From an uncultured Clostridia bacterium (GTDB taxonomy: Bacteria > Bacillota > Clostridia > Christensenellales > UBA1242), in assembly GCA_944383685.1 (NCBI GenBank), contig CALWQM010000015.1, forward strand, positions 57,570-121,569: a DNA stretch of 64,000 nucleotides, read 5' to 3'. Below the pieces are notes generated by a model. That model saw nothing but the letters and a program-made list of their open reading frames with translations, had not been told where the DNA came from and did not search any database. The translations under genes and the position numbers were made by a program. This document shows positions 1-64,000 of the stretch, piece by piece (position 1 is the stretch's first letter; every line of letters begins with the position of its first letter).

Positions 1-68
1 GGTTGCACTTAAACCGCTTAAAATCAATGTTCACATTATGGATGTTGAGTGTGATAAAGAGGTGGCAG

Positions 69-449
69 ATGCGTAGAGAGGCAAGAGAAAGCGCCTTTAA
101 ACTTATTTTTGAAACTCTCTTTAAAGAAACAGAAGAAGAAACATTTATTGAAGTTACAAGTCCACTTAAAAAGGAAGAGGATAAGAAGTTTTGTGAAAAG
201 ATTTTTGAAGAATATAATCTTCACAAGAATGAACTTGATGAAAAAATTTCAAGTCATTTAAAAAATTTCACTCTTTCCCGTGTTTATAGAATTGACCTTG
301 CTCTTGTTTATATGGCACTTACTGAAATTTTCTACTTGGAGACCCCAAAAGCTGTGGCAATTAACGAAGCCTTGGAAATTTCCAAAAAATATTCCACACA
401 AGAGAGCAGTAAGTTCATCAATGGGCTTTTGTCCTCGATATTAAAGTAA
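69..449 (+). CDS. nusB: Transcription antitermination factor NusB
   Basis: In-frame ATG at 69 follows an AGAGGTGG SD. MRREARESAFKLIFE...INEALEISKKY...FINGLL fits the NusB pattern, and xseA/xseB follow. Confidence 0.85.
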   Translation: MRREARESAFKLIFETLFKETEEETFIEVTSPLKKEEDKKFCEKIFEEYNLHKNELDEKISSHLKNFTLSRVYRIDLALVYMALTEIFYLETPKAVAINEALEISKKYSTQESSKFINGLLSSILK

Positions 450-452
450 TTT

Positions 453-1643
453 ATGCAATCTATCAGTGTTACGCAATTTAATAATTTTGTTAAAGATATT
501 TTTAACAACGAAGAACTTCTCCATAGCGTTAATGTAGTTGGAGAAGTTTTTGGCGTGTCTAGGGCAAAAACAGCAATTTATTTTTCGGTTAAGGACGAAC
601 AAAGTTCTTTGCCATGCGTTTGTTTTAGCCCTCTTGTTTTTGGTGAAATTAAGGAAGGAGATTTGGTTACACTTTATGGCGGGCCGAATTTTTACACCAA
701 AAGTGGCAGGTTTAACTATGTTGCATATAAAATTGAACCCGCTGGACAAGGACTACTTTATCAACGCTTTATTGAACTTAAAAACAGACTTGAACAAGAA
801 GGGCTTTTCGACCCTAGTCACAAAAAACCAATGCCAAAAAGCATCAAGCGAATTGGTGTTGTAACTTCAAAAGAGGGCGCTGTTATTCAAGATATAAAAA
901 ACATCACTTGGCGAAGAAACCCTTCAATTGATATTGTGCTTTATCCAACAAAGGTGCAAGGAAATGATGCAGACAAAGAAATTTGCGAGGGAATAAACTT
1001 CTTTTCAAATTATGACAATGTTGATGTTGTGATTGTTGCTCGTGGTGGTGGCTCACTTGAAGATTTGTCCGCTTATAACACTGAAAGTGTCGCAAGGGCA
1101 ACATATAATTGCAATAAGCCGGTTGTGTCAGCTGTTGGGCATGAAACCGATTTCACAATAATTGATTTTGTAAGTGACCTAAGGGCTCCAACTCCAAGTG
1201 CGGCTGCTGAACTTCTTACACAAGACAGGCAAAAAGAGAAGGAAACATTAGATCTTTATGTCAAAAAAATTGAAAGAGATTTAATAAACTTCATAAGTGA
1301 TAAAACTGAACTTTTTCAAGATACTATTTCAAATATCACCACAAAATTTGAAGATTTTTTGGTTGATAAAAAATATGACTTAACTTCTAAGACTGAAAAA
1401 CTTTCAAATTATATTGAGCATTACCTGAAAGATGAAACACATAGTTTGGAATTGAAGATAAGTGTTCTAAGCAAACTTGACCCGAAGGCAATTTTAAGGC
1501 GTGGTTTTGCCAAAATTGAGCAGAACGGAAAGAATGTTGACAGTGTGAAAAAGGTTGACATGCAAAACACATTACAAATCAATTTTGCTGATGGCTATGT
1601 TGTTGCAATGCCAAAAGAAGAAAATTTTAAAGGAGATAAATAA
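453..1643 (+). CDS. xseA: Exodeoxyribonuclease VII large subunit
   Basis: 396-aa ORF with ARGGGSLEDL and VGHETDFTIIDFVSDLRAPTPSAAAE motifs typical of XseA. Confidence 0.9.
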   Translation: MQSISVTQFNNFVKDIFNNEELLHSVNVVGEVFGVSRAKTAIYFSVKDEQSSLPCVCFSPLVFGEIKEGDLVTLYGGPNFYTKSGRFNYVAYKIEPAGQGLLYQRFIELKNRLEQEGLFDPSHKKPMPKSIKRIGVVTSKEGAVIQDIKNITWRRNPSIDIVLYPTKVQGNDADKEICEGINFFSNYDNVDVVIVARGGGSLEDLSAYNTESVARATYNCNKPVVSAVGHETDFTIIDFVSDLRAPTPSAAAELLTQDRQKEKETLDLYVKKIERDLINFISDKTELFQDTISNITTKFEDFLVDKKYDLTSKTEKLSNYIEHYLKDETHSLELKISVLSKLDPKAILRRGFAKIEQNGKNVDSVKKVDMQNTLQINFADGYVVAMPKEENFKGDK

Positions 1644-1648
1644 TCATT

Positions 1649-1855
1649 ATGAATTATGAAGATGCAATAAAAGAATTGGAAGAAATAACCGCTAAACTTG
1701 ACAGCCAAATTTTGCCGTTAAGCGAAAGTGAAAAACTTTTTGACAGGGCGATAGAACTTGCAAGATTTTGCCAAAATGAATTGTCTAAAACCTCAAAGAA
1801 ACTTTTTGAAATTAAGAAGGAGTTTGATAAAATAACAGAGGAGGAAATTGAATGA
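1649..1855 (+). CDS. xseB: Exodeoxyribonuclease VII small subunit
   Basis: 68-aa ORF directly after xseA with a YEDAIKELEEI...LSESEKLFDRAIEL pattern. Its TGA stop overlaps the proS ATG (ATGA). Confidence 0.85.
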   Translation: MNYEDAIKELEEITAKLDSQILPLSESEKLFDRAIELARFCQNELSKTSKKLFEIKKEFDKITEEEIE

Positions 1856-3573
1856 AACTCAGTAAACTTGTTGGAGAAAGATTAAAAGAAGTTCCAAATG
1901 GTGCACTTCTTAAAAGTCACATATACTTAATTCGTGCGGGATACATAAAACAGGTCAGCACAGGTATTTTTTCCATGCTTCCACCTGCACAAAAGGTTAG
2001 TCAAAAAATTCAAGCCATAATTCGTGATGAAATGAATAAATTGGACGGGCAAGAAGTTTTGTTCCCTGTTGTTATGCCAAGGGAACTTTGGGAATTGTCT
2101 GGAAGATATAATTCCATTCAAGAGGAACTCTTGCGTTTTAAGGACAGGACTGGGCACGATATGCTTCTTGGAATGACACATGAAGAAGCAGCAGTTCACA
2201 TGGTTATGAACACGGTGAAAAGCCATGAACAACTGCCATGCATGATTTATCAAATCCAAACCAAATATCGTGACGAAGCAAGACCTCGTGGCGGGCTTAT
2301 AAGAGTGAAAGAGTTTCTTATGAAAGATGCTTACTCTTTCCATACCACGCAGGAAGATTTAGATTTTTATTACAAAAAGGTTTATGATGCTTACAACAGA
2401 ATTTATAAACGCATAGGGCTTAAAAACTTTATTTCAGTAAGAAGCGACAGCGGAATTATGGGCGGAAAAGTTGCTGATGAGTTTATGCTTGTTACAGATT
2501 CTGGCGAAGACAGACTTGTGCTTTGCGATAAGTGTGGTTATAAGGCAAACATGGAAGTTGCAGAAGGTGTTAAAGATGAAAACGACCCAGCAGAAGTTCC
2601 AGAAATTGAAGAAGTTTTCACAGGCAATGCAAAAACTATTGAAGAAGTTTGCCATTTCCTTGAAATTGACACTAAAAAGACCGCAAAGGCTGTTTGCTAT
2701 GTAACAGAAGACGATAAACTTGTTGTGGCTTTCCTTAGAGGCGATTATGATGTCAACGAAAAGAAACTTGCCAAACTTGTTAAAAGCGAAATCAAGGTTG
2801 CAGACACTGATAAATTTGGCTTAACTTCTGGAAATATTGGATGTATTAATCTTGAAGTTCCAGGAGATGCCGTTGTTTTGTATGACACTTCTCTTGAAGG
2901 GCTTGAAGGCTTTGTGACAGGGGCAAATAAAGAAGATTACCACTTGAAAAATGTCAGTGCTTCACGAGATTTGGAAGGTGTTACTTTCAATGATTTTGCT
3001 CTTGTTAAAGAAGGTGACAGATGCCCAGTTTGTGGTGAAAAACTCCGCCTTACAAGAGGTATTGAAATTGGAAACATTTTCCAACTTGGAACAAAATACA
3101 CAAAGTCAATGGGAATGAAAGTTGGAATGCCAGACGGAACAATGATTGAACCAATCATGGGGTGTTATGGAATTGGAATTGGCAGAGCTCTTGCAAGTGT
3201 GATTGAAGAAAAAGGTGATGACCGTGGCATTGTTTGGCCAATGACAATTGCACCATGGCAAGTTCATTTTTGTCCTCTTAGACTTGATGATGAAAATGTG
3301 AATGCGGTAAGTTATGAACTTTACAAGAAAATGGAAGAAGCAGGAATTGAAGTTTTGTTTGACGATAGAAAGGTTTCTGCTGGTGTTAAACTTACTGACA
3401 GTGAACTTATGGGAATGCCAATAAGGGTGGTTATCAGCCCAAAAACAATGGCAAATGGAGTTGCAGAAGTTACGATGAGAGAATCTCACGAAACAAACTT
3501 TATTCCACTTCATGACCTTTTGAGTGAGCTTAAAGCAATTATTCAAGATGAAATTGACGAGATTGAAAAATAA
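1852..3573 (+). CDS. proS: Prolyl-tRNA synthetase (bacterial type with insertion domain)
   Basis: 573-aa ORF with class II aaRS motifs (FRDE-like YRDEARPRGGLIRVKEF, GCYGIGIGR). A GGAGG SD lies inside the xseB 3' end. Confidence 0.95.
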   Translation: MKLSKLVGERLKEVPNGALLKSHIYLIRAGYIKQVSTGIFSMLPPAQKVSQKIQAIIRDEMNKLDGQEVLFPVVMPRELWELSGRYNSIQEELLRFKDRTGHDMLLGMTHEEAAVHMVMNTVKSHEQLPCMIYQIQTKYRDEARPRGGLIRVKEFLMKDAYSFHTTQEDLDFYYKKVYDAYNRIYKRIGLKNFISVRSDSGIMGGKVADEFMLVTDSGEDRLVLCDKCGYKANMEVAEGVKDENDPAEVPEIEEVFTGNAKTIEEVCHFLEIDTKKTAKAVCYVTEDDKLVVAFLRGDYDVNEKKLAKLVKSEIKVADTDKFGLTSGNIGCINLEVPGDAVVLYDTSLEGLEGFVTGANKEDYHLKNVSASRDLEGVTFNDFALVKEGDRCPVCGEKLRLTRGIEIGNIFQLGTKYTKSMGMKVGMPDGTMIEPIMGCYGIGIGRALASVIEEKGDDRGIVWPMTIAPWQVHFCPLRLDDENVNAVSYELYKKMEEAGIEVLFDDRKVSAGVKLTDSELMGMPIRVVISPKTMANGVAEVTMRESHETNFIPLHDLLSELKAIIQDEIDEIEK

Positions 3574-3582
3574 AGGATATAT

Positions 3583-4305
3583 ATGGATTTTTATAATGAA
3601 TTATTGAAACGTGGGTATGAAAAAATTTTGCATAAAGGAATGGAAGTTTCTCCTGGAAACATAAGCCAAGCGGTTTTTGATGGTAGAGTTTTGCCATCAG
3701 CATTAAATAAGATAATCATAAAAGAAGATTTAATTGAAACAATAGCATTTATTAAAGAAACAATTGATTTACAACGCGATAGAAAAACTTTAATTGAACT
3801 GCCTTTTGTTATGTTGGGTTATGAAAATGAAAAAGGTGAAGTTATAATTGAAAAAATTGAAATTGATTATGATAAATTTGAAAATTCTATTATGTCAAAT
3901 AATGAACAAGTAGCGAATTTCGAAGGTTATTTAACTGAGAAAATTAATGAATATGCAAAAAGTTCCACTTATAAAAAGCCAGTTATCATACATGGCCATA
4001 CTCATCCAAATGCAGAAAAAAGAAATGTACCAACAGAGTGGACAAATGCTTTCAGTTTTGCTGACATGCAGGGCTATAAAGATTTATCTAATTCAATTGC
4101 AAATTTTAATAAATTGACACATAAAGATATTCAAGTTGCTGGAATGGTGGTAAATAGTGCGGGTGATTTCAATGCAGTTTTTTGTGACGTAGCACATAAT
4201 AATATGTTTTATAAAATTGACAGTATTGAATTGGAAAATTATGGAAAACTGCCAAGTTATAAAGGAAGTACAATGTTTCCAGAATACACTGAAAGAAACT
4301 TATAA
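3583..4305 (+). CDS. Hypothetical protein with JAB/MPN (JAMM)-like metalloprotease motifs
   Basis: 240-aa ORF. It has an upstream Glu (LIELPFVMLGYE), IIHGHTHP (H-x-H, nt 3991..4008) and SFAD (S-x-x-D, to nt 4065). This matches the E...HxH...SxxD JAMM arrangement, though the H-to-S spacing is longer than canonical. Confidence 0.5.
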   Translation: MDFYNELLKRGYEKILHKGMEVSPGNISQAVFDGRVLPSALNKIIIKEDLIETIAFIKETIDLQRDRKTLIELPFVMLGYENEKGEVIIEKIEIDYDKFENSIMSNNEQVANFEGYLTEKINEYAKSSTYKKPVIIHGHTHPNAEKRNVPTEWTNAFSFADMQGYKDLSNSIANFNKLTHKDIQVAGMVVNSAGDFNAVFCDVAHNNMFYKIDSIELENYGKLPSYKGSTMFPEYTERNL

Positions 4306-4316
4306 AATATAAATTT

Positions 4317-4334
4317 AATATTTTTAGCAAAATA
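4317..4334. repeat. TATTTT-TAGC-AAAATA palindromic motif, copy 1
   Basis: AATATTTTTAGCAAAATA is identical over 18 nt to 7963..7980. It lies 12 nt after the JAB gene stop and 50 nt before the next ATG. Confidence 0.45.
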
Positions 4335-4383
4335 CTTTTTATTTTAATGTCCTATTTTAGGCTGATTATGAATAAAATAAAAT

Positions 4384-4962
4384 ATGAGTAAAGGTTCAAC
4401 AAGGTGGGCATTTAAAGTTTTCATTTTGTCAATATCACTTTCCATTGTTTTTTCGCTGTTGTCACAAAGTTTACTTCCTTCACTTTCGCCATTTCTTTCA
4501 GTGTTTATCATTGTGTTTTTTATCTTTGTCAGTGTTGTTTTTGATATGATAGCAGTGGCATTCACAACCATTGACAAAGCAAAACTTGAAAAATATAAAG
4601 ATGAAAAAGGCTTTGAAATGGCAAGTTGTCTTTGCGAGCATGCTGACAAAGTGTCCTCTTTTGGTGGGGATGTTGTTGGTGATATTTGTGGCATTTTAAG
4701 TGGTGCAGGCGGGGTGAGTTTGGTGGTCAACATGAATATTCAAGAAGATAATTTAAATCTTCTTGTAACTTGCATTGTAAGTGCTTTAATTGCAGGAATA
4801 ACAATTTTTTGCAAGGCAATAATGAAAACTTATGCAATAAAAAATTGCCATCAAATTGCCCTTATGACTGGTGCATATTTGGAAACAAGTTTATTGAATA
4901 AACTTAGGCAAAGGCGTGCGGAAAAGAAAAAGAAGAAAAAGGATAATAAAGAAAGCAAATAA
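4384..4962 (+). CDS. Hypothetical polytopic membrane protein with Lys-rich C-terminal tail
   Basis: 192-aa ORF with several hydrophobic segments and a KKKKKKDNKESK tail. There is faint resemblance to DUF21/CNNM-type TM domains. No SD is present; a weak TAAAAT sits 5 nt before the ATG. Confidence 0.45.
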   Translation: MSKGSTRWAFKVFILSISLSIVFSLLSQSLLPSLSPFLSVFIIVFFIFVSVVFDMIAVAFTTIDKAKLEKYKDEKGFEMASCLCEHADKVSSFGGDVVGDICGILSGAGGVSLVVNMNIQEDNLNLLVTCIVSALIAGITIFCKAIMKTYAIKNCHQIALMTGAYLETSLLNKLRQRRAEKKKKKKDNKESK

Positions 4963-5084
4963 TTTTTGTTGAAATTTTTTATATCGGCTTAACATAAATT
5001 TAAAAATTCTATGGCATATTAATCATGTTAAAAAAGCAGCGATTAAAAAGAAAACTAAAAATTTGAAAATTTTGTTAAAAATCG

Positions 5085-5114
5085 TTGACAAATAAAATTA
5101 TGCTGTGCTATAAT
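5085..5114 (+). promoter_or_regulatory. Sigma-A type promoter of the infC-rpmI-rplT operon
   Basis: TTGACA (5085..5090), 18-nt spacer, TGcTATAAT extended -10 (5106..5114). Confidence 0.6.
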
Positions 5115-5119
5115 AACGG

Positions 5120-5242
5120 CGTATGAAAGCAGAAGTTCCCTTCTCACCAGTCGAATTTTGTTTTGACTTGGTCCAAAATTTAATAAAAATTTGTTTTATT
5201 ATTTTTTTGGTGGGGCAGTATGCTTCTACCAAAATTTTTTTT
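5120..5242 (+). promoter_or_regulatory. infC leader, putative L20-responsive attenuator
   Basis: About 120-nt leader between the promoter and the infC SD. It has an imperfect hairpin near 5145..5178 and ends in a terminator hairpin. Position matches the Firmicute L20 leader; structure was not verified. Confidence 0.4.
5205..5242 (+). terminator. Intrinsic terminator/attenuator just upstream of the infC SD
   Basis: UUUUGGUGGGG (5205..5215) pairs with CUUCUACCAAAA (5223..5234, with G-U pairs), followed by T8 (5235..5242). Confidence 0.55.
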
Positions 5243-5258
5243 AAAGGAGATTACGACA

Positions 5259-5774
5259 ATTTTTAAGGAACAATTAATCAATGAACAAATCACCGCAAAA
5301 GAAGTTCGCTTGATTGGGGCGGATGGTGAGCAACTTGGCATTATGCCAGTTGAAAAAGCAAGAGAAATTGCAGAAAGTGAAGGTCTTGACCTTGTTTTGA
5401 TGTCAGGAAACACAAATCCTGCCGTATGTAAAATTATGGACTATGGCAAGTTTAAGTTCGACAGCATTAAAAAGGAAAAGGAATTAAGAAAAAATCAAAA
5501 AATAATTGAATTGAAAGAAATTCAGTTATCTATGAGAATTGACCAATATCACATTAATTTCAAACTTAAAAATGCTCAAAAGATTTTGCAAGAAGGTGAT
5601 AAGGTTAAGGTTTCTCTTAGAATGAAAGGCAGAGAACAAGCATATTCAAAGAATGCTATTGAAGTTGTCAATAATTTTGTTGAGCAACTTGCTGACTATG
5701 GTTCAGTTGACAAGAAACCAGAAATTATGGGACGCAATGTCGTTGTTGTAATCAACCCAAAAAAGACTAAATAA
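5259..5774 (+). CDS. infC: Translation initiation factor IF-3 (ATT start)
   Basis: AAAGGAG SD (5243..5249), 9 nt, then in-frame ATT at 5259. The product begins (M)FKEQLINEQITAKEVRLIGADGEQLG, as in other IF-3 N-termini. The track ATG at 5220 lies inside the terminator hairpin. Confidence 0.85.
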   Translation: MFKEQLINEQITAKEVRLIGADGEQLGIMPVEKAREIAESEGLDLVLMSGNTNPAVCKIMDYGKFKFDSIKKEKELRKNQKIIELKEIQLSMRIDQYHINFKLKNAQKILQEGDKVKVSLRMKGREQAYSKNAIEVVNNFVEQLADYGSVDKKPEIMGRNVVVVINPKKTK

Positions 5775-5787
5775 AAGGAGAGAGGTT

Positions 5788-5982
5788 ATGCCTAAGCAAA
5801 AAACACACAGTGGCGTTAAAAAACGTTTTTCACTTACAGCAACAGGAAAAGTTAAGTTTGCTAGACCAAACAAAGGTCACTTTTTAACAAACAAATCTAA
5901 AAGTCGTAAAAGAAAACTTAGAAAGGGTTCTTATATTGCAGGTAAAAATGCACGCAATATCAAGACACTTCTTTGCAAGTAA
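5788..5982 (+). CDS. rpmI: 50S ribosomal protein L35
   Basis: 64-aa MPKQKTHSGVKKRF... sequence with a GGAGAGAGG SD. Confidence 0.95.
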   Translation: MPKQKTHSGVKKRFSLTATGKVKFARPNKGHFLTNKSKSRKRKLRKGSYIAGKNARNIKTLLCK

Positions 5983-5995
5983 TTAGGAGGAAAGC

Positions 5996-6343
5996 ATGAG
6001 AATTAAAAGAGGTGTAAACGCAGTTAAAAAGCGTAGAAAAATCTTAAAGGCTGCAAAAGGATACTTTGGTGCAAAAAGTAAACTTTATAGAACTGCAAGA
6101 GAACAAGTTATGAAGTCTGGTCAATATGCTTATATTGGCAGAAAACAAAAGAAAAGAGATTTCCGTGCTCTTTGGATTACAAGAATCAATGCAGCTTGCA
6201 GACAAAACGATATTTCATATTCAAGATTTATTGCTGGTCTTAAAAAAGCAAATGTTTCTTTAAACAGAAAAGTTCTTGCAGATATTGCAGTAAGAGAACC
6301 TGAAACTTTCGCTGAACTTGTTGCAACAGCAAAGAAGGCTTAA
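5996..6343 (+). CDS. rplT: 50S ribosomal protein L20
   Basis: 115-aa [25 protein letters not shown]... sequence with an AGGAGG SD. Confidence 0.95.
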
Positions 6344-7065
6344 TGGAAAGGGCGAGCAAAAGTTTAATATCTAACCTTAAAAAGCAAAAACGAGATAAGT
6401 CTTTGCTTTTTTTGGATAATGTCAAAATAATTAAAGACGCAATCAAAAATTCATCAATCAAGGTTGAATGTGTTTTAACAAGCCTTGATGAACTTCCTTT
6501 TGTCACTGATGCAAAAACATATCGTGTTGATGAGAAAACCATTGAAATGCTTGCAGACACCAAAACACCACAGAAGGTATTATGCATTGCATACTATAAT
6601 CAACATGTTGTGGTTGTGCCAAAATCTAATTTTTTGGTTTTAGATTCCCTTCAAGACCCAGGAAATGTTGGCACACTGATAAGAACAGCAAAAGCATGCG
6701 GAATGGAAAGTGTGTTTTTGGTGGATAGTGTAAGTTTAACAAATTCAAAACTTATTCGCAGTTCTGTTGGTGCAGTTTTTAATGAAAATGTTTATTCTGT
6801 ATCTAAAAGTGAATTTATCCAAATGGTTAAAGAAAACAAATTACAACTTGTTAAGTGTGATATGAATGGAGAAAACATTTTTAAATATAAACCTAATGGG
6901 GTTGTGGGAGTTGTGATTGGAAACGAAGGGCAAGGTGTGAGTGATGAAATTGCTTCACTATGCCAAACATCCATTTCAATACCAATGAAAGAAGGCATTG
7001 AAAGTTTAAATGCTGGTGTAAGTGGTTCAATAATCATGTATCAAATTTCAAAGGATAATTTTTGA
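6343..7065 (+). CDS. TrmH/SpoU-family RNA 2'-O-methyltransferase (RlmB/YsgA-like)
   Basis: LQDPGNVGTLIRTA, GNEGQGVS and IPM..GIESLNAGVSGSI motifs. TAATG overlap with rplT; same position as ysgA in Bacillus. Confidence 0.8.
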   Translation: MERASKSLISNLKKQKRDKSLLFLDNVKIIKDAIKNSSIKVECVLTSLDELPFVTDAKTYRVDEKTIEMLADTKTPQKVLCIAYYNQHVVVVPKSNFLVLDSLQDPGNVGTLIRTAKACGMESVFLVDSVSLTNSKLIRSSVGAVFNENVYSVSKSEFIQMVKENKLQLVKCDMNGENIFKYKPNGVVGVVIGNEGQGVSDEIASLCQTSISIPMKEGIESLNAGVSGSIIMYQISKDNF

Positions 7066-7235
7066 TTTTAGTTTTAATATATTTTAACTTTTAAAACTTT
7101 AAAAAAGCAAACAAAATAGTTTTTATTCTATTTATTTTGAAATCTTAACAAATTGTTATATAATACTTATTAAGAAGTTTATATAATTTTTGTATTTACA
7201 TTAATTAAAAAATTTAGAAATTAGGGAGGTAATGT

Positions 7236-7964
7236 ATGTCAGGACATTCAAAGTGGCACAATATTCAGGCAAGAAAAGGTAAATCAGACGCAGCAAGAGG
7301 TAAAATTTTCACAAAAATAGGTCGTGAAATTGCTGTTGCTGTTAAGGCAGGTGGTGCTGACCCTAATTCAAACAGCAAACTTCGTGATATTATTTCAAAG
7401 GCAAAGCAAAACAATATGCCAAATGACAATATTGAACGTTCAATCAAAAAAGCTTCTGGCGAACTTAGTGGAGTTAATTACGAAGCAATCACATATGAAG
7501 GATATGGTGTTGGTGGTTCAGCTGTTATTGTTGAATGTTTAACCGACAACAAAAACAGAACAGCAGGGGATGTTCGTCATGCTTTTGATAAGCACGGTGG
7601 CAGTTTGGGTTCAACAAATTGCGTGTCATACCTTTTCAAAAGAAAGGGTGTTGTGATTGTGGCAGATGTTAAGGATGTTGACACTTTAATGATGGATGCA
7701 CTTGATTTGGGTGCCGTTGATGTTTTTGAAGATGAAGACACTGTTCAAGTTATTACTGAGCCAAATGAACACACAAAAATGCAAGATGAGTTAACAAACA
7801 AGGGGTATAATGTTGTTTCTGCTGACACTGAACTTGTTCCAGACACTTATGTTGATTTAACAGAAGAACAAGTTGGTAAGTTCAACAGAATGGTTGATGC
7901 ACTTGAAGATTTGGACGATGTTCAAGAAGTTTACCACAATGTAAATCTTCCAGATGACGAATAA
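7236..7964 (+). CDS. yebC: YebC/PmpR-family transcriptional regulator
   Basis: 242-aa [15 protein letters not shown]... sequence with a GGGAGG SD. Confidence 0.9.
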
Positions 7965-7980
7965 TATTTTTAGCAAAATA
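7963..7980. repeat. TATTTT-TAGC-AAAATA palindromic motif, copy 2
   Basis: AATATTTTTAGCAAAATA overlaps the yebC stop codon. Confidence 0.45.
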
Positions 7981-7981
7981 A

Positions 7982-8013
7982 ATTGGTTTACAAATATGTA
8001 AATCAATTTTTTT
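7982..8013 (+). terminator. Intrinsic terminator after yebC
   Basis: ATTGGTTTACA / TGTAAATCAAT stem (one G-U pair), 4-nt loop, T7 run. Confidence 0.6.
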
Positions 8014-8141
8014 AATTTCTTGAAAGTAAGTTTTTTTCTTAAAAAACAAAATAAAATTACAAAAATTACGACTATGAATATATACTTTTTTTATAATTTC
8101 GATATAAAATATTAAATATATAAAAAAAATCCACAAAAAAG

Positions 8142-8169
8142 TTGACTCGGTGGGGGTATTTGCTAAAAT
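8142..8169 (+). promoter_or_regulatory. Promoter of the GLUG-repeat surface protein gene
   Basis: TTGACT (8142..8147), 16-nt spacer containing G5, TGcTAAAAT (8161..8169). An SD-bearing 58-nt leader (GAGGTGG) follows. Confidence 0.55.
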
Positions 8170-8182
8170 ATTTTTAGAAATT
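8157..8182. repeat. TATTTT-TAGC-AAAATA palindromic motif, copy 3 (composite)
   Basis: TATTTGCTAAAATATT is the reverse orientation with arms one nt shorter. It overlaps the -10 of the surface protein promoter and is followed by AATATTTTTAGAAA. Confidence 0.4.
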
Positions 8183-8227
8183 AATATATTTTTTGCCTTG
8201 GATTTATAATATTTAAGAGGTGGGACT

Positions 8228-11200
8228 ATGAAAAAGTTGATAATTTGTTTATGCACTTTAATATGTGTTTTTTCAGCTGTTATTTTTGGTGGTTTAAATA
8301 GTGAAGATAATGTTGAAGAAAATTATGAAGTATCAACTTTAAGCCTTCCAAATGTAGCAAATGATTTATTTGAAAATAGAAGATTGACAAGTTTGCGAGG
8401 TGAGTCAATTGAAGAAGGAGATGGAACTGAAAAAAATCCATATATAATTACAACACCAGGGCAAATACTTGATCTAGCAAGAGGAAATTATTATAAACTT
8501 GGTGCAGACTTAAATTTTGGTATGTATGAATATAGACCAGATACTTTTAGGGATATTAATTTTGATGGAAATGGTTATTCCATAACAGGAGTTTTTATAG
8601 GGAGTGCTAATAATAATATTGGCTTTTTTAGAGAGCTTGAAGATTCTGTTATAACCAATTTACATGTAACTGGTGTTATTAGAGGAAGTGGAATTATTGG
8701 TGGTATCGCTGGAATAATCAGTGGCACACAATTGATAAATTGTTCATTTAGTGGCTATATATATGGAGAAGAATATGTTGGAGGGCTTGTTGGACAAGTT
8801 AATGACCCCGCAAGAAATAATAGTGAAATAATTAATTGTGCAAATAAGGCAAATGTTTATGGAGAAGGTGATTACATAGGAGGACTTGTTGGTGATGTTA
8901 CTGGAAGCACTACTGCTGCGTATGAAGCATTAATTTCAAATAGTTATAACATGGGAATTATACAAGGTGGACGAGTAAACATTGGTGGACTTGTTGGCAA
9001 TGCAAATAATACTATCGTTGAAAATTGTTACAATATTGGAACTATAAATGCACCTTGGTACACTCGAGCAGATGGAGCAATTGGTGGTATTATTGGACTT
9101 GCATATGAATGTGAATTTAGAAATGTTTATAATTATGGAACATTAAGTGTTATTGCTGCCATAGAAGCAGTTGGTGGATTTGTTGGTGTTGCCAAACGAG
9201 ATAATGTTTTTGAAAATTGTGTTAATTTTGCCGAAGTTTTTTGTAAGAATGAAATTTCACAAAGTGGTTTTGTTGGAGAGCTAGGTGCAAATAATACTTT
9301 TACAAATTGTTATTTTGGTGGAAAAAGCACTGCACAGTCAGCAAATGCAAATATTTCTATAAGTGAAATTATACGATTTGATGGTGAAATTAGGTATGGT
9401 GATAGAGCATTTTTTGAAGATTTGGGACTTGATACTTTTGTGGTTGACAGTGCAAATATGGGCTTGCCATATATTGAAGAAGCATCTGGATTAATGCCAC
9501 TTAGAACAACAGACGAACGAGAAGGAACTTGGATAAATTACATTCGTGATAATAGTTTATCAATGTCTGAGCATCCAACAGGAACAGGCACACAAGATGA
9601 CCCTATACTTATTGAAACTGCTAGGCAGTTAGCATTAATTGCAGCTGAAATAAGAGATGGAAATGATGAAATTGCAAGTTCTTATTTCAAACAAATGGCA
9701 GATATTGACTTGTCAGGATATTATTGGGAGCCTATGGATTTTTCAGGTGTTTATGATGGCAATGGCTATTTTATAACGGGTGTTTATGCAACTAGCGGTG
9801 GAGTGTTTGGTCGAGTAACGCAACCGAGAAGTGGTGAAATTGAATTGCCTATTATTCAAAATGTAAATGTTATGGGCGCTGTTTACACTGGCGATGGTGG
9901 GGGTGTTGTTAGAACTATTGATAATAGCTTTATAAATAAATGCACATTTCAAGGGCAATTTTTGACACATGATAATGGGGTAGGTGGAATTGTTTCAAGG
10001 GCTGCTGATAGCGATGTGGCATATTGTGAAAATTATGGGTTAATTTATAGCACGGGTGTTTCAGCAGGCATTGCTGCAAGAGCAAATGGCCCAAATAAAA
10101 ATATATATGGTTGTGCAAATTATGGTAGTGTTCTTTCCGATGGTCATTCAACTGGTGGAATTGTAGGAGCAAGTGGTGATGTAACAATTGAAAATTCGTA
10201 TAATATGGGCTTAATTCAAGGATTAGATGGTGTTGGAGGAATTGTTGGGGATACAGATGAAAACACCATTTTAACAAATGTTTATAATGGTGGAGATATT
10301 AGGGGAACAGCTTATAGAGGTATGTTTAGAGGTAATATGCTTGGCGGTCTTGTTGGAAGTGCTATGCATGAGATTTTGATTGAAAATAGTTTTAATGTAG
10401 GCAGTGTTATTGGCATAAATGATTATGGAGCATTTATTGGCAGAGATGATGCTGACAGTTCAATTGAAAATTCATATTATGGTGGAGATAGCCCAATGCA
10501 AGGAACCAACCTTGATGAAATGGCAGATTGCTATTTTGAAGACTTAGAAAGTGCAGTAAGAGATAAAAGCTTTTTAACTGAAACACTTGGCTGGGATAGT
10601 CGACTTTGGCAAACTTCAAGAGATATAAATGATAGTTTACCATCTTTACGGTATTTAGAACATCCAGAATGTTTTTATGGGATAATATATATTACAGGTG
10701 TTGATGATTGTAATTTTGTCATTGACTATTCTCCAAAGACAATTGTTGATATTGGCGTTGTAAACACAAGATATGAACTTGAAAGTTATAACACTGAGCC
10801 TGATGGCAGTGGAACTGAATATACAATAGGACAAGAATACCCAACAGATACACCCGGTTTGCAAGATCCAGATCTTCCACTGCTCAGTGGAAGCAAGTTG
10901 TTTTTAATGTAACTTTAAACCATGGCAACGGAACTGCAAATTCAACTATATATGTTTATTATGGAAAAGGTTTTTATTCAAATTCATCTGCAACAACTGC
11001 AATCACAAGCATAAATTTGCCAACAGAGATAACAGGGCAACATTTTGCTGGTTATTACACAAAAACAGGAGGAGCAGGTTTACAAATTATTGATGCAAGC
11101 GGAAAAATTGTTGGAAGTAACACTTTCACAAATGCAAATATAACTTTATATGCATATTGGGTATATAACTCATATAGTGTTAAGTTTAATGGAAATGGTG

Positions 11201-12147
11201 CAACAAGTGGAAGTATGACAAATCAAAGTTTTACTTATGGAATTACACAAGCATTAAAACAAAATTCGTTTGTTAAAACTGGATTTGATTTTATGGGTTG
11301 GTCAACATCAAGTTCAGGTAAGGTTGAATTTGCAAATGGGCAAACTGTTTCAAATTTAACTGCAACAAATGGTGCCACTGTTAATTTATATGCCGTTTGG
11401 GAAGCAAGAAATAAAGCTAAGTATGATGAGGATGGTGGCTATTGGTATGTTGAAATGGGAATGTTTCCACAATCACTTGTAACTAATGCTCCAGTTTCAA
11501 CATCGTCAGCAAAATCAGGAAGAACTTATCGAATTGGAAATGAAACATTAATTGGTTATAATGGTACTGATGGTAAGGAGTATTGCCAATATAATGGAAA
11601 TTGGTATTTAGTTGAACCTGTTAAATGGCGTCTTGAAGGGAACTATTCAAATGGTTACGGAATTGAAAATGGAAGTGTTATGGCAATAACTGCTGTTGTT
11701 GTTCATGCAAGTGCTTATTCAACTGATGAAATAAATACGGAAAATGGTTATGTTGATTCAGCATTTAACAATGAAACTTTTTATTTTGACAGTCATTTAT
11801 ATGAATGGTCTTCTGGGGAAACTGATTATTTGAATGTCAGTATTAAAAAAGTTAATTATTTTACACCAGATGGAACAATTTTACAAGATTATAAATTACT
11901 AGATATTTATCCATCTTCATTTGAAGAAATTGTAAATATTTTTGGAGAAAACTATAATATGCAATTCAGTGATTTAGTTACTGCTATTATTGGGAATATC
12001 TTAAAATATTGGGTAAGAGATTTTGGAAGTAATGTAAACACAGCACAGTGCTTAACAAATATGGGAAATGTATTGCAAAATTGCATGCAAAATATTTTAG
12101 GTGTTCAATATACTATTAATATTACAGAATTTGGATGCGAGAATTAA
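8228..12147 (+). pseudogene. Large secreted GLUG-repeat / Listeria-Bacteroides-repeat surface protein, interrupted by a frameshift
   Basis: ORF 8228..10912 carries a signal peptide and two ~330-aa modules rich in GG[LIF]VG repeats. The adjacent frame is open from 10819 to 12147. The F.GW/DGSGT.Y/..AQW repeat runs across the break (TAQWKQVVFNVTLNHGNG in the new frame), so this was one gene of about 1300 codons. Confidence 0.6.
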
Positions 12148-12161
12148 CATATATTTTAAGT

Positions 12162-12190
12162 AAAACACGGTATTTCCGTGTTTTATTATT
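12162..12190 (+). terminator. Intrinsic terminator after the surface protein gene
   Basis: AAAACACGG / CCGTGTTTT stem, 5-nt loop, T-rich tail. Confidence 0.7.
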
Positions 12191-12273
12191 GATATTTTTA
12201 ATTAGGTTTTAATATTCTTATTTATAAGGTTCTTAATTATAAAATTTAAGCATATTATGATAAGGGGCATATT

Positions 12274-12906
12274 ATGTTAGATTTTATTGTTGATAATTTT
12301 TCAAGTTGCGTGTTTTTGGCCGTTATCATTGTTGCGCTAATTCCAACAATTGAAAGCAAGATTGCGATACCGCTTGGTTTGTCCAGTGCAATTTGGGGAG
12401 ATGCGACACTTTCACCATTTGTGACATTTATTTGTGCTTTTGTTGGAAGTATGATTCCATGTTTCCTTGTTATTTATATTGTTAGAAAACTTAAAGATAA
12501 GACCAGTGGCTTTGTTCAAGACAAATTTATTTCCAAAATTCAAAACAAATATAAAAATAGATTGGAAAAAATAGGGGCTAAAAGCAAAACTTTTTACAAA
12601 CTCACAATGCTTGCAATGTTTGTTGCTGTGCCTTTGCCTTTGACTGGGGTGTATAGCGGAAGTTTGATTGCAGGACTTACCAATTTAAAAATGTGGCAAT
12701 GTTTTATTGCTATAATGGTTGGAGAATTAATATCTTGCCTTGTTATGCTGCTTCTTTGCACAATATTTGAAAATTCAACTTTATATATATTGATTGCTTC
12801 TCTTATTCTTATTGCTGTGTTTATTATCTTTGACCTTGTTTTTATGTTTATTAAAAAGCATATAAAAAAGAAAGACAGAACATCAACAATTATGGAAGTA
12901 AAATAA
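12274..12906 (+). CDS. Membrane protein, putative small multidrug export (Sm_multidrug_ex/COG2426-like) family
   Basis: 210-aa polytopic ORF. IESKIAIPLGL and VPLPLTGVYSGSLIAGL resemble the family motifs from memory. Confidence 0.55.
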   Translation: MLDFIVDNFSSCVFLAVIIVALIPTIESKIAIPLGLSSAIWGDATLSPFVTFICAFVGSMIPCFLVIYIVRKLKDKTSGFVQDKFISKIQNKYKNRLEKIGAKSKTFYKLTMLAMFVAVPLPLTGVYSGSLIAGLTNLKMWQCFIAIMVGELISCLVMLLLCTIFENSTLYILIASLILIAVFIIFDLVFMFIKKHIKKKDRTSTIMEVK

Positions 12907-13096
12907 AAAAAGAAAAGAGATATAGATAGTTAAAAAACTAAAAACCTCTTTTCTCATATAGGTCATTAAGCAAAGTATGTTTAAGAAAGAAATTAAAATT
13001 AAAACAGATTGATAAAAAACAATCATAATAATTTATCTTAAACGGTCACTTAAATAACCTATTTATATAGTGTGCCGGTTTAAAAAAAATATGCAA

Positions 13097-14836
13097 TTAT
13101 TTTGCATATTTTTTATAAACAAATTTTGTTAAATAATAATTGATTGGTAAAATCACAAGTAATGCATAAATTGGAACTAAAATTGAGGTTAAATATTGAA
13201 CCATTGTTTCTGCTTGCATGCCACAACAAATGTTAATAACAAAAACGATAACACTTGCCAAAATGAAGACGGCCCAATTAGTTATTGCATTATATCTTTG
13301 TGTTGCCTTTCGACTTACTGTGCATTTATATTGTATTAATGAGATAATAACATAAATTAAAAACAATGCTGGAATGGTGTAAAATAAGAAATTCGACGAA
13401 GCCATTAAATGATTTGTTCCGCTAATTATTCCGTAAAAAATAGCACAGCCTACACCAACTAATCCGAACAAAATTACTGAGATAATAAGATTTAAAAGAT
13501 TTGTGTTATGAACTCTTTGAACATAAGTCCTTTTATATTCTTTAAATTCAATTCCGCGTTCATGATAATAACCCTTCAATGATTCAAAATCTGCAAAGGA
13601 GACAACAGGCTGAGCTTTTTGAGCATAGTAGGTTGCTTTCTGTTCAACATTAGGAGAACTTTGAATTTGCTTACTTGCAATTTCCTTTTCCTTCTTCTTT
13701 TCGTTGATTTTTGACATCATGTCTGTATAAGTTGGTTCCAAATTTGAATCTCTTATCGGTGCAGGCAAGTTATCATCCGAAACATTGATTTCAATATTTG
13801 GAGGAGTGATTTTTCTTTGATATGGAATATGTTCATCAGCAATTTTTGGCTCGGTAATTAAAACTGCGTCATCTTTTTCTTCTACAATTTGTTTTTTATC
13901 TTCAAAAATTGGTGTTGAAACCCTATTGGTTTGTATGAACTGCGCTTCATTTTGTTGAGGTTTAAGATAAATTCCATCATCTTTATTTACTGAATTTTCA
14001 GTTTCTTCTTTTTTATTAAACAAATTTGCATAAACACTTCTATCAAAATTGTTTTGCTTTGTTTGGAGTATGGACTCTTTTAAGCTTTGAATTTTAGATT
14101 TAAAATCTTCATCATTTGGCTTTTGTTCATAAACAACTGACATTTCAATTTGATTGTCTGAAAAGCTTTTTCTATTCCTATATTTTTTTAATTCGCTTGA
14201 AGTGTCATACAATTTTTTGTTTTGCTCAATTTGATAAGGGGTGAGGGTTTCATTTTCGTTTAAAAATTTTGCATCATCCTTTTTAGGTTCTTCCTTTTCA
14301 AAACTGAAAACATCCTTATTGGCACTTTCTTGTTTTTCAGGTTGTTCATAAGAAAAGAAATCAATTTGGTTATCTGCAACTTCTGGTGTATCTTCTTTTG
14401 GAACTGGTTTTTCTTCTTGTTTAGGTTGTTTTGCATAATCAAACAAATTTTTTTGTTCCAGAAAGATTGGTTTATGTTCAAAATCACTCTCACTTGTTTC
14501 AATGTTAGTTTCAAATTCCACTTCTTTGTTTTCATCAGCAGAGAAAGAAATATTTTTAAATTCCTTAGCAAGCAAATTTAAACTTTCCTTTCCTTCATCT
14601 GTGAGGGCATAATAATGGCGTTTTCCACCAAATTCACTTTCTCCCCAAAAGGAAGAAGAAACAAGGCCTTTTTTTTCTAGTCTTGTTAAGCACGAATAAA
14701 GAGTCGGCTTTTTAAGGATATAGCCGCCATTTGTTTTTTTAGCAATAAATTCAATAATTTCCAAACCATATTTTGAACCGTCTGCAAGCGAATCAAGGAT
14801 AAGATATTGGACTTGACCATTGGAATTAAATGCCAT
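13097..14836 (-). CDS. PadR-family winged-helix regulator fused to a long low-complexity linker and a C-terminal 4-TM domain
   Basis: ATG at 14836 follows an AGGAGG SD. The N-terminus YLILDSLADGSKYGLEIIEFI...LYSCLTRLEKKGLV...KRHYYALTDEG is PadR-like. About 340 aa are E/K/Q/N-rich, then come four hydrophobic helices. Confidence 0.7.
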   Translation of the reverse strand: MAFNSNGQVQYLILDSLADGSKYGLEIIEFIAKKTNGGYILKKPTLYSCLTRLEKKGLVSSSFWGESEFGGKRHYYALTDEGKESLNLLAKEFKNISFSADENKEVEFETNIETSESDFEHKPIFLEQKNLFDYAKQPKQEEKPVPKEDTPEVADNQIDFFSYEQPEKQESANKDVFSFEKEEPKKDDAKFLNENETLTPYQIEQNKKLYDTSSELKKYRNRKSFSDNQIEMSVVYEQKPNDEDFKSKIQSLKESILQTKQNNFDRSVYANLFNKKEETENSVNKDDGIYLKPQQNEAQFIQTNRVSTPIFEDKKQIVEEKDDAVLITEPKIADEHIPYQRKITPPNIEINVSDDNLPAPIRDSNLEPTYTDMMSKINEKKKEKEIASKQIQSSPNVEQKATYYAQKAQPVVSFADFESLKGYYHERGIEFKEYKRTYVQRVHNTNLLNLIISVILFGLVGVGCAIFYGIISGTNHLMASSNFLFYTIPALFLIYVIISLIQYKCTVSRKATQRYNAITNWAVFILASVIVFVINICCGMQAETMVQYLTSILVPIYALLVILPINYYLTKFVYKKYAK

Positions 14837-14904
14837 ATTTCCTCCTAAACCCTTTCTTATAATTAAATTATAAATCTTATAAATATATTTGTCAAACAAA
14901 ATTT

Positions 14905-14965
14905 CATAGTATTATGCAAAAAATTTTAATTGCATAACACCACAATATATAGTGTAATATGCCAT
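14905..14965. repeat. Palindromic intergenic repeat family, copy A
   Basis: ATAGTATTATGCA...TGCATAACACCACAATATATAGTGTAATATGCCAT. The 14-mer CACAATATATAGTG (14941..14954) is identical to 55366..55379. Confidence 0.6.
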
Positions 14966-15037
14966 AAATTTTAACATATCTAGTCATATTAGAAAAATTA
15001 TCTATTTAGTTTATTGATTGATAATTTAAGTTTTTGT

Positions 15038-15066
15038 TTGCTTTTTATTTTGCATTGTGGTAAAAT
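15038..15066 (+). promoter_or_regulatory. Promoter of the DUF45 gene (near-leaderless)
   Basis: TTGCTT, 17-nt spacer, TGgTAAAAT (15058..15066), then 8 nt without an SD to the ATG at 15075. Confidence 0.45.
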
Positions 15067-15074
15067 AGCTAAGT

Positions 15075-15704
15075 ATGAATATTGAAATAATACGAGAAAA
15101 AAGAAAAACATTATTACTTAAAATTGTTGAAAATGGCAAAATTTTGATTAAAGCACCTTTAAGACTTAGTGATGCAAAAATCAATGAGTTTATTGCATCA
15201 AAGCAAAAGTGGCTTAATAGTAAATTTCAAAAAATGGAATCTCTTGATGAGTTTGCAAATTCATTTGATTTTGATAAATTTATTTACGAATTTGCTAAGC
15301 CTGTTATGGAAACAAAAAACATAAGCTTAGATTATGAAAGCTTAAATGATGCTAAGAAACTTAAAGCAATAAAAAAGCAATATCTTGAAATGTTCAACAC
15401 ACTTAAATTTAGGGCGTATGAGTTTGCAGAAAAATATGGCTTTAAAGTTGAACAAGTGTCTTATATGGCTTCAATATATAAGTGGGGTTCATTTAGCAAT
15501 AAAGGTGAAATGAAATTAAATTACAAACTTATCATTTTGCCACACGAGTTAATTGATTATGTTATCATTCATGAACTTTGTCACAGCAAACACATGAATC
15601 ATAAGCCTCAATTTTGGAAAGAGGTTGAAAAATTTTGTCCTAATTACAAAGATATGAGAAAAGAAATGAAGAATTATTCTTTCATTCTTAAAACTGATTT
15701 TTAA
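15075..15704 (+). CDS. YgjP-like (DUF45) zinc metallopeptidase
   Basis: WGSFSNKGEMKLNYKLIILPHELIDYVIIHELCHSKHMNHKPQFW contains HExxH in the typical DUF45 context. Confidence 0.75.
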   Translation: MNIEIIREKRKTLLLKIVENGKILIKAPLRLSDAKINEFIASKQKWLNSKFQKMESLDEFANSFDFDKFIYEFAKPVMETKNISLDYESLNDAKKLKAIKKQYLEMFNTLKFRAYEFAEKYGFKVEQVSYMASIYKWGSFSNKGEMKLNYKLIILPHELIDYVIIHELCHSKHMNHKPQFWKEVEKFCPNYKDMRKEMKNYSFILKTDF

Positions 15705-15727
15705 CAGGCAATGCCTGTTTTTTTATT
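15703..15727 (+). terminator. Intrinsic terminator after the DUF45 gene
   Basis: AACAGGC / GCCTGTT stem, 3-nt loop, T-run; overlaps the stop codon. Confidence 0.6.
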
Positions 15728-15907
15728 ACTTAATTGAGCCGCAAGTTTATGGTAAATTTTTGATTTAGAATTATAATTATATTAAAAATTTCTTAATGTT
15801 AATGTTTATCACTATGATAATTTTAATTTATCTTAATTTGCATTTAGTTTGTTTTAACCATTTAAGGTGTTTTACATAAAATAAAGAAAATTACAAATAA
15901 TAAAAAA

Positions 15908-17071
15908 ATGAAGCGAAAACAGTTTTGGATTTCATATATTTTTTTATGTTTGACATGCGTTCTTCTTATTGCTGTGCCAATTATAGACATTTTTCAAATT
16001 GAAGACAATTTTCTTGTTAATTATGAGGATGTTGCAGAAGCAAATGATAACCATTTGTTTGGCTCATATATCACAGGGGAACTTAGTCAAAAGCAATCGG
16101 TTGGAACAGAGAAGGTTAAGAATGGTGAAATGGTCTTTAAATTATTTGGTTTTATTCCAATCCGCAAAATATCTGTTGTTATGGCAGCAGAGGATGATTA
16201 TTATATTGGTGGAGTTCCTATTGGGCTTTCAATCACGGCAGATGGGGCAATTGTTATTAGTGACAACGGCAATGAAAGTATTAAAGAAGGGGATATTATC
16301 ACAAAAATTAATGGTGTTGCAATGAATGATATTGATGATATGCAAGAAGTTTTAAAAAAACAATATGAAGCAGAAGTCACATATCTTAGGAAAAATAAGG
16401 AGCTTAGGACACTTGTTAAAGTTTTAAAGGATAAACAAAACAAATATAAATTAGGGCTCACTGTGAAAGATAATATCACAGGCGTTGGCACTTTGACTTT
16501 TGTGAATAAAAACACAAATGAATATGGAGCACTTGGTCATGCCATTGTGGATGATGTGGGTGGGAACATTGTGCCTGTTTCAAATGGAAATGTTTACTCA
16601 TGCAATCTCATTGGGATAAACAAAGGACAAAAAAACAACCCTGGGCAACTTCGTTGTGTTTTTGTTCAAAATGGCAAAACAAAAGGGAGTATTGCAAGCA
16701 ACAGCAAATTTGGCATCAACGGAACACTGACCAATTTGGATGGGCTTGTTGATAAAAACTTAACTGCCAAAATTGGCGGTAGGCTTTCTGTGAAACCTGG
16801 AAAGGCTACAATTGTTTCAAATATAAGTGGAATTAAAGAAGAATATGAAATTGAAATCATCAAAGCGAACTATCAAAAAAAAGCAAATGATAAAAGCATT
16901 GTGTTTAGGGTGACGGATAAAAGACTTTTGAACTTAACAGGTGGAATTGTTCAAGGGATGAGTGGTTCTCCAATTATGCAAAATGGCAAAATTGTTGGAG
17001 CAGTAACACATGTTTTCCTTTCGGACCCAACAAAGGGATATGGGGTTTATTGTGACTTTATGCTTGATTAA
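15908..17071 (+). CDS. spoIVB: SpoIVB-type (S55) signalling serine peptidase with PDZ domain
   Basis: GVGTLTFVNKNTNEYGALGHAIVD (catalytic His context) and GMSGSPI (catalytic Ser context), with an N-terminal TM segment. Confidence 0.8.
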   Translation: MKRKQFWISYIFLCLTCVLLIAVPIIDIFQIEDNFLVNYEDVAEANDNHLFGSYITGELSQKQSVGTEKVKNGEMVFKLFGFIPIRKISVVMAAEDDYYIGGVPIGLSITADGAIVISDNGNESIKEGDIITKINGVAMNDIDDMQEVLKKQYEAEVTYLRKNKELRTLVKVLKDKQNKYKLGLTVKDNITGVGTLTFVNKNTNEYGALGHAIVDDVGGNIVPVSNGNVYSCNLIGINKGQKNNPGQLRCVFVQNGKTKGSIASNSKFGINGTLTNLDGLVDKNLTAKIGGRLSVKPGKATIVSNISGIKEEYEIEIIKANYQKKANDKSIVFRVTDKRLLNLTGGIVQGMSGSPIMQNGKIVGAVTHVFLSDPTKGYGVYCDFMLD

Positions 17072-17191
17072 TGTTTTAAAGGAAAATTATTTTATTAATT
17101 AGCAATTTTTCTTCAAGCCTTAAAGAAATATAAAGGGAAACTTGTCTTATAAATGTCCAATGTGATCGCTTTTAATATTTATTAAATTTCT

Positions 17192-17219
17192 TTGCGAAAA
17201 CAAAAAAATTTGATATAAT
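17192..17219 (+). promoter_or_regulatory. Promoter of the Xer recombinase gene (apparently leaderless)
   Basis: TTGCGA (17192..17197), 16-nt spacer, TGaTATAAT (17211..17219), then 6 nt (AAGAAC) to the ATG at 17226. No SD. Confidence 0.55.
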
Positions 17220-17225
17220 AAGAAC

Positions 17226-18272
17226 ATGAAAACTTTATCATACTTTGAAAAAAGGGACTTAGTCAATATGGAAAAAATTGGAAGTTATCTCAGCGAACTT
17301 CCAGAGTATTGTTATGACTTTTTCACAGGTATTGAAATTACCACTTCAAGTTTGACACGTTTGAATTATGCAATGGATTTATCCATCTTTTTTGACTATA
17401 TTTCAAAGTTCATTTTAAAAAAGGACAAAAAAGAAATCACATTAAAAGATTTGGACACTCTTGAAGCGAGAGATATTGAAAGTTATTTGTCATATCTCAC
17501 CTTTTATAAAGTTGATGATAAAGCTTTTAAAAATACAGAAAATGGGAAGGCAAGAAAACTTGCAAGTGTGAGAAGTTTTTTTAAATATCTTTTCAACCAT
17601 GATTTAATAAGCAAAAATGTTGTCAGCAAAGTTCCAACTCCAAAACTTCACAACAAGGGTATTATTAGGTTGGAGGGGAATGAAATTGAGAAAATGCTTG
17701 ATGCAGTGAATGACCCAACAACATTCACACAAAGACAGAAAAATTACAACAAAAACACAAGAATACGTGATAATGCTATTGTCACACTTTTTCTTGGAAC
17801 GGGCATAAGAGTTAGCGAGCTTGTTGGACTTAATGTGGAAGATTTTGATTTTTCACAAAATGCCTTTAAAGTGACAAGAAAAGGTGGAAATCAAACAATA
17901 CTTTACTATCCAAATGAAGTTAAGTACGCAGTTGAAGAATGGCTTACAATTCGCAAAACACTTCCAATAAATGAAGATGAGCACGCATTATTCCTTTCTT
18001 TGCAAAACAGGCGCATTTGCACAAGGGCGGTTGAAAATCTTGTGAAAAAGTTTGCAAGGGAAAGCACGCCACTGAAAAATATTTCACCTCACAAACTTCG
18101 TTCAACCTTTGGCACAAATTTGTATAGGGAAACAAATGACATCTATATTGTTGCTGATGTTTTGGGGCATAAGGATGTTAACACAACCAAAAAACACTAT
18201 GCGGCAATAAGTGAAGATATGCGTAAAGGTGTTGCCAAAAAGGTGAAAATTGGCAACAGCAATTTTGATTGA
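17226..18272 (+). CDS. Tyrosine site-specific recombinase, Xer family (XerS-like architecture)
   Basis: 348 aa. Catalytic-region motifs are GIRVSELVGL, VTRKGGN, HKLRSTFGTNLY and LGHKDVNTTKKHY (R..H-R-H..Y). The N-terminal half (LPEYCYDFF...SSLTRLNYAMDLSIFFDYI) resembles streptococcal XerS from memory. Confidence 0.75.
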   Translation: MKTLSYFEKRDLVNMEKIGSYLSELPEYCYDFFTGIEITTSSLTRLNYAMDLSIFFDYISKFILKKDKKEITLKDLDTLEARDIESYLSYLTFYKVDDKAFKNTENGKARKLASVRSFFKYLFNHDLISKNVVSKVPTPKLHNKGIIRLEGNEIEKMLDAVNDPTTFTQRQKNYNKNTRIRDNAIVTLFLGTGIRVSELVGLNVEDFDFSQNAFKVTRKGGNQTILYYPNEVKYAVEEWLTIRKTLPINEDEHALFLSLQNRRICTRAVENLVKKFARESTPLKNISPHKLRSTFGTNLYRETNDIYIVADVLGHKDVNTTKKHYAAISEDMRKGVAKKVKIGNSNFD

Positions 18273-18289
18273 TAAGTAAAGTTTGGAGT

Positions 18290-18354
18290 TGCATACTTGT
18301 TAAAATACCCAAATATAGTGTATTATGTTATGCATACCACACCACAATTTGTGT
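18290..18354. repeat. Palindromic intergenic repeat family, copy B
   Basis: TGCATACTTGT...AAATATAGTGTATTATGTTATGCATACCACACCACAATTTGTG, starting 18 nt after the recombinase stop. Confidence 0.55.
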
Positions 18355-18750
18355 TTTGCTATAACTTTAAATTTTTCAATTTGTTATAATATTAATGGGC
18401 TACATGGTGCTAATTTTTGATTATTTTAAAATTTAGCATTTTGAGTATTTAATGAATACAGTAAGTAAACATTATGAGCAAAATTGCAAATAAATTTCCT
18501 TAAATTATGATTTTCAATATAAAAAATCTGCATTTAGACAGCAAAAGACAAAATTCGACATTAAACTTAAAAAGTTTTTTGTCATTATGTTTGCATTTTA
18601 TAAAAAAATGTGCTAATATAACATATAGTACTTTTGACTAACTACATTATCTTATTTGTAAAATTGTAATTTTGTTAAATTTTCATTTTATTTTTATGAT
18701 ATCCCTGGTTATTTAAAGGTAAAATTTACTTAAAGAAAAGAGGAAAAATT

Positions 18751-20010
18751 ATGTTTGATTATAAAATTGAGAAAACAAATGTTAAAATCAGCGCTTCAAT
18801 TAGCAGCAAAGAATGGGAAGAAGGCGTTGAAAAAGTTTATGAGACTTCAAAATCTAAATTTAATGTTATTGGTTTTAGAAAAGGTCATGCTCCAAAAAAA
18901 GTCATTGAACAACAATATGGGGACAATGTTTTCTTTGACGATACATTAGAGTTTTTTGTTAGACAAACTCTTAACGAATTTTTAAATAAAAATCCAAAAC
19001 TTGAACCTGTTTCTTATCCAAGAACAGCTCTTGAAAGCTACACAATTAATGACGGAATTAAGTTCACTATTGAATTTGAAATTATGCCTGAATTTAAGCT
19101 TTGCAAATACACAGGTCTTGAATTTACAAAGGGCTCAACAAAAGCAACTGAAAAAGAAATCGACCATGAAATTCACCATCTCTTAGAAGACAATGCTAAA
19201 TTTGAAAGTGTTGACAGAGAAAGCAAAATGGATGACAGCGTTGTTATTGATTTTGTTGGTTCTATTGATGGTGTGGAATTTGAAGGTGGCAGAGCAGAAG
19301 ATTTCCCATTAACACTTGGTTCTCGTTCATTTATTGACACTTTTGAAGACCAACTTGTTGGCAAAAAGAAAGGCGACAAAGTTGATGTTAATGTTAAGTT
19401 CCCAGACGACTATCCTGCAAGTGAATATGCTGGCAAAAAAGCTTTATTTAAAGTTACTGTTAAAGATGTTAGAGAAAAAATCCTTCCAACTCTTGACGAC
19501 AAATTTATTGCTGATGCGACAGAATTTGAAACAGTTGATGAGTATAAAAAACATGTGGCTGAACATATTCAATCTATGAAGGAGAAAAACGAAGAATCTA
19601 AACTTGAAAATGAAATTTTGGATTACATTGTAAATAACACTGAAATCACTGTTCCAAAGACTTTGATTGATGTTGAAGTTGAACAAAATGTTAAACGTTT
19701 GGAAGATGCTTGCAAAATGTATCAAATGGACATTCAAGACTATTTGAAATCAATGAACACAACTCTTGACGACTATAAGAAAAGTTGCGAAGAAAGAGCT
19801 GTTAAAAACATCAAAGCTCGTTACATTTTAAGAGAAATCATTGATGAAAACAACATTGTTGCTGAACCAAAAGAAATTGAAGAAAAACTTGCAACAATGC
19901 CTAAGAAAAATGAAATTACTGACGAAGACAGAATTTATGTTGAAAATGGCATTTTGATTGATAAAATTTATGCATTCTTAAAAGCTAACAACAAAATTAT
20001 TTCTAAGTAA
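18751..20010 (+). CDS. tig: Trigger factor
   Basis: 419-aa ORF with N-terminal FRKGHAPKKVIEQ, a central FKBP-like domain, and clpP/clpX downstream. Confidence 0.95.
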   Translation: MFDYKIEKTNVKISASISSKEWEEGVEKVYETSKSKFNVIGFRKGHAPKKVIEQQYGDNVFFDDTLEFFVRQTLNEFLNKNPKLEPVSYPRTALESYTINDGIKFTIEFEIMPEFKLCKYTGLEFTKGSTKATEKEIDHEIHHLLEDNAKFESVDRESKMDDSVVIDFVGSIDGVEFEGGRAEDFPLTLGSRSFIDTFEDQLVGKKKGDKVDVNVKFPDDYPASEYAGKKALFKVTVKDVREKILPTLDDKFIADATEFETVDEYKKHVAEHIQSMKEKNEESKLENEILDYIVNNTEITVPKTLIDVEVEQNVKRLEDACKMYQMDIQDYLKSMNTTLDDYKKSCEERAVKNIKARYILREIIDENNIVAEPKEIEEKLATMPKKNEITDEDRIYVENGILIDKIYAFLKANNKIISK

Positions 20011-20099
20011 TAATCAAGTTTTTTTACACGAAATAAATTTAATTTATTTATGTAAATGAAACTTCTTTATGAAACAAATTTATTTAAGGAGGATATATT

Positions 20100-20687
20100 A
20101 TGCTTGTACCTATGGTTGTTGACCAAACTGGATCAAATGAAAGATCTTATGATATTTATTCAAGATTACTTGAAGACAGAATTGTTTTCTTAACTGGCGA
20201 AATTGATGATGCTTCTGCAAACATCGTTATTGCTCAACTTATTTATCTTGAAGGTAAAAATCCTGATAAAGATATTTACCTTTATATCAACAGTCCTGGT
20301 GGTTCTGTGAGTGCTGGAATGGCAATCTATGACACAATTAACTATATTAAATGTGATGTTTCAACAATTTGCATTGGGCTTGCAGCATCAATGGGCGCAT
20401 TCCTTCTTTCAAGCGGAACAAAAGGAAAACGTTTTGCTTTGCCAAACAGTGAAATTATGATTCACCAACCACTTGGCGGTGCACAAGGTCAGGCAAGTGA
20501 TATTGAAATTCAAGCAAGACACATTCAAAAAATTAAGGCAAAATTGAACCACATTTTAAGTGAAAATACTGGAAAACCTCTTAGCACCATTGAAAGAGAT
20601 ACTGATAGAGATAATTATATGTCAGCAGAAGAAGCCAAAGAATATGGACTTATAGATAATATATTTGTAACAAGAAAAACCAAATAA
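20100..20687 (+). CDS. clpP: ATP-dependent Clp protease proteolytic subunit
   Basis: [18 protein letters not shown] and [11 protein letters not shown] motifs with an AGGAGG SD. Confidence 0.95.
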
Positions 20688-20695
20688 GGAGTTTT

Positions 20696-22009
20696 ATGAA
20701 AGATATTGATATGTGCGTTTGCTCATTTTGTGGCAAACCACAAAAACAAGCAAAAAAACTTATTGCAAGTCCTAATGGTGATGCTTTTATCTGTGACGAT
20801 TGTGTGAGAATTTGTGCTGATATAATTAAAGAAGAAGCGCTTAAAGTTAAGGTTTTTAAGGACCTTGAAATTCCTTCTCCAAAAGACATTAAAAAGGCGT
20901 TAGATAATTATGTTATTGGGCAGGAACAGGCAAAAAAGGTGCTTTCAGTTGCAGTTTTTAATCATTATAAAAGAATTAATTATAATTACCATAATAAAAT
21001 TGATGGAACTAAGAAAACCAATAACAACACATTTGAACTTGAAAAAAGCAATGTGCTTATGATTGGTCCAACTGGTTCTGGTAAAACACTTCTTGTTAAA
21101 ACCTTGGCAAAAATTCTCGACGTTCCTTTTGCTTGTGCTGATGCCACAACTTTGACAGAGGCTGGCTATGTTGGCGAAGATGTTGAAAATGTTCTTTTAA
21201 AACTTATTCAAAATGCAGATTATGATGTTGCAAAAGCAGAAAGAGGAATTATTTATATTGATGAAATTGACAAAGTTTCTCGCAAAAGTGAAAACCGTTC
21301 AATTACCCGTGATGTTGGTGGCGAAGGTGTTCAACAAGCCCTTTTGAAAATCATTGAAAGCACAGTTGCTTCTGTTCCACCACAAGGCGGAAGGAAACAT
21401 CCTCATCAAGAGATGATTCAAATTGACACAACGAACATTTTGTTTATTTGTGGTGGTGCATTTGTTGGGCTTGACGATATTATCTATAAAAGAATGTCAT
21501 CTTCTTCTCTTGGCTTCAATGCAACAATCAAAAATTCAAGTGAACGAGCAAAGATTAATTATTCAAAAGATGTTCAACCAGATGATTTAATCAAATTTGG
21601 GCTTATTCCAGAGTTTGTTGGCAGACTTCCAATCATAACTGGGCTTGATAATTTGGATGAAGTTGCACTTCAAAGAATTTTGGTTGAACCTAAAAACTCA
21701 TTAATCAAGCAATATACCGAACTTTTCAAAATGGATGGCTTTGAACTTGAATTTGAAGATGAGGCAATTTCTTATGTTGCACATAAGGCAATTGAGTTAA
21801 AGACAGGGGCAAGAGGCATAAGAACAATTATGGAAACAAGAATGACTGAACTTATGTATGATTTGCCAGACCCTAAAATTTACAGTAAAGTTATTATAAC
21901 TCGTGATTTTATGGAAAATGGTGGAGAGCCAAAGCTTATTAAGAGAGAAAACATCTCAAATATTGAAAAACTTGAAAATTTGCCTGATATGAAAGAAGCA
22001 AACGAATAA
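20696..22009 (+). CDS. clpX: ATP-dependent Clp protease ATP-binding subunit ClpX
   Basis: CSFCGK...CDDC zinc finger, [10 protein letters not shown] Walker [10 protein letters not shown] Walker B. Confidence 0.95.
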
Positions 22010-22024
22010 TTTTTAAATTTAATT

Positions 22025-22050
22025 AGGTCACTTTGGTGACCTTTTTTATT
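22025..22050 (+). terminator. Intrinsic terminator after clpX
   Basis: AGGTCAC / GTGACCT stem, TTTG loop, T-run. Confidence 0.75.
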
Positions 22051-22229
22051 TTTTTAAAGTTTTTATTTATTAAATGATTTCTCATTACAAGTAGTTAAGA
22101 TATATATATGAGATACAAAAACATTATTAAAGAAAACAATTTTCTTATTTTCTTTATTTATATTAAATCATTTTGTTTAGCAGTCGAAAAATGCTATAAT
22201 CTAAATTATAAGTAATCATTGGAGAAGTT

Positions 22230-23771
22230 ATGTTATCAAAATTAAAAAGTTTGGGACTTACCGGAATTGAAGGGTTTGTGGTTGAAATTGAAACAGATAT
22301 TGTTGGAGGAGTTCCACATTTTGAAATTGTTGGACTTGGTGACACTGCTGTTAAGGAGGCAAAAGACAGGGTTAAATCTGCAATAAGAAACAGCGGTTTT
22401 GAGTATCCTGTTAAACATATAACAATCAATTTGGCACCTGCTGACATCAAAAAAGAGGGTCCTTTATATGACCTTGGAATTGCAGTTGGAATTTTAAGTG
22501 CAAGTGAGCAAATCGTTAAAAAAACATATAAAGACTATGTTTTCCTTGGAGAACTTTCACTTGATGGCACCATAAAGAAGGTTAAGGGTGTTTTGCCAAT
22601 GCTTATCAGCGCTTTAAAACTTGGTTATAAAAATGTTATTATCCCAAAGGACAACACAGAAGAAGCAAGTTATATTGCGAATATGAACATTTTTGCTTTT
22701 TCAAATTTAACAGAAGTTATTTTAGTTTTAAATGGCGAAGATGATATTAATAAATTTAAAGTGCCAACAAAAAAATTTGAAGATATAAGATTAATAAACA
22801 CAAATAAACTTGATTTTGAAAATGTTAAAGGGCAAAAAATGGCAAAGAGAGCCCTTGAAATTGCTGCGGCTGGCGGGCATAATGTTATAATGATTGGCCC
22901 ACCTGGAAGTGGCAAAAGTATGCTTGCAAAATGTTTTTCTGGCATCCTTCCAAACCTGACCTTTGATGAAGCCCTGGAAGTTACAAAAATACATTCCATT
23001 GCTGGTGAACTTGACCTTAAACAAGGTATCATCACTGAAAGGCCGTTTAGAACACCTCACCACACAGCAACTGCCATAAGTTTAACAGGTGGCGGACCAC
23101 ACAGCAAGCCGGGTGAAATCAGTTTGGCACATAATGGAGTTTTGTTTTTGGATGAATTTCCAGAATATTCAAGGCATTTAATTGAAACATTAAGGCAACC
23201 TCTTGAAGATGGATATATAACTGTTGCAAGGGCTCAGCAGACAATCACATATCCGGCATCTTTCACGCTTATTGCCAGCATGAACCCTTGTCCTTGTGGC
23301 AATTATGGTTCAAAAGATAGGGAATGCACTTGCACACCAACTCAAATTCATAAATATCTTTCAAAACTTTCTGGACCTATTATGGACAGAATTGATATTC
23401 ATGTTGAAGTTGACAACATCACTTATAAGGAACTTAATGGAGAGAACAAGGAAGAATCTTCTGCAAAAATTAAGGAAAGGGTGGATAAGGCAAGAGCAAT
23501 TCAACTTGAAAGATTTAAAGGGACTAAAACTTATTGCAATGCAAAAATGACAGTTCCACAAACAAAAAAGTTTTGTAAACTTTCACAAGACTGCCAAAGT
23601 CTTATGGAACAGGCCTTTCAAAGCCTTAAATTAAGTGCAAGAGCACATGATAAAATTTTGAAGATTGCAAGAACTATTGCCGACCTTGAAGGCAAAGAAG
23701 ATATACAACCAAATCATATTGCAGAGGCCGTTTCATATCGTGGGCTTGACAGGAAATATTGGAATACATAA
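22230..23771 (+). CDS. comM: YifB/ComM-family Mg-chelatase-like ATPase
   Basis: 513 aa with a Lon-like N-domain, GPPGSGKSM Walker A and NGVLFLDEF. TGcTATAAT -10 near 22190. Confidence 0.9.
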   Translation: MLSKLKSLGLTGIEGFVVEIETDIVGGVPHFEIVGLGDTAVKEAKDRVKSAIRNSGFEYPVKHITINLAPADIKKEGPLYDLGIAVGILSASEQIVKKTYKDYVFLGELSLDGTIKKVKGVLPMLISALKLGYKNVIIPKDNTEEASYIANMNIFAFSNLTEVILVLNGEDDINKFKVPTKKFEDIRLINTNKLDFENVKGQKMAKRALEIAAAGGHNVIMIGPPGSGKSMLAKCFSGILPNLTFDEALEVTKIHSIAGELDLKQGIITERPFRTPHHTATAISLTGGGPHSKPGEISLAHNGVLFLDEFPEYSRHLIETLRQPLEDGYITVARAQQTITYPASFTLIASMNPCPCGNYGSKDRECTCTPTQIHKYLSKLSGPIMDRIDIHVEVDNITYKELNGENKEESSAKIKERVDKARAIQLERFKGTKTYCNAKMTVPQTKKFCKLSQDCQSLMEQAFQSLKLSARAHDKILKIARTIADLEGKEDIQPNHIAEAVSYRGLDRKYWNT

Positions 23772-23868
23772 AATATAAATGGTAAAGTTAATAGTTTAGT
23801 TTAAAATTTATTTGAATTATAGTTATTTAAAAATGTTTAAACCATAATTTTAATTATATAGAGGAGAT

Positions 23869-24948
23869 ATGGATAATTACAAAAAAATTTTAATTTTTCT
23901 TTCAAAATTCGAACTTTCCAATAAGAAATTGGAAACTATTATGCAGATTGTTGAAGATAAAAACATAAAAAACATTGAAGAACTTTCAAATGACGGCGAC
24001 ATAATGGACAGTTTGTCTTCAACAGAATATCATGAAATCTTAAAAAATTGTGATGAAAGATTGCTGGCTTCAATGATAACTAATCTTGAAAAATCTAATG
24101 TTAAAGTGCTGACAAAAAATGATGAAGAATATCCAGAAAGTTTAATTGACCTTCCTGATGTTCCAATGATTTTGTTTGCAAAAGGAAATTTAGATTTATT
24201 GAAAGAAAAAGCTATTTCCATTGTTGGCACAAGAATGCCAACCAATTATGGAAGATTTGTGACAGAAAAATTTGCTGAAACACTGGCAAAGGCAGGGGTT
24301 GTTATTGTCAGTGGGCTTGCTTATGGAGTGGATGCAATTTCTCACAAAAAAGCATTGGAAGTTGGCGGAAAAACCATTGCAGTTTTAGGTGGCGGTTTCA
24401 ATCACATTTACCCAGAAGCACACACAAATCTTGCAAATGAAATTGCAGAAAAAGGGTTAATTCTAAGCGAATATGCACCATTTATTAAGCCTACAAAATT
24501 TTCCTTCCCAAGAAGAAACCGAATTATTGCAGGGCTTTCACTTGGAACACTTATAACAGAGGCAAGCAAGAAAAGTGGCACAATTCACACAAAAGAATAC
24601 GCACTTACGTATGGCAAAGATGTGTTCGCGGTTCCAGGAAATATCAATTCTCCAAAAAGCGAACTTACAAATATGCTTATTAAATCTGCACAAGCAGAGT
24701 GCGTTTTAAGTGGTAATGATATTTTGGAATATTATGGAATATCGACACAAAATGAGAAAAAGAAAATGATTTCCCTCAATTTTGAGGAGCAAACAATCAT
24801 AAACTTACTTCAAAACGGCGAGCAAGATTTTGATTATTTAGCAAAAAATTCCAATATTTCTGTAAATAATTTGAATAGTTATTTGACAACTTTGGAAATT
24901 CGTGGTTTAATTAAAAGAATGCCAGCGAAGACTTACATGTTAAATTAA
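23869..24948 (+). CDS. dprA: DNA processing protein DprA
   Basis: IVGTRMPTNYG...SGLAYGVDAISHKKAL Rossmann-like DprA core with a C-terminal winged-helix-like tail. Confidence 0.9.
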   Translation: MDNYKKILIFLSKFELSNKKLETIMQIVEDKNIKNIEELSNDGDIMDSLSSTEYHEILKNCDERLLASMITNLEKSNVKVLTKNDEEYPESLIDLPDVPMILFAKGNLDLLKEKAISIVGTRMPTNYGRFVTEKFAETLAKAGVVIVSGLAYGVDAISHKKALEVGGKTIAVLGGGFNHIYPEAHTNLANEIAEKGLILSEYAPFIKPTKFSFPRRNRIIAGLSLGTLITEASKKSGTIHTKEYALTYGKDVFAVPGNINSPKSELTNMLIKSAQAECVLSGNDILEYYGISTQNEKKKMISLNFEEQTIINLLQNGEQDFDYLAKNSNISVNNLNSYLTTLEIRGLIKRMPAKTYMLN

Positions 24949-24961
24949 AAAGGAGATTAAT

Positions 24962-27040
24962 TTGAAACTTGTTGTTATCGAAGCCCCAGCAAAAAGGGAA
25001 ACACTGAAAAAATATTTAGGACCTGGTTACGAAGTTTTTGCAACAAAAGGTCACATAAGAGATTTACCTGTTAAATCATTTGCTATTGATATAAATAATA
25101 ATTTTGAACCTCATTATGAAAATAAACCAGATAAAAAAGACCTTATTAACGAACTTAAACATAAGGCAGATAAAGCGGACCAAGTTTTAATCGCAACCGA
25201 CCCGGATAGAGAAGGGGAGGCTATTTCTTGGCACATTGCCCATGTTTTGGGACTTGACCCAAACAAAAAATGCCGTATACAGTTCAACGAAATTTCAAAA
25301 AATGCTGTTTTAAAAGCACTTGATAACCCAAGAGCCATTGACTTAAATTTGGTCAATGCCCAACAGGCACGCCGTGTTATGGATAGAATTGTGGGATACA
25401 AACTTTCACCAATTATATCAAAAAAAGTTGCGCCAAAACTTTCAGCAGGGAGGGTGCAGTCAGTTGCTTTGAAACTTGTGGTTGACAGAGAAAAAGAGAT
25501 TGAAAACTTTAAGCCAGAAGAATATTGGACTGTTACCGCTTTTCATGAAAAAGATAAGATTGCTTTTAAATCAACTCTCCAAACTTATAAAAATAAGAAG
25601 ATTAAAATTGCAAACAAGGAAGAAGTTGAAAAAGCTTTATCAGTTATTAAACAAAGTGATTTTATCGTTAGTTCTGTTAAGAAAAGTAAAACAAAATCTC
25701 ATGCACCTGCGCCATTCACAACAAGCACAATGCAACAAGATGCATTAAATAAACTTGGCATGAGCCTTAAAAGAACAACTCAATCAGCACAAGAACTTTA
25801 TGAGGGGGTTGAAGTTAAGGGTGAAGGTAAAATTGCGCTTATCACATATATAAGAACAGACTCCACAAGAGTTAGCGAAGATGCACAAAAGGCTTGTAGG
25901 CAATTTATTGAAGAAAAGTATGGCAAAAACTATCTTCCAGCAAAACCAAACATTTATGCAACAAAGAAAAATGCACAAGACGCGCATGAAGCAATAAGAC
26001 CTATTTCCATGCAAATAACACCAGAAATGGTGCAAGACAGTTTGTCAAAAGATAACTATAAACTTTATAAACTTATCTATGAAAGATTTTTGTCAAGCCA
26101 AATGAATGAAGCAGAATATAGCAACACTGTTATCAGCATTGATGCAAGTGACTATGGCTTCAAAGCAAATGGTAAAATACTTGAATTTCCAGGATACACT
26201 GCTGTTTATAAAGAATTTGTGGATGAAGATAAAGACAAAAAACAAGATGCATCAAAATTACCTCAAATTGAAGAAAACGAAAAATTGGAAGTTAAAGACA
26301 TCAAAGAAGAACAGAAATTCACAAAACCTCCTGTTCGTTACACAGAAGCAAGCCTTGTTAAAGCAATGGAAGAAAAGGGAATTGGGCGTCCTGCAACTTA
26401 TGCTGCAACTGTAACCATTTTAACCGCAAGAAATTATGCTGAAAAAGAAGGGAAATATCTTGTTCCAACTGAACTTGGAAGAAAAATCACCGAATACCTT
26501 GAAAAGTTTTTCAGCGGGGTTATCAACGTTAAATTCACTGCACACATGGAAAACCGCCTTGACGATATTGCAGAAGATAAAGATGATTGGCATGATGTTA
26601 TTAACAGTTTCTGGAATGGGTTTAAGGGACTTTTGGAAAAAGCAGATTCCTCATCTGTTTCCATGAAAAGTGAACCTATTGAAACTGATGTTGTCTGTGA
26701 TAAATGTGGGCATAAAATGCTTTTGAGAGAGGGAAGATTTGGCAAGTTCTTAGGCTGTTCAAATTTTCCTAAATGCAAAAACATTATGCCATACAAGACA
26801 GAAGAAGAAAAGAAACCTGTTTCAAAATGTCCTATGTGCGGAAAAAATGTTTATGCTCTTAAAACAAAAAGAGGAAAAACTTTCTATGCCTGTGAAGACA
26901 GAAATGGTTGCAATTTCATGAGTTGGGATATTCCAACAGGTGAGATGTGCCCAAAGTGCGGAAAATACCTTATAAAGAAAGGGAAAATCATAAAGTGTTC
27001 AAGTTGTGATTATAAGGTTGATAACAACAAGGAAAACTAA
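24962..27040 (+). CDS. topA: DNA topoisomerase I
   Basis: 692 aa. TTG start follows an AAGGAG SD. Toprim domain (ATDPDREGEAISWH) and C-terminal Cys4 zinc ribbons. Confidence 0.95.
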   Translation: MKLVVIEAPAKRETLKKYLGPGYEVFATKGHIRDLPVKSFAIDINNNFEPHYENKPDKKDLINELKHKADKADQVLIATDPDREGEAISWHIAHVLGLDPNKKCRIQFNEISKNAVLKALDNPRAIDLNLVNAQQARRVMDRIVGYKLSPIISKKVAPKLSAGRVQSVALKLVVDREKEIENFKPEEYWTVTAFHEKDKIAFKSTLQTYKNKKIKIANKEEVEKALSVIKQSDFIVSSVKKSKTKSHAPAPFTTSTMQQDALNKLGMSLKRTTQSAQELYEGVEVKGEGKIALITYIRTDSTRVSEDAQKACRQFIEEKYGKNYLPAKPNIYATKKNAQDAHEAIRPISMQITPEMVQDSLSKDNYKLYKLIYERFLSSQMNEAEYSNTVISIDASDYGFKANGKILEFPGYTAVYKEFVDEDKDKKQDASKLPQIEENEKLEVKDIKEEQKFTKPPVRYTEASLVKAMEEKGIGRPATYAATVTILTARNYAEKEGKYLVPTELGRKITEYLEKFFSGVINVKFTAHMENRLDDIAEDKDDWHDVINSFWNGFKGLLEKADSSSVSMKSEPIETDVVCDKCGHKMLLREGRFGKFLGCSNFPKCKNIMPYKTEEEKKPVSKCPMCGKNVYALKTKRGKTFYACEDRNGCNFMSWDIPTGEMCPKCGKYLIKKGKIIKCSSCDYKVDNNKEN

Positions 27041-27120
27041 ATTAACATTTAAAATTAATAATAAAATTCAATATTAATTTTGGTTTATTTAAAATAAAAT
27101 TTTGGTTTTGAGGTGAATAT

Positions 27121-28311
27121 TTGAAGTCTGTAAACTTAGATTTAAAATTAAACAAAAGACTTATTAAAATTGTTGGCGGTGGACTTACTGGGATTGAAAC
27201 TGCATATATTTGTGCAAAAAACGGATACAGGGTTCACATCTTTAACAAGCCTCAAAATGAACTCACATATTTTGACAAAGAAGAACCTTTTGCAAATATT
27301 TTGCAAGAGGAACTTTTTAATTTTTCAAGCCCTACATATTTAACAAGCCAAAGGATGGGCGAAAATATATTGAAACTTGATAAAAATTTTATTGGCCTTA
27401 TGCGTGAAAAACTTAAAGAATTTCCAAATGTTTCATATATTGAAAGCGAAATTGACGAATTAAATCCAAGAGAAATAACTTTGCTTGCAACAGGAAATAA
27501 CACCACAAACAAACTTTTAGATGATTTAACAAAATATATTGGCGAAAGAAAAATTCAGTATTATAGCCCTGGCGAAATTGCCTTTAAAAACATTAAAGAA
27601 GAAAATTTGTTTCATGATAAAGATAATAACTATCATTTAAATTTAACAGAAAGCGAATATGCCATATTAAAAAACAAGATGTGTAAATTTTTAAATGATT
27701 ATGAAGTTAACAATCTTTTGGGTCAACAAATAAGCGGGGAAAGTCTTGCAAGAAATGAAGCATTAAGAACAGCAATATTTAGACCGATATATAATGAAAA
27801 TTGCAAAGCTTATGCCTCGCTTAAATTGCGAAAACATGAAGATATTTATTATTTAACTGAATTTTTCACAGCCCTTTCAAATGAGGAACAAAAGGAAATT
27901 TTCAGTGGTATATCTGCTCTTGACGGTGCAGAATTTGTAAACTTTGGAAAAATATATAAAAGGACTTATCTTTCAAGTGCAATGTGCGTAAACAACTTTT
28001 TACAATTTAAAAATGAAGAAAACTTTTTTGTCTGTGGCGGACTTTTAGGGGTGGAAGGTGTTATGGAAAGCCTGCTCACCGCAAATTACGTGGCTTATAA
28101 CCTTATGAACATGGCAGAGGGAAAGCCTTTGCAAGAAATTACCAATTTTTCATGCACAAAACTTCTAATAGATAAATTATTACAAAAAAATGTGTTAAAT
28201 CATAGGCTTTTAAGTTTTGACTATGATATAATAAATGATGAGAATGGCAAAAATATAGATACTTCTGCCGTTCTTAAATTTAAAGAAAAATTTTATGGAA
28301 AGTATTTTTAA
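27121..28311 (+). CDS. Divergent TrmFO/Gid-like flavoprotein (probable loss of catalytic cysteines)
   Basis: TTG start follows a GAGGTG SD. VGGGLTGIETA dinucleotide-binding motif and FFVCGGLLGVEGVMES (compare FFAGQ.TGVEGYVES). Position after topA matches trmFO; see findings for the missing Cys motifs. Confidence 0.55.
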   Translation: MKSVNLDLKLNKRLIKIVGGGLTGIETAYICAKNGYRVHIFNKPQNELTYFDKEEPFANILQEELFNFSSPTYLTSQRMGENILKLDKNFIGLMREKLKEFPNVSYIESEIDELNPREITLLATGNNTTNKLLDDLTKYIGERKIQYYSPGEIAFKNIKEENLFHDKDNNYHLNLTESEYAILKNKMCKFLNDYEVNNLLGQQISGESLARNEALRTAIFRPIYNENCKAYASLKLRKHEDIYYLTEFFTALSNEEQKEIFSGISALDGAEFVNFGKIYKRTYLSSAMCVNNFLQFKNEENFFVCGGLLGVEGVMESLLTANYVAYNLMNMAEGKPLQEITNFSCTKLLIDKLLQKNVLNHRLLSFDYDIINDENGKNIDTSAVLKFKEKFYGKYF

Positions 28312-28381
28312 GGATAAAGTGCTTTAAACAAAACTTTTTCAAAAATAAAAATAATTTCAATTTATAAAAGTGAGGATAAGA

Positions 28382-29686
28382 ATGAACTATACACCAAAAC
28401 AAATTGTCAGCGAACTTGATAAATATATTGTGGGACAAGCAAAGGCAAAAAGGGCGGTTGCTGTTGCATTAAGAAATCGTTATCGCCGTTCTCATTTGCC
28501 AGAAGAAATAAGAGATGAAATAACACCAAAAAACATCATCATGAGTGGGCCAACAGGTGTTGGTAAAACAGAGATTGCAAGACGTCTTGCTAAACTTGTG
28601 GGCGCACCTTTTGTTAAAGTTGAAGCGACCAAATACACCGAAGTTGGATATGTTGGCCGTGATGTTGAAAGCATGGTAAGAGATTTGGTTGAAGTTGCTG
28701 TTAGAATGGTTAAGGATAAAAAGAAAAAAGATGTTGAAGATAAGGTTATGCCAATTGTTGAACAAAAACTTATTGATGCACTTTTCCAAAATAGACGTGT
28801 CACAACTTTGGAAGTTAAAAGAGAAGATTTGGAAAATGAACTTCACAGCAATAAATTTGAAGATGAAATTATTGAAGTTTCCGTGCTTGACAGCCCAAAA
28901 CCAATTATGGCATTTGGAAGTGGTGAAATCAATTTGGGCTCTATGTTCGACAGCCTTCAACCACCAAAGCACAAAAAGAAGAAGATGAGTGTGCGTCATG
29001 CCAGAGACCTCTTACTTCAAGAAGAAACAGAAAAAATCATTGATATGGATAATGTCAATGAAGAAGCCATTTCACTTGCAGAAGAACAAGGTATTATTTT
29101 CATTGATGAAATCGATAAAATTATTGGAAAAAGCCAAGCAACAAGCAGTGCTGACGTTTCAAGAGAGGGGGTTCAAAGAGATATTCTTCCAATTGTTGAA
29201 GGAAGCACTGTGCCAACCAAATATGGCAATGTTAAAACAGATTTCATTCTTTTCATCGCAGCAGGGGCTTTCCATTTGGCTAAAATGGAAGATATGATTC
29301 CAGAACTTCAAGGTCGTTTTCCAATTAGAGTCAGCCTTGAAAGTTTAACTCAAAAAGACTTCAAGCAAATATTAACAGCACCAAAAAATGCGGTAACCTT
29401 GCAATATGCCAACCTTTTGAAGGTTGATAATATTGACCTAAAATTCACTGATGATGCACTTGACGAAATTGCCACAATTGCTGCAAATGAAAACGAAATT
29501 GAAGATTTGGGAGCAAGACGTCTTCACACAATTATGGAATTGCTTTTGGAAGATATTTCTTTCAATGCAACTGGGGAACATCCAATGACAACAGTTGAGA
29601 TTGACAGAACTTATGTTCAAAAAGCTTATAAAGATAAAAGTAAGCGTGCTACCGAAAAAATTAAAATGGGCTTTAGGGCTTCTTAA
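28382..29686 (+). CDS. hslU: HslU (ClpY) AAA+ ATPase, without an adjacent hslV
   Basis: ATG at 28382 follows a [57 protein letters not shown] and [10 protein letters not shown] motifs. Confidence 0.85.
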
Positions 29687-29711
29687 TTTTTGCCAAACAA
29701 CAAAGTGTATA

Positions 29712-29725
29712 AATTTTAGCAAATT
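29712..29725. repeat. TAGC-centred palindromic motif, copy 4 (variant arms)
   Basis: AATTT-TAGC-AAATT lies between the hslU stop and the tcdA start. Confidence 0.3.
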
Positions 29726-29740
29726 AAATGTGAGGATTTG

Positions 29741-30427
29741 ATGTGGTCAGCAAGAACTGAATTGCTTATTGGTAAAGATAATTGTGAAAAATTGACAAAA
29801 GCACATGTAACTGTGGTTGGCGTAGGTGGTGTAGGCGGCTATGTTGCAGTTCTTTTGGCAAGGGCAGGGATTGGCAATTTAACATTAATAGATTTTGACA
29901 GAGTTGATGAAACAAACATAAATCGTCAAATTGTGGCAAGTCAAAGCACCATTGGAAAATTAAAAACAGAAGTTCTTAAAGTGATGATAAAATCAATTAA
30001 TCCTGGTTGCAACATAACCATATTTAGCGAAAGATTGACAGAAACAAATATAAAAGACATGATACAAAGCGAAGATAATTATGTTGTAGATTGCATTGAC
30101 AGTGTCAAAGATAAAGTTGCACTTTGCTCATATTGCTATTTTAATAAAATTAAAATCGTCTCAGCTATGGGTGCAGGAAACAGGTTCGATATTCCAAATT
30201 TCTATGTAACTGACGTATTTAAAACAAGTAATGATGGACTTGCAAAAGTTATGAGAAAAGCCTTAAAAGAAAAAGGTGTGAAAAATTTAGATGTTGTAAC
30301 ATCAAAAAGTGTTGCAGTTAAAACAAACACAAAAGAGATTGGAAGCATTTCTTATTATCCTTGTGCTTCTGCTTGTGTAATAAGTGCCTTTGTTGTCAAT
30401 AATCTAATTAATGATAAAACTAATTAA
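29741..30427 (+). CDS. tcdA: ThiF/MoeB-family E1-like enzyme, probable tRNA threonylcarbamoyladenosine dehydratase
   Basis: VTVVGVGGVGGYVAVLLARAGIGNLTLIDFDRVDETNINRQ and an overall size of ~229 aa fit TcdA/CsdL. Confidence 0.65.
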   Translation: MWSARTELLIGKDNCEKLTKAHVTVVGVGGVGGYVAVLLARAGIGNLTLIDFDRVDETNINRQIVASQSTIGKLKTEVLKVMIKSINPGCNITIFSERLTETNIKDMIQSEDNYVVDCIDSVKDKVALCSYCYFNKIKIVSAMGAGNRFDIPNFYVTDVFKTSNDGLAKVMRKALKEKGVKNLDVVTSKSVAVKTNTKEIGSISYYPCASACVISAFVVNNLINDKTN

Positions 30428-30445
30428 CATATCTAGGAGGAAAAT

Positions 30446-30754
30446 ATGGAAATTATTAACGAAAAAAACTTTAATGAAAAAATAAGTAAAGGGGTGGTTG
30501 TTGTTGACTTTTTTGCAAATTGGTGTGGACCATGCAGAATGATGGCTCCAATTCTTGAAGATGTTGCAAAGGAACTTGGCGAGAAAGTTAATGTCTATAA
30601 AGTTGATGTGGACGAAAGTGAAAACTTAGCAAGAAAATATGGAATCATGAGTATTCCTTCCATTTTCATCTTTAAAAATGGCGAAGTGGTAGATAAAACT
30701 GTTGGTCTTATGATGAAAGATGTTATGGTGGACAGAATAAAAAAGTTCTTATAA
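30446..30754 (+). CDS. trxA: Thioredoxin
   Basis: 102 aa with a WCGPC active site and an AGGAGG SD. Confidence 0.9.
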   Translation: MEIINEKNFNEKISKGVVVVDFFANWCGPCRMMAPILEDVAKELGEKVNVYKVDVDESENLARKYGIMSIPSIFIFKNGEVVDKTVGLMMKDVMVDRIKKFL

Positions 30755-30835
30755 ATTTCAATAGTTGAAAGCAAAATTAATAAAGATTATTTTTATAATT
30801 TTAATAATTTCAAATTGCTTTTCATGATTTAGGTA

Positions 30836-30864
30836 TTGACATTTAAGCTTTCTAGTGTTAAAAT
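30836..30864 (+). promoter_or_regulatory. Promoter of nifS-nifU
   Basis: TTGACA (30836..30841), 17-nt spacer, TGtTAAAAT (30856..30864). Confidence 0.6.
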
Positions 30865-30904
30865 TTAATTGAAAGATTAAAATAATCTATTAAAAGAGGA
30901 TAAA

Positions 30905-32077
30905 ATGGATAGAAAAATTTATTTAGATAATGCCTCAACAACTTATGTTTCATCAGAGGTTTTAAATGAAATGATGCCATGCTTTAATGCTCTTTATGGC
31001 AATGCTGGCTCATTACATAGCTTTGGAAGGTCTGCAATGGCAATAATTGACAAAGCACGTGACAGAGTTAAAGAGGGGATAAATGCAGCAAAAGCAACTG
31101 AAATTTATTTCACAAGCGGTGGAACAGAAGCTGATAATATGGCAATTTTGGGTGTTGCACATGCTTATTCAAACAAAGGTAAGCACATCATCACAAGCCA
31201 AATTGAACATCATGCAGTTTTAAATGCTTGCAAGGAACTTGAAAAAGAAGGCTTTGAAGTTACTTATCTTCCTGTTGACCAACATGGTCTTGTAAGTTTA
31301 CCAGACTTACTTGACGCAATAAGAAAAGATACCATTCTTATTTCAATTATGGCTGTTAACAACGAAGTTGGAACAATTCAAAACATCAAAACAATAGCTA
31401 AAATTGCTCATGATTATGACATAATTTTCCACACAGATGCAGTGCAAGCGATTGGTCAAATTAAAATCGATGTTCAAGACATGGAAATTGATTTGATGTC
31501 AATTTCAGCACATAAAATCCATGGCCCAAAAGGGGTGGGGGCTTTATATGTTAAATCTGGAATAAGATTTGACCCAATCACATTTGGAGGAAATCAAGAA
31601 AGAGGCAAACGTTCTGGCACTGAAAACGTTCCTGGAATAGCCGGGCTTGGAAAAGCAGTTGAAATTGCAACAAAAAATTATTTGATAACAAACAAGAAAC
31701 TTAAAAACATAAGAGATTATTTTCTTGATAAATTGGCTGAAAATGTTGAATATTACCAAATTAATGGCCATATGCATCAAAAATCAAATGCAATTCTCAA
31801 CATTTCATTCTATGGAATTGAAGGTGAATCACTTTTGATGCTTCTTGATTTAGCCGGCATTTGTGTTTCAACTGGTTCTGCATGCACTTCAAAAGTTTTA
31901 GAACCTTCACATGTTCTTAAAGCAATGAAAATACCTGATGACATAGCACAAGGTTCAATTAGATTTTCTTTTGGGACCAACATAAGTAAGGCAGATGTTG
32001 ATTATGTTGTTGAAGAACTTGCAAAAGCTGTAAATAAACTTAGAGCAATTTCACCAATTCAAGCAGGGAGGATTTAA
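30905..32077 (+). CDS. nifS: Cysteine desulfurase (NifS/IscS type)
   Basis: 390 aa with a SAHKIHGPKGVGALY PLP-Lys context and a GSACTS active-site Cys loop. Confidence 0.9.
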   Translation: MDRKIYLDNASTTYVSSEVLNEMMPCFNALYGNAGSLHSFGRSAMAIIDKARDRVKEGINAAKATEIYFTSGGTEADNMAILGVAHAYSNKGKHIITSQIEHHAVLNACKELEKEGFEVTYLPVDQHGLVSLPDLLDAIRKDTILISIMAVNNEVGTIQNIKTIAKIAHDYDIIFHTDAVQAIGQIKIDVQDMEIDLMSISAHKIHGPKGVGALYVKSGIRFDPITFGGNQERGKRSGTENVPGIAGLGKAVEIATKNYLITNKKLKNIRDYFLDKLAENVEYYQINGHMHQKSNAILNISFYGIEGESLLMLLDLAGICVSTGSACTSKVLEPSHVLKAMKIPDDIAQGSIRFSFGTNISKADVDYVVEELAKAVNKLRAISPIQAGRI

Positions 32078-32079
32078 TT

Positions 32080-32502
32080 ATGTATAATAGATTTATTATG
32101 GAAAGATTTCAAAATCCAAAAAATGCTGGGGGAATGCATGGAGCAAATGCAATTGGTGAAGTTAAAAACGATGGTTGCACAGATATAACAAGATTATATC
32201 TTAAAATTGATGACAATAATATGATTGAAAATGCAAGATTTAAAACCTTTGGCTGTATTACATCAATTGTATCTGCTGATGTGACATGTGACTTAGTTAA
32301 AGGAAAATCTATTGATGATATTTTGAAAATCACAAATTTAGATATTTTGAAGATTATGGGAGAAATTCCAGAAAATAAAATCAAATGTTCTATTATGGCA
32401 GAAGAATCAATTCGTGCTGCAATTGAAGACTTTTATAAACGCAGAGAAAAAGAAGCTAAAAAAGCGCTTAAAGCATCAAAATATAATGTTGAAGAAGAAT
32501 AA
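32080..32502 (+). CDS. nifU: Fe-S cluster assembly scaffold (NifU N-terminal/IscU type)
   Basis: 140 aa with three conserved Cys contexts: GCTD, FGCITS and KCSIMAEESI. Confidence 0.85.
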   Translation: MYNRFIMERFQNPKNAGGMHGANAIGEVKNDGCTDITRLYLKIDDNNMIENARFKTFGCITSIVSADVTCDLVKGKSIDDILKITNLDILKIMGEIPENKIKCSIMAEESIRAAIEDFYKRREKEAKKALKASKYNVEEE

Positions 32503-32556
32503 TAAAAAAAGTTATTTTTTGCCATAAAAATAATTTGATAAAATATTAAATAATTA

Positions 32557-32592
32557 AAAAAGCACATAAACCAATACTATGTGCTTTTTTAT
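32557..32592 (+). terminator. Intrinsic terminator after nifU
   Basis: AAAAGCACATA / TATGTGCTTTT stem, 9-nt loop, T-run. Confidence 0.7.
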
Positions 32593-32963
32593 ATTTCAAA
32601 TTTTTTGGGGTGGTAGTTTACTTAAAAATTTTCATACATAAAATTATTAATTATGTAATTTATACTGGCTGGTGGTATGGTTTAATTTTATATAATAAAT
32701 TTTGTTCTAAAATGCGTTCACATACACGGAATAATTAAACTTTTAAAATTTTCCTTGAATTTAACATTATTATACAAAGATGAAAATTTCATAGTAGTAT
32801 GCATAAATATACATAAATTTAGACTCAAATATTTTTTAAATTTAGTTAAATCTTGTTTTAAACTTACAGAAAGAATAAATAAAATGTTTATAAAAATTAT
32901 GTCAATCACATTAATAAAAAAGTTAGAAGAAAACATCAATAATATTTAATTATTATGAGCTAA

Positions 32964-33125
32964 GGTATTATGCGCATAATACCACAATATTTTGTTTAAA
33001 ATTATGTGATAATACACCATATTTTGAATATCTATTCGCAAAACCTGTCTTTTGCGAATAGATTGTAAACCACTTTTAATCATAATCACCCAATTTTTTA
33101 CATAAATAAGCCCACATTTTTTATT
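32964..33125. repeat. Repeat array flanking the candidate dif
   Basis: Perfect 20-bp palindrome GGTATTATGCGCATAATACC (32964..32983). Four same-orientation ~20-bp units, consensus roughly CATAATACCACAATATTTT: 32972..32993, 33006..33025, 33079..33099, 33100..33122. Confidence 0.5.
33030..33063. other. Candidate chromosome dimer resolution site (dif-like 14-6-14 perfect palindrome)
   Basis: ATCTATTCGCAAAA CCTGTC TTTTGCGAATAGAT. It is 530 and 330 nt from the nearest gene ends, has no flanking U-tract, and sits in the convergent strand-switch gap. Confidence 0.5.
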
Positions 33126-33377
33126 TAGTTTTAGAGCAAATTTAACCAAAAATCACATGACTTTTGAAGAATTTTTTCTTAATTTACCCTATAAAAATTT
33201 CGTATAAAAGCAGCAATTTTTATTTAAAATTTATTGCATAAAATTTACAAAATATAAATAATTATAAATTTATATTTGATCGCCCACTAAATTTGATTGT
33301 AAAATGACATGACATCTAGCCCACCCTGCACCCCATTTTTTAAAAAGGAGGTATTTATCCTAGAATTTAAATAAAAG

Positions 33378-33405
33378 AAAGATAAGTCTTTACTTATCTT
33401 TTTTT
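33378..33405. terminator. Bidirectional terminator at the IMPase gene stop
   Basis: AAAGATAAGT / ACTTATCTTT stem with T-runs on both strands. The stop codon lies in the loop. Confidence 0.55.
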
Positions 33406-34184
33406 GTCAATCCAAGATACTCATCTAACTCTGGACTAAATGAATAAAATCTTTCAAAATCTTCATTGTCAAAGTTATAATATTTTGCTCCTGCTTCTTT
33501 AACTAAAAGGTCGCCTGGCATATAGTCCCATTTGGTTCGTGCTGGTTCAATAAGAAAATCTATTGTTCCATTTGCAAGTAATGTGTAAACAACTCCGGAC
33601 GAATCTATTTTAAATTGCTTAGGAGAAACATAACATTGTTTTTCATATTCATATAATTTTTCATTTATATTTCTTATTTTTTCTGTCCATCTTGAAGGAC
33701 AACTGTTTATGCAATAGAAGGAAGAAGTAAGTTTAATGTCACATTTTCTTTTCAAGCACTTACCATTAAGATATGCACCATGCCCTAACACAGCCACATA
33801 CATAGAATTGTTGAGTTTTGGTTGATATATAACACTTAATTGCGTTTTCCCCTCGTCGTAAAAAGCAACTTGGATGCTATAAAAGAGTGCATTTCTTATA
33901 AAAAATGAAGTTCCATCTATTGGGTCAATTATCCAAGTTCTATTTGTTAAATCTGTCTTAGAACTTGTTTCTTCTGTAAGAAAGTTATCCCATGGAAACT
34001 GCTCTTTGATGCAAGAAATTATGTATTTTTCAGTGTTAACATCAATATTCGTCACCAAAGATTTGTCTGCTTTAATTTTAACATCTTTATGTTGATTTAA
34101 AATACATTTCTTATAAGCTTCTTTTAAAGTTTTCTGTAATAAATCTAATTCTTTTTTATATTTATAATTTTTATCTACAATCAT
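33390..34184 (-). CDS. Inositol monophosphatase family protein
   Basis: FLTEET, WIIDPIDGT and KWDYMPGDLLVKEAG motifs. Confidence 0.8.
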   Translation of the reverse strand: MIVDKNYKYKKELDLLQKTLKEAYKKCILNQHKDVKIKADKSLVTNIDVNTEKYIISCIKEQFPWDNFLTEETSSKTDLTNRTWIIDPIDGTSFFIRNALFYSIQVAFYDEGKTQLSVIYQPKLNNSMYVAVLGHGAYLNGKCLKRKCDIKLTSSFYCINSCPSRWTEKIRNINEKLYEYEKQCYVSPKQFKIDSSGVVYTLLANGTIDFLIEPARTKWDYMPGDLLVKEAGAKYYNFDNEDFERFYSFSPELDEYLGLTKKDK

Positions 34185-35089
34185 TTCTTTTTCCTTGATT
34201 TGTTTAATTTTTGAATAAATTTTTGTAATTCATTTTTTGTTGGCATTCCTTTTTGTGCTGACTTAATTTGAATCTTATAAGCAGAAGCATATTGTGCATT
34301 TTTTACAGCATCCTCAAAAGCATCGCCATTTGCTAAGTTTGCCACAAAATTACCACAAAAGGTGTCCCCTGCGCCTGTTGTGTCAACAACATTTTTAATT
34401 TTAACAGCATCAACACATATATTTTTAACACCATCATTAAAAATTAAACCTTTTTGTCCCAGAGTTGTGATAAGTTTATTAGGATATTTTTTAACTATTT
34501 CTTCAATATTATCACTGTTAAACACGATTTTTGTTTCTTTTTCATTTGCACAAATATATGATACCTTATCTATAAGTGCAATATTCTTATTGTCCTTAAT
34601 AGAAATTAAATCTGGTTTTGTTGGGGTTAAAATGGTCTTTATTTTATTTTCATAACAGAACTCTATTAAATTTTTAGTAAAATCATAAGAGGTTTTATTT
34701 TGCATAACAACATATTTTGATGATAAAATTACATTTTTAAACTCGTCTATTAAGTTTTTATCAAATAGTGTGATAATTTTTCCAACTCTTTCAATAGAAT
34801 TATCGCCTTTCGTTATTGTAATTTTCGCCAAGTCATTAACTTCATTTTGAGCAATTTTAGCAAAAACTTCAACATTGTTTTTACTGAAATTATCTTTGAC
34901 TAACTCACAATATTTGTCATCACCAAGGATGGTAACGATGCAAGTTTTTGCCCCAGCACGTGCAGCATCAACCGCCTGGTTTGCTCCTTTTCCACCAAAA
35001 TCTATCTCTGTTTTGTTCATGTTGGTGTCATAACAAGTCATATCAATGCTGCAACCACCAACCACACATACATCATACTTTTTCTTCAT
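34181..35089 (-). CDS. rbsK: Ribokinase/PfkB-family sugar kinase
   Basis: GGKGANQAV and DTTGAGDTF signatures; 4-nt overlap with the downstream IMPase gene. Confidence 0.75.
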   Translation of the reverse strand: MKKKYDVCVVGGCSIDMTCYDTNMNKTEIDFGGKGANQAVDAARAGAKTCIVTILGDDKYCELVKDNFSKNNVEVFAKIAQNEVNDLAKITITKGDNSIERVGKIITLFDKNLIDEFKNVILSSKYVVMQNKTSYDFTKNLIEFCYENKIKTILTPTKPDLISIKDNKNIALIDKVSYICANEKETKIVFNSDNIEEIVKKYPNKLITTLGQKGLIFNDGVKNICVDAVKIKNVVDTTGAGDTFCGNFVANLANGDAFEDAVKNAQYASAYKIQIKSAQKGMPTKNELQKFIQKLNKSRKKK

Positions 35090-35190
35090 GCTTTCACCTC
35101 AAATAGAAGATTTTCGATTGTTGAGAAAATAGTTTTATCTACTCATCAAATTTTTCATTTAACTTTGCAAAAATTTCTTATAAATTTCAT

Positions 35191-35571
35191 TTACACAAAC
35201 ATTGCAATTATAAAAAGTAAAGCCAATCCAAAGCAGAACACTATCTTACATATATTAATGATTTTATCTTTAAGAACTCTTTTTTTAAATTGTTTATTAT
35301 AAACAACCAAGTTGTCATCAAATTCTTGTGATGTTATGTTTTTTGTGTTGACCATTTCTGCTTTAAAATATTTAAAATCCTCTTTCAATTGCTCTTTAAA
35401 ATCTGTTACATAAAAATAAATTAAATGCCCTGCCCAGGACAAAGCTAAAAGGGTAAGCAAACTTAAAACGAAATAAGAAAACCCACCCCAAACTTCAATG
35501 AGCAAGGCAAATATAATACAAAGAACAATTATGCATGCACTAATTACATAGATAATATTGTTTTTTTTCAT
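35191..35571 (-). CDS. Hypothetical small membrane protein (3 TM)
   Basis: 126-aa ORF with two N-terminal and one C-terminal hydrophobic segments and a weak AAAGGAAA SD. No recognisable family. Confidence 0.5.
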   Translation of the reverse strand: MKKNNIIYVISACIIVLCIIFALLIEVWGGFSYFVLSLLTLLALSWAGHLIYFYVTDFKEQLKEDFKYFKAEMVNTKNITSQEFDDNLVVYNKQFKKRVLKDKIINICKIVFCFGLALLFIIAMFV

Positions 35572-35634
35572 GAAATTTCCTTTTGTGTCTTCATAAATAA
35601 TCTTATAAAAATTAAAGTAAACATATAAATTACA

Positions 35635-36141
35635 TTATAAATTGACAACTGAAAAGATGTAAAAGATTACAAGGATAACTGTTGCAACAACCCAACCAAC
35701 AAGCCACCAAACACTTCCACGTTTCATTGTGAAATAGAAGCTGAGCCAAATGCAGACAATGTATGCTAAAACTTCCCCTATACCTTGCATATAGACCATG
35801 ATGCTTGGGTTTGCAGTTTTGAAGATTAATCTCAAAATCATGGCAATAGCAATTAAGATTATTGCAAAATATGCAAAGCATTGTAAGATTCTGTTTGGTC
35901 CCCATTTAACAACTTTTTGACCATTTTCTCCATTTGACTGAGCTTTATTTTCTTTGGTCTTTTTCTTAAACAAAGATTTTTTTTCTTTTTTATTGTCTGT
36001 CTCAACAGATTCTACATTTTCATTAACACTATCTTCTGTTTTAATGATGCTTGTGTCATCAATGTTATCTTCACTGTTTGTTTTTTGTGAGATAACAATT
36101 TCTTCATTATTTTGACCTGTTTTCTTTTTCAACTTAAACAT
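35635..36141 (-). CDS. Hypothetical membrane protein with charged N-terminal region
   Basis: ATG at 36141 follows a GAGGTGG SD. About 85 aa are acidic/Lys-rich, then come 3-4 hydrophobic helices. No recognisable family. Confidence 0.5.
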   Translation of the reverse strand: MFKLKKKTGQNNEEIVISQKTNSEDNIDDTSIIKTEDSVNENVESVETDNKKEKKSLFKKKTKENKAQSNGENGQKVVKWGPNRILQCFAYFAIILIAIAMILRLIFKTANPSIMVYMQGIGEVLAYIVCIWLSFYFTMKRGSVWWLVGWVVATVILVIFYIFSVVNL

Positions 36142-36179
36142 AATCCACCTCAATAATTTATATGCTTAAAGTTTATTTA

Positions 36180-37763
36180 TTATTTAGCTGTCTCAACAAA
36201 CCTGCTTTCCCTTATAACATTAACTTTAATTTGCCCAGGATATTGCATTTCATTCTCAATTTTGTTTGCTATATCTTTTGCCATAAACATTGCTTGGTCA
36301 TCTGTAATTTCTTCTGGCTTAACAATAATACGAACTTCTCTGCCTGCTTGAACAGCAAAAGATTTTTCAACACCATCAAAACTGTTGGCAATTTCTTCAA
36401 GTTGTTGCAAACGTTTGATGTAGTTTTCAAAAGAGTCACGCCTTGCACCAGGTCTTGAACTTGAAATGGCATCTGCCACTTGAACAATAACAGCTTCGAT
36501 TGTTTTAAATTCAACATTAAAGTGATGTGCTTCGATGCAGTGAACAACTTCTTCGTTTTCACCATATTTTCTTGCAAGTTCAACACCAATTTGAACGTGT
36601 GTTCCTTCAAGTTCGTGGTCAAGAGCTTTTCCAACATCGTGTAAAAGGCCACCACGTTTAGCAATCTTAACATTTGCCCCCATTTCACTTGCAAGAAGCC
36701 CTGCAATAATTGAGGTTTCAATGGAATGTTTCAAAACATTTTGACCGTAACTTGTTCTATATTTCAATCTTCCCAAAACTTTAACAAGTTCAGGATTTAA
36801 GTTATAAATGCCAGTCTCATTGCAAGCATCTTCGCCTGCTTGTTTAATTGTTTTGTCAACATCACGTTGCATTTTTTCAACTATTTCTTCAATTCTTGTT
36901 GGATGAATTCTTCCATCTGCAATAAGTTTTTCAAGTGAAAGCCTTGCAACTTCTCTTCTTATTGGGTCAAAACCGGAAATTGTGATGCTTTCTGGTGTGT
37001 CGTCAACAATAAGTTCTACACCAGTTGCAGCTTCAATAGCACGAATGTTTCTTCCTTCTCTCCCAATAATTCTTCCTTTCATTTCATCATTAGGAAGCGA
37101 AACGACTGATATTGTCATTTCACTTGTGGTTTCAGTTGCACATTTTTGCAAAGCTTGTCCAATAATTTCTCTTGCTTTCTTTTCACCATTTTCTTTGGCT
37201 TCATCTTCAATTTGTTTAACAATAACAGCAGCTTCTTTTTGTGCTTGATTTTTCATGTTTAATATAAGCAAATCAACTGCTTCTTGTTTACTCATTTTAG
37301 CAACTTTTTCAATCTCTTCAAGAGTTTTTGCTTTAAGCTCATCAATTTCCTGTTTGCCCTTTTCGAGATTAGCTTTTAAAGATGCAAGTTCCTTCTTTTC
37401 TTCGTCAATTTGTTCATTTCTTTTATCAATAGAAAGTTCTTTTTTCTCAATAAATTCCTCTCTTTGATTTAATCTCTCTTCAAGTTTTGCAACTTCTTGA
37501 CGTCTTTCTTTGATTTCGGCCTCAACCTCATCTTTAATTTTTTGCACATTTTCCTTACTTTCTAGTTGTGCTTCTTTTTTAATAGTCTTAGCTTCTGCAT
37601 AAGCATCTTCAATTATTTTTATTGCATTTGATTTATTTTTTTGTATTTTTTTATTGGTTATAAGCTTTAAAACGATTACAGTTACTGCTCCACCAATAAT
37701 AAAACATGCGATTGCAACAATAGATGCGACAGCAGGAGAGACATTCAATAAAATATCTTCCAT
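36180..37763 (-). CDS. rny: Ribonuclease Y
   Basis: 527 aa with an N-terminal TM, coiled coil, KH domain (GRIIGREGRNIRA) and HD domain (LLHDVGKA). Confidence 0.95.
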   Translation of the reverse strand: MEDILLNVSPAVASIVAIACFIIGGAVTVIVLKLITNKKIQKNKSNAIKIIEDAYAEAKTIKKEAQLESKENVQKIKDEVEAEIKERRQEVAKLEERLNQREEFIEKKELSIDKRNEQIDEEKKELASLKANLEKGKQEIDELKAKTLEEIEKVAKMSKQEAVDLLILNMKNQAQKEAAVIVKQIEDEAKENGEKKAREIIGQALQKCATETTSEMTISVVSLPNDEMKGRIIGREGRNIRAIEAATGVELIVDDTPESITISGFDPIRREVARLSLEKLIADGRIHPTRIEEIVEKMQRDVDKTIKQAGEDACNETGIYNLNPELVKVLGRLKYRTSYGQNVLKHSIETSIIAGLLASEMGANVKIAKRGGLLHDVGKALDHELEGTHVQIGVELARKYGENEEVVHCIEAHHFNVEFKTIEAVIVQVADAISSSRPGARRDSFENYIKRLQQLEEIANSFDGVEKSFAVQAGREVRIIVKPEEITDDQAMFMAKDIANKIENEMQYPGQIKVNVIRESRFVETAK

Positions 37764-37829
37764 ATTCGCTTTTCCCCTTTAAGTGTATATTAATTAAAGT
37801 AAAACTTTAAATTTAATTCCACAATAATA

Positions 37830-37858
37830 AGTTTAAACTTTTTTTATTAAATTGTCAA
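37830..37858 (-). promoter_or_regulatory. Promoter of rny
   Basis: On the - strand: TTGACA (37858..37853), 17-nt spacer, TAAACT (37835..37830), then a ~65-nt leader with an SD. Confidence 0.5.
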
Positions 37859-37978
37859 ATAAATTATTACCTAAATAAAAAATAAATAACAGGCATTTTG
37901 CCATGTTATTTTTTAAATAATTTGGAAATATCAAAATGGTTAAAAAATTTATCAAAAATTATTTTAAAATGTAATTTA

Positions 37979-39133
<1,155 letters not shown>

Positions 39134-39177
39134 TTATCATTAATTAATTTGCATTAAATTTTTAAATAAAAATTTTC

Positions 39178-40233
39178 CTATTCAATAAACATTGCGTCAC
39201 CAAAACTGAAAAATCTATACTTACTGTCAACTGCATGTTTATAAAGTTTAAGTGTCTTATCAATATCCCCCACAAAAGCTGACACAAGCATTATCAATGT
39301 GCTTTCTGGTAAATGAAAATTAGTGATTAAAGCATCAACAATCTTAAATTTATATGGCGGATAAATGAAAATGCTTGTCTCTTTTTTAACTGGGCATAAG
39401 TTGCCAATTTCATCAACAGCACTTTCCAAAACTCTAACGGATGTTGTTCCAACAGCAACAACTCTTCTTCCTTCGATTTTTGCCTTATTTATCTTTTCAG
39501 CAACTTCCTTTGTCACCTCAATATGTTCACTGTGCATTTGGTGATTTTTGATATTATCTTCTTTTACAGGTCTAAATGTTCCAAGCCCAACATGTAAAAG
39601 GACTTCACAAATTTCTACTCCCATATTTTTCAATTTTTCAAGTAATTCTTTTGTGAAATGTAGCCCAGCAGTTGGTGCGGCACTTGACCCTTCATATTTT
39701 GCATAAACCGTTTGATATCTATCAGGGTTCTTTAATTTTTCCTTTATATATGGTGGAAGTGGAACTGAGCCAATTTCCATCAAATGTTCCTCAAAGGTTT
39801 TACTTAAAGAATATTCAAACTTAACAACACACGAGCCATAAGTTTCCTTTTTAAGAACAGTGCAAGAAATATTTTCGTTAAAAACAATCTTTGTTCCCTC
39901 ATCCAATCTTTTAAAAGGTCTGGCAATAACTTCCCATGTTGTTAAATCAATTCGCTTTTGTAAAAGTATTTCAATCTTTGCCCCTGTTTCTTTAAAACCA
40001 AACAATCTTGCTGGCAACACTTTTGTGTTATTGATAACAAGTATATCGCCTTTTTTTAGAAAATTAACTATATCTCTAAAATGGCAATCACAAACCTTTT
40101 CAGTTTTTCTGTTGTAACATAAAAGCCTTGAAGAATCTCTTGGCTCAACTGGTGTTTGAGCAATTTGTTCTTCTGGCAAATCATAATAATAAGTTGACCT
40201 TAACAGTGCCCTATCAACATTTTCTTCTTGCAT
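39178..40233 (-). CDS. queA: S-adenosylmethionine:tRNA ribosyltransferase-isomerase
   Basis: 351 aa with YDLPEEQIAQTP, AAPTAGLHFT and FFSFGDAMFI motifs. Confidence 0.95.
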   Translation of the reverse strand: MQEENVDRALLRSTYYYDLPEEQIAQTPVEPRDSSRLLCYNRKTEKVCDCHFRDIVNFLKKGDILVINNTKVLPARLFGFKETGAKIEILLQKRIDLTTWEVIARPFKRLDEGTKIVFNENISCTVLKKETYGSCVVKFEYSLSKTFEEHLMEIGSVPLPPYIKEKLKNPDRYQTVYAKYEGSSAAPTAGLHFTKELLEKLKNMGVEICEVLLHVGLGTFRPVKEDNIKNHQMHSEHIEVTKEVAEKINKAKIEGRRVVAVGTTSVRVLESAVDEIGNLCPVKKETSIFIYPPYKFKIVDALITNFHLPESTLIMLVSAFVGDIDKTLKLYKHAVDSKYRFFSFGDAMFIE

Positions 40234-40244
40234 AATATTCTCCG

Positions 40245-41258
40245 TTAATTTTTCTTGTTTTGCGATGGCACTTCAAGACCTAAATGTTTATATGCATTTT
40301 CAAGAACAACACGCCCTCTTGGAGTTCTTGCAATGAAGCCAAGTTGCAGTAAATATGGCTCATAAACATCTTCAATTGTGCCGGAATCTTCACCAATGGT
40401 GGCAGATAATGTGTCAAGTCCAACAGGCCCACCACCAAATTTATATATAATGCTTTCCAAAATCTTTCGATCAATAAAATCAAGTCCAAGTTCGTCAATT
40501 TCCATTTTGGCAAGTGCTTGGTCAGCAATTTCCTTGGTTATTTCACCACTTCCCAAAACTTCGGCATAGTCACGCACACGTTTAAGAAGTCTATTTGCAA
40601 TTCTTGGGGTCCCCCTTGAACGCCTTGCAATGTCCAAGCTTGCACTACTGTCAATGTTAATATTCAAAATATTGGCAGAACGTTCAATAATAACCTGCAA
40701 ATCTTTATCACTATAAAGTTCCAAACGGCAGATAACTCCAAATCTGTCACGAAGTGGGCTTGTAAGCATACCTGCCTTTGTGGTTGCACCAATAAGTGTG
40801 AAAGGTTGAATTTTTAAGCGCATATTTTTTGCGGATGGACCTTTTCCAACAATGAAATCAAGTGCAAAATCTTCCATGGCAGGATACAAAATTTCTTCAA
40901 CAGTTTTGTTAAGCCTGTGAATTTCATCAATAAAAAGCACGTCATTTTTGTTTAAGTTTGTAAGAATTGCCGCAAGGTCTGCTGCATGTTCGATTGCAGG
41001 CCCAGATGTGATTTTAATTTGTGAGCCAAGCTCCTTTGCAATGATATGTGATAAAGTGGTTTTCCCAAGTCCAGGTGGTCCATACAAAAGCACATGGTCA
41101 AGAGCATCTTTTCTTGATTTTGCAGCTTGAATATAAACTCTTAAACTTTCCTTAACCTTATCCTGCCCAACATATTGGTCAAGACTTGTTGGACGAAGCG
41201 AAGTTTCAATTTCAGCATCTGTCCAATTTTTTGTGCTTGTTATAAATCTATCTTCCAT
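40245..41258 (-). CDS. ruvB: Holliday junction branch migration ATPase RuvB
   Basis: [21 protein letters not shown] and FIDEIHRL motifs. Confidence 0.95.
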
Positions 41259-41270
41259 ACATACCTCTCA

Positions 41271-41328
41271 CTATATGTTGTGTAGTATTCATGCATACTA
41301 CAATATATATTGCGTCATAACACAATAA
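41271..41328. repeat. Palindromic intergenic repeat family, copy D
   Basis: CTATATGTTGTGTAGTATTCATGCATACTACAATATATATTGCGTCATAACACAATAA fills the ruvA-ruvB spacer. Confidence 0.5.
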
Positions 41329-41329
41329 T

Positions 41330-41935
41330 TTATCTTCCAAGTTGTCTCAAAACTTTAAGAATAATTTCCTCTGCTGTTGCTCCATCTCCGGCATTTGAAC
41401 GAGCAAGACGATAAGCATCATTTTTGTTAACACCCAAGTTAATTAATGTGTCAACTGCATCATTCAAAGCATTTTCATTAACAAAACTATCCAAATTATC
41501 TTTATAGTTAAACAAATTATTATCCATACCAGTTGCTGAGATTTTGTCTTTAAGCTCCAAGCAAATTCTTTCAGCAGTTTTTCTTCCAAGTCCTTTAACC
41601 TTGGATAAAAGGGTTACATCTTCTCTTGTGATTGCAATCACCAAATCGGAAAGTTTCATTCCTGAAAGCACACTTATTGCCATTTTAGGCCCAACTCCGG
41701 AAACAGTTATAAGCTTCATGAAAATTTGTTTTTCTTCTGCTGTTGCAAAGCCATAAAGAGCAACTCCATCTTCCTTAACATGCAAATATGTTAAAACTTT
41801 TGTGGTTTCATTCACATTTGGCAAAGCAACCAAAGTGTTATTAGAAATCAAAAGTTCATATCCCACCCCATTAACATCCATAACAAGATAGTTTTCGTAT
41901 TTTTCTTCAATAGTTCCAACTAAAAATGCAATCAT
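41330..41935 (-). CDS. ruvA: Holliday junction DNA helicase RuvA
   Basis: MIAFLVGTI...VNGVGYEL and tandem HhH (VSGVGPKMA, KGLGRKTAERI). Confidence 0.9.
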   Translation of the reverse strand: MIAFLVGTIEEKYENYLVMDVNGVGYELLISNNTLVALPNVNETTKVLTYLHVKEDGVALYGFATAEEKQIFMKLITVSGVGPKMAISVLSGMKLSDLVIAITREDVTLLSKVKGLGRKTAERICLELKDKISATGMDNNLFNYKDNLDSFVNENALNDAVDTLINLGVNKNDAYRLARSNAGDGATAEEIILKVLRQLGR

Positions 41936-41942
41936 AATTACC

Positions 41943-42431
41943 TCACATCATATTAAAGTTCAATCTAGGATTAATTTGACTATGGCAAATTGCAACAGCC
42001 AAAGCATCAGCTGCATCATCTGGTTTTGGAATGCTTTTAAGTCCAAGAACATTCTTAACCATAAACTGCATCTGCCTTTTTTCAGCATGTCCATTGCCTG
42101 TTAAAGCCTGTTTGATTTGAATTGGTGTATATTCAAAAGTCCTACCGCAATATTTTTGACTTGCAAGCACAATCACACCTCTTGCCTGAGCCACTTGAAT
42201 AACAGTTTTTTGATTCTTAAAATAGAAAAGTTCTTCAATGGCAACCTCATCTGGCTTATAGGTTTCAAAAATAACTCTTAAACTTTCGTCAATATGTTGC
42301 AGTCTAATTGGTAATGGGTCCTCTTTGGGAGTTTCAATAACTCCATAATCAACAACTTCATTATCTCTTTCTGTGTCAATAATACCATATCCCACAATGG
42401 CATAACCCGGGTCAATTCCTAAAATTCTCAT
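41943..42431 (-). CDS. ruvC: Crossover junction endodeoxyribonuclease RuvC
   Basis: MRILGIDPGYAIVGYGI..., EELFYFKN and DAADALAVAICH motifs. Confidence 0.9.
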   Translation of the reverse strand: MRILGIDPGYAIVGYGIIDTERDNEVVDYGVIETPKEDPLPIRLQHIDESLRVIFETYKPDEVAIEELFYFKNQKTVIQVAQARGVIVLASQKYCGRTFEYTPIQIKQALTGNGHAEKRQMQFMVKNVLGLKSIPKPDDAADALAVAICHSQINPRLNFNMM

Positions 42432-42437
42432 GCTATA

Positions 42438-42466
42438 AGTTTAGTTTATTTTAAGAAATTTGTCAA
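42438..42466 (-). promoter_or_regulatory. Promoter of ruvC-ruvA-ruvB-queA-tgt (apparently leaderless)
   Basis: On the - strand: TTGACA (42466..42461), 17-nt spacer, TAAACT (42443..42438), 6 nt (TATAGC), ATG (42431). No SD. Confidence 0.6.
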
Positions 42467-42640
42467 ATAAAATAAGCGGTATAAACCATCTTTCACAACA
42501 ACTTTATTATATCCATCCATACATATATATATTTGAATTATAACTCACCTAAGCATAAAATCACTTAATGCAGGAATTACTTCACATTAAGGATGAACAA
42601 AAATAAAAAGGGAATTTTATTTCCCCTTTTATTTTATAAT

Positions 42641-45600
42641 TTACCAGATAAATTCATCTTGACAACTTGAACATTTTAATTCACCAGCATGGCAATGTTC
42701 ACCCAAACTTATGTCATTGTTACCTAGAAATTTGTCAGCATTTGTATAACATTTTGTTATAAATGATGTGTCATTTGAATTTATATTTCCAGCAAAACCG
42801 CCAACACTTAGGTCATCATCACTTGTAGAACTATCACTAGCATTATTAATTATACTAATATTACCTTTTGAATAACAAATTGTAATATTATATGAAGAAT
42901 CAGTATTTTCAATAACACCAGCAAATCCACCAAAATTCATCGGTGTTTCTGTATAAAGATTAGAAATTTCTCCCCCATTTCTTAATAGCAAAGCTTCGTT
43001 AACATTATCATCTTTTACATAAGTTCTTAAACTATCCGCTTCTATCACAAAAATTTGATTATTACTTTTATTATTAGTGTTAACAACAACACTGCAATTA
43101 TAATTTCCAACTCTTGTGAAATTAGAATTATTTGAATATCCAACAACTGCCCCAACATTAGCAAAACCTTCAACATTACCACTCATGATTGTTAAATTTT
43201 TTATGGTTGCATTTTCTGTGTAACCAAAAAGTCCAATGTTGTTTAAATTTGATTCGCTGATATTCAAATTATAAATTGAATAATATTGACCATCATAATA
43301 TCCCTTAAAAGGACTTTGCTCCGTTCCAATAGGAAGCATATTGTTTTGAAGTGTTGTTTTTTCGTTAACTAATGGGTCATCTGGGAAAACAATATCACAG
43401 GTTTGTTTAAATCTCTCTCCTTCAAAAGTGTTACCCATGATTGTTGTTTGATAAAGCATCCAATACAAATCGCTATAAGAATCTATTATATAGGTGTTTC
43501 CTTGTTTTTCAGGATTAATGATATCAAGATTTTCATCACTTAATGACTCTATTTCCATAGAAAGCATATAGTAAACATCAATATTAATTACATTTGACTC
43601 GGCATTATTGGTGATTACTTGAAAGTCAAAAGTTCCAGATTTAGATAGCTGTTCACCATTACAATAAATGCCATAATATGTCATAAATCTGTTAATACCA
43701 TCATGGTTAATACCATCATACACAATTTGATCTAAATAATTATAAAATTTTTGTATATCTAGATTGATTTTTGAATATGCTTTAACATTTTCAAACGTAT
43801 ACATTTTATAAAGATCTTTTGAAACTGCATTTTTTGAATTATATGTAGGTTCATTGCCAAGAATAGAAACATTATAAGAATTTTCTGAACCTTTAACAGT
43901 GTCAATATCTGCAATTCCCATCAAGGTAAATTTATTTTTAGCACTATCATAAGAATCAGCAAAGTAAAGGTTAAAGTTAATATCATAACTTTGTAAACTA
44001 TAATATGAATAGAAAAGCATTGAATTGTAATTGGTTGCATTACTTTGCATTACTTCGTCATTGCCGTTTACAAGGGCATCAGTATAGTAAGAATAAAGTT
44101 GATATTTATCAAAGTAACTTCCTGCATAACCGCTTGTTGAGAATGTATTTGCAAAATCTACAAAAGAATTTTCATCGTCTGCGGACTTTTCAGTTTCATT
44201 TGCGAAATAACCAAGATTTGGAGTTTTTGTTACACCACTTAAAACTCCTTTTTTTATTATTTCTTCGCCTGAATCAAGAGTTTCTTTCCAAGTACTAAAA
44301 TATAAATCTTTTCCCTGCCCGTCTTTTGGTTCTGCATTTGCTGGATTATACCCACTTCCTGCAAATGGATTGGTTTTGTCAAAATTAAATTCATAGAAGA
44401 ATGTAAGTTTAAATTCAAAACCTTCAACAGAACTTGTGTCAAGTTTAATATATTTATTATCTTTGGATTTATCTTGGTCAGTAATTTGCCCTGCCTTAAT
44501 AGTTCCATCATCTTCAATTGCAAGATAAAGGTCGTCTCTCTTTGTTGAATCATTAGAATTTATTGGAATTATTGTGTAAGTGGTAATATCGCCAACACTA
44601 TTTGAAATAGAATTAAAATTATGCTCGCCATTTTTATCTGTTTCATTCCAAATATCTAAATTTCCGCCACTGCTTCCAATATGATAAACACCTTCTGCAT
44701 CTTCATAAACATCTGCAAAATAGTAATAATAAGACCTATATTCTGCCCCTCTATTTAATGTAGGATTTACACTAAATTCTTCAAAATGGATATTAATAGC
44801 TAAACCATCATTTACATTTAAATTTCCATTTTTTGTTCCTAATTCTTCAAATTGGTATAAGTCCAAGGTCAAGTAAATCATACCTTCACTTGGGTTTGGT
44901 TGCTTATCACTCTCAAAAGTGATAAAACCATTTTGAGTTGGAATAAAATCATCACTTGAAGATATTTTAAAGTTATCAAATGTAAAACCAGCTGTTCCAC
45001 CCCAAGCGAAAGATTTGTTATAATCATTCGTTTCATTTGACCCCTTTCTATCAAGAGTTACATTGCCAACATAATGAGAATAATATCCATCAAAGAAATT
45101 ACTCCCACTATTTTTTAATTGTGCTCCAATTTTGAGCTGAGCACTTTGATTTCCATTTGCACTGAATGAAGTAGTATTCGCCGTGTTACCACTTGTTCCG
45201 TATTCTATATTCCTAAAAACAATATCTTCGCCATGACTTTGATAAGCCCGTCCACTATAACCATAATTTACAGTAATAGTCCCCAATCCTGGATTGCCCT
45301 CAGTTCCTTCTGTAAAATTATTATTTTCGTCGCTTTCTAACTTATAGTTAATTTTAATACCACTATACTGATAGCGAACAAAAACTGCGGTAAGTGTTGT
45401 GCCAGATGTTATCTTATTTGTATTAAATGTGTATGTAATTACTCCACCATTATTTTTAAGATCCTCTGCTTTAATTGACGATGTGCTTACTTCATAATTG
45501 AGGTTATCAATAGATACAATGGATGCATCTGCAGAACTGAAAAATTTATCACCAATAAATAAACCAAAAACTTCATAATTTTCATTTGGTTTTAACGAAA

Positions 45601-47662
45601 CAGAAATATTGTATTTTCCAGCAAGCCCACTAATTGTGATACTTTCTTTATTGTTGTTTTCATTGTCTATAAATTCGTTGACATTAGAAGCTTCCGCAGA
45701 AACTGCACTGATATAACCACCTTCTGTGCCAATCTCAGTTTCAAAAGAAGAAGGTTCAACATAAAATTGGTTTGCATATTTAACATTAACAGTGTAACTT
45801 ATTGCATTTCTATCAAAAACCGCAACAATGTTTTGAATACTAGAATTATAGGTTCCACCATCCTCAGTATATAAATAAATATTATCACTTAGAGGATCGC
45901 CACTATAATTACCTCTACTATTATATCTATACCATCCTTTAAATGAATATGAACTATTAACCGTCCTTGAACACAAACTCATATTAGTATTTGTTGTTTT
46001 AAAGAAATATAAGGTTACAGAACTGTTGGTGGTAACAGAACTTGCTTTTGCTCCATTTCTAAAATATACTGACCCAGCTTCTCCACTCATTGAACTTGTT
46101 GTCCCTGAATCGGCAGTTTGGTCATAAACATAAGCATTTCCGCCATCTTTATCTATATTCTTGGTTTGAATGCCAACATTAATATCCTCAAGCCAATAGG
46201 AAAGAACTAATTTCCCTTCAATAACATCTTCATCTGTCCCAAAATCAACATAGGACCATGTCCTACTTTTATCAGTTGAGCTATAATCAAAGTTACTTAA
46301 ATATCTAGTATCAATATCTATATTACTTAATGACGATATTTTGCTATTATTATTTACTGTTCCAGCCTTAGTTGTTCCATAAAGGTTGTTTCCAGTGTAA
46401 TAACAATTATTGATATTTCCTCTATTCCAGCCAACTATTGAACCAACTCTTTCAGTGCCACCACCTTTAATTTTGCCAACATTAATACAATAAGTAACAT
46501 TTTGGTCACCATTATCGGATCCACCATAACCAGACTGTCCAACAATACCACCAGTAACAGTGTCACCAGTAGACCTTCCCCCAACATCACCATAGTTAAT
46601 GCAATGGTCAACATCCGCCCCCTCTTCAAGAGAGCCTACAATACCACCAGTAAATTTAACTGAGCTGCTTATTTTTCCATAATTAATACAATTCGATATT
46701 TGACTATCTCGTTTGGCAAAACCAACAAATCCACCAACTTTTTCGGAAACATTTTCTCCTGAACGAGTTATATTGCCCAAATTCATGCAGTTATCTATAT
46801 CAACATTTCCACCATCTGTAAAGCCAACAAAACCACCCATCCATGTTTCCCAGCCAAAATTAGAAGAATCACATTTGATGTTAATTTTATTAACACAATT
46901 TTCAATTTTAACAGTGCCCCCAGTCACCCTGGAAACAAATGCTCCATAAACACCTTCATAAGATGATGAAATATTGCCGTCTAACATCAAATTTTTTATA
47001 GTGCAACCATCAGAATGCCCAATTAAACCAATAAATCTTCCAGATTGAAGTCCTAAAAATCCTGTTCCATAATGATAACGTCCTTCATTATCTCTATTTA
47101 CATCAATTGTCAACCCAGAAATAATATGACCTCTACCATCAATTATTCCTTTAAAATTTCTTATAGGCATCCAATAATGAGCAGAAAGGTCAATATTTTC
47201 TTGAATATAGATTGTCCTACCCTCATATGTATTACCCTTTTCAATTGAATTATAAGCAATGCCTGCTAAGTCTTGGGCATTATAAATATAATATCCAACA
47301 TTTGCATCATAATTTCCACTATCTGTCCAATAGCCTGATGCTTGACTTGAAACTTCATCGTTATCGTCATCAGTTTCACCATTACCTACGTCACCATCTG
47401 GCGAGCTTGGACTTTGAGTATTATCCTCATTTTTTTCATCATCACTTGGTGAAGAAGTTGAACCATTTTCACCATTATCAACATTTTCGCTGTCGTCTAA
47501 ACTTTCATTGTCACTGTCAATGGTATCTTCAACAGAGGTTTGAGGTAAAAGAGCAGCATAATTATATATATTAATTGAACACAAACAAAGTATTGCTGTG
47601 AATAAAACACATGCAAATGACATTAAGAATTTTTGATTAAACTTCTTATTTTTCATTTTCAT
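42641..47662 (-). CDS. Giant secreted/surface protein (1673 aa) with GLUG-like repeat modules
   Basis: Signal peptide, acidic D/E/S/N-rich spacer, and a GG[FI]VG-repeat module preceded by Y.NAQDLAGIA...ENIDLS..W.PI..F.G..DG.GH.ISGL. This architecture matches the 8228 gene. It continues with a long N/S/T/Y-rich region holding F.GW-type repeats and a second GLUG-like module near the C-terminus. Confidence 0.8.
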   Translation of the reverse strand: MKMKNKKFNQKFLMSFACVLFTAILCLCSINIYNYAALLPQTSVEDTIDSDNESLDDSENVDNGENGSTSSPSDDEKNEDNTQSPSSPDGDVGNGETDDDNDEVSSQASGYWTDSGNYDANVGYYIYNAQDLAGIAYNSIEKGNTYEGRTIYIQENIDLSAHYWMPIRNFKGIIDGRGHIISGLTIDVNRDNEGRYHYGTGFLGLQSGRFIGLIGHSDGCTIKNLMLDGNISSSYEGVYGAFVSRVTGGTVKIENCVNKINIKCDSSNFGWETWMGGFVGFTDGGNVDIDNCMNLGNITRSGENVSEKVGGFVGFAKRDSQISNCINYGKISSSVKFTGGIVGSLEEGADVDHCINYGDVGGRSTGDTVTGGIVGQSGYGGSDNGDQNVTYCINVGKIKGGGTERVGSIVGWNRGNINNCYYTGNNLYGTTKAGTVNNNSKISSLSNIDIDTRYLSNFDYSSTDKSRTWSYVDFGTDEDVIEGKLVLSYWLEDINVGIQTKNIDKDGGNAYVYDQTADSGTTSSMSGEAGSVYFRNGAKASSVTTNSSVTLYFFKTTNTNMSLCSRTVNSSYSFKGWYRYNSRGNYSGDPLSDNIYLYTEDGGTYNSSIQNIVAVFDRNAISYTVNVKYANQFYVEPSSFETEIGTEGGYISAVSAEASNVNEFIDNENNNKESITISGLAGKYNISVSLKPNENYEVFGLFIGDKFFSSADASIVSIDNLNYEVSTSSIKAEDLKNNGGVITYTFNTNKITSGTTLTAVFVRYQYSGIKINYKLESDENNNFTEGTEGNPGLGTITVNYGYSGRAYQSHGEDIVFRNIEYGTSGNTANTTSFSANGNQSAQLKIGAQLKNSGSNFFDGYYSHYVGNVTLDRKGSNETNDYNKSFAWGGTAGFTFDNFKISSSDDFIPTQNGFITFESDKQPNPSEGMIYLTLDLYQFEELGTKNGNLNVNDGLAINIHFEEFSVNPTLNRGAEYRSYYYYFADVYEDAEGVYHIGSSGGNLDIWNETDKNGEHNFNSISNSVGDITTYTIIPINSNDSTKRDDLYLAIEDDGTIKAGQITDQDKSKDNKYIKLDTSSVEGFEFKLTFFYEFNFDKTNPFAGSGYNPANAEPKDGQGKDLYFSTWKETLDSGEEIIKKGVLSGVTKTPNLGYFANETEKSADDENSFVDFANTFSTSGYAGSYFDKYQLYSYYTDALVNGNDEVMQSNATNYNSMLFYSYYSLQSYDINFNLYFADSYDSAKNKFTLMGIADIDTVKGSENSYNVSILGNEPTYNSKNAVSKDLYKMYTFENVKAYSKINLDIQKFYNYLDQIVYDGINHDGINRFMTYYGIYCNGEQLSKSGTFDFQVITNNAESNVINIDVYYMLSMEIESLSDENLDIINPEKQGNTYIIDSYSDLYWMLYQTTIMGNTFEGERFKQTCDIVFPDDPLVNEKTTLQNNMLPIGTEQSPFKGYYDGQYYSIYNLNISESNLNNIGLFGYTENATIKNLTIMSGNVEGFANVGAVVGYSNNSNFTRVGNYNCSVVVNTNNKSNNQIFVIEADSLRTYVKDDNVNEALLLRNGGEISNLYTETPMNFGGFAGVIENTDSSYNITICYSKGNISIINNASDSSTSDDDLSVGGFAGNINSNDTSFITKCYTNADKFLGNNDISLGEHCHAGELKCSSCQDEFIW

Positions 47663-47667
47663 AATAT

Positions 47668-47697
47668 ATTTTAACTAATTTTAGAAAAAAATGTCAA
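47668..47697 (-). promoter_or_regulatory. Candidate promoter of the giant gene (apparently leaderless)
   Basis: On the - strand: TTGACA (47697..47692), 18-nt spacer with T7, TAAAAT (47673..47668), 5 nt, ATG (47662). No SD. Confidence 0.45.
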
Positions 47698-47836
47698 ATT
47701 TTTTACAATATTTTTAATTATTTAATTAAAAAAATTGATTAAATAAAGTATTTAATAATTTATTAATTATAATAATTTTATAAAAATTATTTTTTCATCA
47801 ATTATTACAGTTATTTAGTTATTATTTAATAAAAAT

Positions 47837-47863
47837 AAAATGAGAATAAAAGTTTCTCATTTT
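47837..47863 (-). terminator. Intrinsic terminator downstream of recN
   Basis: Perfect 10-bp stem AAAATGAGAA / TTCTCATTTT, 7-nt loop, T-rich tail on the - strand. Confidence 0.6.
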
Positions 47864-47943
47864 ATAAATTATTTATTATATTTATTAAATCTAATTTAAG
47901 AAGTATCATTATTTAAGTCAAAAAATCAACAAGAAATCAGTTT

Positions 47944-49602
47944 TTATTTTTCTTCCAATAACTTTTTTGCATGAGTTATTGCAGTTTGGGAAACTTTTTC
48001 ATTGCCGTCAATAAGGCCGGCAATTTGATTTATGACTTCATCCCCATCAATACTTGCTGCATTTGAAATTGTTTCACCATTTTTGCTTTCTTTTGTAACT
48101 AAGATGAAAGCATCTCCCTTGCTTGCAACAACTGGTGTGTGAGTTATGCAAATAACTTGAATATAGTCAGCAATCTTATTAAGCTTTAAGGCAACTTTTC
48201 CAGCTGTTTGCCCACTTATACCTGAATCTATCTCGTCAAAAACCACAGTCGATGTGTTTTCTTTATCAAGCATAATGCTTTTAAATGCCAAAAGTAATCT
48301 TGAAAGTTCACCGCCTGACGCAGTTTTAGACAAATCTTTCATTTCTTGACCTTCGTTTGCAGAGAAAACAAATTTAACAGCATCAAAACCTTTTTTCCCA
48401 ATTTCGCACCTATCAAAGTCAACCTTGAAATTTGTTCCTTTCATTTGAAGGTCGTTGAGTTCTTCCTTAACTTTATCTTCCAAAATGATGGCATTTTTCT
48501 TTCTTAAAGCAGAAAGTTTTTCACAAAGTCCTTCCAGCTCTTTCAAGCAGTTTTCTTTTTTCTTATTTAACTTTTCCAAAGCAAATTCACTGTTTTCTAA
48601 ATCGTCTAATCTCTTTTTTGCATTTGCACAAAATTCAAGGATTGCATCAATGCTTTTACCATATTTACGCTTTAAATTTTTAATTAAATCCAATCTTGCG
48701 TCAATTCTTTCAAGTTCAGTTGGGTCAAAATCTGTGCTTCTTAAAACATTTTCCAACACATCAACAATATCTTTAATTTCATAATAGGCACTTGTCAGCC
48801 TCTCTTGGCAATTTGCAAGCTCTTGAAATTCTAAAAGGGAATTAAGTTCTTTTTTGGCATCATAAATGTTGTTCGTAACTGATTCAGTGTTTTGGTCAAG
48901 TTTTTGCAAAGCAAACTCAACTTTTTCAACAATATTTTCAGCTGATGAAATAAACTTGAACCTTTCATTTAACTCTTCCTCTTCGCCAGAAACCAAATTT
49001 GCATTATCAATTTCATCAATTTGAAATTGTAAAATCTCTTTTAAGCGGTTTCTTTCAGCATCATCTCCACCAAGGTTTTTAATTTCCTTGTTGATTTCAG
49101 CAAGTTCGTCGCATTTGCCTTCAATTTGATTTAAATATGAATACGCGTCATTTCCAATAAACTTATCCAAAATAGACAAATGATTATTCACATTAATAAG
49201 CCCCACATTGTCATGCTGGCCACAAAAATCCATCAACTTTTCGGTGATTTCTTTAAAGGTTTTAAGCACAACCACACAGCCATTAACTCTTATAACGCTT
49301 TTTCCGTCACTGTTCAGCGTTCTTGACAAAACAAGTTCACCATCAAAATCAATTCCAAGGTCGTTTAAAACATTGACAACATTTTGGCTTACATCATCAA
49401 AAACAGCATCAACACGCATAAGGTTCTCATTAGTTCTTAAAAGTGTTTTATCAGCCTTTGCGCCAAGCACAAAACTTAGTGCATCAATCAAAATGCTTTT
49501 ACCAGCGCCAGATTGCCCTAAAATGACATTAAAGCCTTTTTTAAAATTAACTTCACATTTTTTTATTAAAGCTAAGTTTGAAATAAAAAGAGAAGAAAGC
49601 AT
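47944..49602 (-). CDS. recN: DNA repair protein RecN
   Basis: 552 aa with GQSGAGKSI Walker A, long coiled coils, an ASGGELSR signature and VVFDEIDSG. Confidence 0.95.
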   Translation of the reverse strand: MLSSLFISNLALIKKCEVNFKKGFNVILGQSGAGKSILIDALSFVLGAKADKTLLRTNENLMRVDAVFDDVSQNVVNVLNDLGIDFDGELVLSRTLNSDGKSVIRVNGCVVVLKTFKEITEKLMDFCGQHDNVGLINVNNHLSILDKFIGNDAYSYLNQIEGKCDELAEINKEIKNLGGDDAERNRLKEILQFQIDEIDNANLVSGEEEELNERFKFISSAENIVEKVEFALQKLDQNTESVTNNIYDAKKELNSLLEFQELANCQERLTSAYYEIKDIVDVLENVLRSTDFDPTELERIDARLDLIKNLKRKYGKSIDAILEFCANAKKRLDDLENSEFALEKLNKKKENCLKELEGLCEKLSALRKKNAIILEDKVKEELNDLQMKGTNFKVDFDRCEIGKKGFDAVKFVFSANEGQEMKDLSKTASGGELSRLLLAFKSIMLDKENTSTVVFDEIDSGISGQTAGKVALKLNKIADYIQVICITHTPVVASKGDAFILVTKESKNGETISNAASIDGDEVINQIAGLIDGNEKVSQTAITHAKKLLEEK

Positions 49603-49612
49603 AACTCCCTCC

Positions 49613-50065
49613 TTAATTTAAAATATTATTTAAAGTAACAACAGCCTCACTTGAAAGAGCAGTTGAAGGAAACACCAAAAGCACAGTGTCATCACCATAA
49701 GTTGTACCCATAAGGTCAATGAGGTTTAACTTATCAATAAAAGATGCAACACTTCCGCCCATGCCTTTAATGGTTTTGATAACAGCAAGGTTTAAAGCAT
49801 TTTTCACAGAAATAACCGATTCTTTAAAAATGGTTATGTATTTACTTGAAACAGCCTGTTGCTCAGTGCCCAAAATGGCATACTTATATTTGCCAGTTGA
49901 GGACAAAATTTTTGTAAGCCCAAGCTCTTTAATATCACGAGAAATTGTTGCTTGCGTGATATCAAAATTGGCATTTTTAAGCTCTTTTGCAAGCTCATCC
50001 TGCGTTTCAATCTCTTTAATTGAGATAAGTTCAAGTATTTTTGATTGTCTTGCACTTCTTGCCAT
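49613..50065 (-). CDS. argR: Arginine repressor
   Basis: 150 aa with TQATISRDIKELGL wHTH and a C-terminal GTTYGDDTVLLV oligomerisation/arginine-binding region. Upstream of recN, as in Bacillus ahrC-recN. Confidence 0.9.
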   Translation of the reverse strand: MARSARQSKILELISIKEIETQDELAKELKNANFDITQATISRDIKELGLTKILSSTGKYKYAILGTEQQAVSSKYITIFKESVISVKNALNLAVIKTIKGMGGSVASFIDKLNLIDLMGTTYGDDTVLLVFPSTALSSEAVVTLNNILN

Positions 50066-50117
50066 AACAACACTCCTTAAAGCCTAAACGCCCCTAAAAT
50101 ACGCACTTGTGGGCCTT

Positions 50118-50135
50118 TATGCATAATTATGAATT
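50118..50135. promoter_or_regulatory. ARG box 1 (in argR 5' UTR)
   Basis: TATGCATAATTATGAATT compared with the consensus TNTGAATWWWWATTCANW: 4 mismatches at the 16 defined positions. Confidence 0.45.
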
Positions 50136-50160
50136 TATAAAAATTCATTGATTTTTCATT

Positions 50161-50189
50161 ATTATACAATAAAATTAATAAATATGCAA
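50161..50189 (-). promoter_or_regulatory. Promoter of argR-recN
   Basis: On the - strand: TTGCAT (50189..50184), 17-nt spacer, TATAAT (50166..50161). Confidence 0.55.
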
Positions 50190-50196
50190 GTGAATT

Positions 50197-50214
50197 TATG
50201 CATATTTATTCATT
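50197..50214. promoter_or_regulatory. ARG box 2 (just upstream of the argR -35)
   Basis: TATGCATATTTATTCATT compared with TNTGAATWWWWATTCANW: one mismatch at the 16 defined positions. Confidence 0.5.
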
Positions 50215-50556
50215 AATTTTTTATAAATATTTTAATGATTGAAAGATTATAAATTATGAAAAGAATAAAAATAACCAAATATACAAAAGTAGCACGTGGT
50301 AAATACTAAAACTACGCTTAAAACAGAGTGTGATAATCTCATAAATTTGATAATCAAAAGAGAACTTATAATAAAAAAATTAAATTAGAATATATAATTT
50401 AAAAAACTTGAAAGGTGTAAACTGCCCCCTCCTTACTCAAAAGATGCAAAAATGCATTTTAACAGAAAAGATTTATAATGCTTGCTTTTAATATAAAAAC
50501 ACTTATAACCAAAATTTACGATGACATCTCGTAGATTTTTTATTTGTCTTTTAATG

Positions 50557-51714
50557 TTATTCTCTTGTTAAAACAATTTCCTCCTGGTTACTTAATGCAA
50601 CATCCACAAGGTTTTCGATATTCAAAAACTTCTCTTGATATTCAGCCTTTTTGATGGTTGGCTTAATAACAGGATATTTTGGCAAAAACACTGTGCAACA
50701 ATCTTCATAAGGCAAAATTGATGTTTCAAAAGTTCCAATCTTTTCAGCAACTTCAACAATATCTTCCTTATCAAAAGCAATAACTGGCCTAAACACAGGA
50801 AGTGAAACAACTGAATTTGTGACATTGATGCTTTGCATAGTTTGGCTTGCAACCTGCCCAAGGCTCTCCCCTGTTATAATCGCCCCAAGGTCATTTTGAT
50901 TACAAATTTTTTCTGCAATGCGCATCATTATTCTTCTCATGATTGTTATCATATACTCTGAGTCACAATTCATGTGAATTTGCTCCTGAATTTTGGTGAA
51001 AGAAACAATATGCAGTTTAATTTCGTCACAATACTCACAAAGTTCTTTGGCAAGAGTGATAACCTTTTCTTTTGCCTGTTCACTTGTGTAAGGATATGAA
51101 TGGAAATGAACAGCCTCAATCTTTAAACCACGCTTTGCCATAAGATATCCTGCAACAGGACTGTCAATTCCGCCTGAAAGTAACAATAATGCTTTCCCCG
51201 CTGAACCAAGAGGAAGCCCGCCAGCACATTTTATGGTTTCATAGTAAACATAGGCAAGGTCATTAAATCTAACCTCAACATTCACATGATATTTTGGATT
51301 ATGTAAATCAACTTCTGCTTCTTTGTTGTTTTCAAGAATAACCGCCCCAAGTTCTCTTTCAAGTTCCATGGAAGAAAGAGGAAATTTTTTATCAGCACGC
51401 TTAGCATTAACCCTAAATGTCCCTGAAATTTTTATTGTTGAAACAAAATTAAATATTTCGTCTTTATCAGCTTTAAGTTCTGTTGCCTTGGAAACACCAA
51501 TAAGTCCAAAAACGGTGGTAAGCCTTTTTACAATCATGTCTTCTTCAAACTCATCATAATCACTTATCACAATTCTTCCCATAGGAAAAGCGAGCTTAAA
51601 ACTAAAATCAGCAAGTTTTTTTCTTATATTTCCAACAAGCAAATTTTCAAAATCTTTTTTGTTTTTTCCTTTTAAAAAAAGCTCTCCAAATTTTAACAAT
51701 AAAACCTTTTTCAT
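50557..51714 (-). CDS. thiI: tRNA 4-thiouridine synthase ThiI
   Basis: 385 aa with a THUMP region and an LLLSGGIDSPVAGY PP-loop. Confidence 0.9.
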   Translation of the reverse strand: MKKVLLLKFGELFLKGKNKKDFENLLVGNIRKKLADFSFKLAFPMGRIVISDYDEFEEDMIVKRLTTVFGLIGVSKATELKADKDEIFNFVSTIKISGTFRVNAKRADKKFPLSSMELERELGAVILENNKEAEVDLHNPKYHVNVEVRFNDLAYVYYETIKCAGGLPLGSAGKALLLLSGGIDSPVAGYLMAKRGLKIEAVHFHSYPYTSEQAKEKVITLAKELCEYCDEIKLHIVSFTKIQEQIHMNCDSEYMITIMRRIMMRIAEKICNQNDLGAIITGESLGQVASQTMQSINVTNSVVSLPVFRPVIAFDKEDIVEVAEKIGTFETSILPYEDCCTVFLPKYPVIKPTIKKAEYQEKFLNIENLVDVALSNQEEIVLTRE

Positions 51715-52835
51715 TAGCTCACCCTTTTCTTAATATCATTGTAAACTTCAATAATCGTTTTTCCCGCCTTTTCAATCTCTTCACTTGTCATATATGCATT
51801 AAAGCTTATTCTGCAACTTGAAATAATTTCGTCCTTGTCAATTCCAATTTCTTGCAAAATTCTGTTCCCTGCCTTTTTTGCAGAACAAGCACTTCCAAGC
51901 CCAACAATCACACCCTTTTCTTCAAGAGCATGAAGCATAGTTTCCCCTTTAACACCATCAAAAACTAAAACTTCAATATATGGCGAACCATTAAAGTCCA
52001 AAACTTTTATCCCCTGAACACCAGAAAGGATTTTATTAAGTTGTTGCTTCAACTCCAAAACATGTTCAAAATTTTTCTTCACATCAATTTTCTCAACAGC
52101 AGTTCTCATTGCCATAATGCCTGGAACATTTTCCGTGCCAGAACGAAGCCCATATTCTTGACCACCACCGTCAACAATGTTTTTAATATAATTTAACTTT
52201 CTAACATAAAGCCCGCCAACACCTTTTGGGCCATGGAATTTATGAGCACTAAAAGTTAACATATCAATTTTAAGCGCTTCAACTGAAAAAGGAATTTTCA
52301 TAAAGCCTTGCACAGCATCAACATGAAGAAGGGCATTTGAGGCAAGCCTATCTCTTAAAGAAGAAATCGCCTTAATTTCATTGATAGCACCAGTTTCATT
52401 GCTAACCAACATACAACTTATAAGTTTAACATTTTTATTTAATTTACTTTCAAGGTCAGCAAGGTCAATTTTACCATTTTTACCCAATTTGCAAAACTTA
52501 ACATTCTTGCCTTCAAGCCCTAAATTTTTTGCCACATTAAAAACGGATGGATGTTCTCCATTTGAAAAGATATATTCAAAATTACCATTTCTAGCAGCAC
52601 CTTTAATTGCCAAATTGTTGCTTTCTGTTGCGCCGCCTGTGAAAATTATTGTCCCCTCAACTGCACCCAGTTTTTTAAGCAAAAACTTTCTTGTGTCTTC
52701 AAGCTTTGCATGAACAAAAGCACTTTGCCTTGAAACAGCAGATGGATTATAAAATTCTTCGCATGCAAAATGAGAATATGTTTCCACACATTCTCTAAAC
52801 ATTTTTGTTGTTCCAGCATTATCAAGAAAAATCAT
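51714..52835 (-). CDS. Cysteine desulfurase paired with thiI (NifZ/IscS-like)
   Basis: ATG at 52835 follows an AAGGAAGG SD. FSAHKFHGPKGVGGLY PLP-Lys context and GSACSA active-site loop; 1-nt overlap with thiI. Confidence 0.85.
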   Translation of the reverse strand: MIFLDNAGTTKMFRECVETYSHFACEEFYNPSAVSRQSAFVHAKLEDTRKFLLKKLGAVEGTIIFTGGATESNNLAIKGAARNGNFEYIFSNGEHPSVFNVAKNLGLEGKNVKFCKLGKNGKIDLADLESKLNKNVKLISCMLVSNETGAINEIKAISSLRDRLASNALLHVDAVQGFMKIPFSVEALKIDMLTFSAHKFHGPKGVGGLYVRKLNYIKNIVDGGGQEYGLRSGTENVPGIMAMRTAVEKIDVKKNFEHVLELKQQLNKILSGVQGIKVLDFNGSPYIEVLVFDGVKGETMLHALEEKGVIVGLGSACSAKKAGNRILQEIGIDKDEIISSCRISFNAYMTSEEIEKAGKTIIEVYNDIKKRVS

Positions 52836-52867
52836 ATTCCTTCCTTTATCTTGTGCAAAAATCAAAA

Positions 52868-55267
52868 TTAAACACGAAGTTTTGCATGATATCTAAATTC
52901 AAGACTCTTTAAAATCTTATTGATAACAGCATTGATTTCTTCTGTTGTTAAAGTTTTATCTTCACTCATAAGTCTAATTTTATATGCCAAACTCTTTTTG
53001 TTTTCTCCAAGTTGAGCACTGCGATAAACGTCAAAAAGTTCAACACTTTCAAACACCTTCCCACAAGCAGATTTGATTGCATGGGTAAGGTCACCATTTG
53101 TCACACTTTCGTCCACAACAACTGCAATATCTCTTTCAACTGCTGGGAATTTTGAAATCTCTTTAACAGCAAATTTCTTCTCTGGAAGACTTGCAAGATA
53201 GTCTGTGTCAAGTTCAGCATAGTAAACATCATGTGATATATCATAGTTCTTCAAAACTTTCTTATGAATTTTTCCAAAATAACCAATCTTTTTGCCATCT
53301 TTTGTGATTATGTCTGCACTCACACCGCTATGAAGATATGGCTCAGTTGACCTAACAAGACTATACTCCACAGAAGTTGTTAATAGAAGATTTTCAAGCA
53401 AATTTTTAAGTTGGAAGAAATCATACCCATCTTCACATACTGCAACAGATAATCTGTTATTCTCAACTGGCAATTCTTTAAGTGGAAGTTCTTTTGGAAG
53501 ATAAACTCTACCACTTTCAAAAAATCTCAAATCTTTATTTCCAACTGAAAGGTTAAATTTGATGTCAAGCATTAATGCATGCGCCATAACTGTTCTTACT
53601 GTTGACAATTCTTCGCTAATAGGATTAGCAATTCTTATAACATTTTTTCTTTCATCATCAATTAAAAGTTTTTCACAAGCAGAGGCGGAATACAAAGAAT
53701 AATTCAAAGTTTCATAGAAACCATTTTCAACAAGTTGACTCTTTAAATTATTTTCCAAAACAAGTCTTGGCTCATAAGCCCCAACAGTTACTGATGAATT
53801 TTCAAAAGCAACACCATCAACATTGTTATAAACGTCATAGCCATAAATTCTTATAAGTTCTTCTGCCAAATCGTTTTCACATTCAAGGTCTTCCCTGTAA
53901 AGTGGTAAAACGCAGGTCAAATTGTCCCCTGATAAAGTTGATTTAACTCCAAGGCTATTCAAAATTTGAAGCACTCTTTCTCTATCAATAACAACACCCA
54001 AAATTTTGTCTATCTTTGACATTGATGCATGAATTATTCTTTCTTTAACATCTTTAACTTTGCAAGTGTCAATAATTCCACTCACAATTTTTCCGCAATT
54101 AAGTTTTGTGACAAGATTTAATGCTCTTTTAATGGCATTTACAGGAGTTGGAAGATAAACACCTTTTGAATAACGAAGTGAAGAATCTGTCATAACCCCA
54201 ATTTTTCTGCTTGTCAAACGAATGCTTTTAAGGTCGAACACTGCACATTCAAAAACTGTTCTTTTGGTTTCTTTTTGAACACATGAATTTGTGCCACCAA
54301 TTACCCCGGCAATAACAACAGGTTTAACACTGTCTGCAATCACCATATCGTTTTCGTCAAGTTTATATGTGTTACCATTTAACACGGCAATTTCTTCACC
54401 TTTCTTTGCCTGACGAACAACAATTTTCTTACCCTCCAAATTGTCATAGTCAAAAGCATGCATTGGCTGCCCTTGTTCAATGAGAACATAGTTTGTTATA
54501 TCAACAATTGTGTTAATTGGTTTAATACCAACGGCATTTAATCTTGCTCTCATCCAAAGTGGAGAACGAGTAAGTTTCAAATCTTCAACATAAGCTGCCA
54601 TATATCTTGGGCATCTATCAGTTTTAACTTCAACATTGATGTAATTTTTAACATCGCCACCTATGGTTTTAAAATCGTAATCAACATCTTTAAAAGGTTT
54701 ATTATAAATTGCACAAACCTCCCTTGCAATTCCAATAACACTGTTACAATCTGGTCTGTTTGGAGTGACACTGACATCAAAAACAACATCATTAAGCATT
54801 AAAGCATCTTCAATTTTTGCACCAATTTTCATGTCATTTGGCAAAATTAAAATGCCATTAACACCGCCACCTTCAATGTAATTTTCATCAATGCCAATTT
54901 CTTCACCAGAACAGAACATTCCTTCACTTCTAACCCCACGGAAATTGGTAGGTTTAATTTTCACACCATTCACAAGGTCTGCTCCGTCAAGGGAAACAGG
55001 CACAACAGCACCCTCAAAAACGTTGGTTGCAGAAGTAATAATTTGAACTTTTTTATCTCCAACATCAACTTGGCAAATTTGCAATTTGTCTGCTTCTGGA
55101 TGCTTTTCAATTTTGGTTATCTTTCCAACAAAAACATCATGCAAATGTTCATTTTGATAAATAACTTCCTCAACCTCAAATCCAGAAACTGAAAGTTTGG
55201 CTGCAAGGTCGTTTGCAGGAATATCAATATCAACAAAATCTTTAAGCCAATTATAAGAAATTTTCAT
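52868..55267 (-). CDS. pheT: Phenylalanyl-tRNA synthetase beta subunit
   Basis: 799 aa beginning MKISYNWLKDFVDI, with tRNA-binding, B3/4, B5 and FDX-ACB regions recognisable. Confidence 0.95.
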   Translation of the reverse strand: MKISYNWLKDFVDIDIPANDLAAKLSVSGFEVEEVIYQNEHLHDVFVGKITKIEKHPEADKLQICQVDVGDKKVQIITSATNVFEGAVVPVSLDGADLVNGVKIKPTNFRGVRSEGMFCSGEEIGIDENYIEGGGVNGILILPNDMKIGAKIEDALMLNDVVFDVSVTPNRPDCNSVIGIAREVCAIYNKPFKDVDYDFKTIGGDVKNYINVEVKTDRCPRYMAAYVEDLKLTRSPLWMRARLNAVGIKPINTIVDITNYVLIEQGQPMHAFDYDNLEGKKIVVRQAKKGEEIAVLNGNTYKLDENDMVIADSVKPVVIAGVIGGTNSCVQKETKRTVFECAVFDLKSIRLTSRKIGVMTDSSLRYSKGVYLPTPVNAIKRALNLVTKLNCGKIVSGIIDTCKVKDVKERIIHASMSKIDKILGVVIDRERVLQILNSLGVKSTLSGDNLTCVLPLYREDLECENDLAEELIRIYGYDVYNNVDGVAFENSSVTVGAYEPRLVLENNLKSQLVENGFYETLNYSLYSASACEKLLIDDERKNVIRIANPISEELSTVRTVMAHALMLDIKFNLSVGNKDLRFFESGRVYLPKELPLKELPVENNRLSVAVCEDGYDFFQLKNLLENLLLTTSVEYSLVRSTEPYLHSGVSADIITKDGKKIGYFGKIHKKVLKNYDISHDVYYAELDTDYLASLPEKKFAVKEISKFPAVERDIAVVVDESVTNGDLTHAIKSACGKVFESVELFDVYRSAQLGENKKSLAYKIRLMSEDKTLTTEEINAVINKILKSLEFRYHAKLRV

Positions 55268-55357
55268 AATTTTTTCCTAACCTTTTAAATCATATTTTTT
55301 CAACAATCTTTTACTATTTCTATAATTTTTTGATTACCATCAATTATAATTCTTATA

Positions 55358-55405
55358 TCATACTACACAATATATAGTGTATTATGCATTGCATATCACC
55401 ACATA
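55358..55405. repeat. Palindromic intergenic repeat family, copy C
   Basis: CATACTACACAATATATAGTGTATTATGCATTGCATATCACCACATATT abuts the pheS stop inside the pheS-pheT spacer. Confidence 0.6.
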
Positions 55406-56425
55406 TTAACGCATTTGTTTCAAAAATCTTAAATCGTTTCTATAAAGATATTTAATGTTTGGTATTTTGTTTGTAACCATAACACTTCTATCTATGCCTG
55501 GGCCAAACGCAAAGCCGGAATATTTTTTGCTGTCAATTCCAGACATTTCCAAAACTTTTGGATTAACAACCCCAGCACCAAACACTTCACTGAACCCTGA
55601 ACCCTTGCAAAGCGAGCAACCTTTACCACCACACATTTGGCAAGTTGCATCAATTTCAATAGATGGTTCTGTGAATGGGAAATATGATGGTCTAACTCTC
55701 ATTTTCACATCTTCGCCAAACAATTTTTTAAGAATGACATCAATCATTTTCATCAAATCTTTAAGCCCAATATTTTCGTCCACAACAAGTGCTTCAAATT
55801 GGTTGAAAATTGGAGAGTGAGAACTGTCATCATCATTTCTATAAACCCTGCCAGGACAAACAATCTTGAATGGTGGTTTCATTTTTTCCATTGCGTGAAC
55901 TTGCATGTTTGAAGTTTGTGTTCTTAAAACTATGTTGTCAGTGATATATAAAGAGTCTTGCATATCTCTTGCTGGATGGTTTTTAGGGACATTCAAAGCC
56001 TCAAAGTTATAGTAATCTGTGTCAATTTCAGGTCCTTGAATAACAGTGAAACCCATTGCCACGCAGATATCCATAAACTTATTATTAAATTTTGTGAGAG
56101 GATGCAACGCACCCTTTTTAACACCAACACCTGGCATGGTGATGTCAACTTTTTCTTTTTCCATTTCAATTTCAAGTTGTCTTTCTTCAAGAGCTGCAAG
56201 CTTATCACTTAAAGCTTTTTCAAGCTTTTCACGAACAACATTTGCAAGCATTCCAACATTTTTCCTTTCTTCTGCTGGAATTTCTTTCATGTTTCTTAAA
56301 ATTGCAGTAAGTTCACCTTGCTTACCCAAAAACCTAACCCTAACATCATCAAGTGCTTTAAGGTCGACACATTTTTCAATTTGTTCTAAACCATTTTTTA
56401 AGATTAAATCAAGTTTTTCTTTCAT
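55406..56425 (-). CDS. pheS: Phenylalanyl-tRNA synthetase alpha subunit
   Basis: ATG at 56425 follows an AAGGAGAGAGG SD. HPARDMQDS, FRNDDDSSHSP-like motif 2 and GFAFGPGIDR motif 3. The longer track ORF runs into the T-box terminator. Confidence 0.95.
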   Translation of the reverse strand: MKEKLDLILKNGLEQIEKCVDLKALDDVRVRFLGKQGELTAILRNMKEIPAEERKNVGMLANVVREKLEKALSDKLAALEERQLEIEMEKEKVDITMPGVGVKKGALHPLTKFNNKFMDICVAMGFTVIQGPEIDTDYYNFEALNVPKNHPARDMQDSLYITDNIVLRTQTSNMQVHAMEKMKPPFKIVCPGRVYRNDDDSSHSPIFNQFEALVVDENIGLKDLMKMIDVILKKLFGEDVKMRVRPSYFPFTEPSIEIDATCQMCGGKGCSLCKGSGFSEVFGAGVVNPKVLEMSGIDSKKYSGFAFGPGIDRSVMVTNKIPNIKYLYRNDLRFLKQMR

Positions 56426-56429
56426 ACCT

Positions 56430-56698
56430 CTCTCCTTAAAAAAATAAAATCGCCCTAAAATATTAGGACGATTAAAATAAACCGTGGTACCACCTAACTT
56501 CATGCTTTAAACAAGCACCTTAATTAAAGTAATTACGCCTACTTTGCGACAAACCCTACGCAAAATTTGTTTAACCAAATTTCTTCAAGTCTGCAACTAG
56601 AAAGTGAATTCATCACACCATTTCTACCCCTTTTCAGCAACCGAGGCTCTCTGTAAGAAATTAAATATGATTACTGGTCTTTCATCATCGTTTTTATA
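56430..56698 (-). promoter_or_regulatory. T-box leader (Phe specifier) of pheS
   Basis: On the - strand: AGAGAG box, candidate specifier GAA-UUC-A (UUC at + coordinates 56606..56608), conserved T-box AAGUUAGGUGGUACCACGGU (56481..56500), then the terminator. Confidence 0.85.
56441..56473 (-). terminator. T-box terminator hairpin
   Basis: AAUCGUCCUAA / UUAGGGCGAUU stem (one G-U pair), followed by UUUAUUUUUUU, directly before the pheS SD. Confidence 0.7.
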
Positions 56699-56704
56699 GT
56701 TCAA

Positions 56705-56733
56705 ATTATAATATTTTATTTACCCTTTGTCAA
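56705..56733 (-). promoter_or_regulatory. Promoter of the pheS T-box operon
   Basis: On the - strand: TTGACA (56733..56728), 17-nt spacer, TATAAT (56710..56705). Both hexamers are consensus. Confidence 0.7.
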
Positions 56734-56758
56734 GCATTTAAACACATTTAATTTTTAT

Positions 56759-56787
56759 TTTACATCATGCATTATTTATGGTAAAAT
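56759..56787 (+). promoter_or_regulatory. Promoter of the RluA-family gene (apparently leaderless)
   Basis: TTTACA (56759..56764), 17-nt spacer, TGgTAAAAT (56779..56787), 6 nt (AGCAAC), ATG at 56794. No SD. Confidence 0.55.
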
Positions 56788-56793
56788 AGCAAC

Positions 56794-57663
56794 ATGAAAT
56801 ATTTTGAAATTAAAGTCGCGGGCTTAAAAAAAGAAGAAAAATTATATACCTTTTTAAAACAAAATGGGTTTTCCGAGCATTATCTTAAACAATTAAGAAA
56901 CACAAAGGATGCCATAAAAATAAATTATAGAACCGAAAATATTAATGTTGTAATAAATAATGATGACATCATTCAAATTGCCTCAAACCCATTTAAGGCA
57001 ACTGAAATTGAACTTATTAATAAACCTCTTGATATTGTTTATGAAGACGACTATTTTTTGCTTGTCAATAAACCACCAATGCTGGCGACAATGCCTTCAC
57101 GTTCTCATTATAAAGACAACCTTGCTGGTATGGTCTGCAATTACATGAAAGATAAAGACGAAAATTACACTTTAAGAGTGTTCAACCGCCTGGACCGCGA
57201 AGCATGCGGACTGATATTAATATCCAAAAATGCTGTTGTTCATCAAAAAGTGAAAGATATTGAAAAAGAATATTATGCAATTTGCCATGGAACAATTAAG
57301 AAAAAAATCACTGTGAAAGAACCAATTTTAACAATTGTTAACAATGGCATAAACGAAATGAAAAGGGTTTGTTCCCCGCTTGGACAGAGTGCCGAAACCA
57401 CCTTTATACCAATTAAAAACTTTAATAACAAAACCCTTTTAAAGGTCAAAATATTTAAAGGCAGAACTCATCAAATTCGCCTGCATGCCTCCCATATTTC
57501 TCACCCTCTTATTGGCGATAAATTATATGGAATACCGGACGATTTCTATCACACATATCTTTGTCTAAAAAAGATAAATTTTCACTTTGACATAACAAAT
57601 CAAGACTATTCTTTTGAAATCAATCTTCCACCTGAATTTGAAAAGGTTTTAAAAAATTCTTAA
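56794..57663 (+). CDS. RluA-family pseudouridine synthase
   Basis: 289 aa with NRLDREACGLILISK (catalytic Asp context) and GRTHQIRLH motifs. Confidence 0.85.
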   Translation: MKYFEIKVAGLKKEEKLYTFLKQNGFSEHYLKQLRNTKDAIKINYRTENINVVINNDDIIQIASNPFKATEIELINKPLDIVYEDDYFLLVNKPPMLATMPSRSHYKDNLAGMVCNYMKDKDENYTLRVFNRLDREACGLILISKNAVVHQKVKDIEKEYYAICHGTIKKKITVKEPILTIVNNGINEMKRVCSPLGQSAETTFIPIKNFNNKTLLKVKIFKGRTHQIRLHASHISHPLIGDKLYGIPDDFYHTYLCLKKINFHFDITNQDYSFEINLPPEFEKVLKNS

Positions 57664-57725
57664 ATTGCACCAACCAAAAAAATAAAAAACAAAATATTAA
57701 TACTCTATAATTCAACTATAAAAAC

Positions 57726-57756
57726 AAAAAAGACTTTCTTTTGAAAGTCTTTTTGT
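57726..57756. terminator. Bidirectional terminator between the RluA-family gene and the small ORF
   Basis: AAGACTTTC / GAAAGTCTT stem, TTTT loop, A-run upstream and T-run downstream. Confidence 0.7.
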
Positions 57757-57763
57757 TTGGGAA

Positions 57764-57940
57764 CTATTTACTTCTTTTAGAAGCCCCTTTGCAAGATTTT
57801 GAACCTTTTGCTTCCTTAGCAGATTCAGCATTTCTTGCACTAGAACTAGATGACTTAACAGATTTTGCTTCTTTTCCTGCTTCCATGTTAGAGCAGTTTG
57901 AGCAACCCTTACAAGCCTTCTCTTTCTTTTTACCGAACAT
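57764..57940 (-). CDS. Small basic Cys-containing protein (58 aa), absent from the ORF track
   Basis: GGGAGG SD, 6 nt, ATG (57940). Product MFGKKKEKACKGCSNCSNMEAGKEAKSVKSSSSSARNAESAKEAKGSKSCKGASKRSK, TAG stop, terminator immediately downstream. The two longer track ORFs here lack an SD. Confidence 0.6.
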   Translation of the reverse strand: MFGKKKEKACKGCSNCSNMEAGKEAKSVKSSSSSARNAESAKEAKGSKSCKGASKRSK

Positions 57941-58184
57941 AGTTTACCTCCCATTTTTCAAGGATGTTCTCCTTGTTAAATATATTGTTGTTAAAAATAA
58001 CAAATTTATACATATAAAATAAATTTATTTAATGCATAAAATACATGACAACAAAAGTTAATTTATTGGGATAAAGTAAACTGAAATAAAAAATGATTTA
58101 ATTTTCAAATAATTTAGTTTTGATATACATAATTTGCTTAAAACATGTTACTATTCGCTGTCCTTTTTAAGGCAAAAACCAAAC

Positions 58185-58212
58185 AAAAAAGCCTTAGTTC
58201 TCCTAAGGCTTT
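58185..58212 (-). terminator. Intrinsic terminator after the DUF1292 gene
   Basis: AAAGCCTTAG / CTAAGGCTTT stem, 5-nt loop, T-run on the - strand. Confidence 0.75.
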
Positions 58213-58216
58213 AATA

Positions 58217-58615
58217 TTATTTACCTTCTTTCTTACCCTTTTTGGTGTCTTTCTTAGGCTTATTTGCCTCTTCAACAAGGTCATAATACTCGTCAAAAAT
58301 TTTAACAGCAATTGCTTCATCTGGTTCAACTCTAAGCATGCTTGGTTTAACAGTTTCATCAACAAAGAAAACAATTGCCTCATCATCAGCAATATTTTCA
58401 ATTTTGTCAATAGGTTTTAAAATAACATAAACCTTTTCGTTATAAGGAATAACAGCAACTTGTTCAAAAGATAATCTGTTTCCTTTATCATCTTCCAAAA
58501 TGATTGGTTCAGTGTTATTTTCATCAAGAATAACATCTAAGATATCAAATTGGCTAATTTCCTTGTCAACTTCGTTTGAAAGTTCTTCGATTTTTTGAAT
58601 TTTTTTCTTATCCAT
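58217..58615 (-). CDS. DUF1292-family protein (YrzB-like)
   Basis: 132 aa with ILEDDKGNRLSFEQVAVIPYNEKVYVILKPID...DEAIVFFVDE. Sits downstream of ruvX, as in Bacillus yrrK-yrzB. Confidence 0.7.
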   Translation of the reverse strand: MDKKKIQKIEELSNEVDKEISQFDILDVILDENNTEPIILEDDKGNRLSFEQVAVIPYNEKVYVILKPIDKIENIADDEAIVFFVDETVKPSMLRVEPDEAIAVKIFDEYYDLVEEANKPKKDTKKGKKEGK

Positions 58616-58627
58616 AATTTTCCCCTT

Positions 58628-59047
58628 TTATTTTCTTTCATCAAGATAGTTTTGCAAGATTATTTGAGCAGAAACCTTATCCAAAAGTTCTTTGCGTTTT
58701 TCCCAACTAAGTTTAGCTTCTTTTAAATACTCCTCTGCCTCAAAAGATGTGTATCTTTCATCTTGATAAAAAACTTTAATTTGTGAATACTCAAAAAGTG
58801 CTTGTCCAAAGTTTTGAACATATTTTGACATTTCACTTTCAGTGCCATCTGCATTGAGTGGTAAGCCAATCACAATGAAGCCAACATCTTTTTCTTTTGC
58901 AAGGTTTGTTAAGAATTTTATATCTTCTTCCTGCCCTTTACATTTATAAACCCTGTCAGCATTTGCGATTGTGCAAGTTAAATCGGAAAATGCGATTCCA
59001 ATTCTTGCCTTACCATAATCAAGCCCCATATATCTTTTATATTGCAT
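58628..59047 (-). CDS. ruvX: YqgF/RuvX-family putative pre-16S rRNA nuclease
   Basis: 139 aa with YMGLDYGKARIGIAFSD and DERYTSFEAE motifs. Confidence 0.85.
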   Translation of the reverse strand: MQYKRYMGLDYGKARIGIAFSDLTCTIANADRVYKCKGQEEDIKFLTNLAKEKDVGFIVIGLPLNADGTESEMSKYVQNFGQALFEYSQIKVFYQDERYTSFEAEEYLKEAKLSWEKRKELLDKVSAQIILQNYLDERK

Positions 59048-59115
59048 ATATCACCATTATCATTTTAATTTAATTCTAACAAATTGTCAAACAATTTAGC
59101 ATATTTTTAAAGATT

Positions 59116-61608
59116 TTATTTGCAGTCAAACAAAGTTTTGCCTTCGCCAACATTAACAGTGAGAGGAACCTTAAAAGCTTTAACATTTTCCATGCAACTT
59201 TTAACAATTTTCTCCACCTTTTCAAGTTCTTCCTTTTTAACATCAATAACAAGTTCGTCATGCACCTGCAAAATGATATGACTCTCAAGCCCTTTTAACT
59301 CCCGAAAAGTGGAAATCATGGCAAGTTTAATAATGTCCGACGCTGTGCCTTGAAGTGGCATATTCATTGCCACACGTTCGCCAAATTTTCTTACATTATA
59401 GTTTGAAGACGAAAGTTCTGGAATCATTCTAATTCTTCCAAAAACGGTTTTTGCATAACCATTTTCCTTGGCAAACTCAATGTTTTTATCCATATACTCT
59501 TTAATTTTTGGATAACGAGTGAAATAACTGTCTATATATGCTTTTGCTTTCATTCTTGACGTTTTAATGTTTTGCGAAAGCCCATAATCACTTATGCCAT
59601 AAACAATGCCAAAATTAACCGCTTTTGCATCCCTACGCATACTTGCTGAAACCTTATCAATAGGAACATTGAAAATTTCACTTGCTGTTTTTGTGTGAAT
59701 GTCAATTCCATGCTGATAGGACTCAATCATAGAATCTTCTTCTGCCAAGTTTGCAAGAAGCCTTAACTCAATTTGGTTATAGTCCGCTGAAACAATCAAC
59801 CCATCTTCAAACTTAGAAATGAAAATCTTTCTTAAATTTTTTCCTTCTTCGTCACGAGTTGGAATGTTTTGCATGTTTGGTTCGCTACTTGAAAGCCTAC
59901 CAGTGTTGGTCAAGGTTTGGTTGAAAATTGTGTGAATAACATTGCCCTTGGTTTTGCAAATCTGCTTATAAACATTGATATATGTGCTTTTAAGTTTATA
60001 AACTTTTCTGTAATGAATAATCAAATTAACAATCTCATGGTCAAATCTAAGTTCGTCCAAAATGGCAAAGTTGGTTGACCTTTTTGCATTGTTATAAGGC
60101 ACAATTTTCAGTTTGTCAAACAAAATTGAAGCAACCTGCTTTGGCGAATTAATGTTAAACTCCTCCCCTGCAAGTGAATAGATTTGTTGTTCAAGTTCGC
60201 TTATTTCAGCGGAAATCTTTTCATCAATTTCATCAAGCCCTGTTTCGTCAATCTTAAAGCCTTTTTCTTCCATGTCAGCCAAAACTTCAACAAGCGGAAT
60301 TTCAATTTTGTTATAAACAAAATCAACACCTTTTTCAACCATCATGCTTTCATAATTCTTTTTGTCGTCAAAATAGTCTGCAATATTCTTGGAAAGTTCA
60401 TTGCTGACAGAAGTGAAACAAACATATCTTGCAATTTCAAGGTCAAAAAAGTTTCTAAGATTAATTGAAAGCCTGTGCAAAATTTTCATATCTTCTTTTG
60501 AAGATTTTGTGATTTTTAAGATATTTTCATTTTCAAAAACATCCTTTAATTTTCCTAAAACTTCGTTAAAGTCAATAAAGGAAGAAAATAAGTCAGGGTC
60601 TTTCTTTAAGAAATAAACTTTTTTATTTGAAACAGCAAATTCAAGTTCTTTTATGTTGAACGCAAACTCATTTCTTATTTCACTTTTCATTCTGTCAACA
60701 ATGTCAAGATTATCAATAAGGATTCTTTCAGCACGATTTTCTTCTTTCTTTGGTTCTTTAAAAAGTTCTTCTTTCTTAGAAAAAGAATTAAAGTTCCAAT
60801 ATTCAAAAAATTCTCTAACTTCATTATTGAATGGAAAATCATAAGTGCAGGACTCAATGTCATATTCAAACTCACAATCGGTTTTGATTGTTGCAAGTGT
60901 CTTTGAAAGATATGCCTTATCTTTGTCGTTTTCAAGTTTTTCTTTCAGCTTTCCACTTATCTCACCAATATGCTCATACACGCCATCAAGTGCGCCATAC
61001 TTTTGAAGCAAGGAAAGCGCCGTCTTTTCACCAACTCCTGCCACCCCTGGGATATTGTCGGACGAATCGCCCATAAGTGCTTTAAGTTCAATTATTCCGC
61101 TTGGAGCAAAACCATATTTTTCCTTAATGGCCTTCTCATCCATAATATCAAGTTCTGTGATACCCTTTTTTGTTAGCCAAACAGTGGTGTTGTCATCCAC
61201 AAGTTGCAGCAAATCTCTGTCCCCAGAAAGCAAAATGTTTTCGTTTTTGGAATGTTTGCTGAGTGTTCCAATAATATCGTCAGCTTCAATTCCATCTTGT
61301 TCAAAAACTTTAATACCCATTTTCAAAAGCATTTCTTTGATAAAAGGAAATTGTTTGGATAAATCAAGAGGAGTTTCCTTTCTTGTCCCCTTATAGCCCT
61401 TATATATATCAGTTCTAAAAGTGTGCCTTGAATGGTCAAAAGCAACAGCAATATAGTCTGGTTTTTGTTCCAAAATAAGTTTAATTAAAATGTTTGCAAA
61501 CCCAAAAATAGCGCCAGATGGTTGGGCTTTTATGTTAGATAAATAAGGCATTGCATAAAATGCCCTATTTGCAAGACTGTTACCGTCAACAATTAAAAAT
61601 TTTTTCAT
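59116..61608 (-). CDS. polA: DNA polymerase I
   Basis: 830 aa with a 5' nuclease domain (LIVDGNSLANRAFYA, GDSSDNIPGV) and pol motifs A (ADYNQIELR), B (RRDAKAVNFGIVYG) and C (QVHDEL). Confidence 0.95.
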   Translation of the reverse strand: MKKFLIVDGNSLANRAFYAMPYLSNIKAQPSGAIFGFANILIKLILEQKPDYIAVAFDHSRHTFRTDIYKGYKGTRKETPLDLSKQFPFIKEMLLKMGIKVFEQDGIEADDIIGTLSKHSKNENILLSGDRDLLQLVDDNTTVWLTKKGITELDIMDEKAIKEKYGFAPSGIIELKALMGDSSDNIPGVAGVGEKTALSLLQKYGALDGVYEHIGEISGKLKEKLENDKDKAYLSKTLATIKTDCEFEYDIESCTYDFPFNNEVREFFEYWNFNSFSKKEELFKEPKKEENRAERILIDNLDIVDRMKSEIRNEFAFNIKELEFAVSNKKVYFLKKDPDLFSSFIDFNEVLGKLKDVFENENILKITKSSKEDMKILHRLSINLRNFFDLEIARYVCFTSVSNELSKNIADYFDDKKNYESMMVEKGVDFVYNKIEIPLVEVLADMEEKGFKIDETGLDEIDEKISAEISELEQQIYSLAGEEFNINSPKQVASILFDKLKIVPYNNAKRSTNFAILDELRFDHEIVNLIIHYRKVYKLKSTYINVYKQICKTKGNVIHTIFNQTLTNTGRLSSSEPNMQNIPTRDEEGKNLRKIFISKFEDGLIVSADYNQIELRLLANLAEEDSMIESYQHGIDIHTKTASEIFNVPIDKVSASMRRDAKAVNFGIVYGISDYGLSQNIKTSRMKAKAYIDSYFTRYPKIKEYMDKNIEFAKENGYAKTVFGRIRMIPELSSSNYNVRKFGERVAMNMPLQGTASDIIKLAMISTFRELKGLESHIILQVHDELVIDVKKEELEKVEKIVKSCMENVKAFKVPLTVNVGEGKTLFDCK

Positions 61609-61642
61609 TAAATATCCTTTTGTATCGTGGTTTATTAGTTTT

Positions 61643-61960
61643 CTACATCAAAAGTGGAGTGATTTGAGCAAACCAACTATAAATAAACTCTGGGCATGCC
61701 ATAACAATAATGTAAATCACAATGGCAACAATAAGAAGTATAAAGAAAACAACTTTAAGTGGACTTCCTGCAAAATTGACAAGTGCAAAACAGAAAATAA
61801 TTGCCACTCCGCCAAAGTTAACAATGGCTCTAAACCAAGGCTCAAAACCGCCCATATCTGGGTTCCATTCTGGCACAGCCTCCATAACAACATTAACAAT
61901 CAAAAAGCCAATGTAGATAATTGAGAGAACAGAAAGAACAGTGTAAAGAATTTTTTTCAT
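61643..61960 (-). CDS. Hypothetical small membrane protein (3 TM)
   Basis: 105-aa hydrophobic ORF with a GGAGGAAAT SD. No recognisable family. Confidence 0.5.
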   Translation of the reverse strand: MKKILYTVLSVLSIIYIGFLIVNVVMEAVPEWNPDMGGFEPWFRAIVNFGGVAIIFCFALVNFAGSPLKVVFFILLIVAIVIYIIVMACPEFIYSWFAQITPLLM

Positions 61961-62113
61961 ATTTCCTCCAATAAAAAGATTTTATCATAAATATATTTTA
62001 AAAACAAGGAATTAAAGCATTTTGCACATTTTATTATTATTAATTTTAAATAAAATATATCCTGTTGCAATGAAAAAATTTATAATAAGGTTTTCATTAT
62101 TTATAAAAACAAT

Positions 62114-62317
62114 TTAATCTTCTAAACCACAAAGATAATCTGCTGAAACCTTAAAAAATTTTGCCAAAATAACAATTTCATCCAAATTAGGTAGCCTTTC
62201 GCCCCTTTCACATCGACTTAAACTATCCTTATTTATGTTTGTTTTTAAAGATAATTGTCTTAGAGTTAAATTCTCTTCTAAACGCAATTCTTTTAATCTT
62301 TCTCCAAAAACACTCAT
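62114..62317 (-). CDS. XRE-family HTH transcriptional regulator (cI-like)
   Basis: 67 aa with FGERLKELRLEENLTLRQLSLKTNINKDSLSRCERGERLPNLDEIVILAKFF and an AAGGAGA SD. Confidence 0.75.
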   Translation of the reverse strand: MSVFGERLKELRLEENLTLRQLSLKTNINKDSLSRCERGERLPNLDEIVILAKFFKVSADYLCGLED

Positions 62318-62361
62318 TTTTATCTCCTTAAATTATTTTACATCAAATAGCTATAAAATGC

Positions 62362-62391
62362 TTGACTGTATCTATTTAGATACAATATAAT
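62362..62391 (+). promoter_or_regulatory. Promoter with embedded palindromic operator
   Basis: TTGACT (62362..62367), spacer made of the palindrome GTATCTA-TT-TAGATAC (62368..62383), TATAAT (62386..62391). A further GTATC half-site lies at 62392..62396. Confidence 0.55.
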
Positions 62392-62424
62392 GTATCAAAA
62401 TTGATATTTGAAAGGAGTAAAATT

Positions 62425-62667
62425 ATGAAAAAATCTAAAAAGCCAAATAATATTGAAGATAGTTACTCAATAAATGCTGACCTGATTTTGAAAACTTTAA
62501 AAGCAAAAAATTATACTGTTGAAAGTTTTGCAAAATTTGCTTGTATTCCCCTTGATGATTTTCAAAAAATTTTAAATAACAACAAACATCTTCCGCTTTG
62601 GTATTTGGTGAAAATATCAAGGCTTTTAAACATAAATTATGAAAACCTTTTCATTACAAGAAAATAA
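62425..62667 (+). CDS. Small HTH protein (Cro/XRE-like), divergent from the XRE gene
   Basis: ATG at 62425 follows an AAAGGAG SD. YTVESFAKFACIPLDDFQKILNNNKHLPLWYLVKISRLLNINYENLF has an HTH_XRE-like layout. Confidence 0.6.
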   Translation: MKKSKKPNNIEDSYSINADLILKTLKAKNYTVESFAKFACIPLDDFQKILNNNKHLPLWYLVKISRLLNINYENLFITRK

Positions 62668-62696
62668 AAGTTTTTACATGATTTTATAAATAAAAA

Positions 62697-62723
62697 ATAA
62701 CCGCAAAACGCGGTTATCTTTTT
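62697..62723. terminator. Bidirectional terminator
   Basis: ATAACCGC / GCGGTTAT stem, 5-nt loop, A-run upstream and T-run downstream. Sits between the convergent HTH and holin-like genes. Confidence 0.75.
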
Positions 62724-63129
62724 ACTTTTCACCAATATCATCTTTTATTTTATCACTTTCTTCACTTAAATTTTCTTCATTTGCATTTATGTTTGTGTTT
62801 TCACTTACCTTGTTTTCATTGTTTTCTAAACAAACATTGTCAACATTTTCACTTACCTTATTTTCATCATCCCCCACATTTTCGCTTGATTCTTCTGTTT
62901 GATCTGTTACGTCATTGTTGTTGCCATTTTCCTCTTTTGAGCCATCATCTTTTGTGACAAGCCCAAACACCACTAAAAGCCCAGCAACCGACATCACACA
63001 ACTTTCAACAATTTCATTTTCAATTTCAAAGCCAAAAATTTTTCCAAGGCAGTTCAAAAAAACAATTAAAGCACCAGAAAAGGACAGCCAGAAACTGTAA
63101 TGTTTCATTCTTTCAAATAGATTCTTCAT
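62722..63129 (-). CDS. Putative holin-like membrane protein with acidic C-terminal tail
   Basis: 135 aa with two TM segments and a D/E/N-rich tail. Two closely spaced Met starts (M1, M8). Overlaps the bhlA-like gene by 17 nt. Confidence 0.4.
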   Translation of the reverse strand: MKNLFERMKHYSFWLSFSGALIVFLNCLGKIFGFEIENEIVESCVMSVAGLLVVFGLVTKDDGSKEENGNNNDVTDQTEESSENVGDDENKVSENVDNVCLENNENKVSENTNINANEENLSEESDKIKDDIGEK

Positions 63130-63346
63130 ATTCGTCCCCGTCCTTCAAATATTCTTTAATATCAATAATTTCCTGCTTGATGTCATCAAGAGCAAGAAGG
63201 CTTGCTGTTAAATTTTCAATTGTTTGCTGATATTTTTCTTCTCGTTTAGAGGAATCTTTAATTTGGAACAGGAAAAGCCAAACAAACAAAACGGCAAAAA
63301 TTCCATTGCTTACAATCGTGCTTAGAATTTCATTCCAAATTTCCAT
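63113..63346 (-). CDS. bhlA: BhlA/UviB-family holin-like protein
   Basis: ATG at 63346 follows a GGAGA SD. MEIWNEILSTIVSNGIFAVLFVWLFLFQIKDSSKREEKYQQTIENL resembles BhlA/UviB (single TM followed by a SKRE..KY coiled region), from memory. Confidence 0.6.
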   Translation of the reverse strand: MEIWNEILSTIVSNGIFAVLFVWLFLFQIKDSSKREEKYQQTIENLTASLLALDDIKQEIIDIKEYLKDGDEYEESI

Positions 63347-63466
63347 GATTTTTCTCCAATTTAACATCCTCTTTTAAACTTAAAATTTTATCGACCATGA
63401 TATTCTCCCCTTTTAAGTAAAAAAGTTTTTTTGTGTAAAAATTTATATAATTTCTGCAAATCAACT

Positions 63467-64000
63467 TCATGAAATAACATCAAAAACAATCATAGGTTTT
63501 GAAATGTGGCTTTCAGCTTCATCTGTTTTAAAAACAATTTGAAAATTTTTTCCAACAACATTGGCGCATATCCTTTGCTCATAGTCTTTACCTTCAAAAG
63601 AATAGGTCTTACTTTCATCATTTGAAATTATTTCCACTTCACAAGGGTTTGTTGTTGTTAAAATGATTTCTTTAATTCTTTTTTCCTTGCCTTTATAACC
63701 AAAATCTGTGTTAAATGATTTCCAAACTTTGTTTGTGACAGTGTTAAATATTTTTCCATTATGTGTAAGTTCACCAATATGTCCGCAGTTGCTTCCGTTA
63801 AAACATGCCACCACTTTGCTGAAAAATGGAATGTCAACAGCAATGATTTTTTTAATATCCACTCCTCTAAGCATTTCCACCTTTCCAGTTTCAATGTCAA
63901 TTTCAAAGAGGACATTATTTTTGAAGTTCTGCTCAGTTTCACACCCCAAAGTTAAATCATCATCAAACTTACAACGTGTTGCAAGGTAATATTTTCCGTC
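63467..64000 (-). CDS. Hypothetical protein, 5' end beyond the window (possible phage structural protein)
   Basis: The reading frame stays open to the window edge upstream of the track TTG start. Lies directly upstream of the holin-like genes. No recognisable family. Confidence 0.45.
   Translation of the reverse strand, partial: DGKYYLATRCKFDDDLTLGCETEQNFKNNVLFEIDIETGKVEMLRGVDIKKIIAVDIPFFSKVVACFNGSNCGHIGELTHNGKIFNTVTNKVWKSFNTDFGYKGKEKRIKEIILTTTNPCEVEIISNDESKTYSFEGKDYEQRICANVVGKNFQIVFKTDEAESHISKPMIVFDVIS

Follow-up and report, generated by a model that had tools for sequence, protein, structure and literature searches.

We find that the 64,000-nucleotide stretch of DNA analyzed here (the window) carries a family of palindromes whose repeating unit is 30 bp long and whose 16-bp core, judging from its sequence, is the already known NrdR box; what is new is the 30-bp unit with its conserved flanks, together with the number of the sites and their location. 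The window is AT-rich (∼32% GC) and comes from a spore-forming member of the Clostridia known from metagenomes only, whose RuvA protein is found in identical form on contigs of many gut assemblies. NrdR is a zinc-ribbon/ATP-cone repressor that senses the dATP/ATP ratio and has been described as specific for ribonucleotide reductase (RNR), with one to three operators per genome. We tentatively interpret the palindromes as operators for an NrdR-type tetramer that would be used outside RNR promoters, and we place the probability of this interpretation a little short of one half. An earlier, sequence-only reading of this DNA had presented the element as undescribed, which is right in part only, the identity of the core as an NrdR box having been missed.

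The basic unit has the form head-box-head, GCATAAT-ACACWATATATWGTGT-ATTATGC. Its box, ACACWATATATWGTGT, is itself a 16-bp palindrome and corresponds to the tail-to-tail junction of two half-sites with the consensus TGCATAAYAC(C)ACWATAT, which is common to six loci, and the head is the outer 7 to 9 bp of each half-site, GCATAAT or, on the opposite arm, ATTATGC. The space between adjoining units is a head-to-head junction, in which the two heads lie 0, 2, 3, or 13 to 14 bp apart. Measured from box start to box start, distances are 31 bp at locus E, 32 bp at loci C and D, 33 bp at locus B, and 43 bp at locus A, with linkers of 15 bp (E), 16 bp (C and D), 17 bp (B), and 27 bp (A). Relatives show an enrichment of partner boxes at +31 and +33, and individual loci have them at 32 and 43; in the usual partner, a good half-box stands beside the head and the other half is T-rich and degenerate. 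About half of the units in relatives are without a recognizable partner box.

Five loci had been reported, and each contains the described half-site in alternating orientation; the count, however, was one short, as a sixth locus lies at 32783 to 32806. Below, fractions after a box give how many of the six key NrdR positions (C4, A6, A8, T9, T11, and G13) it retains. Locus A comprises an outer half-unit (14897..14917), made of a degenerate half-box and a head (CAAAATTTCATAGTATTATGC), and a full unit (14932..14962) with head GCATAACA, box CCACAATATATAGTGT (14940-14955, all six positions present), and head AATATGC; the spacing of 43 bp with its 27-bp linker is measured from the outer half-unit to this box, and on the minus strand the half-unit immediately precedes the TTGACA −35 hexamer of a PadR-like gene. 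Locus B (18306..18354) starts 34 nt past the stop codon of a XerS-like recombinase gene and consists of box TACCCAAATATAGTGT (6/6), a 17-bp linker composed of two heads (ATTATGTTATGCATACC), and box ACACCACAATTTGTGT (5/6), with an extra head, TGCATACTT, at 18290-18298. The new locus F (32783..32806) is a half-unit, AAAATTTCATAGTAGTATGCATAA, situated in an 890-bp noncoding gap at the GC-skew switch, and it has a 21-mer, TGCATAMTACTATGAAATTTT, in common with the left arm of locus A. Locus C (32964..33029) opens with an orphan head, GGTATTATGC, that abuts head GCATAATA in a 20-bp perfect palindrome and continues with two 6/6 boxes, CCACAATATTTTGTTT (32982-32997) and ACACCATATTTTGAAT (33014-33029), separated by a 16-bp linker. 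This third locus had been drawn as 32964..33125, and it holds up to ∼33029; positions 33030-33125 belong to an unrelated hairpin. The strong hairpin in question, ATCTATTCGCAAAA...TTTTGCGAATAGAT at 33027-33062, lies in the 890-bp gap and has no relation to the palindrome family. Locus D (41268..41324) fills the 71-bp gap between ruvA and ruvB with box TCACTATATGTTGTGT, a 16-bp linker (AGTATTCATGCATACT), box ACAATATATATTGCGT, and head CATAACACA. Finally, locus E (55357..55411), in the pheS/pheT gap, has head ATCATACT, a perfect box (ACACAATATATAGTGT, 55365-55380), a 15-bp linker (ATTATGCATTGCATA), and a second box (TCACCACATATTAACG, 5/6). Upstream of pheS, a T-box leader (56461-56697, minus strand, 116 bits) was the sole match in an Rfam scan of the window, which returned nothing at the palindrome loci; the pheST operon therefore has conventional 5′ control besides the palindromes between pheS and pheT. 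A search of the window for tRNAs found none.

These sites lie far above chance. Allowing two mismatches or fewer, the core ACACWATATATWGTGT has 4 matches in the window against 0.07 expected, and the 19-mer of the sequence-only reading, ATGCATAAYACCACAATAT, has 2 matches at three mismatches or fewer against 0.09 expected. The 9-mer GCATANNAC occurs 13 times in the 64 kb, 10 of them in the five reported loci and an 11th in the sixth, and position weight matrix matches of at least 12.9 bits fall in family loci throughout the window, with the exception of one within a coding sequence at 6577. The latter is a possible coding-embedded member (6577..6597, in the open reading frame 6343-7065), a head-to-head pair, GTATTATGCATTGCATACTAT, followed at 6598 by a 6/6 box-like 16-mer; the pair is kept in the relative L021, and L028 provides a second coding-embedded example. 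The claim that all copies are intergenic is thus essentially right but needs three qualifications: the second pheS/pheT box overlaps the pheS stop codon, the first ruvA/ruvB box, which begins 10 nt before the ruvB start codon, covers the probable ribosome-binding site, and the pair at 6577-6597 is coding. Likewise, the exact 14-mer CACAATATATAGTG, previously attributed to loci A and C, is in reality common to the first and fifth loci (14941 and 55366).

How closely does the core follow the NrdR operator? We compared it with the NrdR box literature (Rodionov and Gelfand 2005; Rozman Grinberg et al. 2022, 2025, 2026). An NrdR site is a pair of 16-bp, partially palindromic boxes in which C4, A6, A8, T9, T11, and G13 are conserved, placed 15 to 16 bp (14 to 17 accepted) or 26 to 27 bp apart; NrdR needs both boxes, its linker is constrained by length and not by sequence, and NrdRs bind heterologous boxes (PMC13584703). 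In the window, the boxes at 14940, 18306, 32982, 33014, 41268, and 55365 hold all six key positions, and those at 18339, 41300, and 55396 hold five. The perfect box ACACAATATATAGTGT at 55365 differs from the synthetic box ACACAATATATAGTGG, which two distant NrdRs bind at 41 to 45 nM, solely at the nonconserved position 16, and its reverse complement is E. coli nrdEF box 1 from C4 to T16. The six conserved positions and this match to boxes bound in vitro count for the NrdR interpretation, as do linkers of 15, 16, 16, 17, and 27 bp against the published 15 to 16 or 26 to 27 bp. Further support comes from the degenerate half-boxes of locus B: in the outer half-box, compared across three species, C4, A6, and A8 are kept and neighboring positions drift, a pattern that in this comparison is the information pattern of NrdR, beyond the consensus of the family itself. 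The family also resembles NrdR operators in the AT step at the dyad of its 16-bp partial palindrome and in the often weaker partner box. The published regular expression for NrdR box pairs accepts loci B and C (C at box distance 16), although it is too loose for so AT-rich a window, where it finds 27 pairs against 17 expected.

Operators of this type also appear to occur away from RNR genes elsewhere. With an idealized double unit as the query, BLAST retrieved canonical NrdR-box pairs in Streptococcus phages (CHPC663 and Javan74) and in SPbeta-like Bacillus phages, with unrelated 16-bp linkers and in early or lysogeny-switch regions. None of these pairs (L071, 2501-2555; L072, 2501-2565; L070, 2501-2546) lies under an annotated nrd gene, which implies that NrdR-type operators exist outside RNR promoters in Firmicute elements and suggests that temperate phages may read the dNTP status of the host through NrdR. 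By this comparison, conserved heads are a peculiarity of the Clostridia lineage studied here. In Pseudomonas aeruginosa, topA is under NrdR control via one box, and both this case and the phage pairs count as precedents outside RNR for our interpretation. Published genome surveys of NrdR were confined to the 500 nt upstream of RNR operons.

Several observations nevertheless count against NrdR, and we hold the interpretation at its tentative level because the conserved heads, the single boxes, the off-promoter sites, and the apparent clustering near the terminus do not fit it. (i) Searches of the window and of ∼580 kb of related sequence detected neither an RNR gene nor nrdR, and the family, with at least six sites in 64 kb compared to the one to three operators per genome described for NrdR, adjoins pheT, ruvB, spoIVB, tig, and other genes instead of RNR promoters. 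(ii) Family linkers consist of two conserved heads, ATTATGC-N(0-3 or 13-14)-GCATAAT, so that the 7-bp flanks and hence the linker sequence are conserved, whereas NrdR linkers are reported to be unconserved. (iii) About half of the units in relatives are single, whereas NrdR is reported to need two boxes. (iv) The second box of locus E lacks G13 and that of locus D lacks C4, and single changes at conserved positions such as these can abolish NrdR binding. (v) Sites are found inside operons, between convergent genes, and even in coding sequence, where no promoter is expected. (vi) An NrdR model does not predict the apparent clustering near the terminus.

Conservation across genomes bears both on this interpretation and on the primary one offered by the sequence-only reading, a REP- or BOX-like element. 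An exact 20-mer, CAATATATAKTGTADTATGC, scanned across 185,579 species-representative genomes, gave 38 stretches, about 31 of them in 20 metagenome-assembled genomes (MAGs) of uncultured Clostridia or Candidatus Caccovivens, with 1 to 4 per genome; a metagenome collection gave 11 stretches, mostly on the same contigs, and the metagenome and viral scans together added almost nothing new. In their DNA, flanking genes of the related MAGs share just 70 to 80% identity with the window, and the sites sit in the same gene gaps across ∼20 related uncultured Clostridia species, which counts for recognition by an NrdR-type protein. The pheS/pheT element directly follows the pheS stop codon in 7 related MAGs and is nearly invariant in alignment, with the proviso that 20 of its bases were fixed by the search pattern, while the remainder of the gap varies from ∼12 to ∼130 nt and cannot be aligned. 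In the ruvA/ruvB gap, L021 has two boxes as in the window, and locus D is almost invariant in 10 other assemblies of the window's species. Orthologous units lie upstream of spoIVB or ygjP in L014, L066, and L068 (compare locus A), and the site after the Xer-like gene (locus B) has orthologues in L014 and L066. Every orthologous gap examined was occupied, and rearrangement breakpoints relative to L021 and L068 did not coincide with family sites. The sites are under selection and form a small, regulon-like set as opposed to a proliferating repeat.

An extragenic palindrome of the REP, BOX, or BIME kind, which a transposase or recombination would disperse and whose effect would depend on DNA or RNA hairpins, would share with the family its short, imperfect, intergenic palindromes in alternating orientation, their frequent position just past stop codons or between convergent genes, and the presence of some copies in lineage-specific inserted DNA (L045). 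We consider this origin very unlikely. Copy number is low, at most four exact 20-mers per related genome, which is orders of magnitude below that of REP/BIME in E. coli or BOX/RUP in pneumococcus; predicted hairpins are weak (−4.2 to −7.7 kcal/mol, z scores of −0.4 to −1.9); the arms do not covary, with only 2 of 11 units complementary at variable arm positions; and, in contrast to those repeats, the positions are orthologous across species, with near-perfect conservation over genus-level divergence. Two head-to-head copies lie within conserved coding sequence, no empty sites or target duplications were found, and the annotated genes of the window include no RAYT or IS200-type transposase. A hairpin or cruciform role was rejected on the weak energies and the lack of covariation. 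Taken together, the low copy number, weak folds, independently varying arms, and conserved gaps favor sequence-specific recognition by a protein over structure or mobility, and the independence of the arms and the weak folds count for the NrdR interpretation on the same grounds.

The second suggestion of the sequence-only reading, a protein-binding family enriched near the terminus by analogy with known terminus systems, fares better. Cumulative GC skew is maximal at 32 to 34 kb, and gene orientation converges at the same place; because these two features coincide, the replication terminus is located at ∼33 kb, with the skew switch itself in the 890-bp noncoding gap. Relative to the switch, the six loci are at −18, −15, 0, 0, +8, and +22 kb, and none of the loci falls in the window's outer 15 kb and 8.6 kb or in ∼7 kb and ∼10 kb of sequence adjoining its two edges. 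In CAKNPS, a single 373-kb contig carries all four exact 20-mers; its skew switch, placed by tile skews between 32 and 152 kb, puts the sites, as located by synteny, at roughly −115, −105, +22, and +111 kb. Both 20-mer matches of CALVYQ are on one contig, as are both of CALVZE. The region syntenic with the window holds 11 of the 31 matches, or ∼5 of 16 distinct positions, an enrichment estimate that is biased toward orthologues, since the pattern was built from the window's own sites, and that uses no MAG sizes. These distributions suggest that copies are concentrated in a terminus-proximal domain; protein binding is supported by the sequence evidence, and the terminus enrichment is suggestive only.

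Could the palindromes then mark the terminus domain for a DNA-binding protein other than NrdR, as matS does for MatP or as the XerD-bound sites (XDS) do? A few tens of intergenic palindromes may in that case recruit a protein that organizes or tethers this part of the chromosome or clears SMC from it, and a XerS-like recombinase encoded beside locus B may be the binder. We regard this as the main rival, possible but less probable than the NrdR interpretation. It would account for six loci within ±22 kb of the skew switch and none farther out in the window, for the rarity of exact 20-mers genome-wide (31 in 20 MAGs) and their clustering on single contigs, for the share of matches in the region syntenic with the window, and for sites in every type of gap irrespective of promoters. 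To our knowledge, MatP is not known in Firmicutes. The matS consensus is GTGACRNYGTCAC; the family resembles the enterobacterial matS sites in being a few tens of short palindromes that are promoter independent, without polarity, and apparently concentrated around the terminus, but it differs from matS in sequence and in having a 30-bp unit paired at helical-turn spacing, and its restriction to the domain is suggestive only.

Precedents for the terminus-mark alternative, as described in citing papers, are the graded action of matS and the XDS, non-recombining sites to which XerD binds at the terminus of B. subtilis (Karaboja et al. 2021, as cited). The family is like XDS in that several sites lie near the terminus, that one family copy has a tyrosine recombinase gene beside it, and that its unit lends itself to a reading as two arms flanking an AT-rich center; it differs in that it is unlike known dif, that its half-site runs to the dyad center, and that one relative has lost the neighboring position of site and recombinase gene. 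The unit indeed permits an 11-8-11 layout resembling tyrosine-recombinase sites, yet conservation runs through its center, unlike in recombinase arms, and its core matches the NrdR operator at every informative position. A single XerS-like tyrosine recombinase gene (17226-18272, plus strand) is found at 15 kb from the skew switch; among NCBIfam models XerS fits it best, with 183 bits and thus below the cutoff, and the gene is 76 to 87% identical across the lineage. In XerS/difSL modules, site and recombinase gene are linked; here, the gene abuts locus B in the window, L014, and L066, whereas in L068/L069 the xer gene has no adjacent site. There (9200-13450), it is inverted relative to spoIVB-ygjP and lies between the spoIIIA operon and spoIVB beside the large SRP RNA (RF01854), which points to a local rearrangement around the recombinase gene. 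As a binder, the XerS-like recombinase was rejected on this loss of adjacency in L068. Neither a canonical Firmicute dif nor a XerD arm was found in the window; the dif of this organism is therefore probably noncanonical, an absence that would favor terminus marks, whereas the family bears no likeness to the known motifs of matS, Firmicute dif, or difSL. Against terminus marks also stand the bias of the enrichment estimate, with its pattern derived from the window's own sites, and the CAKNPS sites, which extend to at least ±115 kb around the inferred terminus.

Ter/RTP of B. subtilis offers a third comparison, with composite sites of ∼30 bp around the terminus that combine a strong and a weak subsite. 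In the window, the stronger box is the terminus-proximal one at loci A, B, D, and E, that is, at all four flanking loci; the family differs from Ter in its symmetric core, its unrelated sequence, and its inconsistent orientation with respect to GC skew in relatives. There, orientation is mixed (∼5 against 4 to 5 distinct positions; not significant), in keeping with the earlier remark that the copies show no obvious polarity.

Codirectional, divergent, and convergent gaps are occupied roughly as expected for any intergenic DNA; relative to start codons, the nearest site overlaps the ribosome-binding site (ruvB) and the farthest lies ∼210 nt away. Genes adjoining sites include pheT, ruvB, fabG, ftsY, and those for RNase H, an IU-nucleoside hydrolase, a nifS-like protein, and a Rho-like protein, and sporulation genes are strikingly frequent. 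Specifically, spoIVB stands beside sites in the window, L014, L066, and L068, spoIIAA in L020, L035, and L039, sigK in L022 and L046-L048, spoVAC/yunB in L027, L034, and L042, and spoIIIAC/AD in L068, so that ∼6 of ∼19 distinct positions adjoin sporulation genes. The sites might accordingly serve a sporulation-stage regulator, as operators or as promoter elements, their heads mimicking elements of forespore σ factors, with GCATA as the −35 and CATAnTA as the −10; the lineage forms spores, and in Clostridioides difficile nrdR lies in a σE-controlled operon. We nevertheless judge this distinctly unlikely. Head spacing, checked by hand, never gives a valid −35/−10 pair, sites lie 50 to 210 nt upstream of starts or in convergent or intraoperon gaps, the best-conserved sites adjoin pheT and ruvB, and no sporulation factor is known to have a motif that fits. 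Moreover, sporulation genes may simply be common in this region, with the spoIIIA operon directly to the left of the window.

Candidate elements and binders of other kinds were tried and set aside. The heads do contain GCATA and CATAnTA, but no pair at the spacing that forespore σ elements require. A σ70 promoter across the unit (TTGCAT-18-TATTAT) suits part of the copies but fails where one head is missing, as at pheT in L026. A promoter scan of the terminus gap found sites no more numerous than in shuffled sequence, and a clear TTGACA-17-TATAAT promoter abuts a site only at the PadR-like gene. The known motifs of ArgR, PadR (ATGT-N8-ACAT), Fur, CRP/FNR, CopY/BlaI, and HutC/GntR, DnaA boxes, and parS do not fit the family. 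The PadR-like neighbor was itself considered as a binder and rejected, its adjacency to site A being found in L068 and not in L014, L066, L012, or L033, which have an unrelated Rho-like gene there. Its gene (13097-14836, minus strand) encodes 579 aa, with a PadR-family winged-helix domain, a long low-complexity linker, and a C-terminal multipass membrane domain, and the arrangement with the upstream half-unit is kept in L068/L069.

Returning to the NrdR interpretation, the binder would be a dimer of dimers with NrdR specificity, whose two zinc-ribbon dimers sit on the same face of the helix; three helical turns (31 to 33 bp) or four (43 bp) are the spacings that an NrdR tetramer needs. NrdR itself may be this binder, given that 77% of bacterial genomes encode it and that it binds heterologous boxes. 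When replication slows or finishes, a rise in dATP would cause the tetramer to bind and to kink each box at the AT step in its center, making it a local repressor or transcriptional roadblock for the gene just downstream, which would be pheT, ruvB, the ygjP-spoIVB cluster, or the PadR-like gene in the window and spoIIAA, sigK, or yunB in relatives. Alternatively, the bound tetramer might merely mark positions. With the 7-bp flanks GCATAAT, the recognition site could have been extended in this lineage specifically, or the flanks could be the site of a second protein.

NrdR binding and a function as terminus marks are not mutually exclusive. In a combined scheme, which we think unlikely, NrdR or a close derivative acting on the extended 30-bp operator at a dozen or so terminus-proximal positions (spoIIAA, sigK, spoIVB, spoIIIA, ruvB, and pheT among them) would couple the end of replication to sporulation: the state of finished replication and high dATP would be passed on to the handling of chromosome ends and to sporulation entry, so that the set of sites would report replication completion to sporulation and repair genes. 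Such a system would be a functional counterpart of the DnaA/Sda checkpoint of Bacillus. If NrdR binds these sites, it would be a wider regulator responding to nucleotide status, and a dozen conserved NrdR-type operators away from RNR genes would change the RNR-specific picture of this repressor. Should another protein be the binder, the sites would represent a candidate system of terminus-domain sites, of which none is known in Firmicutes other than Bacillus. In either case, the sites are short and well defined, and NrdR proteins that already exist allow a direct in vitro test.

We also made some observations on neighboring features. The Rho-like protein that is encoded beside family sites in several relatives (∼390 aa; L012, 5753-6937; L014, 1007-2251; L033, 5091-6260; L066, 7101-8273) is without a homologue in the window; its N terminus resembles the Rho N-terminal domain, and it carries an IFVQD..T motif and has no Pfam or NCBIfam match. 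Upstream of argR (49613-50065, followed by recN), ARG-box-like palindromes, TATGCATAATTATGAATTTATAAAAATTCAT and AATTTATGCATATTTATTCAT, occupy 50100-50215; they have the word TGCATAA in common with the family heads and differ in architecture. A 40-nt inverted repeat, 93% complementary, has its copies on opposite sides of the terminus (9164-9203 and 46705-46744), inside two large genes for putative surface proteins (8228-10912, with GLUG motifs, and 42641-47662, with no Pfam match). Beside polA, a prophage remnant with genes for a portal protein, the holin BhlA, and unannotated structural proteins begins at the right edge of the window (62700-64000) and is also seen in L063-L065.

Follow-up and report, generated by a model that had tools for sequence, protein, structure and literature searches.

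The forward strand of the window, i.e., the whole 64-kb stretch of DNA analyzed in this study, carries at 17226–18272 the coding sequence of a tyrosine recombinase (Xer-type, from an XerS-related family), assigned from the open reading frame, Pfam and NCBIfam matches, and an alignment of orthologues. The 348-amino-acid product matches the Pfam domains Phage_integrase (PF00589, 1e-33) and, in its N-terminal part, the SAM-like SAM_1 (PF02899). The complete R-K-H-R-H-Y active site that is generally expected of Xer recombinases is present, and its residues R195, K219, H289, R292, H315, and Y325 are invariant across about 33 aligned orthologues of 45–60% identity (alignment A1). Reading frame and invariant catalytic columns agree with a preliminary description of the locus, which had reported a tyrosine recombinase of this length with an intact catalytic set. 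A structure predicted with 20 close homologues as input reached a mean pLDDT of 59, with the catalytic domain poorly modeled. No second tyrosine recombinase is encoded within the 64-kb window according to tblastn.

A start of translation upstream of 17226 is excluded because of an in-frame TGA at 17211–17213, 5' of the recombinase ATG. M15 (17268) was considered as the true start and ruled out, as N-terminal residues before M15 are conserved across orthologues; since residues 5–20 (xYFxxRxxxNxxKI) are kept throughout, the start is placed at M1. Many database entries of recombinase relatives (P0056–P0101) are shortened to 331 or 338 amino acids, apparently due to gene callers that skipped the first ATG, which lacks a Shine-Dalgarno (SD) motif, and placed the start at M15. 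At locus L212, the full N-terminus is encoded 5' of the called start (L212:9959–10000), behind TGgTATAAT and 6 nt.

The promoter of the recombinase gene (17192–17225, forward strand), read from its sequence and from a layout kept in relatives, probably gives rise to a leaderless mRNA. A −35-like TTGCGA (17192–17197) is separated by 16 nt from an extended −10 element, TGaTATAAT (17211–17219), which is followed by the six nucleotides "aagaac" and the ATG at 17226; inspection of the sequence before this ATG revealed no SD motif. These elements are those given in the preliminary description, and its suggestion of a leaderless transcript gains weight from relatives, in which the −10 box likewise ends 6 nt before the ATG: the arrangement TGnTATAAT-6 nt-ATG is conserved at L206, L208, L210, L211, and L212, while the remaining intergenic DNA has diverged beyond recognition. 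Across the family, an assigned start is available for 116 orthologues, of which 27 lack an SD and show a −10 hexamer a few nucleotides (in most cases exactly 6) before the start codon, and 77 carry an SD instead. A loose test for the presence of a −10 box and absence of an SD has a background of about 19% in this AT-rich window (10 of 52 ORFs), so that the weight of the argument for a leaderless mRNA rests on conservation. Given the 6-nt gap and standard promoter geometry, we infer that transcription starts (+1) on the A of the recombinase ATG. Two other genes on the forward strand have a leaderless-looking layout, with TGgTAAAAT and no SD, at 56794–57663 (6 nt to the ATG) and at 15075–15704 (8 nt to the ATG), and this genome may commonly use leaderless starts.

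A candidate dif site lies at 33030–33063, 14.7 kb downstream of the recombinase gene. It consists of 34 bp, ATCTATTCGCAAAA-CCTGTC-TTTTGCGAATAGAT, and forms a perfect palindrome with 14-bp arms and a 6-bp spacer; no other sequence in the window matches it with three or fewer mismatches. The palindrome is located in a terminus-type intergenic gap of about 890 bp (32503–33389), toward which the genes converge: genes lie on the forward strand up to 32502 and on the reverse strand from 33390, with a nifU-like gene (+) to the left and an IMPase-like gene (−) to the right of the gap. GC skew is positive to about 32 kb and negative beyond, and the cumulative G−C maximum at 32704 is about 330 bp from the palindrome. 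Due to this polarity of both skew and gene orientation, we place the replication terminus at 32.5–33.4 kb. The candidate thus has the features by which a dif site is recognized, i.e., an AT-rich, intergenic inverted repeat with a spacer of 6–8 bp at a skew shift, in single copy as far as the window is concerned. A XerCD-type dif was not found in the window, where the best match to the dif of B. subtilis or E. coli has 9 mismatches in 28 positions, as in shuffled sequence. A search for the canonical dif with a partial pattern gave 22 matches in the window, compared with 14 expected, none of them convincing. KOPS-like words directed toward the palindrome were sought and discarded, as the top words (TTGAAGA, 65:10) are purine-rich words of the coding strand that are inseparable from the bias in gene orientation.

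The gap harbors additional repeats. Next to the candidate dif, at 32965–32984 and 33008–33017, are a perfect palindrome of 20 bp, GGTATTATGCGCATAATACC, and the motif GCATAATAC(C/A). In the window and its nearest relatives (L051, L062, L072, L091, L098, and L029), this motif is present in one to three copies on one side of dif. It is also found 5' of the PadR-like gene at 14899 and may for this reason be a mere −10-like promoter element. That gene (13097–14899, reverse strand) encodes a protein of 600 amino acids with an N-terminal PadR domain, a long low-complexity middle part, and C-terminal hydrophobic segments, and is conserved beside YgjP-like and spoIVB genes at L208, L210, and L211. A hairpin with a 15-bp stem and A/T runs on both sides follows nifU at 32555–32591 and looks like a bidirectional terminator; a weak, sub-threshold match to the Rfam family Thr_leader overlaps it and is probably spurious. 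Otherwise, Rfam returned nothing meaningful for the terminus gap.

The octamer TTTGCGAA at 17191–17198 (forward strand) overlaps the −35 element of the recombinase promoter and corresponds to eight of the nine bases of the dif right-arm core. The preliminary description had reported it at this position as shared with the palindrome, and it is indeed found in both arms of the latter. It had also cautioned that such a match could be fortuitous, and the count in the window is at chance level (six copies vs. 4.0 expected, with six or more in 21 of 100 shuffles). The five closest relatives share the −10 box but lack the octamer, which at its position in the window may represent a relic, a weak operator, or a chance occurrence. 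In the wider family, the whole dif is contained in 26 of 101 dereplicated promoters, and an isolated half-site occurs in 17 of the other 75 (vs. a background of 6.8% for the remaining genes of these loci; p = 9e-6). Many relatives have the right arm of dif directly next to the −10 box, or the complete dif at a distance of 5–50 bp from the start, so that binding of the recombinase would block the promoter, and at L056, L122, and L133 the full right arm is kept in a fixed register beside the −10 box. The enrichment of half-sites in promoters indicates that autoregulation, or else the persistence of former dif sites as relics, is a real trait of the family. The earlier idea of autoregulation is speculative as far as the octamer in the window is concerned, given its chance-level frequency and its absence from the closest relatives, although half-site and dif are found in family promoters more often than expected by chance. 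We consider it rather unlikely that this octamer functions as a half-site by which the recombinase shuts down its own promoter in this genome. Its overlap with the −35 element, the frequency of whole and half-sites in family promoters, and the three loci with a fixed register would be in line with such a function. However, the match comprises only eight of nine core bases without the conserved outer TAG, it is placed in another register (16 nt from the −10 box vs. 10 nt in the conserved cases), a −35 element is dispensable with an extended −10, and both the chance-level count and the five relatives that lack the octamer despite the same −10 box speak against it.

Among the NCBIfam models, XerS matches the whole recombinase best (183.5 bits, model positions 6–356 of 360), followed by XerC (163.6 bits), archaeal XerA (160.2 bits), and XerD (148.8 bits), with all scores below the curated cut-offs. 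The XerS equivalog model (NF003462) requires 267 bits, which is reached neither by the window protein nor by its Christensenella orthologue (183.2 bits), and the scores for XerC and XerD compare with cut-offs of 335.15 (TIGR02224) and 329.6 bits (TIGR02225), respectively. For the N-terminal half (residues 1–145), XerS leads by a modest margin (51.4 bits vs. 38.1 for XerC and 33.6 for XerD), whereas XerS and XerA score about alike for the C-terminal half. The view that the N-terminal half resembles XerS rather than XerC/XerD is thus supported at sub-cut-off level, XerS being the top model for this half as well as for the whole protein. Phage integrase families of PHROGs score 119 bits at most, compared with 183 bits for XerS. 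The comparison of Xer and phage models proposed at the outset accordingly ranks XerS first, and the affinity to phage or ICE integrases that would have spoken against an Xer function was not observed, given that the Xer models outscore PHROGs and that the neighboring genes are housekeeping genes. The nearest solved structure by sequence is XerD, and XerH can be aligned over its full length, though weakly; the family profile yields 58.7 bits to XerH and 116 bits to XerD. Since XerS is the best curated model and its cut-off is nevertheless not reached, the protein is, judged by these profiles, an Xer-type recombinase nearest to XerS but outside the XerS equivalog, i.e., a member of a related but distinct family.

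To follow the site beyond the window, we scanned one genome per species (GTDB) for the 18-nt core TTCGCAAAA-N6-TTTTGCGAA. The core was found in the genomes of at least 120 species (at least 120 loci), almost all of them Clostridia among the matches listed, including Christensenella, Catabacter, Lachnospiraceae, Oscillospiraceae, Defluviitaleaceae, and Halanaerobiales. As the pattern was taken from the window, conservation of the core is partly built into the search, and independent evidence comes from position, flanks, and neighbors. Among the matches listed, 104 of 120 sites are intergenic, neighboring genes are convergent in 31 cases and divergent in 4, and skew is higher in the left than in the right flank in 60 of the 65 loci whose two flanks each span at least 1.5 kb (p = 5e-13). 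The outer pentamers, which flank the searched core, are perfectly complementary between the arms in 71 of the 120 listed sites, in 18 variants (AACTA, ATCTA, ATTTA, ATCAC, and others), compared with 9.7 sites when partners are shuffled. Arms that co-vary in this way are expected if a single protein reads both, and the pattern points to one protein binding both dif arms. Spacers are also conserved, with the asymmetric sequence nnTGTn in 37 of 67 distinct sites; a fixed spacer orientation relative to the gene was sought and not found, as both orientations occur. Closed genomes with the site include those of Christensenella sp. Marseille-P2438 (LT700187.1) and Christensenella minuta. In a closed Christensenella chromosome, the site is located at about 2,270,631 of 2,560,186, a raw coordinate that is not relative to the origin.

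Gene and site are linked in the family. Of the 120 listed loci selected by site, 37 also encode a full-length orthologue (45–60% identity) in the 8-kb block that contains the site, often 5–160 bp from it, e.g., in three cultured Christensenella species. The reverse test started from 80 metagenome loci chosen by protein alone, with up to 10 kb per side and equal search space on both sides: the site was present in 52 of the 80, always upstream of the gene and never downstream, and in many of them within 20–200 bp. Where at least 3 kb of upstream sequence was available, 32 of 49 loci had the site within 3 kb. The closest clade differs in this respect, as relatives of the window protein with 76–86% identity have no site within 10 kb of the gene. 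In the relatives with 82% and 86% identity the gene is found between spoIVB and tig-clpP-clpX, as in the window, whereas at L212 (82% identity) the neighborhood is different, and in those with 76% and 78% identity (L210 and L211) it lies on the strand opposite to the adjacent spoIVB (at L210 also opposite to tig). This suggests repeated small rearrangements of the recombinase gene alone in this clade. Where dif is identical or almost identical to that of the window, the genes nifS-nifU adjoin the site, as they do in the window. Because gene and site are not adjacent in this genome, their pairing rests on relatives; the distance of 14.7 kb matches the roughly 15 kb noted earlier as a difference from streptococcal xerS.

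The core is not exclusive to the family of the window protein, as it is also adjoined by a second set of recombinases, here called class B, which lie directly behind TTCGCAAAA-N6-TTTTGCGAA at L010, L060, L103, L113, L112, L102, L028, L017, and L107. Class B proteins are 27–36% identical to the window protein and XerC/XerD/XerA-like in NCBIfam; in their loci the site is located 16–47 bp upstream of the ATG, spacers are AT-rich, an SD follows, and skew is of the terminus type. Judging from these arrangements, two distinct Xer families may act on one and the same dif core. The occurrence of XerC/D-like recombinases beside the same core palindrome in other Clostridia, together with the fact that 64 kb cover only part of the genome, could be taken to mean that the window protein is one partner of a two-recombinase system, in which it cooperates, at the palindrome or another dif, with a second, XerC/D-like Xer whose gene lies beyond the window. 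We regard this as improbable, because perfectly symmetric, co-varying arms are unexpected for two different binding proteins, the two recombinase families were together in no locus among those selected by site, and a canonical dif is absent from the window. The position usual for codV in Firmicutes, between trmFO and hslU, is also free of any recombinase gene: in the window cluster dprA-topA-trmFO (a partial GIDA match)-hslU (23869–29686), the gap between trmFO and hslU measures 58 bp, and neither codV nor hslV was found in this interval, which in Bacillus is the seat of both codV (xerC) and hslV (B. subtilis map).

Mobile elements inserted in the site suggest that it recombines in nature. L150 and L151 represent one lineage with flanks that are 97% identical, and L151 is longer by 6.44 kb due to an insertion inside the site (L151:137–6579 vs. 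L150:2878–2913), with the crossover in the spacer. A 20-bp stretch beginning with the third spacer base (TGTG, the right arm, and CC) is found at both ends of the insertion. It is the contrast between the occupied site of L151 and the empty site of L150 that points, at the level of sequence, to probable natural recombination at the dif-like site. The L151 element encodes a rolling-circle initiator (Rep) of the filamentous-phage G2P type, and no integrase-family match was found among its scanned ORFs of more than 100 amino acids; related elements encode Zot-like proteins (L146:600–7693 and L154:~5700–8190). The CTX phage and LME-1 borrow the host Xer system for integration, and by analogy the L151 element follows the pattern of such elements. 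Filamentous-phage-like elements of 6–7 kb also occupy the dif-like site of relatives at L121–L125, and element ends show two dif-like sequences about 100 bp apart, which is reminiscent of the CTX phage. Five orthologues of the recombinase are found on contigs labeled viral in IMG/VR, a label that we ascribe to small filamentous-phage-like elements inserted at the neighboring dif.

An insertion with its crossover inside the spacer is difficult to reconcile with the proposal that the palindrome serves as operator for a transcription factor, or as RNA hairpin or terminator, and that the recombinase has another role, e.g., in DNA inversion. Such a proposal could draw on the perfect 14-bp stem and on the overlap of the palindrome with the recombinase promoter in many relatives. 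However, no T-run follows the palindrome and the terminator scan does not call it, it matches no Rfam family, it is conserved as a sequence with the asymmetric spacer nnTGTn, and its position tracks skew switches and no particular gene, so that we consider this explanation very unlikely. Least credible of all is that the protein is the integrase of a phage, ICE, or other mobile element and the palindrome either unrelated or an attachment site: the match to the Pfam Phage_integrase domain and the five orthologues on viral-labeled contigs would fit, but Xer models score far above phage integrase families (183 vs. 119 bits), the housekeeping neighborhood spoIVB-xer-tig-clpP-clpX is preserved in relatives of 82% and 86% identity, the recombinase gene has no phage genes as neighbors in the window, the site is located at skew switches, and the viral labels are explained by small filamentous-phage-like elements at the neighboring dif.

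Resolution of chromosome dimers by XerCD is textbook knowledge. XerC/XerD (CodV/RipX) share fold, catalytic set, and terminus role with the window recombinase, but their 28-bp dif has two kinds of arm, whereas the arms of the window site are identical. Few single-recombinase exceptions are known, namely XerS, XerH, XerA, and XerL; these are the systems covered by reviews and surveys, none of which mentions Clostridia, and our literature search, with most subscription journals outside its reach, found no description of the site sequence or of a Clostridia Xer system.

The closest counterpart is XerS/difSL of streptococci and lactococci (Le Bourgeois 2007, PMC1914069; Nolivos 2010, PMC2965235). 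XerS is also about 350 amino acids long and thus longer than XerC/D, difSL is likewise found at the terminus, and its inner arms, TTTCCGAAAA...TTTTCTTGAAA, resemble TTCGCAAAA...TTTTGCGAA of the window site. The xerS gene lies just downstream of its site, as it does in the Clostridia family (52 of 80 loci), although not in the window, where 14.7 kb separate the two. In XerS/difSL, a single recombinase is sufficient and recombination requires FtsK. The systems differ in that difSL is a 31-bp site whose unequal arms enclose a central region of 11 bp, compared with a 34-bp perfect palindrome and a 6-bp spacer here, and in host range (streptococci and lactococci vs. Clostridia). XerH/difH of Helicobacter and Campylobacter (Carnoy and Roten 2009, PMC2731167; Bebel 2016, PMC5241119) also combines a single recombinase of similar length with a site near the gene, as in the Clostridia family, and the difH consensus, TGAAAAC---A-TTTTCAAA, has the same AAAA-6 bp-TTTT center as the window site, a center shared by difSL. 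However, sequence similarity to XerH is weak (58.7 bits with the family profile), and the outer arms and the phylum differ. XerL/dif of Legionellales (PMC9765430) again relies on a single recombinase; its dif arms are long uninterrupted inverted repeats and its gene can be far from the site, both as observed here, and its site is used by an integrating mobile element, as in the Clostridia relatives. By its description, XerL is set apart by phylum and site sequence.

Taken together, family linkage, terminus position, co-varying arms, and the phage-like insertion lend good support to the earlier proposal that the recombinase is cognate to the candidate dif. In our assessment, the gene quite probably encodes the chromosome-dimer-resolution recombinase of this genome, that of an uncultured Clostridia bacterium; the enzyme would act alone on the 34-bp palindrome at the terminus. 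Identical subunits would occupy the symmetric arms, of 14 bp each, of the 33030–33063 palindrome, and strand exchange across the 6-bp spacer would be carried out by Tyr325 with R195, K219, H289, R292, and H315, converting a chromosome dimer into two monomers where the replication arms meet. A translocase of the FtsK/SpoIIIE type, on which the reaction would depend, probably brings two dif copies into contact at the septum, and one recombinase would suffice. Transcription from the extended −10 element, with its predicted start at the A of the ATG, would yield a leaderless mRNA. Most relatives have the site a short distance 5' of the gene, often overlapping the promoter, and this arrangement would make autoregulation possible; in the present lineage, the gene appears to have relocated to the interval between spoIVB and tig, at a distance of 14.7 kb from the site.

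For the family as a whole, the chances seem to us about even that these genes and sites constitute an undescribed single-recombinase Xer/dif system extending across several orders of Clostridia (Christensenellales, relatives of Lachnospiraceae and Oscillospiraceae, Defluviitaleaceae, and Halanaerobiales). Such a system would be characterized by a perfectly palindromic 34-bp dif, WWCTATTCGCAAAA-nnTGTn-TTTTGCGAATAGWW, which would typically overlap the promoter of the recombinase gene and thereby provide built-in autoregulation, by an often leaderless mRNA, and by integrase-less filamentous phages that integrate at the site. The pairing of the core with an XerC/D-like family as well would then reflect a swap of the recombinase with the site kept. 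If this is true, a large share of gut and rumen Clostridia, Christensenella among them, resolves dimers by yet another variant that has an unusually symmetric site. This would provide a simple marker of the replication terminus for metagenome-assembled genomes and account for the integration of small filamentous phages in these bacteria. The annotation of thousands of "integrase" genes would be corrected, including N-termini truncated at a missed leaderless start, and a compact one-protein, one-site recombination tool would become available for anaerobes that are hard to engineer.

Follow-up and report, generated by a model that had tools for sequence, protein, structure and literature searches.

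A candidate replication terminus in an uncultured Clostridia bacterium, with a symmetric dif-like site apparently used by integrase-less Microviridae

Described Xer systems and their comparison with the locus

Every circular chromosome is expected to have a terminus, dif sites are markers of terminus regions, and the genes of Bacillota are biased towards the leading strand. The single-recombinase Xer systems described so far are XerS, XerH, XerL and the archaeal XerA (PMC5357621, PMC9765430). The XerS/difSL and XerH/difH modules are recognised by a site that lies immediately upstream of the cognate xer gene (PMC5357621, PMC9765430), and difSL itself comprises 31 bp with an 11-nt centre and imperfect, unequal arms (PMC5357621). 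The XerL/dif system of Legionellales was found through the mobile element LME-1, and its recombination was shown experimentally (PMC9765430). Experiments have also shown that enterobacterial gokushoviruses exploit Xer recombination to integrate at the XerCD dif site, and the same work reported no gokushovirus prophages outside enterobacteria (PMC7062461). Earlier work has counted microvirus-like regions in Clostridia genomes (PMC9753089), and gut gokushoviruses are predicted from CRISPR spacers to infect Clostridiales (PMC10159846). The open-access literature yielded no description of a Clostridia microvirus integration site, no Clostridia linked to a single-recombinase Xer system of this kind, and no dif or Xer paper containing the arm sequence described below. 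Judged on these open-access papers, the terminus presented here is itself ordinary, while the type of site and recombinase and their use by microviruses look new.

The DNA analysed is a 64,000-nucleotide stretch of an uncultured Clostridia genome, hereafter the window. Two of its features are compared with the systems above.

33030..33063, no strand assigned: dif-like Xer site, ATCTATTCGCAAAA-CCTGTC-TTTTGCGAATAGAT, 34 bp
17226..18272, + strand: Xer-family tyrosine recombinase, 348 aa, the candidate enzyme, 14.8 kb from the site

The pair resembles XerS/difSL of streptococci and lactococci in having a single Xer-family recombinase of about 350 aa, for which XerS is the best NCBIfam model, in the location of the site at the strand and skew switch, and in the placement of the site directly upstream of xer in 37 listed relatives. 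The difSL arm ends, TTCCGAAAA, resemble TTCGCAAAA of the present site. In contrast, the full-length match of the protein to XerS scores 183.5 bits against a cutoff of 267 bits (NF003462), the site departs from the difSL format in its 6-nt centre and perfectly symmetric arms, the gene and the site are 14.8 kb apart in the window rather than adjacent, and the hosts are Clostridia. The best match to difSL in the window, 22/31, is at chance level. XerH/difH of Helicobacter and Campylobacter is alike in its single recombinase of similar size, its gene–site module, and a short centre enclosed by arms with GAAAA / TTTTC-like ends; the arm ends of difSL, difH and the site here read GAAAA or CAAAA against TTTTC or TTTTG. 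However, the window protein scores 47 bits to the XerH structure 5jjv, below XerD (69 bits), the phylum is another one, and the arm is AGTTATGAAAA in difH and CTATTCGCAAAA here. The likeness to XerL lies in a dif exposed by an integrating element that carries a mimic, in long uninterrupted inverted-repeat arms of perfect symmetry, and in a recombinase gene that can be far from dif; the host group is unrelated, and recombination is experimental there and deduced here.

The canonical XerCD (CodV/RipX) dif of Bacillus subtilis and most Bacillota shares the two arms and the 6-nt centre with the present site. The best matches in the window to the B. subtilis 28-mer and to E. coli dif, 19/28 each, equal those of shuffled sequences, and two dif candidates picked by eye (32636–32661 and 33355–33380) were dropped for this reason. 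The genes topA, trmFO and hslU are contiguous at 24962–29686, with neither codV/xerC nor hslV between them, unlike in Bacillus, where a codV/xerC gene lies between trmFO and hslU. This absence is consistent with the lack of a canonical XerC at that locus, and the genome may still hold a XerC/XerD pair elsewhere.

The 348-aa protein matches Pfam Phage_integrase (1e-33), and the XerC, XerD and XerA NCBIfam models score below XerS. Its nearest solved structures are XerD, XerA and XerH, and E. coli XerD (1a0p) aligns with it at every catalytic residue (R, K, H-x-x-R, H and Y), giving the intact catalytic set expected of the Xer-family recombinase of a dif site. The protein is most likely the enzyme of the dif-like site, at which it presumably acts. 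The putative system is like the single-recombinase Xer systems, yet it is not XerS, XerH or XerL. The names given to these proteins at NCBI are only integrase or tyrosine-type recombinase.

The closest parallels among elements that exploit Xer recombination are the enterogokushovirus prophages at E. coli XerCD dif (PMC7062461) and others such as CTX phage. Shared features are an integrase-less microvirus between one well-conserved host site and one variable, phage-derived site, a non-coding attP and low strain occupancy. Unlike their 28-bp XerC/XerD dif, the target here is a non-canonical, symmetric and presumably single-recombinase site of Clostridia.

Strand switch, skew and the gene-free gap

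The first-pass annotation had proposed a probable terminus at a convergent gene-strand switch in the longest gene-free gap of the window. The arms and the elements of the gap are as follows.

1..32502, + strand: putative left replichore arm end, by gene strand and GC skew
13097..14899: PadR-domain gene, the sole contrary ORF among 28 left of the gap
32503..33389, no strand assigned: gene-free gap of 887 bp, 21% GC, separating the converging nifU and inositol-monophosphatase genes
32555..32591, + strand: nifSU terminator hairpin, −14.6 kcal/mol, z −6.3, with an A run on one side and a U run on the other
32964..32983, no strand assigned: perfect 20-nt palindrome GGTATTATGCGCATAATACC, 46 nt left of the dif-like site
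33378..33401, − strand: probable inositol-monophosphatase terminator, −9.4 kcal/mol, z −2.4, with a U-rich tail
33390..64000, − strand: putative right replichore arm end, by gene strand and GC skew
56794..57663: pseudouridine synthase gene, the sole contrary ORF among 24 right of the gap

When ORFs of at least 100 aa were counted after removal of shadow ORFs, 27 of 28 lay on the + strand in 1–32502 and 23 of 24 on the − strand in 33390–64000. The earlier counts (28 of 29 on + and 26 of 28 on −) had taken in small genes. The convergent switch and the overall picture are thus upheld; of the two contrary genes that had been counted on the right, one clear case was found. The co-orientation runs about 7–8 kb past both window ends in sibling contigs. 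On the left, the + strand prevails for about 7 kb more in L143/L144, where the spoIIIA operon lies; on the right, the extension covers about 8 kb more in L145/L146. The visible span is therefore 64 kb, or about 80 kb with the sibling-contig extensions (about 15 kb).

Several other features were recorded on the right arm. Upstream of polA, a phage-like cluster with holins and a P22/SU10-type portal occupies 62722–64000 and continues in L145/L146 (2590–9966); it probably represents a small prophage or what is left of one. The genes pheS-pheT are preceded by a T-box leader (116.5 bits) at 56461–56697 (−), and a 1673-aa ORF at 42641–47662 (−) has no Pfam match at E ≤ 1e-5.

The GC skew is +0.165 in the left arm and −0.200 in the right, at a window GC of about 32%. 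The polarity, positive and then negative, is of the terminus type. The cumulative G−C curve of the 64-kb window reaches its maximum at 32704, with a plateau at 32494–33089. The dif-like site falls inside the plateau. At third codon positions the skew almost vanishes (+0.006 left, −0.043 right), and the + strand skews of the two contrary genes are weak (−0.044 and −0.099). Much of the skew therefore tracks coding orientation, so that it and the strand switch are not wholly independent signals; independent evidence for a terminus is required. Strand-skewed 7- and 8-mers were considered as FtsK/SpoIIIE guides, and many are fully skewed, a pattern uninterpretable at about 96% gene co-orientation over 64 kb. 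The window counts of the known guide motifs (GAGAAGGG 1:1, GGGCAGGG 3:0) are likewise uninformative.

As had been noted earlier, the gap is the longest gene-free stretch of the window (887 bp, against 761 bp for the next inter-ORF gap). It is flanked by nifS-nifU on the + strand and by genes for inositol monophosphatase and a PfkB kinase on the − strand. The longest ORF inside it encodes 73 aa, and gene callers left it without a gene in all eight empty-site sibling contigs that cover it in full. Rfam searches of the gap (gathering threshold and E ≤ 1) returned no family, with weak terminator-like matches on the nifU hairpin only; the window contains no tRNA, and promoter-like sites in the gap show no excess over shuffled sequence. 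The terminators that were said to bound the gap differ in strength. The one after nifU, placed before at 32557–32592, is a strong hairpin followed by a U run, which, with its A run, could act bidirectionally. The one after the inositol-monophosphatase gene, placed before at 33378–33405, is plausible and weaker.

The palindrome GGTATTATGCGCATAATACC is unique in the window even at three mismatches and present only in strains of the same species; an operator or an accessory site are possibilities. Directly left of the dif-like site, about 25 nt (window ~32990–33029) follow a loose ATAmTAC...AAATATT pattern across species, which is kept in the left flanks of L066, L077, L087, L106 and L113 while the other flanking DNA has diverged. 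This stretch could be an accessory sequence. Together, these elements account for a minor part of the 887 bp.

The dif-like site and its microvirus prophages

The site consists of two 14-nt, perfectly complementary arms (33030–33043 and 33050–33063) around the 6-nt centre CCTGTC (33044–33049), in keeping with the dif format of about 28–34 bp with two inverted arms and a short centre. As expected of dif, it is intergenic, present once in the window and located at the skew shift point; it is the single match in 64 kb even when three mismatches are allowed. The site is invariant across 11 strains, and the whole 34-mer is identical in four other species (L066, L077, L087 and L106), whose flanking proteins are 60–85% identical to those of the window and whose neighbour genes differ. 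The sequence is thus kept across species while the flanking genes vary, another property of dif.

An exact look-up of the NifS protein in public assemblies retrieved 10 sibling-strain contigs, in which the nifU–inositol-monophosphatase DNA is 96–99% identical to that of the window. In two of the 10 nifS places shown, L007 and L015 (source samples ERZ24773479 and SRR32392017), this gap is filled by Microviridae genes. The L007 prophage encodes a major capsid protein, a scaffold protein, an ORF5-type DNA-binding protein, a pilot protein, Rep and a holin-like protein; no recombinase is encoded in this gene set. The L015 contig ends within the scaffold gene. Alignment of empty and filled loci places the insertion point exactly at window 33030–33052, the 23-nt core that the site has in common with the microvirus attP. 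Copies of this core, ATCTATTCGCAAAACCTGTCTTT, at 12129 and 17491 bound a 5362-bp microvirus unit in L007. The attL of this unit runs from the host left arm through the centre into a degenerate phage arm (TTTGTCTTATG / TTTGTCTTATGTAT). Its attR joins a left arm brought by the phage to the centre and the host right arm, and so regenerates a perfect site. At the same insertion point, L015 has a different microvirus, whose other arm is TTTGTAAAATCG. A core repeat with one hybrid site and one regenerated perfect site is the signature of Xer-exploiting elements, and the microvirus shows the properties of this group: it has no recombinase of its own, it carries an attP mimic, and it is flanked by dif-derived repeats. 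Since the phage lacks a recombinase, a host enzyme must act.

Mimics of the site were also found in free microvirus genomes. The closest circular ones are bajarodmic virus 527 (PQ006699.1; VP1 78% identical) and Microvirus mar32 (MZ089778.1; VP1 75% identical), which carry AACTATTCGCAAAA-CCTGTG-TTTTAAAAGTGT and ATCTATGCGTAAAA-CCTGTC-TTTGTGAAATTG, respectively, each in the non-coding stretch after the Rep gene. The exact L007 attP has no match in IMG/VR, and a looser attP pattern matches five IMG/VR contigs. A 4.5-kb IMG/VR microvirus, L141, has the mimic AACTATTCGCAAAA-GCTGTG-TTTGTTGAACAA; in L138 the match lies inside an ORF and is probably due to chance. A microvirus genome binned into a Clostridia genome bin, L109 (CALBKX010000045.1, 5329 bp), is 58% (VP1) and 38% (Rep) identical to the L007 prophage and has a complete palindromic site at 5237–5260. 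In two IMG/VR tailed-phage fragments, L140 (2774–2810) and L142, the genes for the small and large terminase enclose a nearly complete site, GGACTATTCGCAAAACTTGTGTTTATCGAATAGTTAC, an odd spot for a dif mimic.

Taken together, the convergent switch, the skew polarity, the unique and conserved Xer-type site and its use by integrase-less phages support the reading of the locus as a probable terminus. The gap at 32.5–33.4 kb is very probably a terminus region containing a 34-bp dif-type site, served by an XerS-like enzyme and exploited by integrase-less Microviridae. The earlier claim that the two replichores meet at about 33 kb is well supported by the switch, the skew and the site, and we infer on this basis that the forks actually meet at the gap. 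In the proposed mechanism, the replichores of the host, an uncultured, spore-forming gut member of Clostridia, would converge on the gap, with the genes of each replichore co-oriented with replication. Two monomers of one Xer-family recombinase, most likely the XerS-like protein encoded at 17226–18272, would each occupy one of the identical 14-nt arms and carry out strand exchange over the 6-nt centre, and we infer that this recombination at 33030–33063 resolves chromosome dimers at division. The phages would carry a perfect copy of one arm and the centre next to a degenerate second arm, and their integration would leave one hybrid site and regenerate one perfect host site. Microviridae could lysogenise via the site because it is always present and the enzyme is host-encoded.

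The site family in Clostridia and competing readings

One genome per species was scanned with the pattern TTCGCAAAA-N6-TTTTGCGAA. It occurs in at least 120 species genomes, against about nine estimated by chance, with one site per matched stretch. The matches listed are almost all from Clostridia, including Christensenella, Catabacter, Oscillospiraceae, Lachnospiraceae, Defluviitaleaceae, Halanaerobiales and many genome bins. In the closed genome of Christensenella sp. Marseille-P2438 (LT700187.1), the site lies at about 2,270,631 of 2,560,186. In many of the matches listed, the arms extend to (A/T)CTATTCGCAAAA and TTTTGCGAATAG(A/T), and the centre is approximately S-Y-T-G-T-S.

A tblastn search with the window recombinase found a recombinase in the same 8-kb block at 60 of the 120 loci listed, and all 60 site-linked recombinases among these matches are transcribed away from the site. 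They fall into two classes. Among the matches listed, class A comprises 37 recombinases that are 45–60% identical to the window protein, at a median of about 400 bp from the site; all six that were tested score best on XerS, full length, with 175–196 bits. Class B comprises, among the matches listed, 23 XerC/XerA-like recombinases of about 300 aa with 27–33% identity, one of which passes the archaeal XerA cutoff. Their sites share the arm core TTCGCAAAA / TTTTGCGAA, have an AT-rich 6-nt centre and lie 3–870 bp upstream of the recombinase. Class B may represent a sister single-recombinase system in other Clostridia.

Class B loci (i): L020, L023, L025, L032, L043, L047, L055, L058, L075, L084, L092
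Class B loci (ii): L097, L103, L108, L110, L117, L118, L120, L122, L127, L128 and others

The orientation of the centre relative to the xer gene is inconsistent among the module loci. It counts against the dif-type reading that, in the window organism and its nearest relatives, the recombinase gene does not adjoin the site, unlike in the 37 listed module loci. The window has the order YgjP, SpoIVB, xer, twelve more + strand genes and then the site, and the relatives L040, L052, L114 and L134, compared with window 15075–18272, have the order YgjP, site, xer. From gene order, the site–xer module is apparently split in the lineage of the window. A half-site, CTTTGCGAA, at 17190 was considered as a relic operator and rejected, as 52 one-mismatch matches to a 9-mer in the window render it insignificant.

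The surroundings of the site in the relatives support a terminus to varying degrees. Of the 65 listed loci with 1.5 kb or more on each side, 43 have a terminus-type skew flip at the site and one has an origin-type flip. The directly flanking ORFs are convergent in 31 of the loci listed and divergent in two, and the same-strand cases are largely those in which xer is the first gene. Over the whole flanks of the 49 listed loci with at least 2 kb on each side, 14 are convergent, 3 divergent, 15 same-strand and 17 mixed. Hairpins between convergent genes could bias such flank counts. The terminus association in relatives is accordingly supporting and not decisive.

These data bear on three other readings of the locus. 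The switch might mark no more than a local convergent junction or one end of a large inversion, with the palindrome serving as a phage attachment site unrelated to dimer resolution. Only about 80 kb are seen, the skew is confounded with the coding strand, and 15 of the 49 listed relatives have same-strand flanks. In addition, spoIVB (15908–17071, +) and argR-recN (47944–50065, −), which form one contiguous cluster in B. subtilis, are on opposite arms here; this split points to rearrangement around the switch and suggests a past inversion across the terminus. We nevertheless regard a junction of this kind as improbable. Phages without an integrase need a host recombinase to act, and the site is kept in at least 120 species in linkage with an Xer-family gene. 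Terminus-type skew flips outnumber origin-type flips 43 to 1 among the matches listed, and a run of 23 of 24 consecutive genes against replication over at least 30 kb would be extreme for Bacillota, given their general gene bias.

It is also conceivable that the dif-type site is genuine and marks the point of dimer resolution, with forks usually meeting elsewhere in a broader terminus zone. Indeed, dif is reported to lie near termination sites and skew shift points without coinciding with them (PMC3025954), and the third-position skew is too weak to place the mutational switch precisely. Such an arrangement is nonetheless quite improbable here, as both the gene-orientation switch and the cumulative-skew maximum fall within 600 bp of the site. 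Reading 33030–33063 as an RNA element, a terminator or regulatory hairpin between convergent operons, would account for its 14-bp stem as RNA (−16.7 kcal/mol, z −7.0) and its position between convergent genes here and in 31 listed relatives. However, no U tract follows the stem on either strand, and both flanking operons have their own terminators nearer the stop codons. What is kept across orders is the arm sequence and not pairing alone, with a centre loosely S-Y-T-G-T-S, and phages integrate inside the palindrome, which lies upstream and not downstream of the recombinase gene in 60 listed loci. An RNA role is hardly credible on this evidence.

With the terminus and dif-type reading preferred, a wider proposal can be formulated, to which we would give slightly less than an even chance. 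Many Clostridia (Christensenella/Catabacter relatives, Oscillospiraceae, Lachnospiraceae, Defluviitaleaceae and others) may resolve chromosome dimers by a hitherto undescribed single-recombinase Xer system. Such a system would consist of a XerS-like recombinase of about 345 aa and a symmetric 34-bp site, (A/T)CTATTCGCAAAA-N6-TTTTGCGAATAG(A/T), in an ancestral site-then-gene module, and gut microviruses would exploit it via mimics of one arm plus the centre.

Locating the terminus orients the contig on its replicon and is otherwise routine. The site would provide a one-line signature for the terminus and dif in hundreds of genomes of uncultured gut Clostridia, useful for assembly checks and for growth-rate estimates from coverage. 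If the proposal is true, a further single-recombinase Xer system would stand beside XerS, XerH, XerL and XerA. A temperate life cycle in abundant gut microviruses that lack an integrase would likewise find an explanation, and particular viruses would be tied to their hosts.

Follow-up and report, generated by a model that had tools for sequence, protein, structure and literature searches.

A conserved palindrome at a replication terminus in Clostridia as the probable dif site of a single-recombinase Xer system

What is the function of a perfect palindrome that lies far from any gene end, at the point where the coding strand switches? The question is raised by a 34-bp element in a stretch of Clostridia DNA that we call the window (the whole stretch analysed, 64,000 nucleotides). 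In a preliminary description, it was proposed to be a dif-type site on which one Xer recombinase acts, the product of the gene at 17226-18272. Conservation across genomes, GC skew, two-way linkage of site and gene, covariation of the arms and prophages at the site support this proposal, and we consider it very probable that the palindrome serves as the chromosomal dif of a single-recombinase Xer system with a wide distribution among Clostridia. The features of the window that bear on the question are as follows.

17226..18272, + strand: gene for an Xer-type tyrosine recombinase, XerS-like, 348 aa, the sole tyrosine recombinase gene of the window
32500..33000: plateau of the cumulative GC skew, with its maximum at 32704, at the + to - switch of gene strand
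stop at 32502, + strand: nifU-like gene (nifS-nifU pair) left of the gap, 527 nt from the palindrome
32555-32591: hairpin at the end of the nifU-like gene, terminator-like in a terminator scan
32974-32986 and 33008-33019 (32974..33019), + strand: two direct copies, GCATAATAC(C)AC-like, left of the palindrome
33030-33063: candidate dif site, ATCTATTCGCAAAA-CCTGTC-TTTTGCGAATAGAT, 34 bases, 14-6-14
33030..33043, no strand: left arm, ATCTA-TTCGCAAAA, putatively recombinase-binding
33044..33049, + strand: asymmetric 6-bp spacer, CCTGTC, which fits the family consensus S-Y-T-G-T-S
33050..33063, no strand: right arm, TTTTGCGAA-TAGAT, putatively recombinase-binding
about 33375-33400: hairpin at the end of the inositol-monophosphatase-like gene, seen directly in the sequence
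stop at 33390, - strand: inositol-monophosphatase-like gene right of the gap, 326 nt from the palindrome

The sequence at 33030-33063 was exactly as first described. The right arm is the exact reverse complement of the left, and the 14-nt arms are complementary at 14/14 positions. The spacer, by comparison, is asymmetric, so that the site can have a direction, as a recombination site requires; it is presumably the strand-exchange region that sets this direction. Uniqueness had been named as a check, and within the 64-kb window the 34-mer occurred once when up to three mismatches were allowed, while none of 100 shuffles contained a match. The palindrome lies inside an 887-bp gap separating two convergent gene ends, and the measured distances of 527 and 326 nt agree with the earlier placement in mid-gap at the strand switch, hundreds of nucleotides from the genes. 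That it is not a normal terminator also held: inspection of the sequence revealed that neither strand has a T-run after the palindrome, and the genes to its left and right each have an end hairpin of their own.

As single-stranded DNA, the palindrome was predicted to fold at -12.5 kcal/mol (z = -6.1). Six loci in the window contained perfect inverted repeats whose arms measured 12 nt or more, compared with ~0.13 per simulated window, and the remaining five were terminator-like and located at gene ends. Because long perfect inverted repeats are thus not rare in this window, the palindrome by itself is uninformative. The weight of the evidence comes instead from its position, from the missing T-tract and, above all, from its conservation. 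An Rfam search of the gap returned no family at the palindrome; a sub-threshold Thr-leader match over the nifU terminator was dismissed as irrelevant. Promoter and terminator scans likewise found nothing at the palindrome, and promoter-like matches were no commoner than in shuffled sequence. The two direct copies to its left were kept only among the nearer relatives of the window and may represent an accessory sequence of the system.

Conservation was examined by scanning a species-representative genome collection with the inner arms as query (TTCGCAAAA-N6-TTTTGCGAA, 18 fixed bases). This motif was present at no fewer than 120 genome loci, nearly all of them in Clostridia, against a chance expectation of ~10 loci by our own estimate (18 fixed bases, ~600 Gb). 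Among the matches listed, every assembly but one had a single locus, and so did the 2.56-Mb chromosome record LT700187.1. The isolates among the matches listed were three Christensenella and one Butyrivibrio, and the many metagenome-assembled genomes listed carried Christensenellales, Lachnospiraceae, Oscillospiraceae, Defluviitaleaceae or Halanaerobiales labels. Matches labelled Treponema, Bacteroidales and Dehalococcoidia lacked the outer-arm extension and were taken as chance or unrelated.

The inner 18 bases are invariant in this set by construction, since the query fixed them. The outer arms (xxCTA...TAGxx) nevertheless read as in the window at most sites, although only the inner 9+9 bases had been demanded. 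The spacer was S-Y-T-G-T-S or its complement (..TGT.) at 49 sites among the matches listed; across these 49 sites, information content stayed high up to 5-6 nt beyond the searched core on each side and then fell to ~0.1 bit. The resulting 34-36-bp consensus is approximately tAWCTA-TTCGCAAAA-SYTGTS-TTTTGCGAA-TAGWTa. The genes flanking the site were ordinary housekeeping genes that differed between taxa. Six species shared the nifS-nifU synteny of the window (66-80% DNA identity), and the alignment of their intergenic regions contained two conserved blocks only, the 34-bp site and the short repeat to its left. The expectation that aligned relatives would display a conserved site in non-conserved flanks was therefore borne out. 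Additional exact half-sites occurred at 39 of 136 loci, ~3 times our composition-based estimate, and extra half-sites and hybrid sites lay close by in some loci.

The outer arms varied between genomes (ATCTA, AACTA, ATTTA, ATCAC, ATCTT and others), and the opposite arm changed in step. Among the matches listed, the bases at outer position 1 were complementary in 105 of 119 sites, compared with 46.6 expected. For outer positions 1-6, the observed complementarity was reached by 0 of 2000 shuffles, and the signal was lost by position 8. A set of loci retrieved through the recombinase protein (the protein-first set described below) contained a mirrored change within the inner arm (TTCGTAAAA / TTTTACGAA). 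Lineages whose two arms differ, TTCGCAAAA / TTTAACGAA, were also part of it; perfect symmetry is thus frequent in the family without being universal. Judged from these sequences, one protein probably binds both arms: mirrored arm changes fit a homodimeric binder, and a conserved hairpin would predict them equally.

The position of the palindrome points to the replication terminus. Its distance from the point where cumulative G-C peaks in the window is ~330 bp, and the large genes are all on the + strand to its left and all on the - strand to its right. A skew plateau together with such a gene-strand switch is the signature of a replication terminus. The same property was measured in relatives, using the 80 loci from the matches listed that had at least 1 kb on each side. 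No locus orientation is needed for this test, because a terminus reads positive on the left and negative on the right both ways. Among these listed matches, GC skew dropped across the site in 70 of the 80 loci (binomial p = 3e-12). The sign changed from positive to negative at 48 of the 80 testable loci and from negative to positive at 4. Within these loci, control positions no closer than 2.5 kb to the site gave a drop in 46 of 96 cases. A search for oriented words of the KOPS/SRS type returned many strand-biased 7- and 8-mers, such as GAAGAAG (24 vs 6), a bias that is inseparable from coding bias because all genes are co-oriented with replication. The preliminary description had noted that a canonical XerCD-type dif at the skew extremum would speak against its reading; within the window, none was present near it.

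The gene at 17226-18272 encodes the putative cognate enzyme, and a second tyrosine recombinase gene was not found within the 64-kb window. The 348-aa protein carries the catalytic residues R195, K219, H289, R292, H315 and Y325, and this set (R, K, H, R, H, Y) was invariant in 31 orthologues. Its top family model was XerS (NF003462), to which it aligned over the full length with a score of 183.5 bits, short of the 267 bits that mark the family cut-off; XerC, XerA and XerD ranked next. These four models gave E values of 1e-43 to 1e-54, each with a score under its own family cut-off. The Christensenella orthologue scored similarly against the XerS model (183.2 bits, also below 267). The gene had earlier been called XerS-like, and the label stands insofar as XerS is the best model; at 183 bits, the protein is not XerS proper. 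Among solved structures, the best matches were XerD (69 bits) and XerA, with a weaker match to XerH (5jjv, 47 bits). Public annotation describes the homologues merely as 'tyrosine-type recombinase/integrase'. The preliminary description had also pointed out that no xerC separates the trmFO-like gene from hslU. This was correct as a description, but it carries little weight, since absence from one syntenic spot says little of the remaining genome.

Linkage between site and gene was assessed in both directions. Starting from the site, we looked for tyrosine recombinase genes in 8-kb blocks around the loci listed, at least 120 in number. Such a gene lay in the same block at 60 of 120 listed loci, and among these matches the site was on the 5' side of the gene in 60/60. 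The gap between site and gene ranged mostly from a few bp to ~600 bp, with a maximum of 5.2 kb. Among the matches listed, 37 of the 60 genes were orthologues of the window gene (45-60% identity). The other 23 were more distant and Xer-like (26-36% identity), with XerC as their best model at 208-238 bits against a cut-off of 335; in this second class, the sites lay 16-50 bp ahead of the recombinase start codon.

In the opposite direction, an alignment of 12 orthologues of the protein served as query against metagenomes, which yielded 80 loci chosen regardless of the site. At least 1 kb of upstream sequence was available in 67 of the 80, and up to three mismatches to the motif were allowed. Under these conditions, the motif was present in 36 of the 67 metagenome loci, in one copy each. 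All 36 copies were upstream of the gene and none downstream, with equal lengths of downstream sequence scanned; in the other 31 of the 67 loci, no motif was found within 6 kb. In the 36 loci with a motif and in the 37 genome loci with an orthologue, the distance between site and gene ran from a few bp to ~5 kb. Unlike in most relatives, gene and site are 15.8 kb apart in the window, with the site downstream of the gene. As this distant copy is perfectly conserved and sits at the skew switch, the role of the site cannot be regulation of the recombinase gene only.

A further line of evidence came from prophages. A lookup of the exact NifU protein of the window returned ten contigs with the same gene order. 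Eight contained the identical 34-mer, one stopped short of the site, and one, L144, came from a conspecific strain whose NifU protein is the same as that of the window. Contig L144 was identical to the window up to and including the first TTT of the right arm, past which it continued into foreign DNA; the left arm and the spacer CCTGTC are intact, and the right arm consists of phage DNA from its 4th base on, which places the junction just past the spacer. The foreign DNA encodes a holin-like protein, Phage_ORF5 (67 bits) and a Chlamydia-phage Chp2 scaffold protein (48 bits), and the element is a gokushovirus-type microvirus prophage. The contig ends within the element, so that one junction is visible.

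Two further loci, L094 (a 5.3-kb contig from a Clostridia assembly) and L135, contained complete microvirus prophages. Genes for an F-type capsid protein, a scaffold protein, ORF5 and a replication initiator are present in both prophages, and both lack an integrase gene. Each is flanked by one consensus site and one variant site. The two are independent phages, as their capsids are only 45-55% identical over two aligned segments. Integrase-less gokushovirus-type prophages were thus located exactly at the site in three loci (L144, L094 and L135). The hallmark of integrative elements that exploit Xer (IMEX), namely an integrase-less element between a host site and an element-borne look-alike, was seen at L094 and L135, and L144 displays one such junction. 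The phage-side junction sequence of L144 had no match in viral contigs, and no relatives were recovered when viral contigs were scanned with the capsid. When a second prophage junction was sought through the gene right of the site, only uninterrupted loci were recovered. A motif scan of viral contigs gave 15 matches, of which L135 alone was established as a microvirus prophage at the site; some of the other matches resembled host DNA.

In enterobacteria, integrase-less gokushovirus prophages have been shown experimentally to integrate at dif by means of the host XerC/XerD, with the bacterial dif on one side and a more variable, phage-borne copy on the other (PMC7062461). By analogy with that system, the prophage pattern is the strongest indication that the Clostridia site is a working Xer target. 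Microvirus-like prophages of Clostridia have already been noted, in a paper whose main text does not contain the terms 'dif-like' and 'XerC' (PMC9753089).

How does the locus compare with known systems? It shares with dif/Xer systems a skew-shift position in non-coding DNA, two inverted arms around a 6-bp centre, and a linked, cognate Xer-group tyrosine recombinase with a full catalytic set. The single-recombinase Xer systems in the literature examined are XerS, XerH, archaeal XerA and XerL. XerS/difSL is similar in having a single recombinase of ~350 aa (XerS being the best-scoring model, over the full length), a terminus location and, as in most relatives of the window, a site directly upstream of the gene, forming a module (PMC5357621). 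The inner arm TTCGCAAAA also resembles the left arm of difSL, TTTCCGAAAA, and in both an A-tract and a T-tract face the centre. However, the 31 bp of difSL comprise two arms that differ from each other (TTTCCGAAAA / TTTTCTTGAAA) and a widened centre, for which 11 bp have been reported (PMC5357621), whereas here identical 14-bp arms flank a 6-bp spacer. The systems differ further in the recombinase score (183 bits, below the XerS cut-off of 267), in their hosts (Clostridia, not the Lactobacillales, difSL being a site of streptococci and lactococci) and in the 15.8 kb between gene and site in the window. For difSL itself, the closest sequence in the window differed at 9 positions and was not at the skew switch.

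In Helicobacter and Campylobacter, a single recombinase of 354-362 aa, XerH, acts on difH, whose arm consensus is TGAAAAC---A-TTTTCA (PMC2731167); the difH arms are imperfect and bound with unequal affinity (PMC5357621). One long recombinase, near-palindromic A4-N6-T4 arms, a site often near the gene and a terminus location are common to both systems. The window protein, however, matched XerH (5jjv) at 47 bits, more weakly than XerD at 69, and the arm reads GCAAAA here and TGAAAA in difH, which leaves the A4/T4 core alone in common. The site does not fit the difH pattern TT--T--TGAAAAC---A-TTTTCAAA, and nothing in the window came within 9 mismatches of the H. pylori difH. The likeness to difSL and difH put forward in the preliminary description thus holds for the A4-spacer-T4 core, which all have, and for the pair TTCGCAAAA and TTTCCGAAAA, but not for the TGAAAA of difH. 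Because the protein is below the XerS cut-off and remote from XerH, and because the site architecture differs, the locus belongs to neither XerS/difSL nor XerH/difH.

XerL/dif of the Legionellales is a single-recombinase system with long, uninterrupted inverted repeats, in which the gene can be far from the site (PMC9765430). By description, the likeness lies in the long inverted repeats and in recognition through an integrated mobile element (PMC9765430), while the hosts belong to an unrelated phylum. XerCD/dif, known from E. coli and, as CodV/RipX, from B. subtilis, resembles the present locus in its terminus site, 6-bp spacer, Xer-group recombinase and use by integrase-less phages, including gokushoviruses (PMC7062461). 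The canonical system, by contrast, consists of two paralogous recombinases and two different 11-bp arms, with distinct arms for XerC and XerD (PMC2731167). For the dif sites of E. coli and B. subtilis, the window contained no match at up to 8 mismatches; in the window searches for canonical dif, difSL and difH, the best matches differed at 9 positions and were not at the skew switch. To loxP/Cre and FRT/Flp, the resemblance is in architecture only, that is, in symmetric arms and a direction-setting spacer. Those systems have symmetric arms of 13-14 bp around a short asymmetric spacer, with one recombinase acting on both arms. They belong to phages and plasmids, have a spacer of 8 bp and no link to the terminus, and their kinship with Xer is that of an enzyme superfamily only.

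By analogy with these systems, we infer that the site would act in chromosome dimer resolution rather than in other terminus-linked recombination. The mechanism we propose is modelled on the established tyrosine-recombinase pathway, from which we infer binding, cleavage positions, dimer resolution and translocase control. Two molecules of the 348-aa recombinase (17226-18272) would bind the two identical 14-bp arms, and two directly repeated sites on a chromosome dimer would synapse. The recombinase would then cut the strands where the arms meet the 6-bp spacer and exchange them via a Holliday junction. The asymmetric CCTGTC would permit one alignment only, so that the dimer would be resolved into two monomers. 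The terminus is where a septal translocase of the FtsK/SpoIIIE type would bring both copies together, and presumably no second recombinase would take part.

Several other explanations have to be weighed against this one. Site and recombinase might form a recombination module with another role, such as a domesticated integrase with its attachment site, a docking place for mobile elements or an aid to decatenation. Site and gene do travel together, the site receives phage insertions, some loci have extra half-sites and hybrid sites close by, and public annotation calls the recombinase an 'integrase' only. Yet inversion or excision needs two sites, and there was about one per assembly among the matches listed; the skew switched at the site in 70 of 80 loci among those matches; the neighbours are housekeeping genes that differ between taxa; and the window site stays at the terminus even though the gene is 15.8 kb off. 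Moreover, integrase-less microviruses are known to use dif specifically (PMC7062461). We regard such a role as unlikely. A dif site served by two recombinases, XerC- and XerD-like, with the second gene beyond the window, is very unlikely. In its favour, 64 kb of the genome is in view, some relatives have unequal arms (e.g. TTCGCAAAA/TTTAACGAA), and most Firmicutes analysed so far have the XerCD type (PMC3025954). XerCD-type sites, however, have distinct XerC and XerD arms (PMC2731167), while the arms here are identical at 14/14 positions, outer-arm changes are mirrored across genomes, and a single recombinase gene lies beside the site in relatives.

Readings that involve no recombination account for less of the evidence. 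A perfect palindrome might be the operator of a dimeric transcription factor or a regulatory site of the recombinase gene, and its place upstream of that gene in relatives, 16-50 bp from the start codon in the second site class, would suit this. In the window, however, the site lies between convergent gene ends with nothing downstream to regulate, and it is perfectly conserved 15.8 kb from the recombinase gene; the site also follows the GC-skew switch, and phage genomes are joined to it at the spacer. We therefore give an operator little credence. Just as little can be given to a structural hairpin (an atypical terminator, an RNA element or a cruciform) or a fork-arrest Ter site, for all that the predicted stem is stable (-12.5 kcal/mol, z = -6.1), covariation preserves arm complementarity and the location is the terminus. 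The palindrome has no T-run, the neighbouring genes both have their own 3'-end hairpins, and no Rfam family matched; a symmetric site is incapable of polar fork arrest. The inner arms are conserved in sequence, beyond pairing, across recombinases down to 45% identity, and both the linkage to the recombinase gene and the phage junctions would be left unexplained. That the palindrome is the end of a repeated element (REP, MITE or IS hairpin) or a product of chance is scarcely conceivable: long perfect inverted repeats are fairly common in the window (six loci), but this one has a single window copy and about one per assembly among the matches listed, a flanking repeat or transposase is absent, and the site, not its flanks, is conserved over at least 120 genome loci.

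A dif site acted on by one Xer recombinase thus remains our preferred reading, and we rate the system as a variant distinct from XerS/difSL and XerH/difH, though of the known single-recombinase Xer kind. A search of full-text literature found neither the motif described as dif nor a single-recombinase Xer system in Clostridia, an absence that is not proof of novelty. With some reservation, we lean towards a previously undescribed single-recombinase Xer/dif system that would extend through much of Clostridia and of which the window would be a typical case. It would include a second, XerC-like clade (26-36% identity) with the same arms and AT-rich spacers, and its loxP-like, fully symmetric 14-bp arms would co-evolve in specificity with the enzyme. 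The site would also be the integration site of temperate gokushoviruses in Gram-positive gut bacteria, the first such host-site pairing for Firmicutes microviruses.

If this is true, it would be the fifth single-recombinase Xer system, in Clostridia that are abundant in gut and rumen, and would fill a gap in our understanding of chromosome segregation in these bacteria. The site would provide a simple sequence marker of the replication terminus for thousands of fragmented metagenome-assembled genomes. A compact recombinase with a 34-bp site and naturally co-varying specificities would serve as a tool for genetic work in organisms that resist engineering. Finally, gokushoviruses, whose hosts are largely unknown, would be tied through their integration site to named Clostridia hosts.

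Two direct copies of a GCATAATAC(C)AC-like sequence were found 27 and 60 nt left of the palindrome, the 34-bp candidate dif site. Together with the palindrome, they were the sole conserved intergenic sequence among the nearer relatives of the window (L051, L062, L072, L091, and L098). They may serve as accessory binding sites or be what is left of a promoter.

Repeats left of the palindrome (window positions)
32974-32986: direct copy of the GCATAATAC(C)AC-like sequence
33008-33019: direct copy of the GCATAATAC(C)AC-like sequence

At window positions 27121-29686, topA was followed by a divergent TrmFO-like gene, with hslU immediately after; the TrmFO-like product scored 131 bits, where the cut-off is 262. 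Neither hslV nor xerC/codV was present between the TrmFO-like gene and hslU, an arrangement that differs from that of Bacillus. Because hslV is missing from this interval, hslU appears to have no protease partner at the locus. The Holliday-junction genes were identified by matching window ORFs to the gene calls of the collinear loci L136-L139. They are located in the right replichore at a distance of 7-9 kb from the palindrome and are adjoined by tgt and queA. No Pfam match was obtained at E ≤ 1e-5 for a 1673-aa open reading frame.

Genes and open reading frame right of the palindrome (window positions)
40245-42431, minus strand: ruvB, ruvA, and ruvC, assigned from collinear loci
42641-47662, minus strand: 1673-aa open reading frame

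Additional exact half-sites, TTCGCAAAA, were detected in 39 of the 136 loci collected from other sequences for comparison (e.g. L084:792, L118:722, and L056:3487), making them approximately three times commoner than our own composition-based estimate. The two in the window look like chance occurrences. At 2.4 kb from its main site, L084 has another left arm, followed by the spacer of the main site, GCTGTC, and a right arm that is degenerate. Small ORFs and a DUF2726 protein are encoded in the DNA between the two, which may be a scar left by another integrated element. A 400-bp stretch of L087, a Bacteroidales assembly, contains several TTCGCAAAA...TTTTGCG-like hairpins whose loops are A-rich; they look like an unrelated local repeat rather than a site of the palindrome family.

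Extra TTCGCAAAA half-sites in the window
17950-17958: half-site within the recombinase gene
59570-59578: half-site

A second class of sites, with unchanged inner arms and AT-rich spacers (TTAATA, TTTTTA, and TAAAAA), was recognized in 23 loci, including L005, L010, L017, L032, L060, L102, L103, L112, and L113. In about half of these, the site lay 16-50 bp upstream of the recombinase gene, whose product was XerC-like, shorter (308-344 aa), and 26-36% identical to the window recombinase. A skew switch was also present at several of the loci. This class may represent a sister dif/Xer system of other Clostridia lineages. Four mutually related loci, all of the second class, carried an extra palindrome 435-480 bp from the main site, near the recombinase start; it was slightly degenerate in L005 and L105.

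Extra palindrome TTCGCAAAA-C-TTTTGCAAA, 1-nt spacer
L005:1477
L032:4093
L069:5186
L105:1193

Three IMG/VR contigs of 37-96 kb (L122, L130, and L134) held a consensus-type site, aacta-TTCGCAAAA-GGATAG-TTTTGCGAA-tagtg, at which the skew switched sharply from +0.2 to -0.2. Near the site, L122 encoded a dUTPase and a thermolysin-like peptidase that carries a Uma2 nuclease-like domain at its N-terminus. These contigs may represent terminus DNA of the host that was classified as viral, or else prophages adjoining dif.

Microvirus prophages were found at the site itself. L144 comes from a strain that shares the window's NifU protein and its gene order. In this contig, a gokushovirus-like prophage encoding a holin-like protein, Phage_ORF5, and a Chlamydia-phage scaffold was joined to the palindrome's left arm and spacer. 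The right arm was a hybrid, TTTGTAAAATCGTT replacing TTTTGCGAATAGAT, and the contig stops within the phage.

Microvirus prophages at the site
L144:10952-12342: gokushovirus-like prophage junction, counterpart of window 33030 onward
L094:44-5260: complete prophage, ~5 kb
L135:3572-8548: complete prophage, ~5 kb

Both complete prophages encoded capsid F, scaffold, ORF5, and a replication initiator, and neither contained an integrase gene. Each was flanked by a consensus site at one side and a variant site at the other, the latter having a 7-nt gap and a mismatched arm in L094, whereas in L135 its spacer was 10 bp long. These sequence arrangements suggest that Clostridia have temperate gokushoviruses which would exploit the palindrome-type site.

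Follow-up and report, generated by a model that had tools for sequence, protein, structure and literature searches.

The window, by which we mean the whole 64-kb stretch of DNA analysed, belongs to an uncultured gut member of the Clostridia and has a G+C content of 31%. GC skew is positive to approximately 32-33 kb, and negative beyond, with the cumulative skew peaking at this switch. Here, an 888-bp non-coding gap lies between convergent genes; iscS-iscU are to the left, and a suhB-like gene and pfkB are to the right. In the middle of the gap is a 34-bp palindrome, the longest in the window, with inverted arms either side of a short centre. We refer to this sequence as dif. Coordinates of dif, and of the other features described, are listed in Table 1. 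Note that the window also contains spoIVB, rny, and a T-box leader. The latter, at 56.5 kb, is the single Rfam match in the window, and no RNA family was detected at the dif locus.

A Xer-type tyrosine recombinase is encoded 15 kb from dif. The best NCBIfam profile for this 348-aa protein is XerS (NF003462), which matches over its full length with a score of 183.5 bits, against a curated cutoff of 267. Homologues across related species are 76-87% identical. Adjacency of recombinase gene and site, a hallmark of XerS and XerH modules, is not seen here. We presume that the 348-aa recombinase acts at dif.

Runs of G are polarised with respect to dif. Counting both sides, across the window, there are 508 occurrences of GGG that point toward dif, and 112 that point away. 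Similarly, the motif [GT]GGG[TCG]G is found 54 times toward dif and 0 times away. A KOPS-like reading of the G-rich motifs, on the minus strand to the right, was considered and rejected. The k-mer skew is dominated by coding-strand bias, and no specific motif was isolated.

Table 1. Features of the window, with mean pairwise identity among six species where calculated.
Feature	Position	Strand	Description	Mean pairwise identity
PadR-like protein	13097-14836		579 aa; wHTH, long acidic disordered linker, 4-5 transmembrane helices	
Double-box site A	14940-14986		upstream of padR-like gene; 6/6 and 5/6 critical positions, 31-bp spacing	
Xer-type tyrosine recombinase	17226-18272	+	348 aa; Pfam Phage_integrase, E 1e-33	
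Weaker inverted unit pair	18300-18360		just downstream of xer; 12.1 and 11.9 bits	
iscS-iscU	end 32502	+	left of gap	
Left flank of module				0.36
Motif-only unit	32779-32803	-	TGCATACTACTATGAAATTTTCATC; 230 bp left of dif; 12.0 bits	
Inverted TGCATAAT motif without box	32964-32973	-	left half of 20-bp palindrome	0.65
First TGCATAAT-type motif	32973-32981	+	CGCATAATA; directly 5' of box 1; right half of palindrome	0.92 (32974-32981)
NrdR-type box 1	32982-32997		CCACAATATTTTGTTT; 3' part of unit 1; 6/6 critical positions	0.74
Linker	32998-33013		16 bp, AAAATTATGTGATAAT; 3' end is TGCATAAT-like GTGATAAT (33006-33013)	0.59
NrdR-type box 2	33014-33029		ACACCATATTTTGAAT; 3' part of unit 2; 6/6 critical positions	0.75
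dif core	33030-33063		34-bp palindrome, ATCTATTCGCAAAA-CCTGTC-TTTTGCGAATAGAT	0.98
dif left arm	33030-33043		14 bp, ATCTATTCGCAAAA	
dif centre	33044-33049		6 bp, asymmetric, CCTGTC	
dif right arm	33050-33063		14 bp, TTTTGCGAATAGAT	
U3 and U4	33079-33099 and 33100-33122		right-hand units of the sequence-only reading	0.35
Right flank				0.35
suhB-like and pfkB	begin 33390	-	right of gap	
Double-box site F	41268-41315		ruvA/ruvB junction; 6/6 and 5/6 critical positions, 16-bp palindromic linker	
Double-box site B	55365-55411		pheS/pheT junction; box 1 ACACAATATATAGTGT, 6/6; box 2, 5/6; 31-bp spacing	

Recombination at the palindrome has occurred in vivo. In strain L009, homology ends inside the 34-mer, in the centre, after ...CGCAAAACCTGTCTTT, and microvirus genes come next. 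Past the junction are genes for a Phage_ORF5 protein, a tiny basic DNA-binding protein, and a holin-like protein. The scaffolding protein of the L009 element is 80% identical to its counterpart in Microvirus mar32. In free mar32, an intergenic gap contains the sequence ATCTATGCGTAAAA-CCTGTC-TTTGTGAAATTGTT, and bajarodmic virus 527 contains AACTATTCGCAAAA-CCTGTG-TTTTAAAAGTGTTT. In both viruses, the left arm is good, the centre is identical or almost so, and the right arm is degenerate. Sequences of this form are the classical attP sites of elements integrating via host Xer. Scans of viral contigs returned no match to the attL junction and, for the attP pattern, one unrelated high-GC match. Given the L009 junction, and matching attP sites, the palindrome must be a working Xer site, of which the left arm is the one needed by phages. 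Hence, a sequence-only reading of this DNA, which had raised IMEX-like insertion at dif, was right about the site itself; in one strain, a microvirus is integrated there. Considering also the GC-skew peak, and the XerS-like gene in the window, we conclude that the 34-bp palindrome is functional, as the Xer recombination site of the chromosome.

Our attention then falls on the DNA beside dif. Contigs from five relatives, found via SuhB homologues (69, 63, 57, 52, and 51% identity), were aligned with the window to give six species (the window plus L020, L022, L023, L026, and L027). In 5/5 relatives, the 34-mer is almost invariant, and the stretch directly to its left is otherwise the only intergenic DNA that aligns. 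The conserved stretch is approximately 56 bp long (positions 32974-33029) and consists of two units, U1 and U2, each ending in a 16-bp box. In all six species, it is kept with dif in a fixed register, and the end of box 2, at position 33029, is the base before the dif left arm. In L022, recN replaces iscU to the left of dif; the units and dif are still together. After dif, the best conserved segment is the TGCATAAT-type motif before box 1 (Table 1). 

The two units also stand out statistically. A 25-nt matrix was trained solely on units that flank dif in three other species. With this matrix, the scores are 25.6 bits for U1 and 19.6 bits for U2. At a threshold of at least 19 bits there are 5 sites in the window, where 0.015 are expected (200 block shuffles). 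A gap-free repeat search lends little support to the four-unit array of the sequence-only reading (discussed below); it pairs CACAATATTTTG with CACCATATTTTG, at a distance of 32 bp, and also CACCCAATTTTTTA with CACCCCATTTTTTA. At the strain level, nine contigs (L009 among them) with the same gene order, recovered by an exact-protein IscU look-up, have nearly identical intergenic DNA. The few differences inside the conserved stretch are single-base changes, and the six critical positions of the boxes are unchanged (read from the strain alignment). The alignments thus indicate that U1 and U2 are a real module, found on one side of dif, and that this module is under selection together with dif.

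Overlapping the left end of the module is a perfect 20-bp palindrome, GGTATTATGCGCATAATACC (32964-32983). The sequence-only reading had drawn attention to this, and it is unique; no other match, allowing up to 3 mismatches, exists in the window, and there were 0 in 100 shuffles. The inverted half, at positions 32964-32973, has a counterpart in 4/6 species. It directly adjoins the other half in the window and L022, lies 9 bp from it in L020 and L023, and is missing next to dif in L026 and L027. Hence, the full palindrome is lineage-specific, with one mismatch in L022 and a 9-bp split in L020 and L023.

The boxes resemble a known operator. NrdR binds DNA as a tetramer, is described as specific for ribonucleotide reductase (RNR) genes, and usually has 1-3 sites per genome. 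An NrdR operator comprises a pair of 16-bp boxes, each partially palindromic and set 15-16 bp apart, with highly conserved bases C4, A6, A8, T9, T11, and G13 in both. The gap between C4 and G13 is 8 bp, and the box centre is AT-rich, at 63% AT or more. Binding needs both boxes, and the DNA is sharply bent (PMC13584703, PMC12051234). Linkers of 14-17 bp are tolerated and the linker sequence is reported to be irrelevant. At dif, the pair has 12/12 critical positions, is spaced by 32 bp start to start, and has a 16-bp linker, in 6/6 species. Across the resulting 12 boxes, positions 4, 6, 8, 9, 11, and 13 are invariant, and positions 5, 7, and 10 vary, a pattern also published for NrdR boxes (PMC13584703, PMC12051234). 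The C4 to G13 distance is 8 bp, A6/T11 and A8/T9 are in place, and at least 7 of the 8 inner positions are A or T in 12/12 boxes (counted by eye). In the window, pairs with 11/12 or more critical positions give 8 strand matches (4 sites, on both strands), compared with 0.84 expected. For 12/12, there are 2 matches and 0.033 are expected. By these measures, the dif-side boxes agree with every published sequence criterion of an NrdR repressor operator. Note that the genes nearby are iscU and suhB, and not those of an RNR operon or the nrdR promoter region.

The sequence-only reading had placed dif within an array of four units in the same orientation, two on each side, that might be sites for accessory proteins. 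All four strings exist where it had found them. Furthermore, U3 has 4 mismatches to the 19-mer consensus of that reading (7 such sites occur, against 1.5 expected), and the strains of this one species all retain the four units. Since the intergenic DNA of the nine strains is nearly identical, this level of comparison cannot discriminate among units. With the matrix, U3 scores 3.6 bits and U4 4.9 bits, which is background; the window has 141 and 85 sites, respectively, that are equal or better. Both units lack the critical G13, with a distance of 21 bp, not 31-32 bp, between their box-like cores (read from the sequence). Across species, the right-hand units have no counterpart in 5/5 relatives that keep dif. 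Looser echoes had been pointed out at about 33285 and 33319-33341; these score 6 bits or less, and are unsupported. Reverse-complemented, the CCCA..TTTTTT that U3, U4, and the echoes have in common reads as an A-run plus GGG. Their likeness fits the general strand polarity of G-runs toward dif. We conclude that U3 and U4 are, to judge from score, spacing, and conservation, chance look-alikes with no part in the module, and an array of four units is very improbable.

In principle, the units might be scars, left behind by mobile elements that repeatedly integrated at dif and excised from it, as the sequence-only reading had also proposed. A microvirus does integrate at this dif, and stray dif half-sites are present near iscU in L020 and L023. 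Scars would be expected to originate from the arms of dif or attP, and to differ between strains. Instead, the units are unlike the dif arms, and unlike the flanks of phage attP; the attP regions of mar32 and 527 contain no module-like units. They do not vary among the 9 strains, and have an identical register in six species. The same module is also found at ruvB, pheT, and padR-like loci, far from dif. For the units, as distinct from the site, this explanation is scarcely credible.

The copies distant from dif are informative in their own right. The 9-mer GCATAATAC has 5 exact copies in the window, compared with 0.4 expected, and this bears out the earlier suggestion of a dispersed family that shares the half-site. 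Dispersed copies are at about 6.58, 14.9, 18.3, 41.3, and 55.4 kb. Three loci have double boxes (sites A, F, and B in Table 1). Further TGCATAAT units accompany site A, at positions 14894-14963, and the layout is the same in L024 and L066. At site F, 5 nt separate the end of box 2 from the start codon of ruvB, and orthologous sites are present in L022, L023, and L026. Orthologues of site B are present in L022, L036, and L070. The weaker pair, after xer, has a counterpart in L025 (6/6 and 6/6 critical positions, 33-bp spacing) and is absent in L024. A metagenome scan, for TGCATAAT plus a box, recovered copies 5-35 nt upstream of the ribosome binding sites of pheT, thiF-like, and nifS-like genes. 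The family was seen in terminus-proximal DNA. Mobile palindromes, of the REP or MITE type, were ruled out, since species whose SuhB proteins are 51-69% identical retain copies at the same junctions between genes. Because of the orthologous copies at ruvA/ruvB, pheS/pheT, and padR-like loci, the dispersed modules behave as the sites of a regulator, rather than as mobile repeats or insertion scars.

What might this regulator be? We consider NrdR, or another protein that reads the same code, to be the most likely candidate. Two observations are at odds with plain NrdR, namely the lack of nrd genes in the DNA covered, and the TGCATAAT flanks. Pfam scans of large ORFs in the 64-kb window identified no nrd, nrdR, or ATP-cone protein. 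In 694 kb of fetched DNA, nothing was found by tblastn with E. coli NrdR, or by a motif search for the NrdD glycyl radical. A conserved TGCATAAT flank lies ahead of every box and, in double sites, the TGCATAAT before a box makes the linker itself palindromic. The motif also occurs without a box, at positions 14894 and 32779, and in L024 and L027. The unit at 32779-32803 is of the same subtype as a unit at the padR-like promoter, and as intergenic units of L027. Given the conserved TGCATAAT flank, the module may involve a further protein, or a different one. By eye, we also compared the module with sites for forespore sigma F/G, Fur/PerR/Zur, DnaA, IHF, CodY, LexA, Crp/Fnr, and Ter/RTP. These were rejected, as motif order or spacing did not fit.

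One specific alternative to NrdR is the membrane-anchored PadR-type protein encoded in the window. Bound at TATGCA/TGCATA, such a protein might anchor terminus DNA to the membrane, or act in gene regulation; the NrdR-like boxes would be a secondary feature. The strongest cluster, of three units, is just upstream of the TTGACA-17-TATAAT promoter of the padR-like gene. This is also so in L024 and L066, and is a layout typical of autoregulation. The protein has a wHTH, long disordered linker, and 4-5 transmembrane helices. AphA, of the PadR family, recognizes ATATGCA-N6-TGCATAT (PMC3440409), and TGCATAAT is both the best conserved part of the module and the part that is found boxless. Conversely, the head-to-head spacing of the motif ranges from about -2 to 14 bp among sites, and 0-9 bp at orthologous dif loci. 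This is too variable for a rigid dimer of the PadR/AphA type. In addition, L026 and L027 lack the inverted half beside dif, and L025 has sites of the family with no padR-like gene at the syntenic place. The critical NrdR positions, and 32-bp phasing, are left unexplained. We retain a binder of this sort as a minor rival, and regard it as improbable.

The main rival to our preferred reading (below) is that the module is a promoter and operator, facing dif and controlled by a repressor. CATAAT, in TGCATAAT, would be the -10 element, and the boxes would cover the point where transcription starts. The module would then serve to drive transcription that enters or crosses dif, yielding a non-coding RNA or an Rcd-like checkpoint RNA, or modulating the access of Xer, with no architectural contact with the recombinase. 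The position of the unit at other loci, 5-35 nt upstream of a ribosome binding site and ATG (ruvB, pheT, thiF-like, and nifS-like genes), favours such a role. So does the usual overlap of NrdR boxes with sites for RNA polymerase, and the orientation of the dif-side units, all of which point toward dif. There is also a precedent, Pcer/Rcd, within the Xer site cer (PMC4393325). Nevertheless, we found no -35 element, and clear sigma-A promoters in this organism have the form TTGACA-17-TATAAT or TAAAAT. A promoter scan detected nothing at the module (6 matches in the region, compared with 9.3 expected), and we rejected a sigma-A promoter here. The second -10-like hexamer differs among species (CATGTT, CATATC, and CATACC). 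Downstream of dif, identity is 0.35, so that past the dif hairpin neither an RNA nor an ORF is conserved. Moreover, several copies of the family are inside operons, where no promoter is needed. Overall, we think it unlikely that the module is a promoter of this kind.

Our preferred reading is that the module is a one-sided site for an accessory or regulatory protein, coupled to Xer recombination. We infer both the binder and its effect, and put this forward tentatively, as a proposal with a slightly less than even chance of being correct. A sequence-specific protein, able to bend DNA, would occupy the module, perhaps with a partner on TGCATAAT. Once in place, it would touch the recombinase on the left arm of dif or exclude it. 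Note that box 2 ends at the base before this arm and, because there is no spacer, a bound protein would have to contact or compete with the recombinase. Exchange that is independent of FtsK presumably starts at the left arm, because phage attP copies only the left arm and centre, and not the right arm. The module might therefore serve as an accessory element or gatekeeper, acting from one side, not only in synapsis and strand exchange at dif, but also when phages integrate. The sequence-only reading had suggested accessory sites at dif. Its idea survives in a narrower form, confined to approximately 56 bp on the left side, in six species, and without the right-hand units or echoes.

The dispersed copies are compatible with a protein bound at dif in this way. 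Modules at conserved loci are expected for a binder that also acts elsewhere, which is the logic of ArgR, PepA, and ArcA at cer and psi. A more specific version has NrdR itself recruited as the dif accessory protein or gatekeeper, bending DNA by the strand-exchange arm, and also controlling the non-RNR genes ruvB and pheT. In this detailed form the proposal is rather unlikely, though worth stating for what would follow. If NrdR is the binder, occupancy of the module would track the dATP/ATP state of the cell. Both chromosome-dimer resolution, and integration or excision of the microvirus, would then be coupled to dATP/ATP, and so to replication status and the dNTP pool. NrdR would be a wider regulator, contrary to the RNR-only view. 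Against our reading, chromosomal dif sites are normally controlled by FtsK, and accessory DNA is not used. The textbook view is that the core site and FtsK suffice, accessory DNA being a plasmid speciality. If correct, our reading would provide the first natural case that points to accessory control of chromosome-dimer resolution.

It is instructive to compare the locus with known systems. Elements of the IMEX type, such as CTX, TLC, and the gokushovirus prophages, use host Xer to integrate at dif. The microvirus described here is alike in being integrated at the dif centre, and its attP shows the familiar pattern in which one arm is good, the centre is identical, and the other arm is degenerate. 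The likeness concerns the dif core, and not the repeat units, and the host differs in being a member of the Clostridia with a XerS-like system. Single-recombinase systems are also similar. Both XerS/difSL, of streptococci and lactococci, and XerH/difH, of Helicobacter and Campylobacter, resemble the system here, in which a recombinase of approximately 350 aa is nearest to the XerS profile. Their arms likewise end ...AAAA and TTTT... round a short centre, and the location is the terminus. In contrast, difSL is 31 bp long with an 11-bp centre, whereas dif here is a perfect 14-bp inverted repeat with a 6-bp centre. Further differences are that xer is not adjacent to dif, that the XerS score is under the curated cutoff, and that a conserved module flanks dif. 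As a by-product, our analysis defines a new pair of XerS-like recombinase and dif in Clostridia, which gut microviruses exploit.

With respect to NrdR operators, the similarities are the two boxes, with C4, A6, A8, T9, T11, and G13, the 16-bp linker, and the AT-rich centre. In the dispersed copies, box 2 is just upstream of a ribosome binding site and ATG. This is reminiscent of Listeria nrdDG, where box 2 is 13 bp from the start codon. Unlike NrdR operators, the sites here have no adjoining nrd gene; they abut a recombination site, or are upstream of ruvB, pheT, and the padR-like gene. The conserved TGCATAAT flank of each box is absent from the published site. There are at least 4 sites in 64 kb, more than is usual for a genome, and NrdR is a putative binder.

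The plasmid sites cer and psi provide the closest comparison for the module. Their accessory sites adjoin the arm at which the first, FtsK-independent, strand exchange takes place (the XerC arm). The module, similarly, lies directly against one arm, the left, that attP points to as the arm of first exchange; the right flank is not conserved. In cer and psi, regulator sites for ArgR and PepA, or ArcA and PepA, are found on one side of the Xer core (PMC5357621). Again this is similar, in that the sites belong to regulators acting elsewhere too, and are on one side only. A regulatory element beside a Xer core is also a feature of Pcer/Rcd; at the locus here, neither a -35 element nor a conserved RNA was found. 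The accessory DNA of cer is approximately 180 bp long (PMC5357621). By comparison, our module has approximately 56-66 bp, other proteins and motifs, a single XerS-like recombinase, and a place at the chromosomal terminus rather than on a plasmid. A topological filter, and a requirement for accessory DNA in recombination, are features of cer and psi. Set against all of these systems, two aspects of the locus appear to be new: the occurrence of an NrdR-type operator away from RNR genes, and accessory-type DNA on one side of a chromosomal dif.

Throughout the window, G-runs on both sides are directed at dif, the 34-bp Xer recombination site, and the polarity is extreme. GGG occurs 508 times toward dif and 112 times away from it. 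The equivalent counts are 118 and 6 for GGGG, and 54 and 0 for [GT]GGG[TCG]G. In the 500 bp that flank dif to the left and to the right, all GGG runs point inward (11 toward, 0 away), and the pattern is densest at 32600-32620 and 33087-33342. Such polarity could stem from a motif guiding FtsK/SpoIIIE, though the analysis did not tell it apart from coding-strand bias.

Instead of iscSU, the genes immediately to the left of dif in the closest related species are recN-argR-thiI-nifS-pheT-pheS (contigs L017, L018, L019 and L022 versus window 47944-56503). This is a rearrangement, with its breakpoint just beyond the block formed by dif and the adjoining module of NrdR-type boxes and TGCATAAT-like motifs. 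Features discussed here are listed in the table.

Features and their positions
Feature	Location	Strand	Remark
TGCATAAT motif without NrdR-type box (TGCATACTACTATGAAATTTTC)	window 32779-32803	-	230 bp left of dif
Head-to-head TGCATAAT motif pair	window 6575-6600		inside SpoU-methylase ORF (6343-7065)
padR-like protein, 579 aa	window 13097-14836	-	upstream region 14837-14986
ORF, 1673 aa	window 42641-47662	-	
Inverted dif half-site ATCTATTCGTAAAA	L020 4045-4058		
Inverted dif half-site ATCTATTCGTAAAA	L023 10928-10941		
Microvirus attP	L082 (MZ089778.1) 3760-3793		
Microvirus attP	L084 (PQ006699.1) 3675-3708		

TGCATAAT motifs occur elsewhere in the window. Upstream of the padR-like gene, three units and a double box precede a canonical promoter, a layout also kept in two relatives (L024 and L066). 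The encoded product is a predicted membrane-anchored DNA binder, with an N-terminal PadR-type wHTH domain, an acidic- and lysine-rich linker of ~330 aa, and 4-5 C-terminal transmembrane helices. The motif lacking a box has a subtype identical to that of the unit adjoining the padR-like promoter, and a pair resembling it lies in an intergenic region of a related species (L027, 11287). The head-to-head pair is probably non-functional, since it is absent from the corresponding place in L024.

Against Pfam, the 1673-aa ORF has no hit with E ≤ 1e-6. L022 has a counterpart of it, 1667 aa long, in the corresponding position. Where trmFO is followed directly by hslU (window 27121-29686), the protease subunit gene hslV is missing beside hslU. 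In relatives L026 and L027, hslV, of the Proteasome family, adjoins hslU.

Near the iscU end, two related species carry additional inverted dif half-sites (ATCTATTCGTAAAA), 330-460 bp from the real dif; the window has none. These may be leftovers of earlier integrations, or binding sites for the recombinase only.

In one strain, the dif centre holds an integrated microvirus (L009 4952-6342). Two free gut microviruses each have an attP in which the dif left arm and centre are copied while the right arm is degenerate. The case would be one of Xer-mediated lysogeny of Microviridae, the host being a member of the Clostridia whose recombinase is XerS-like.
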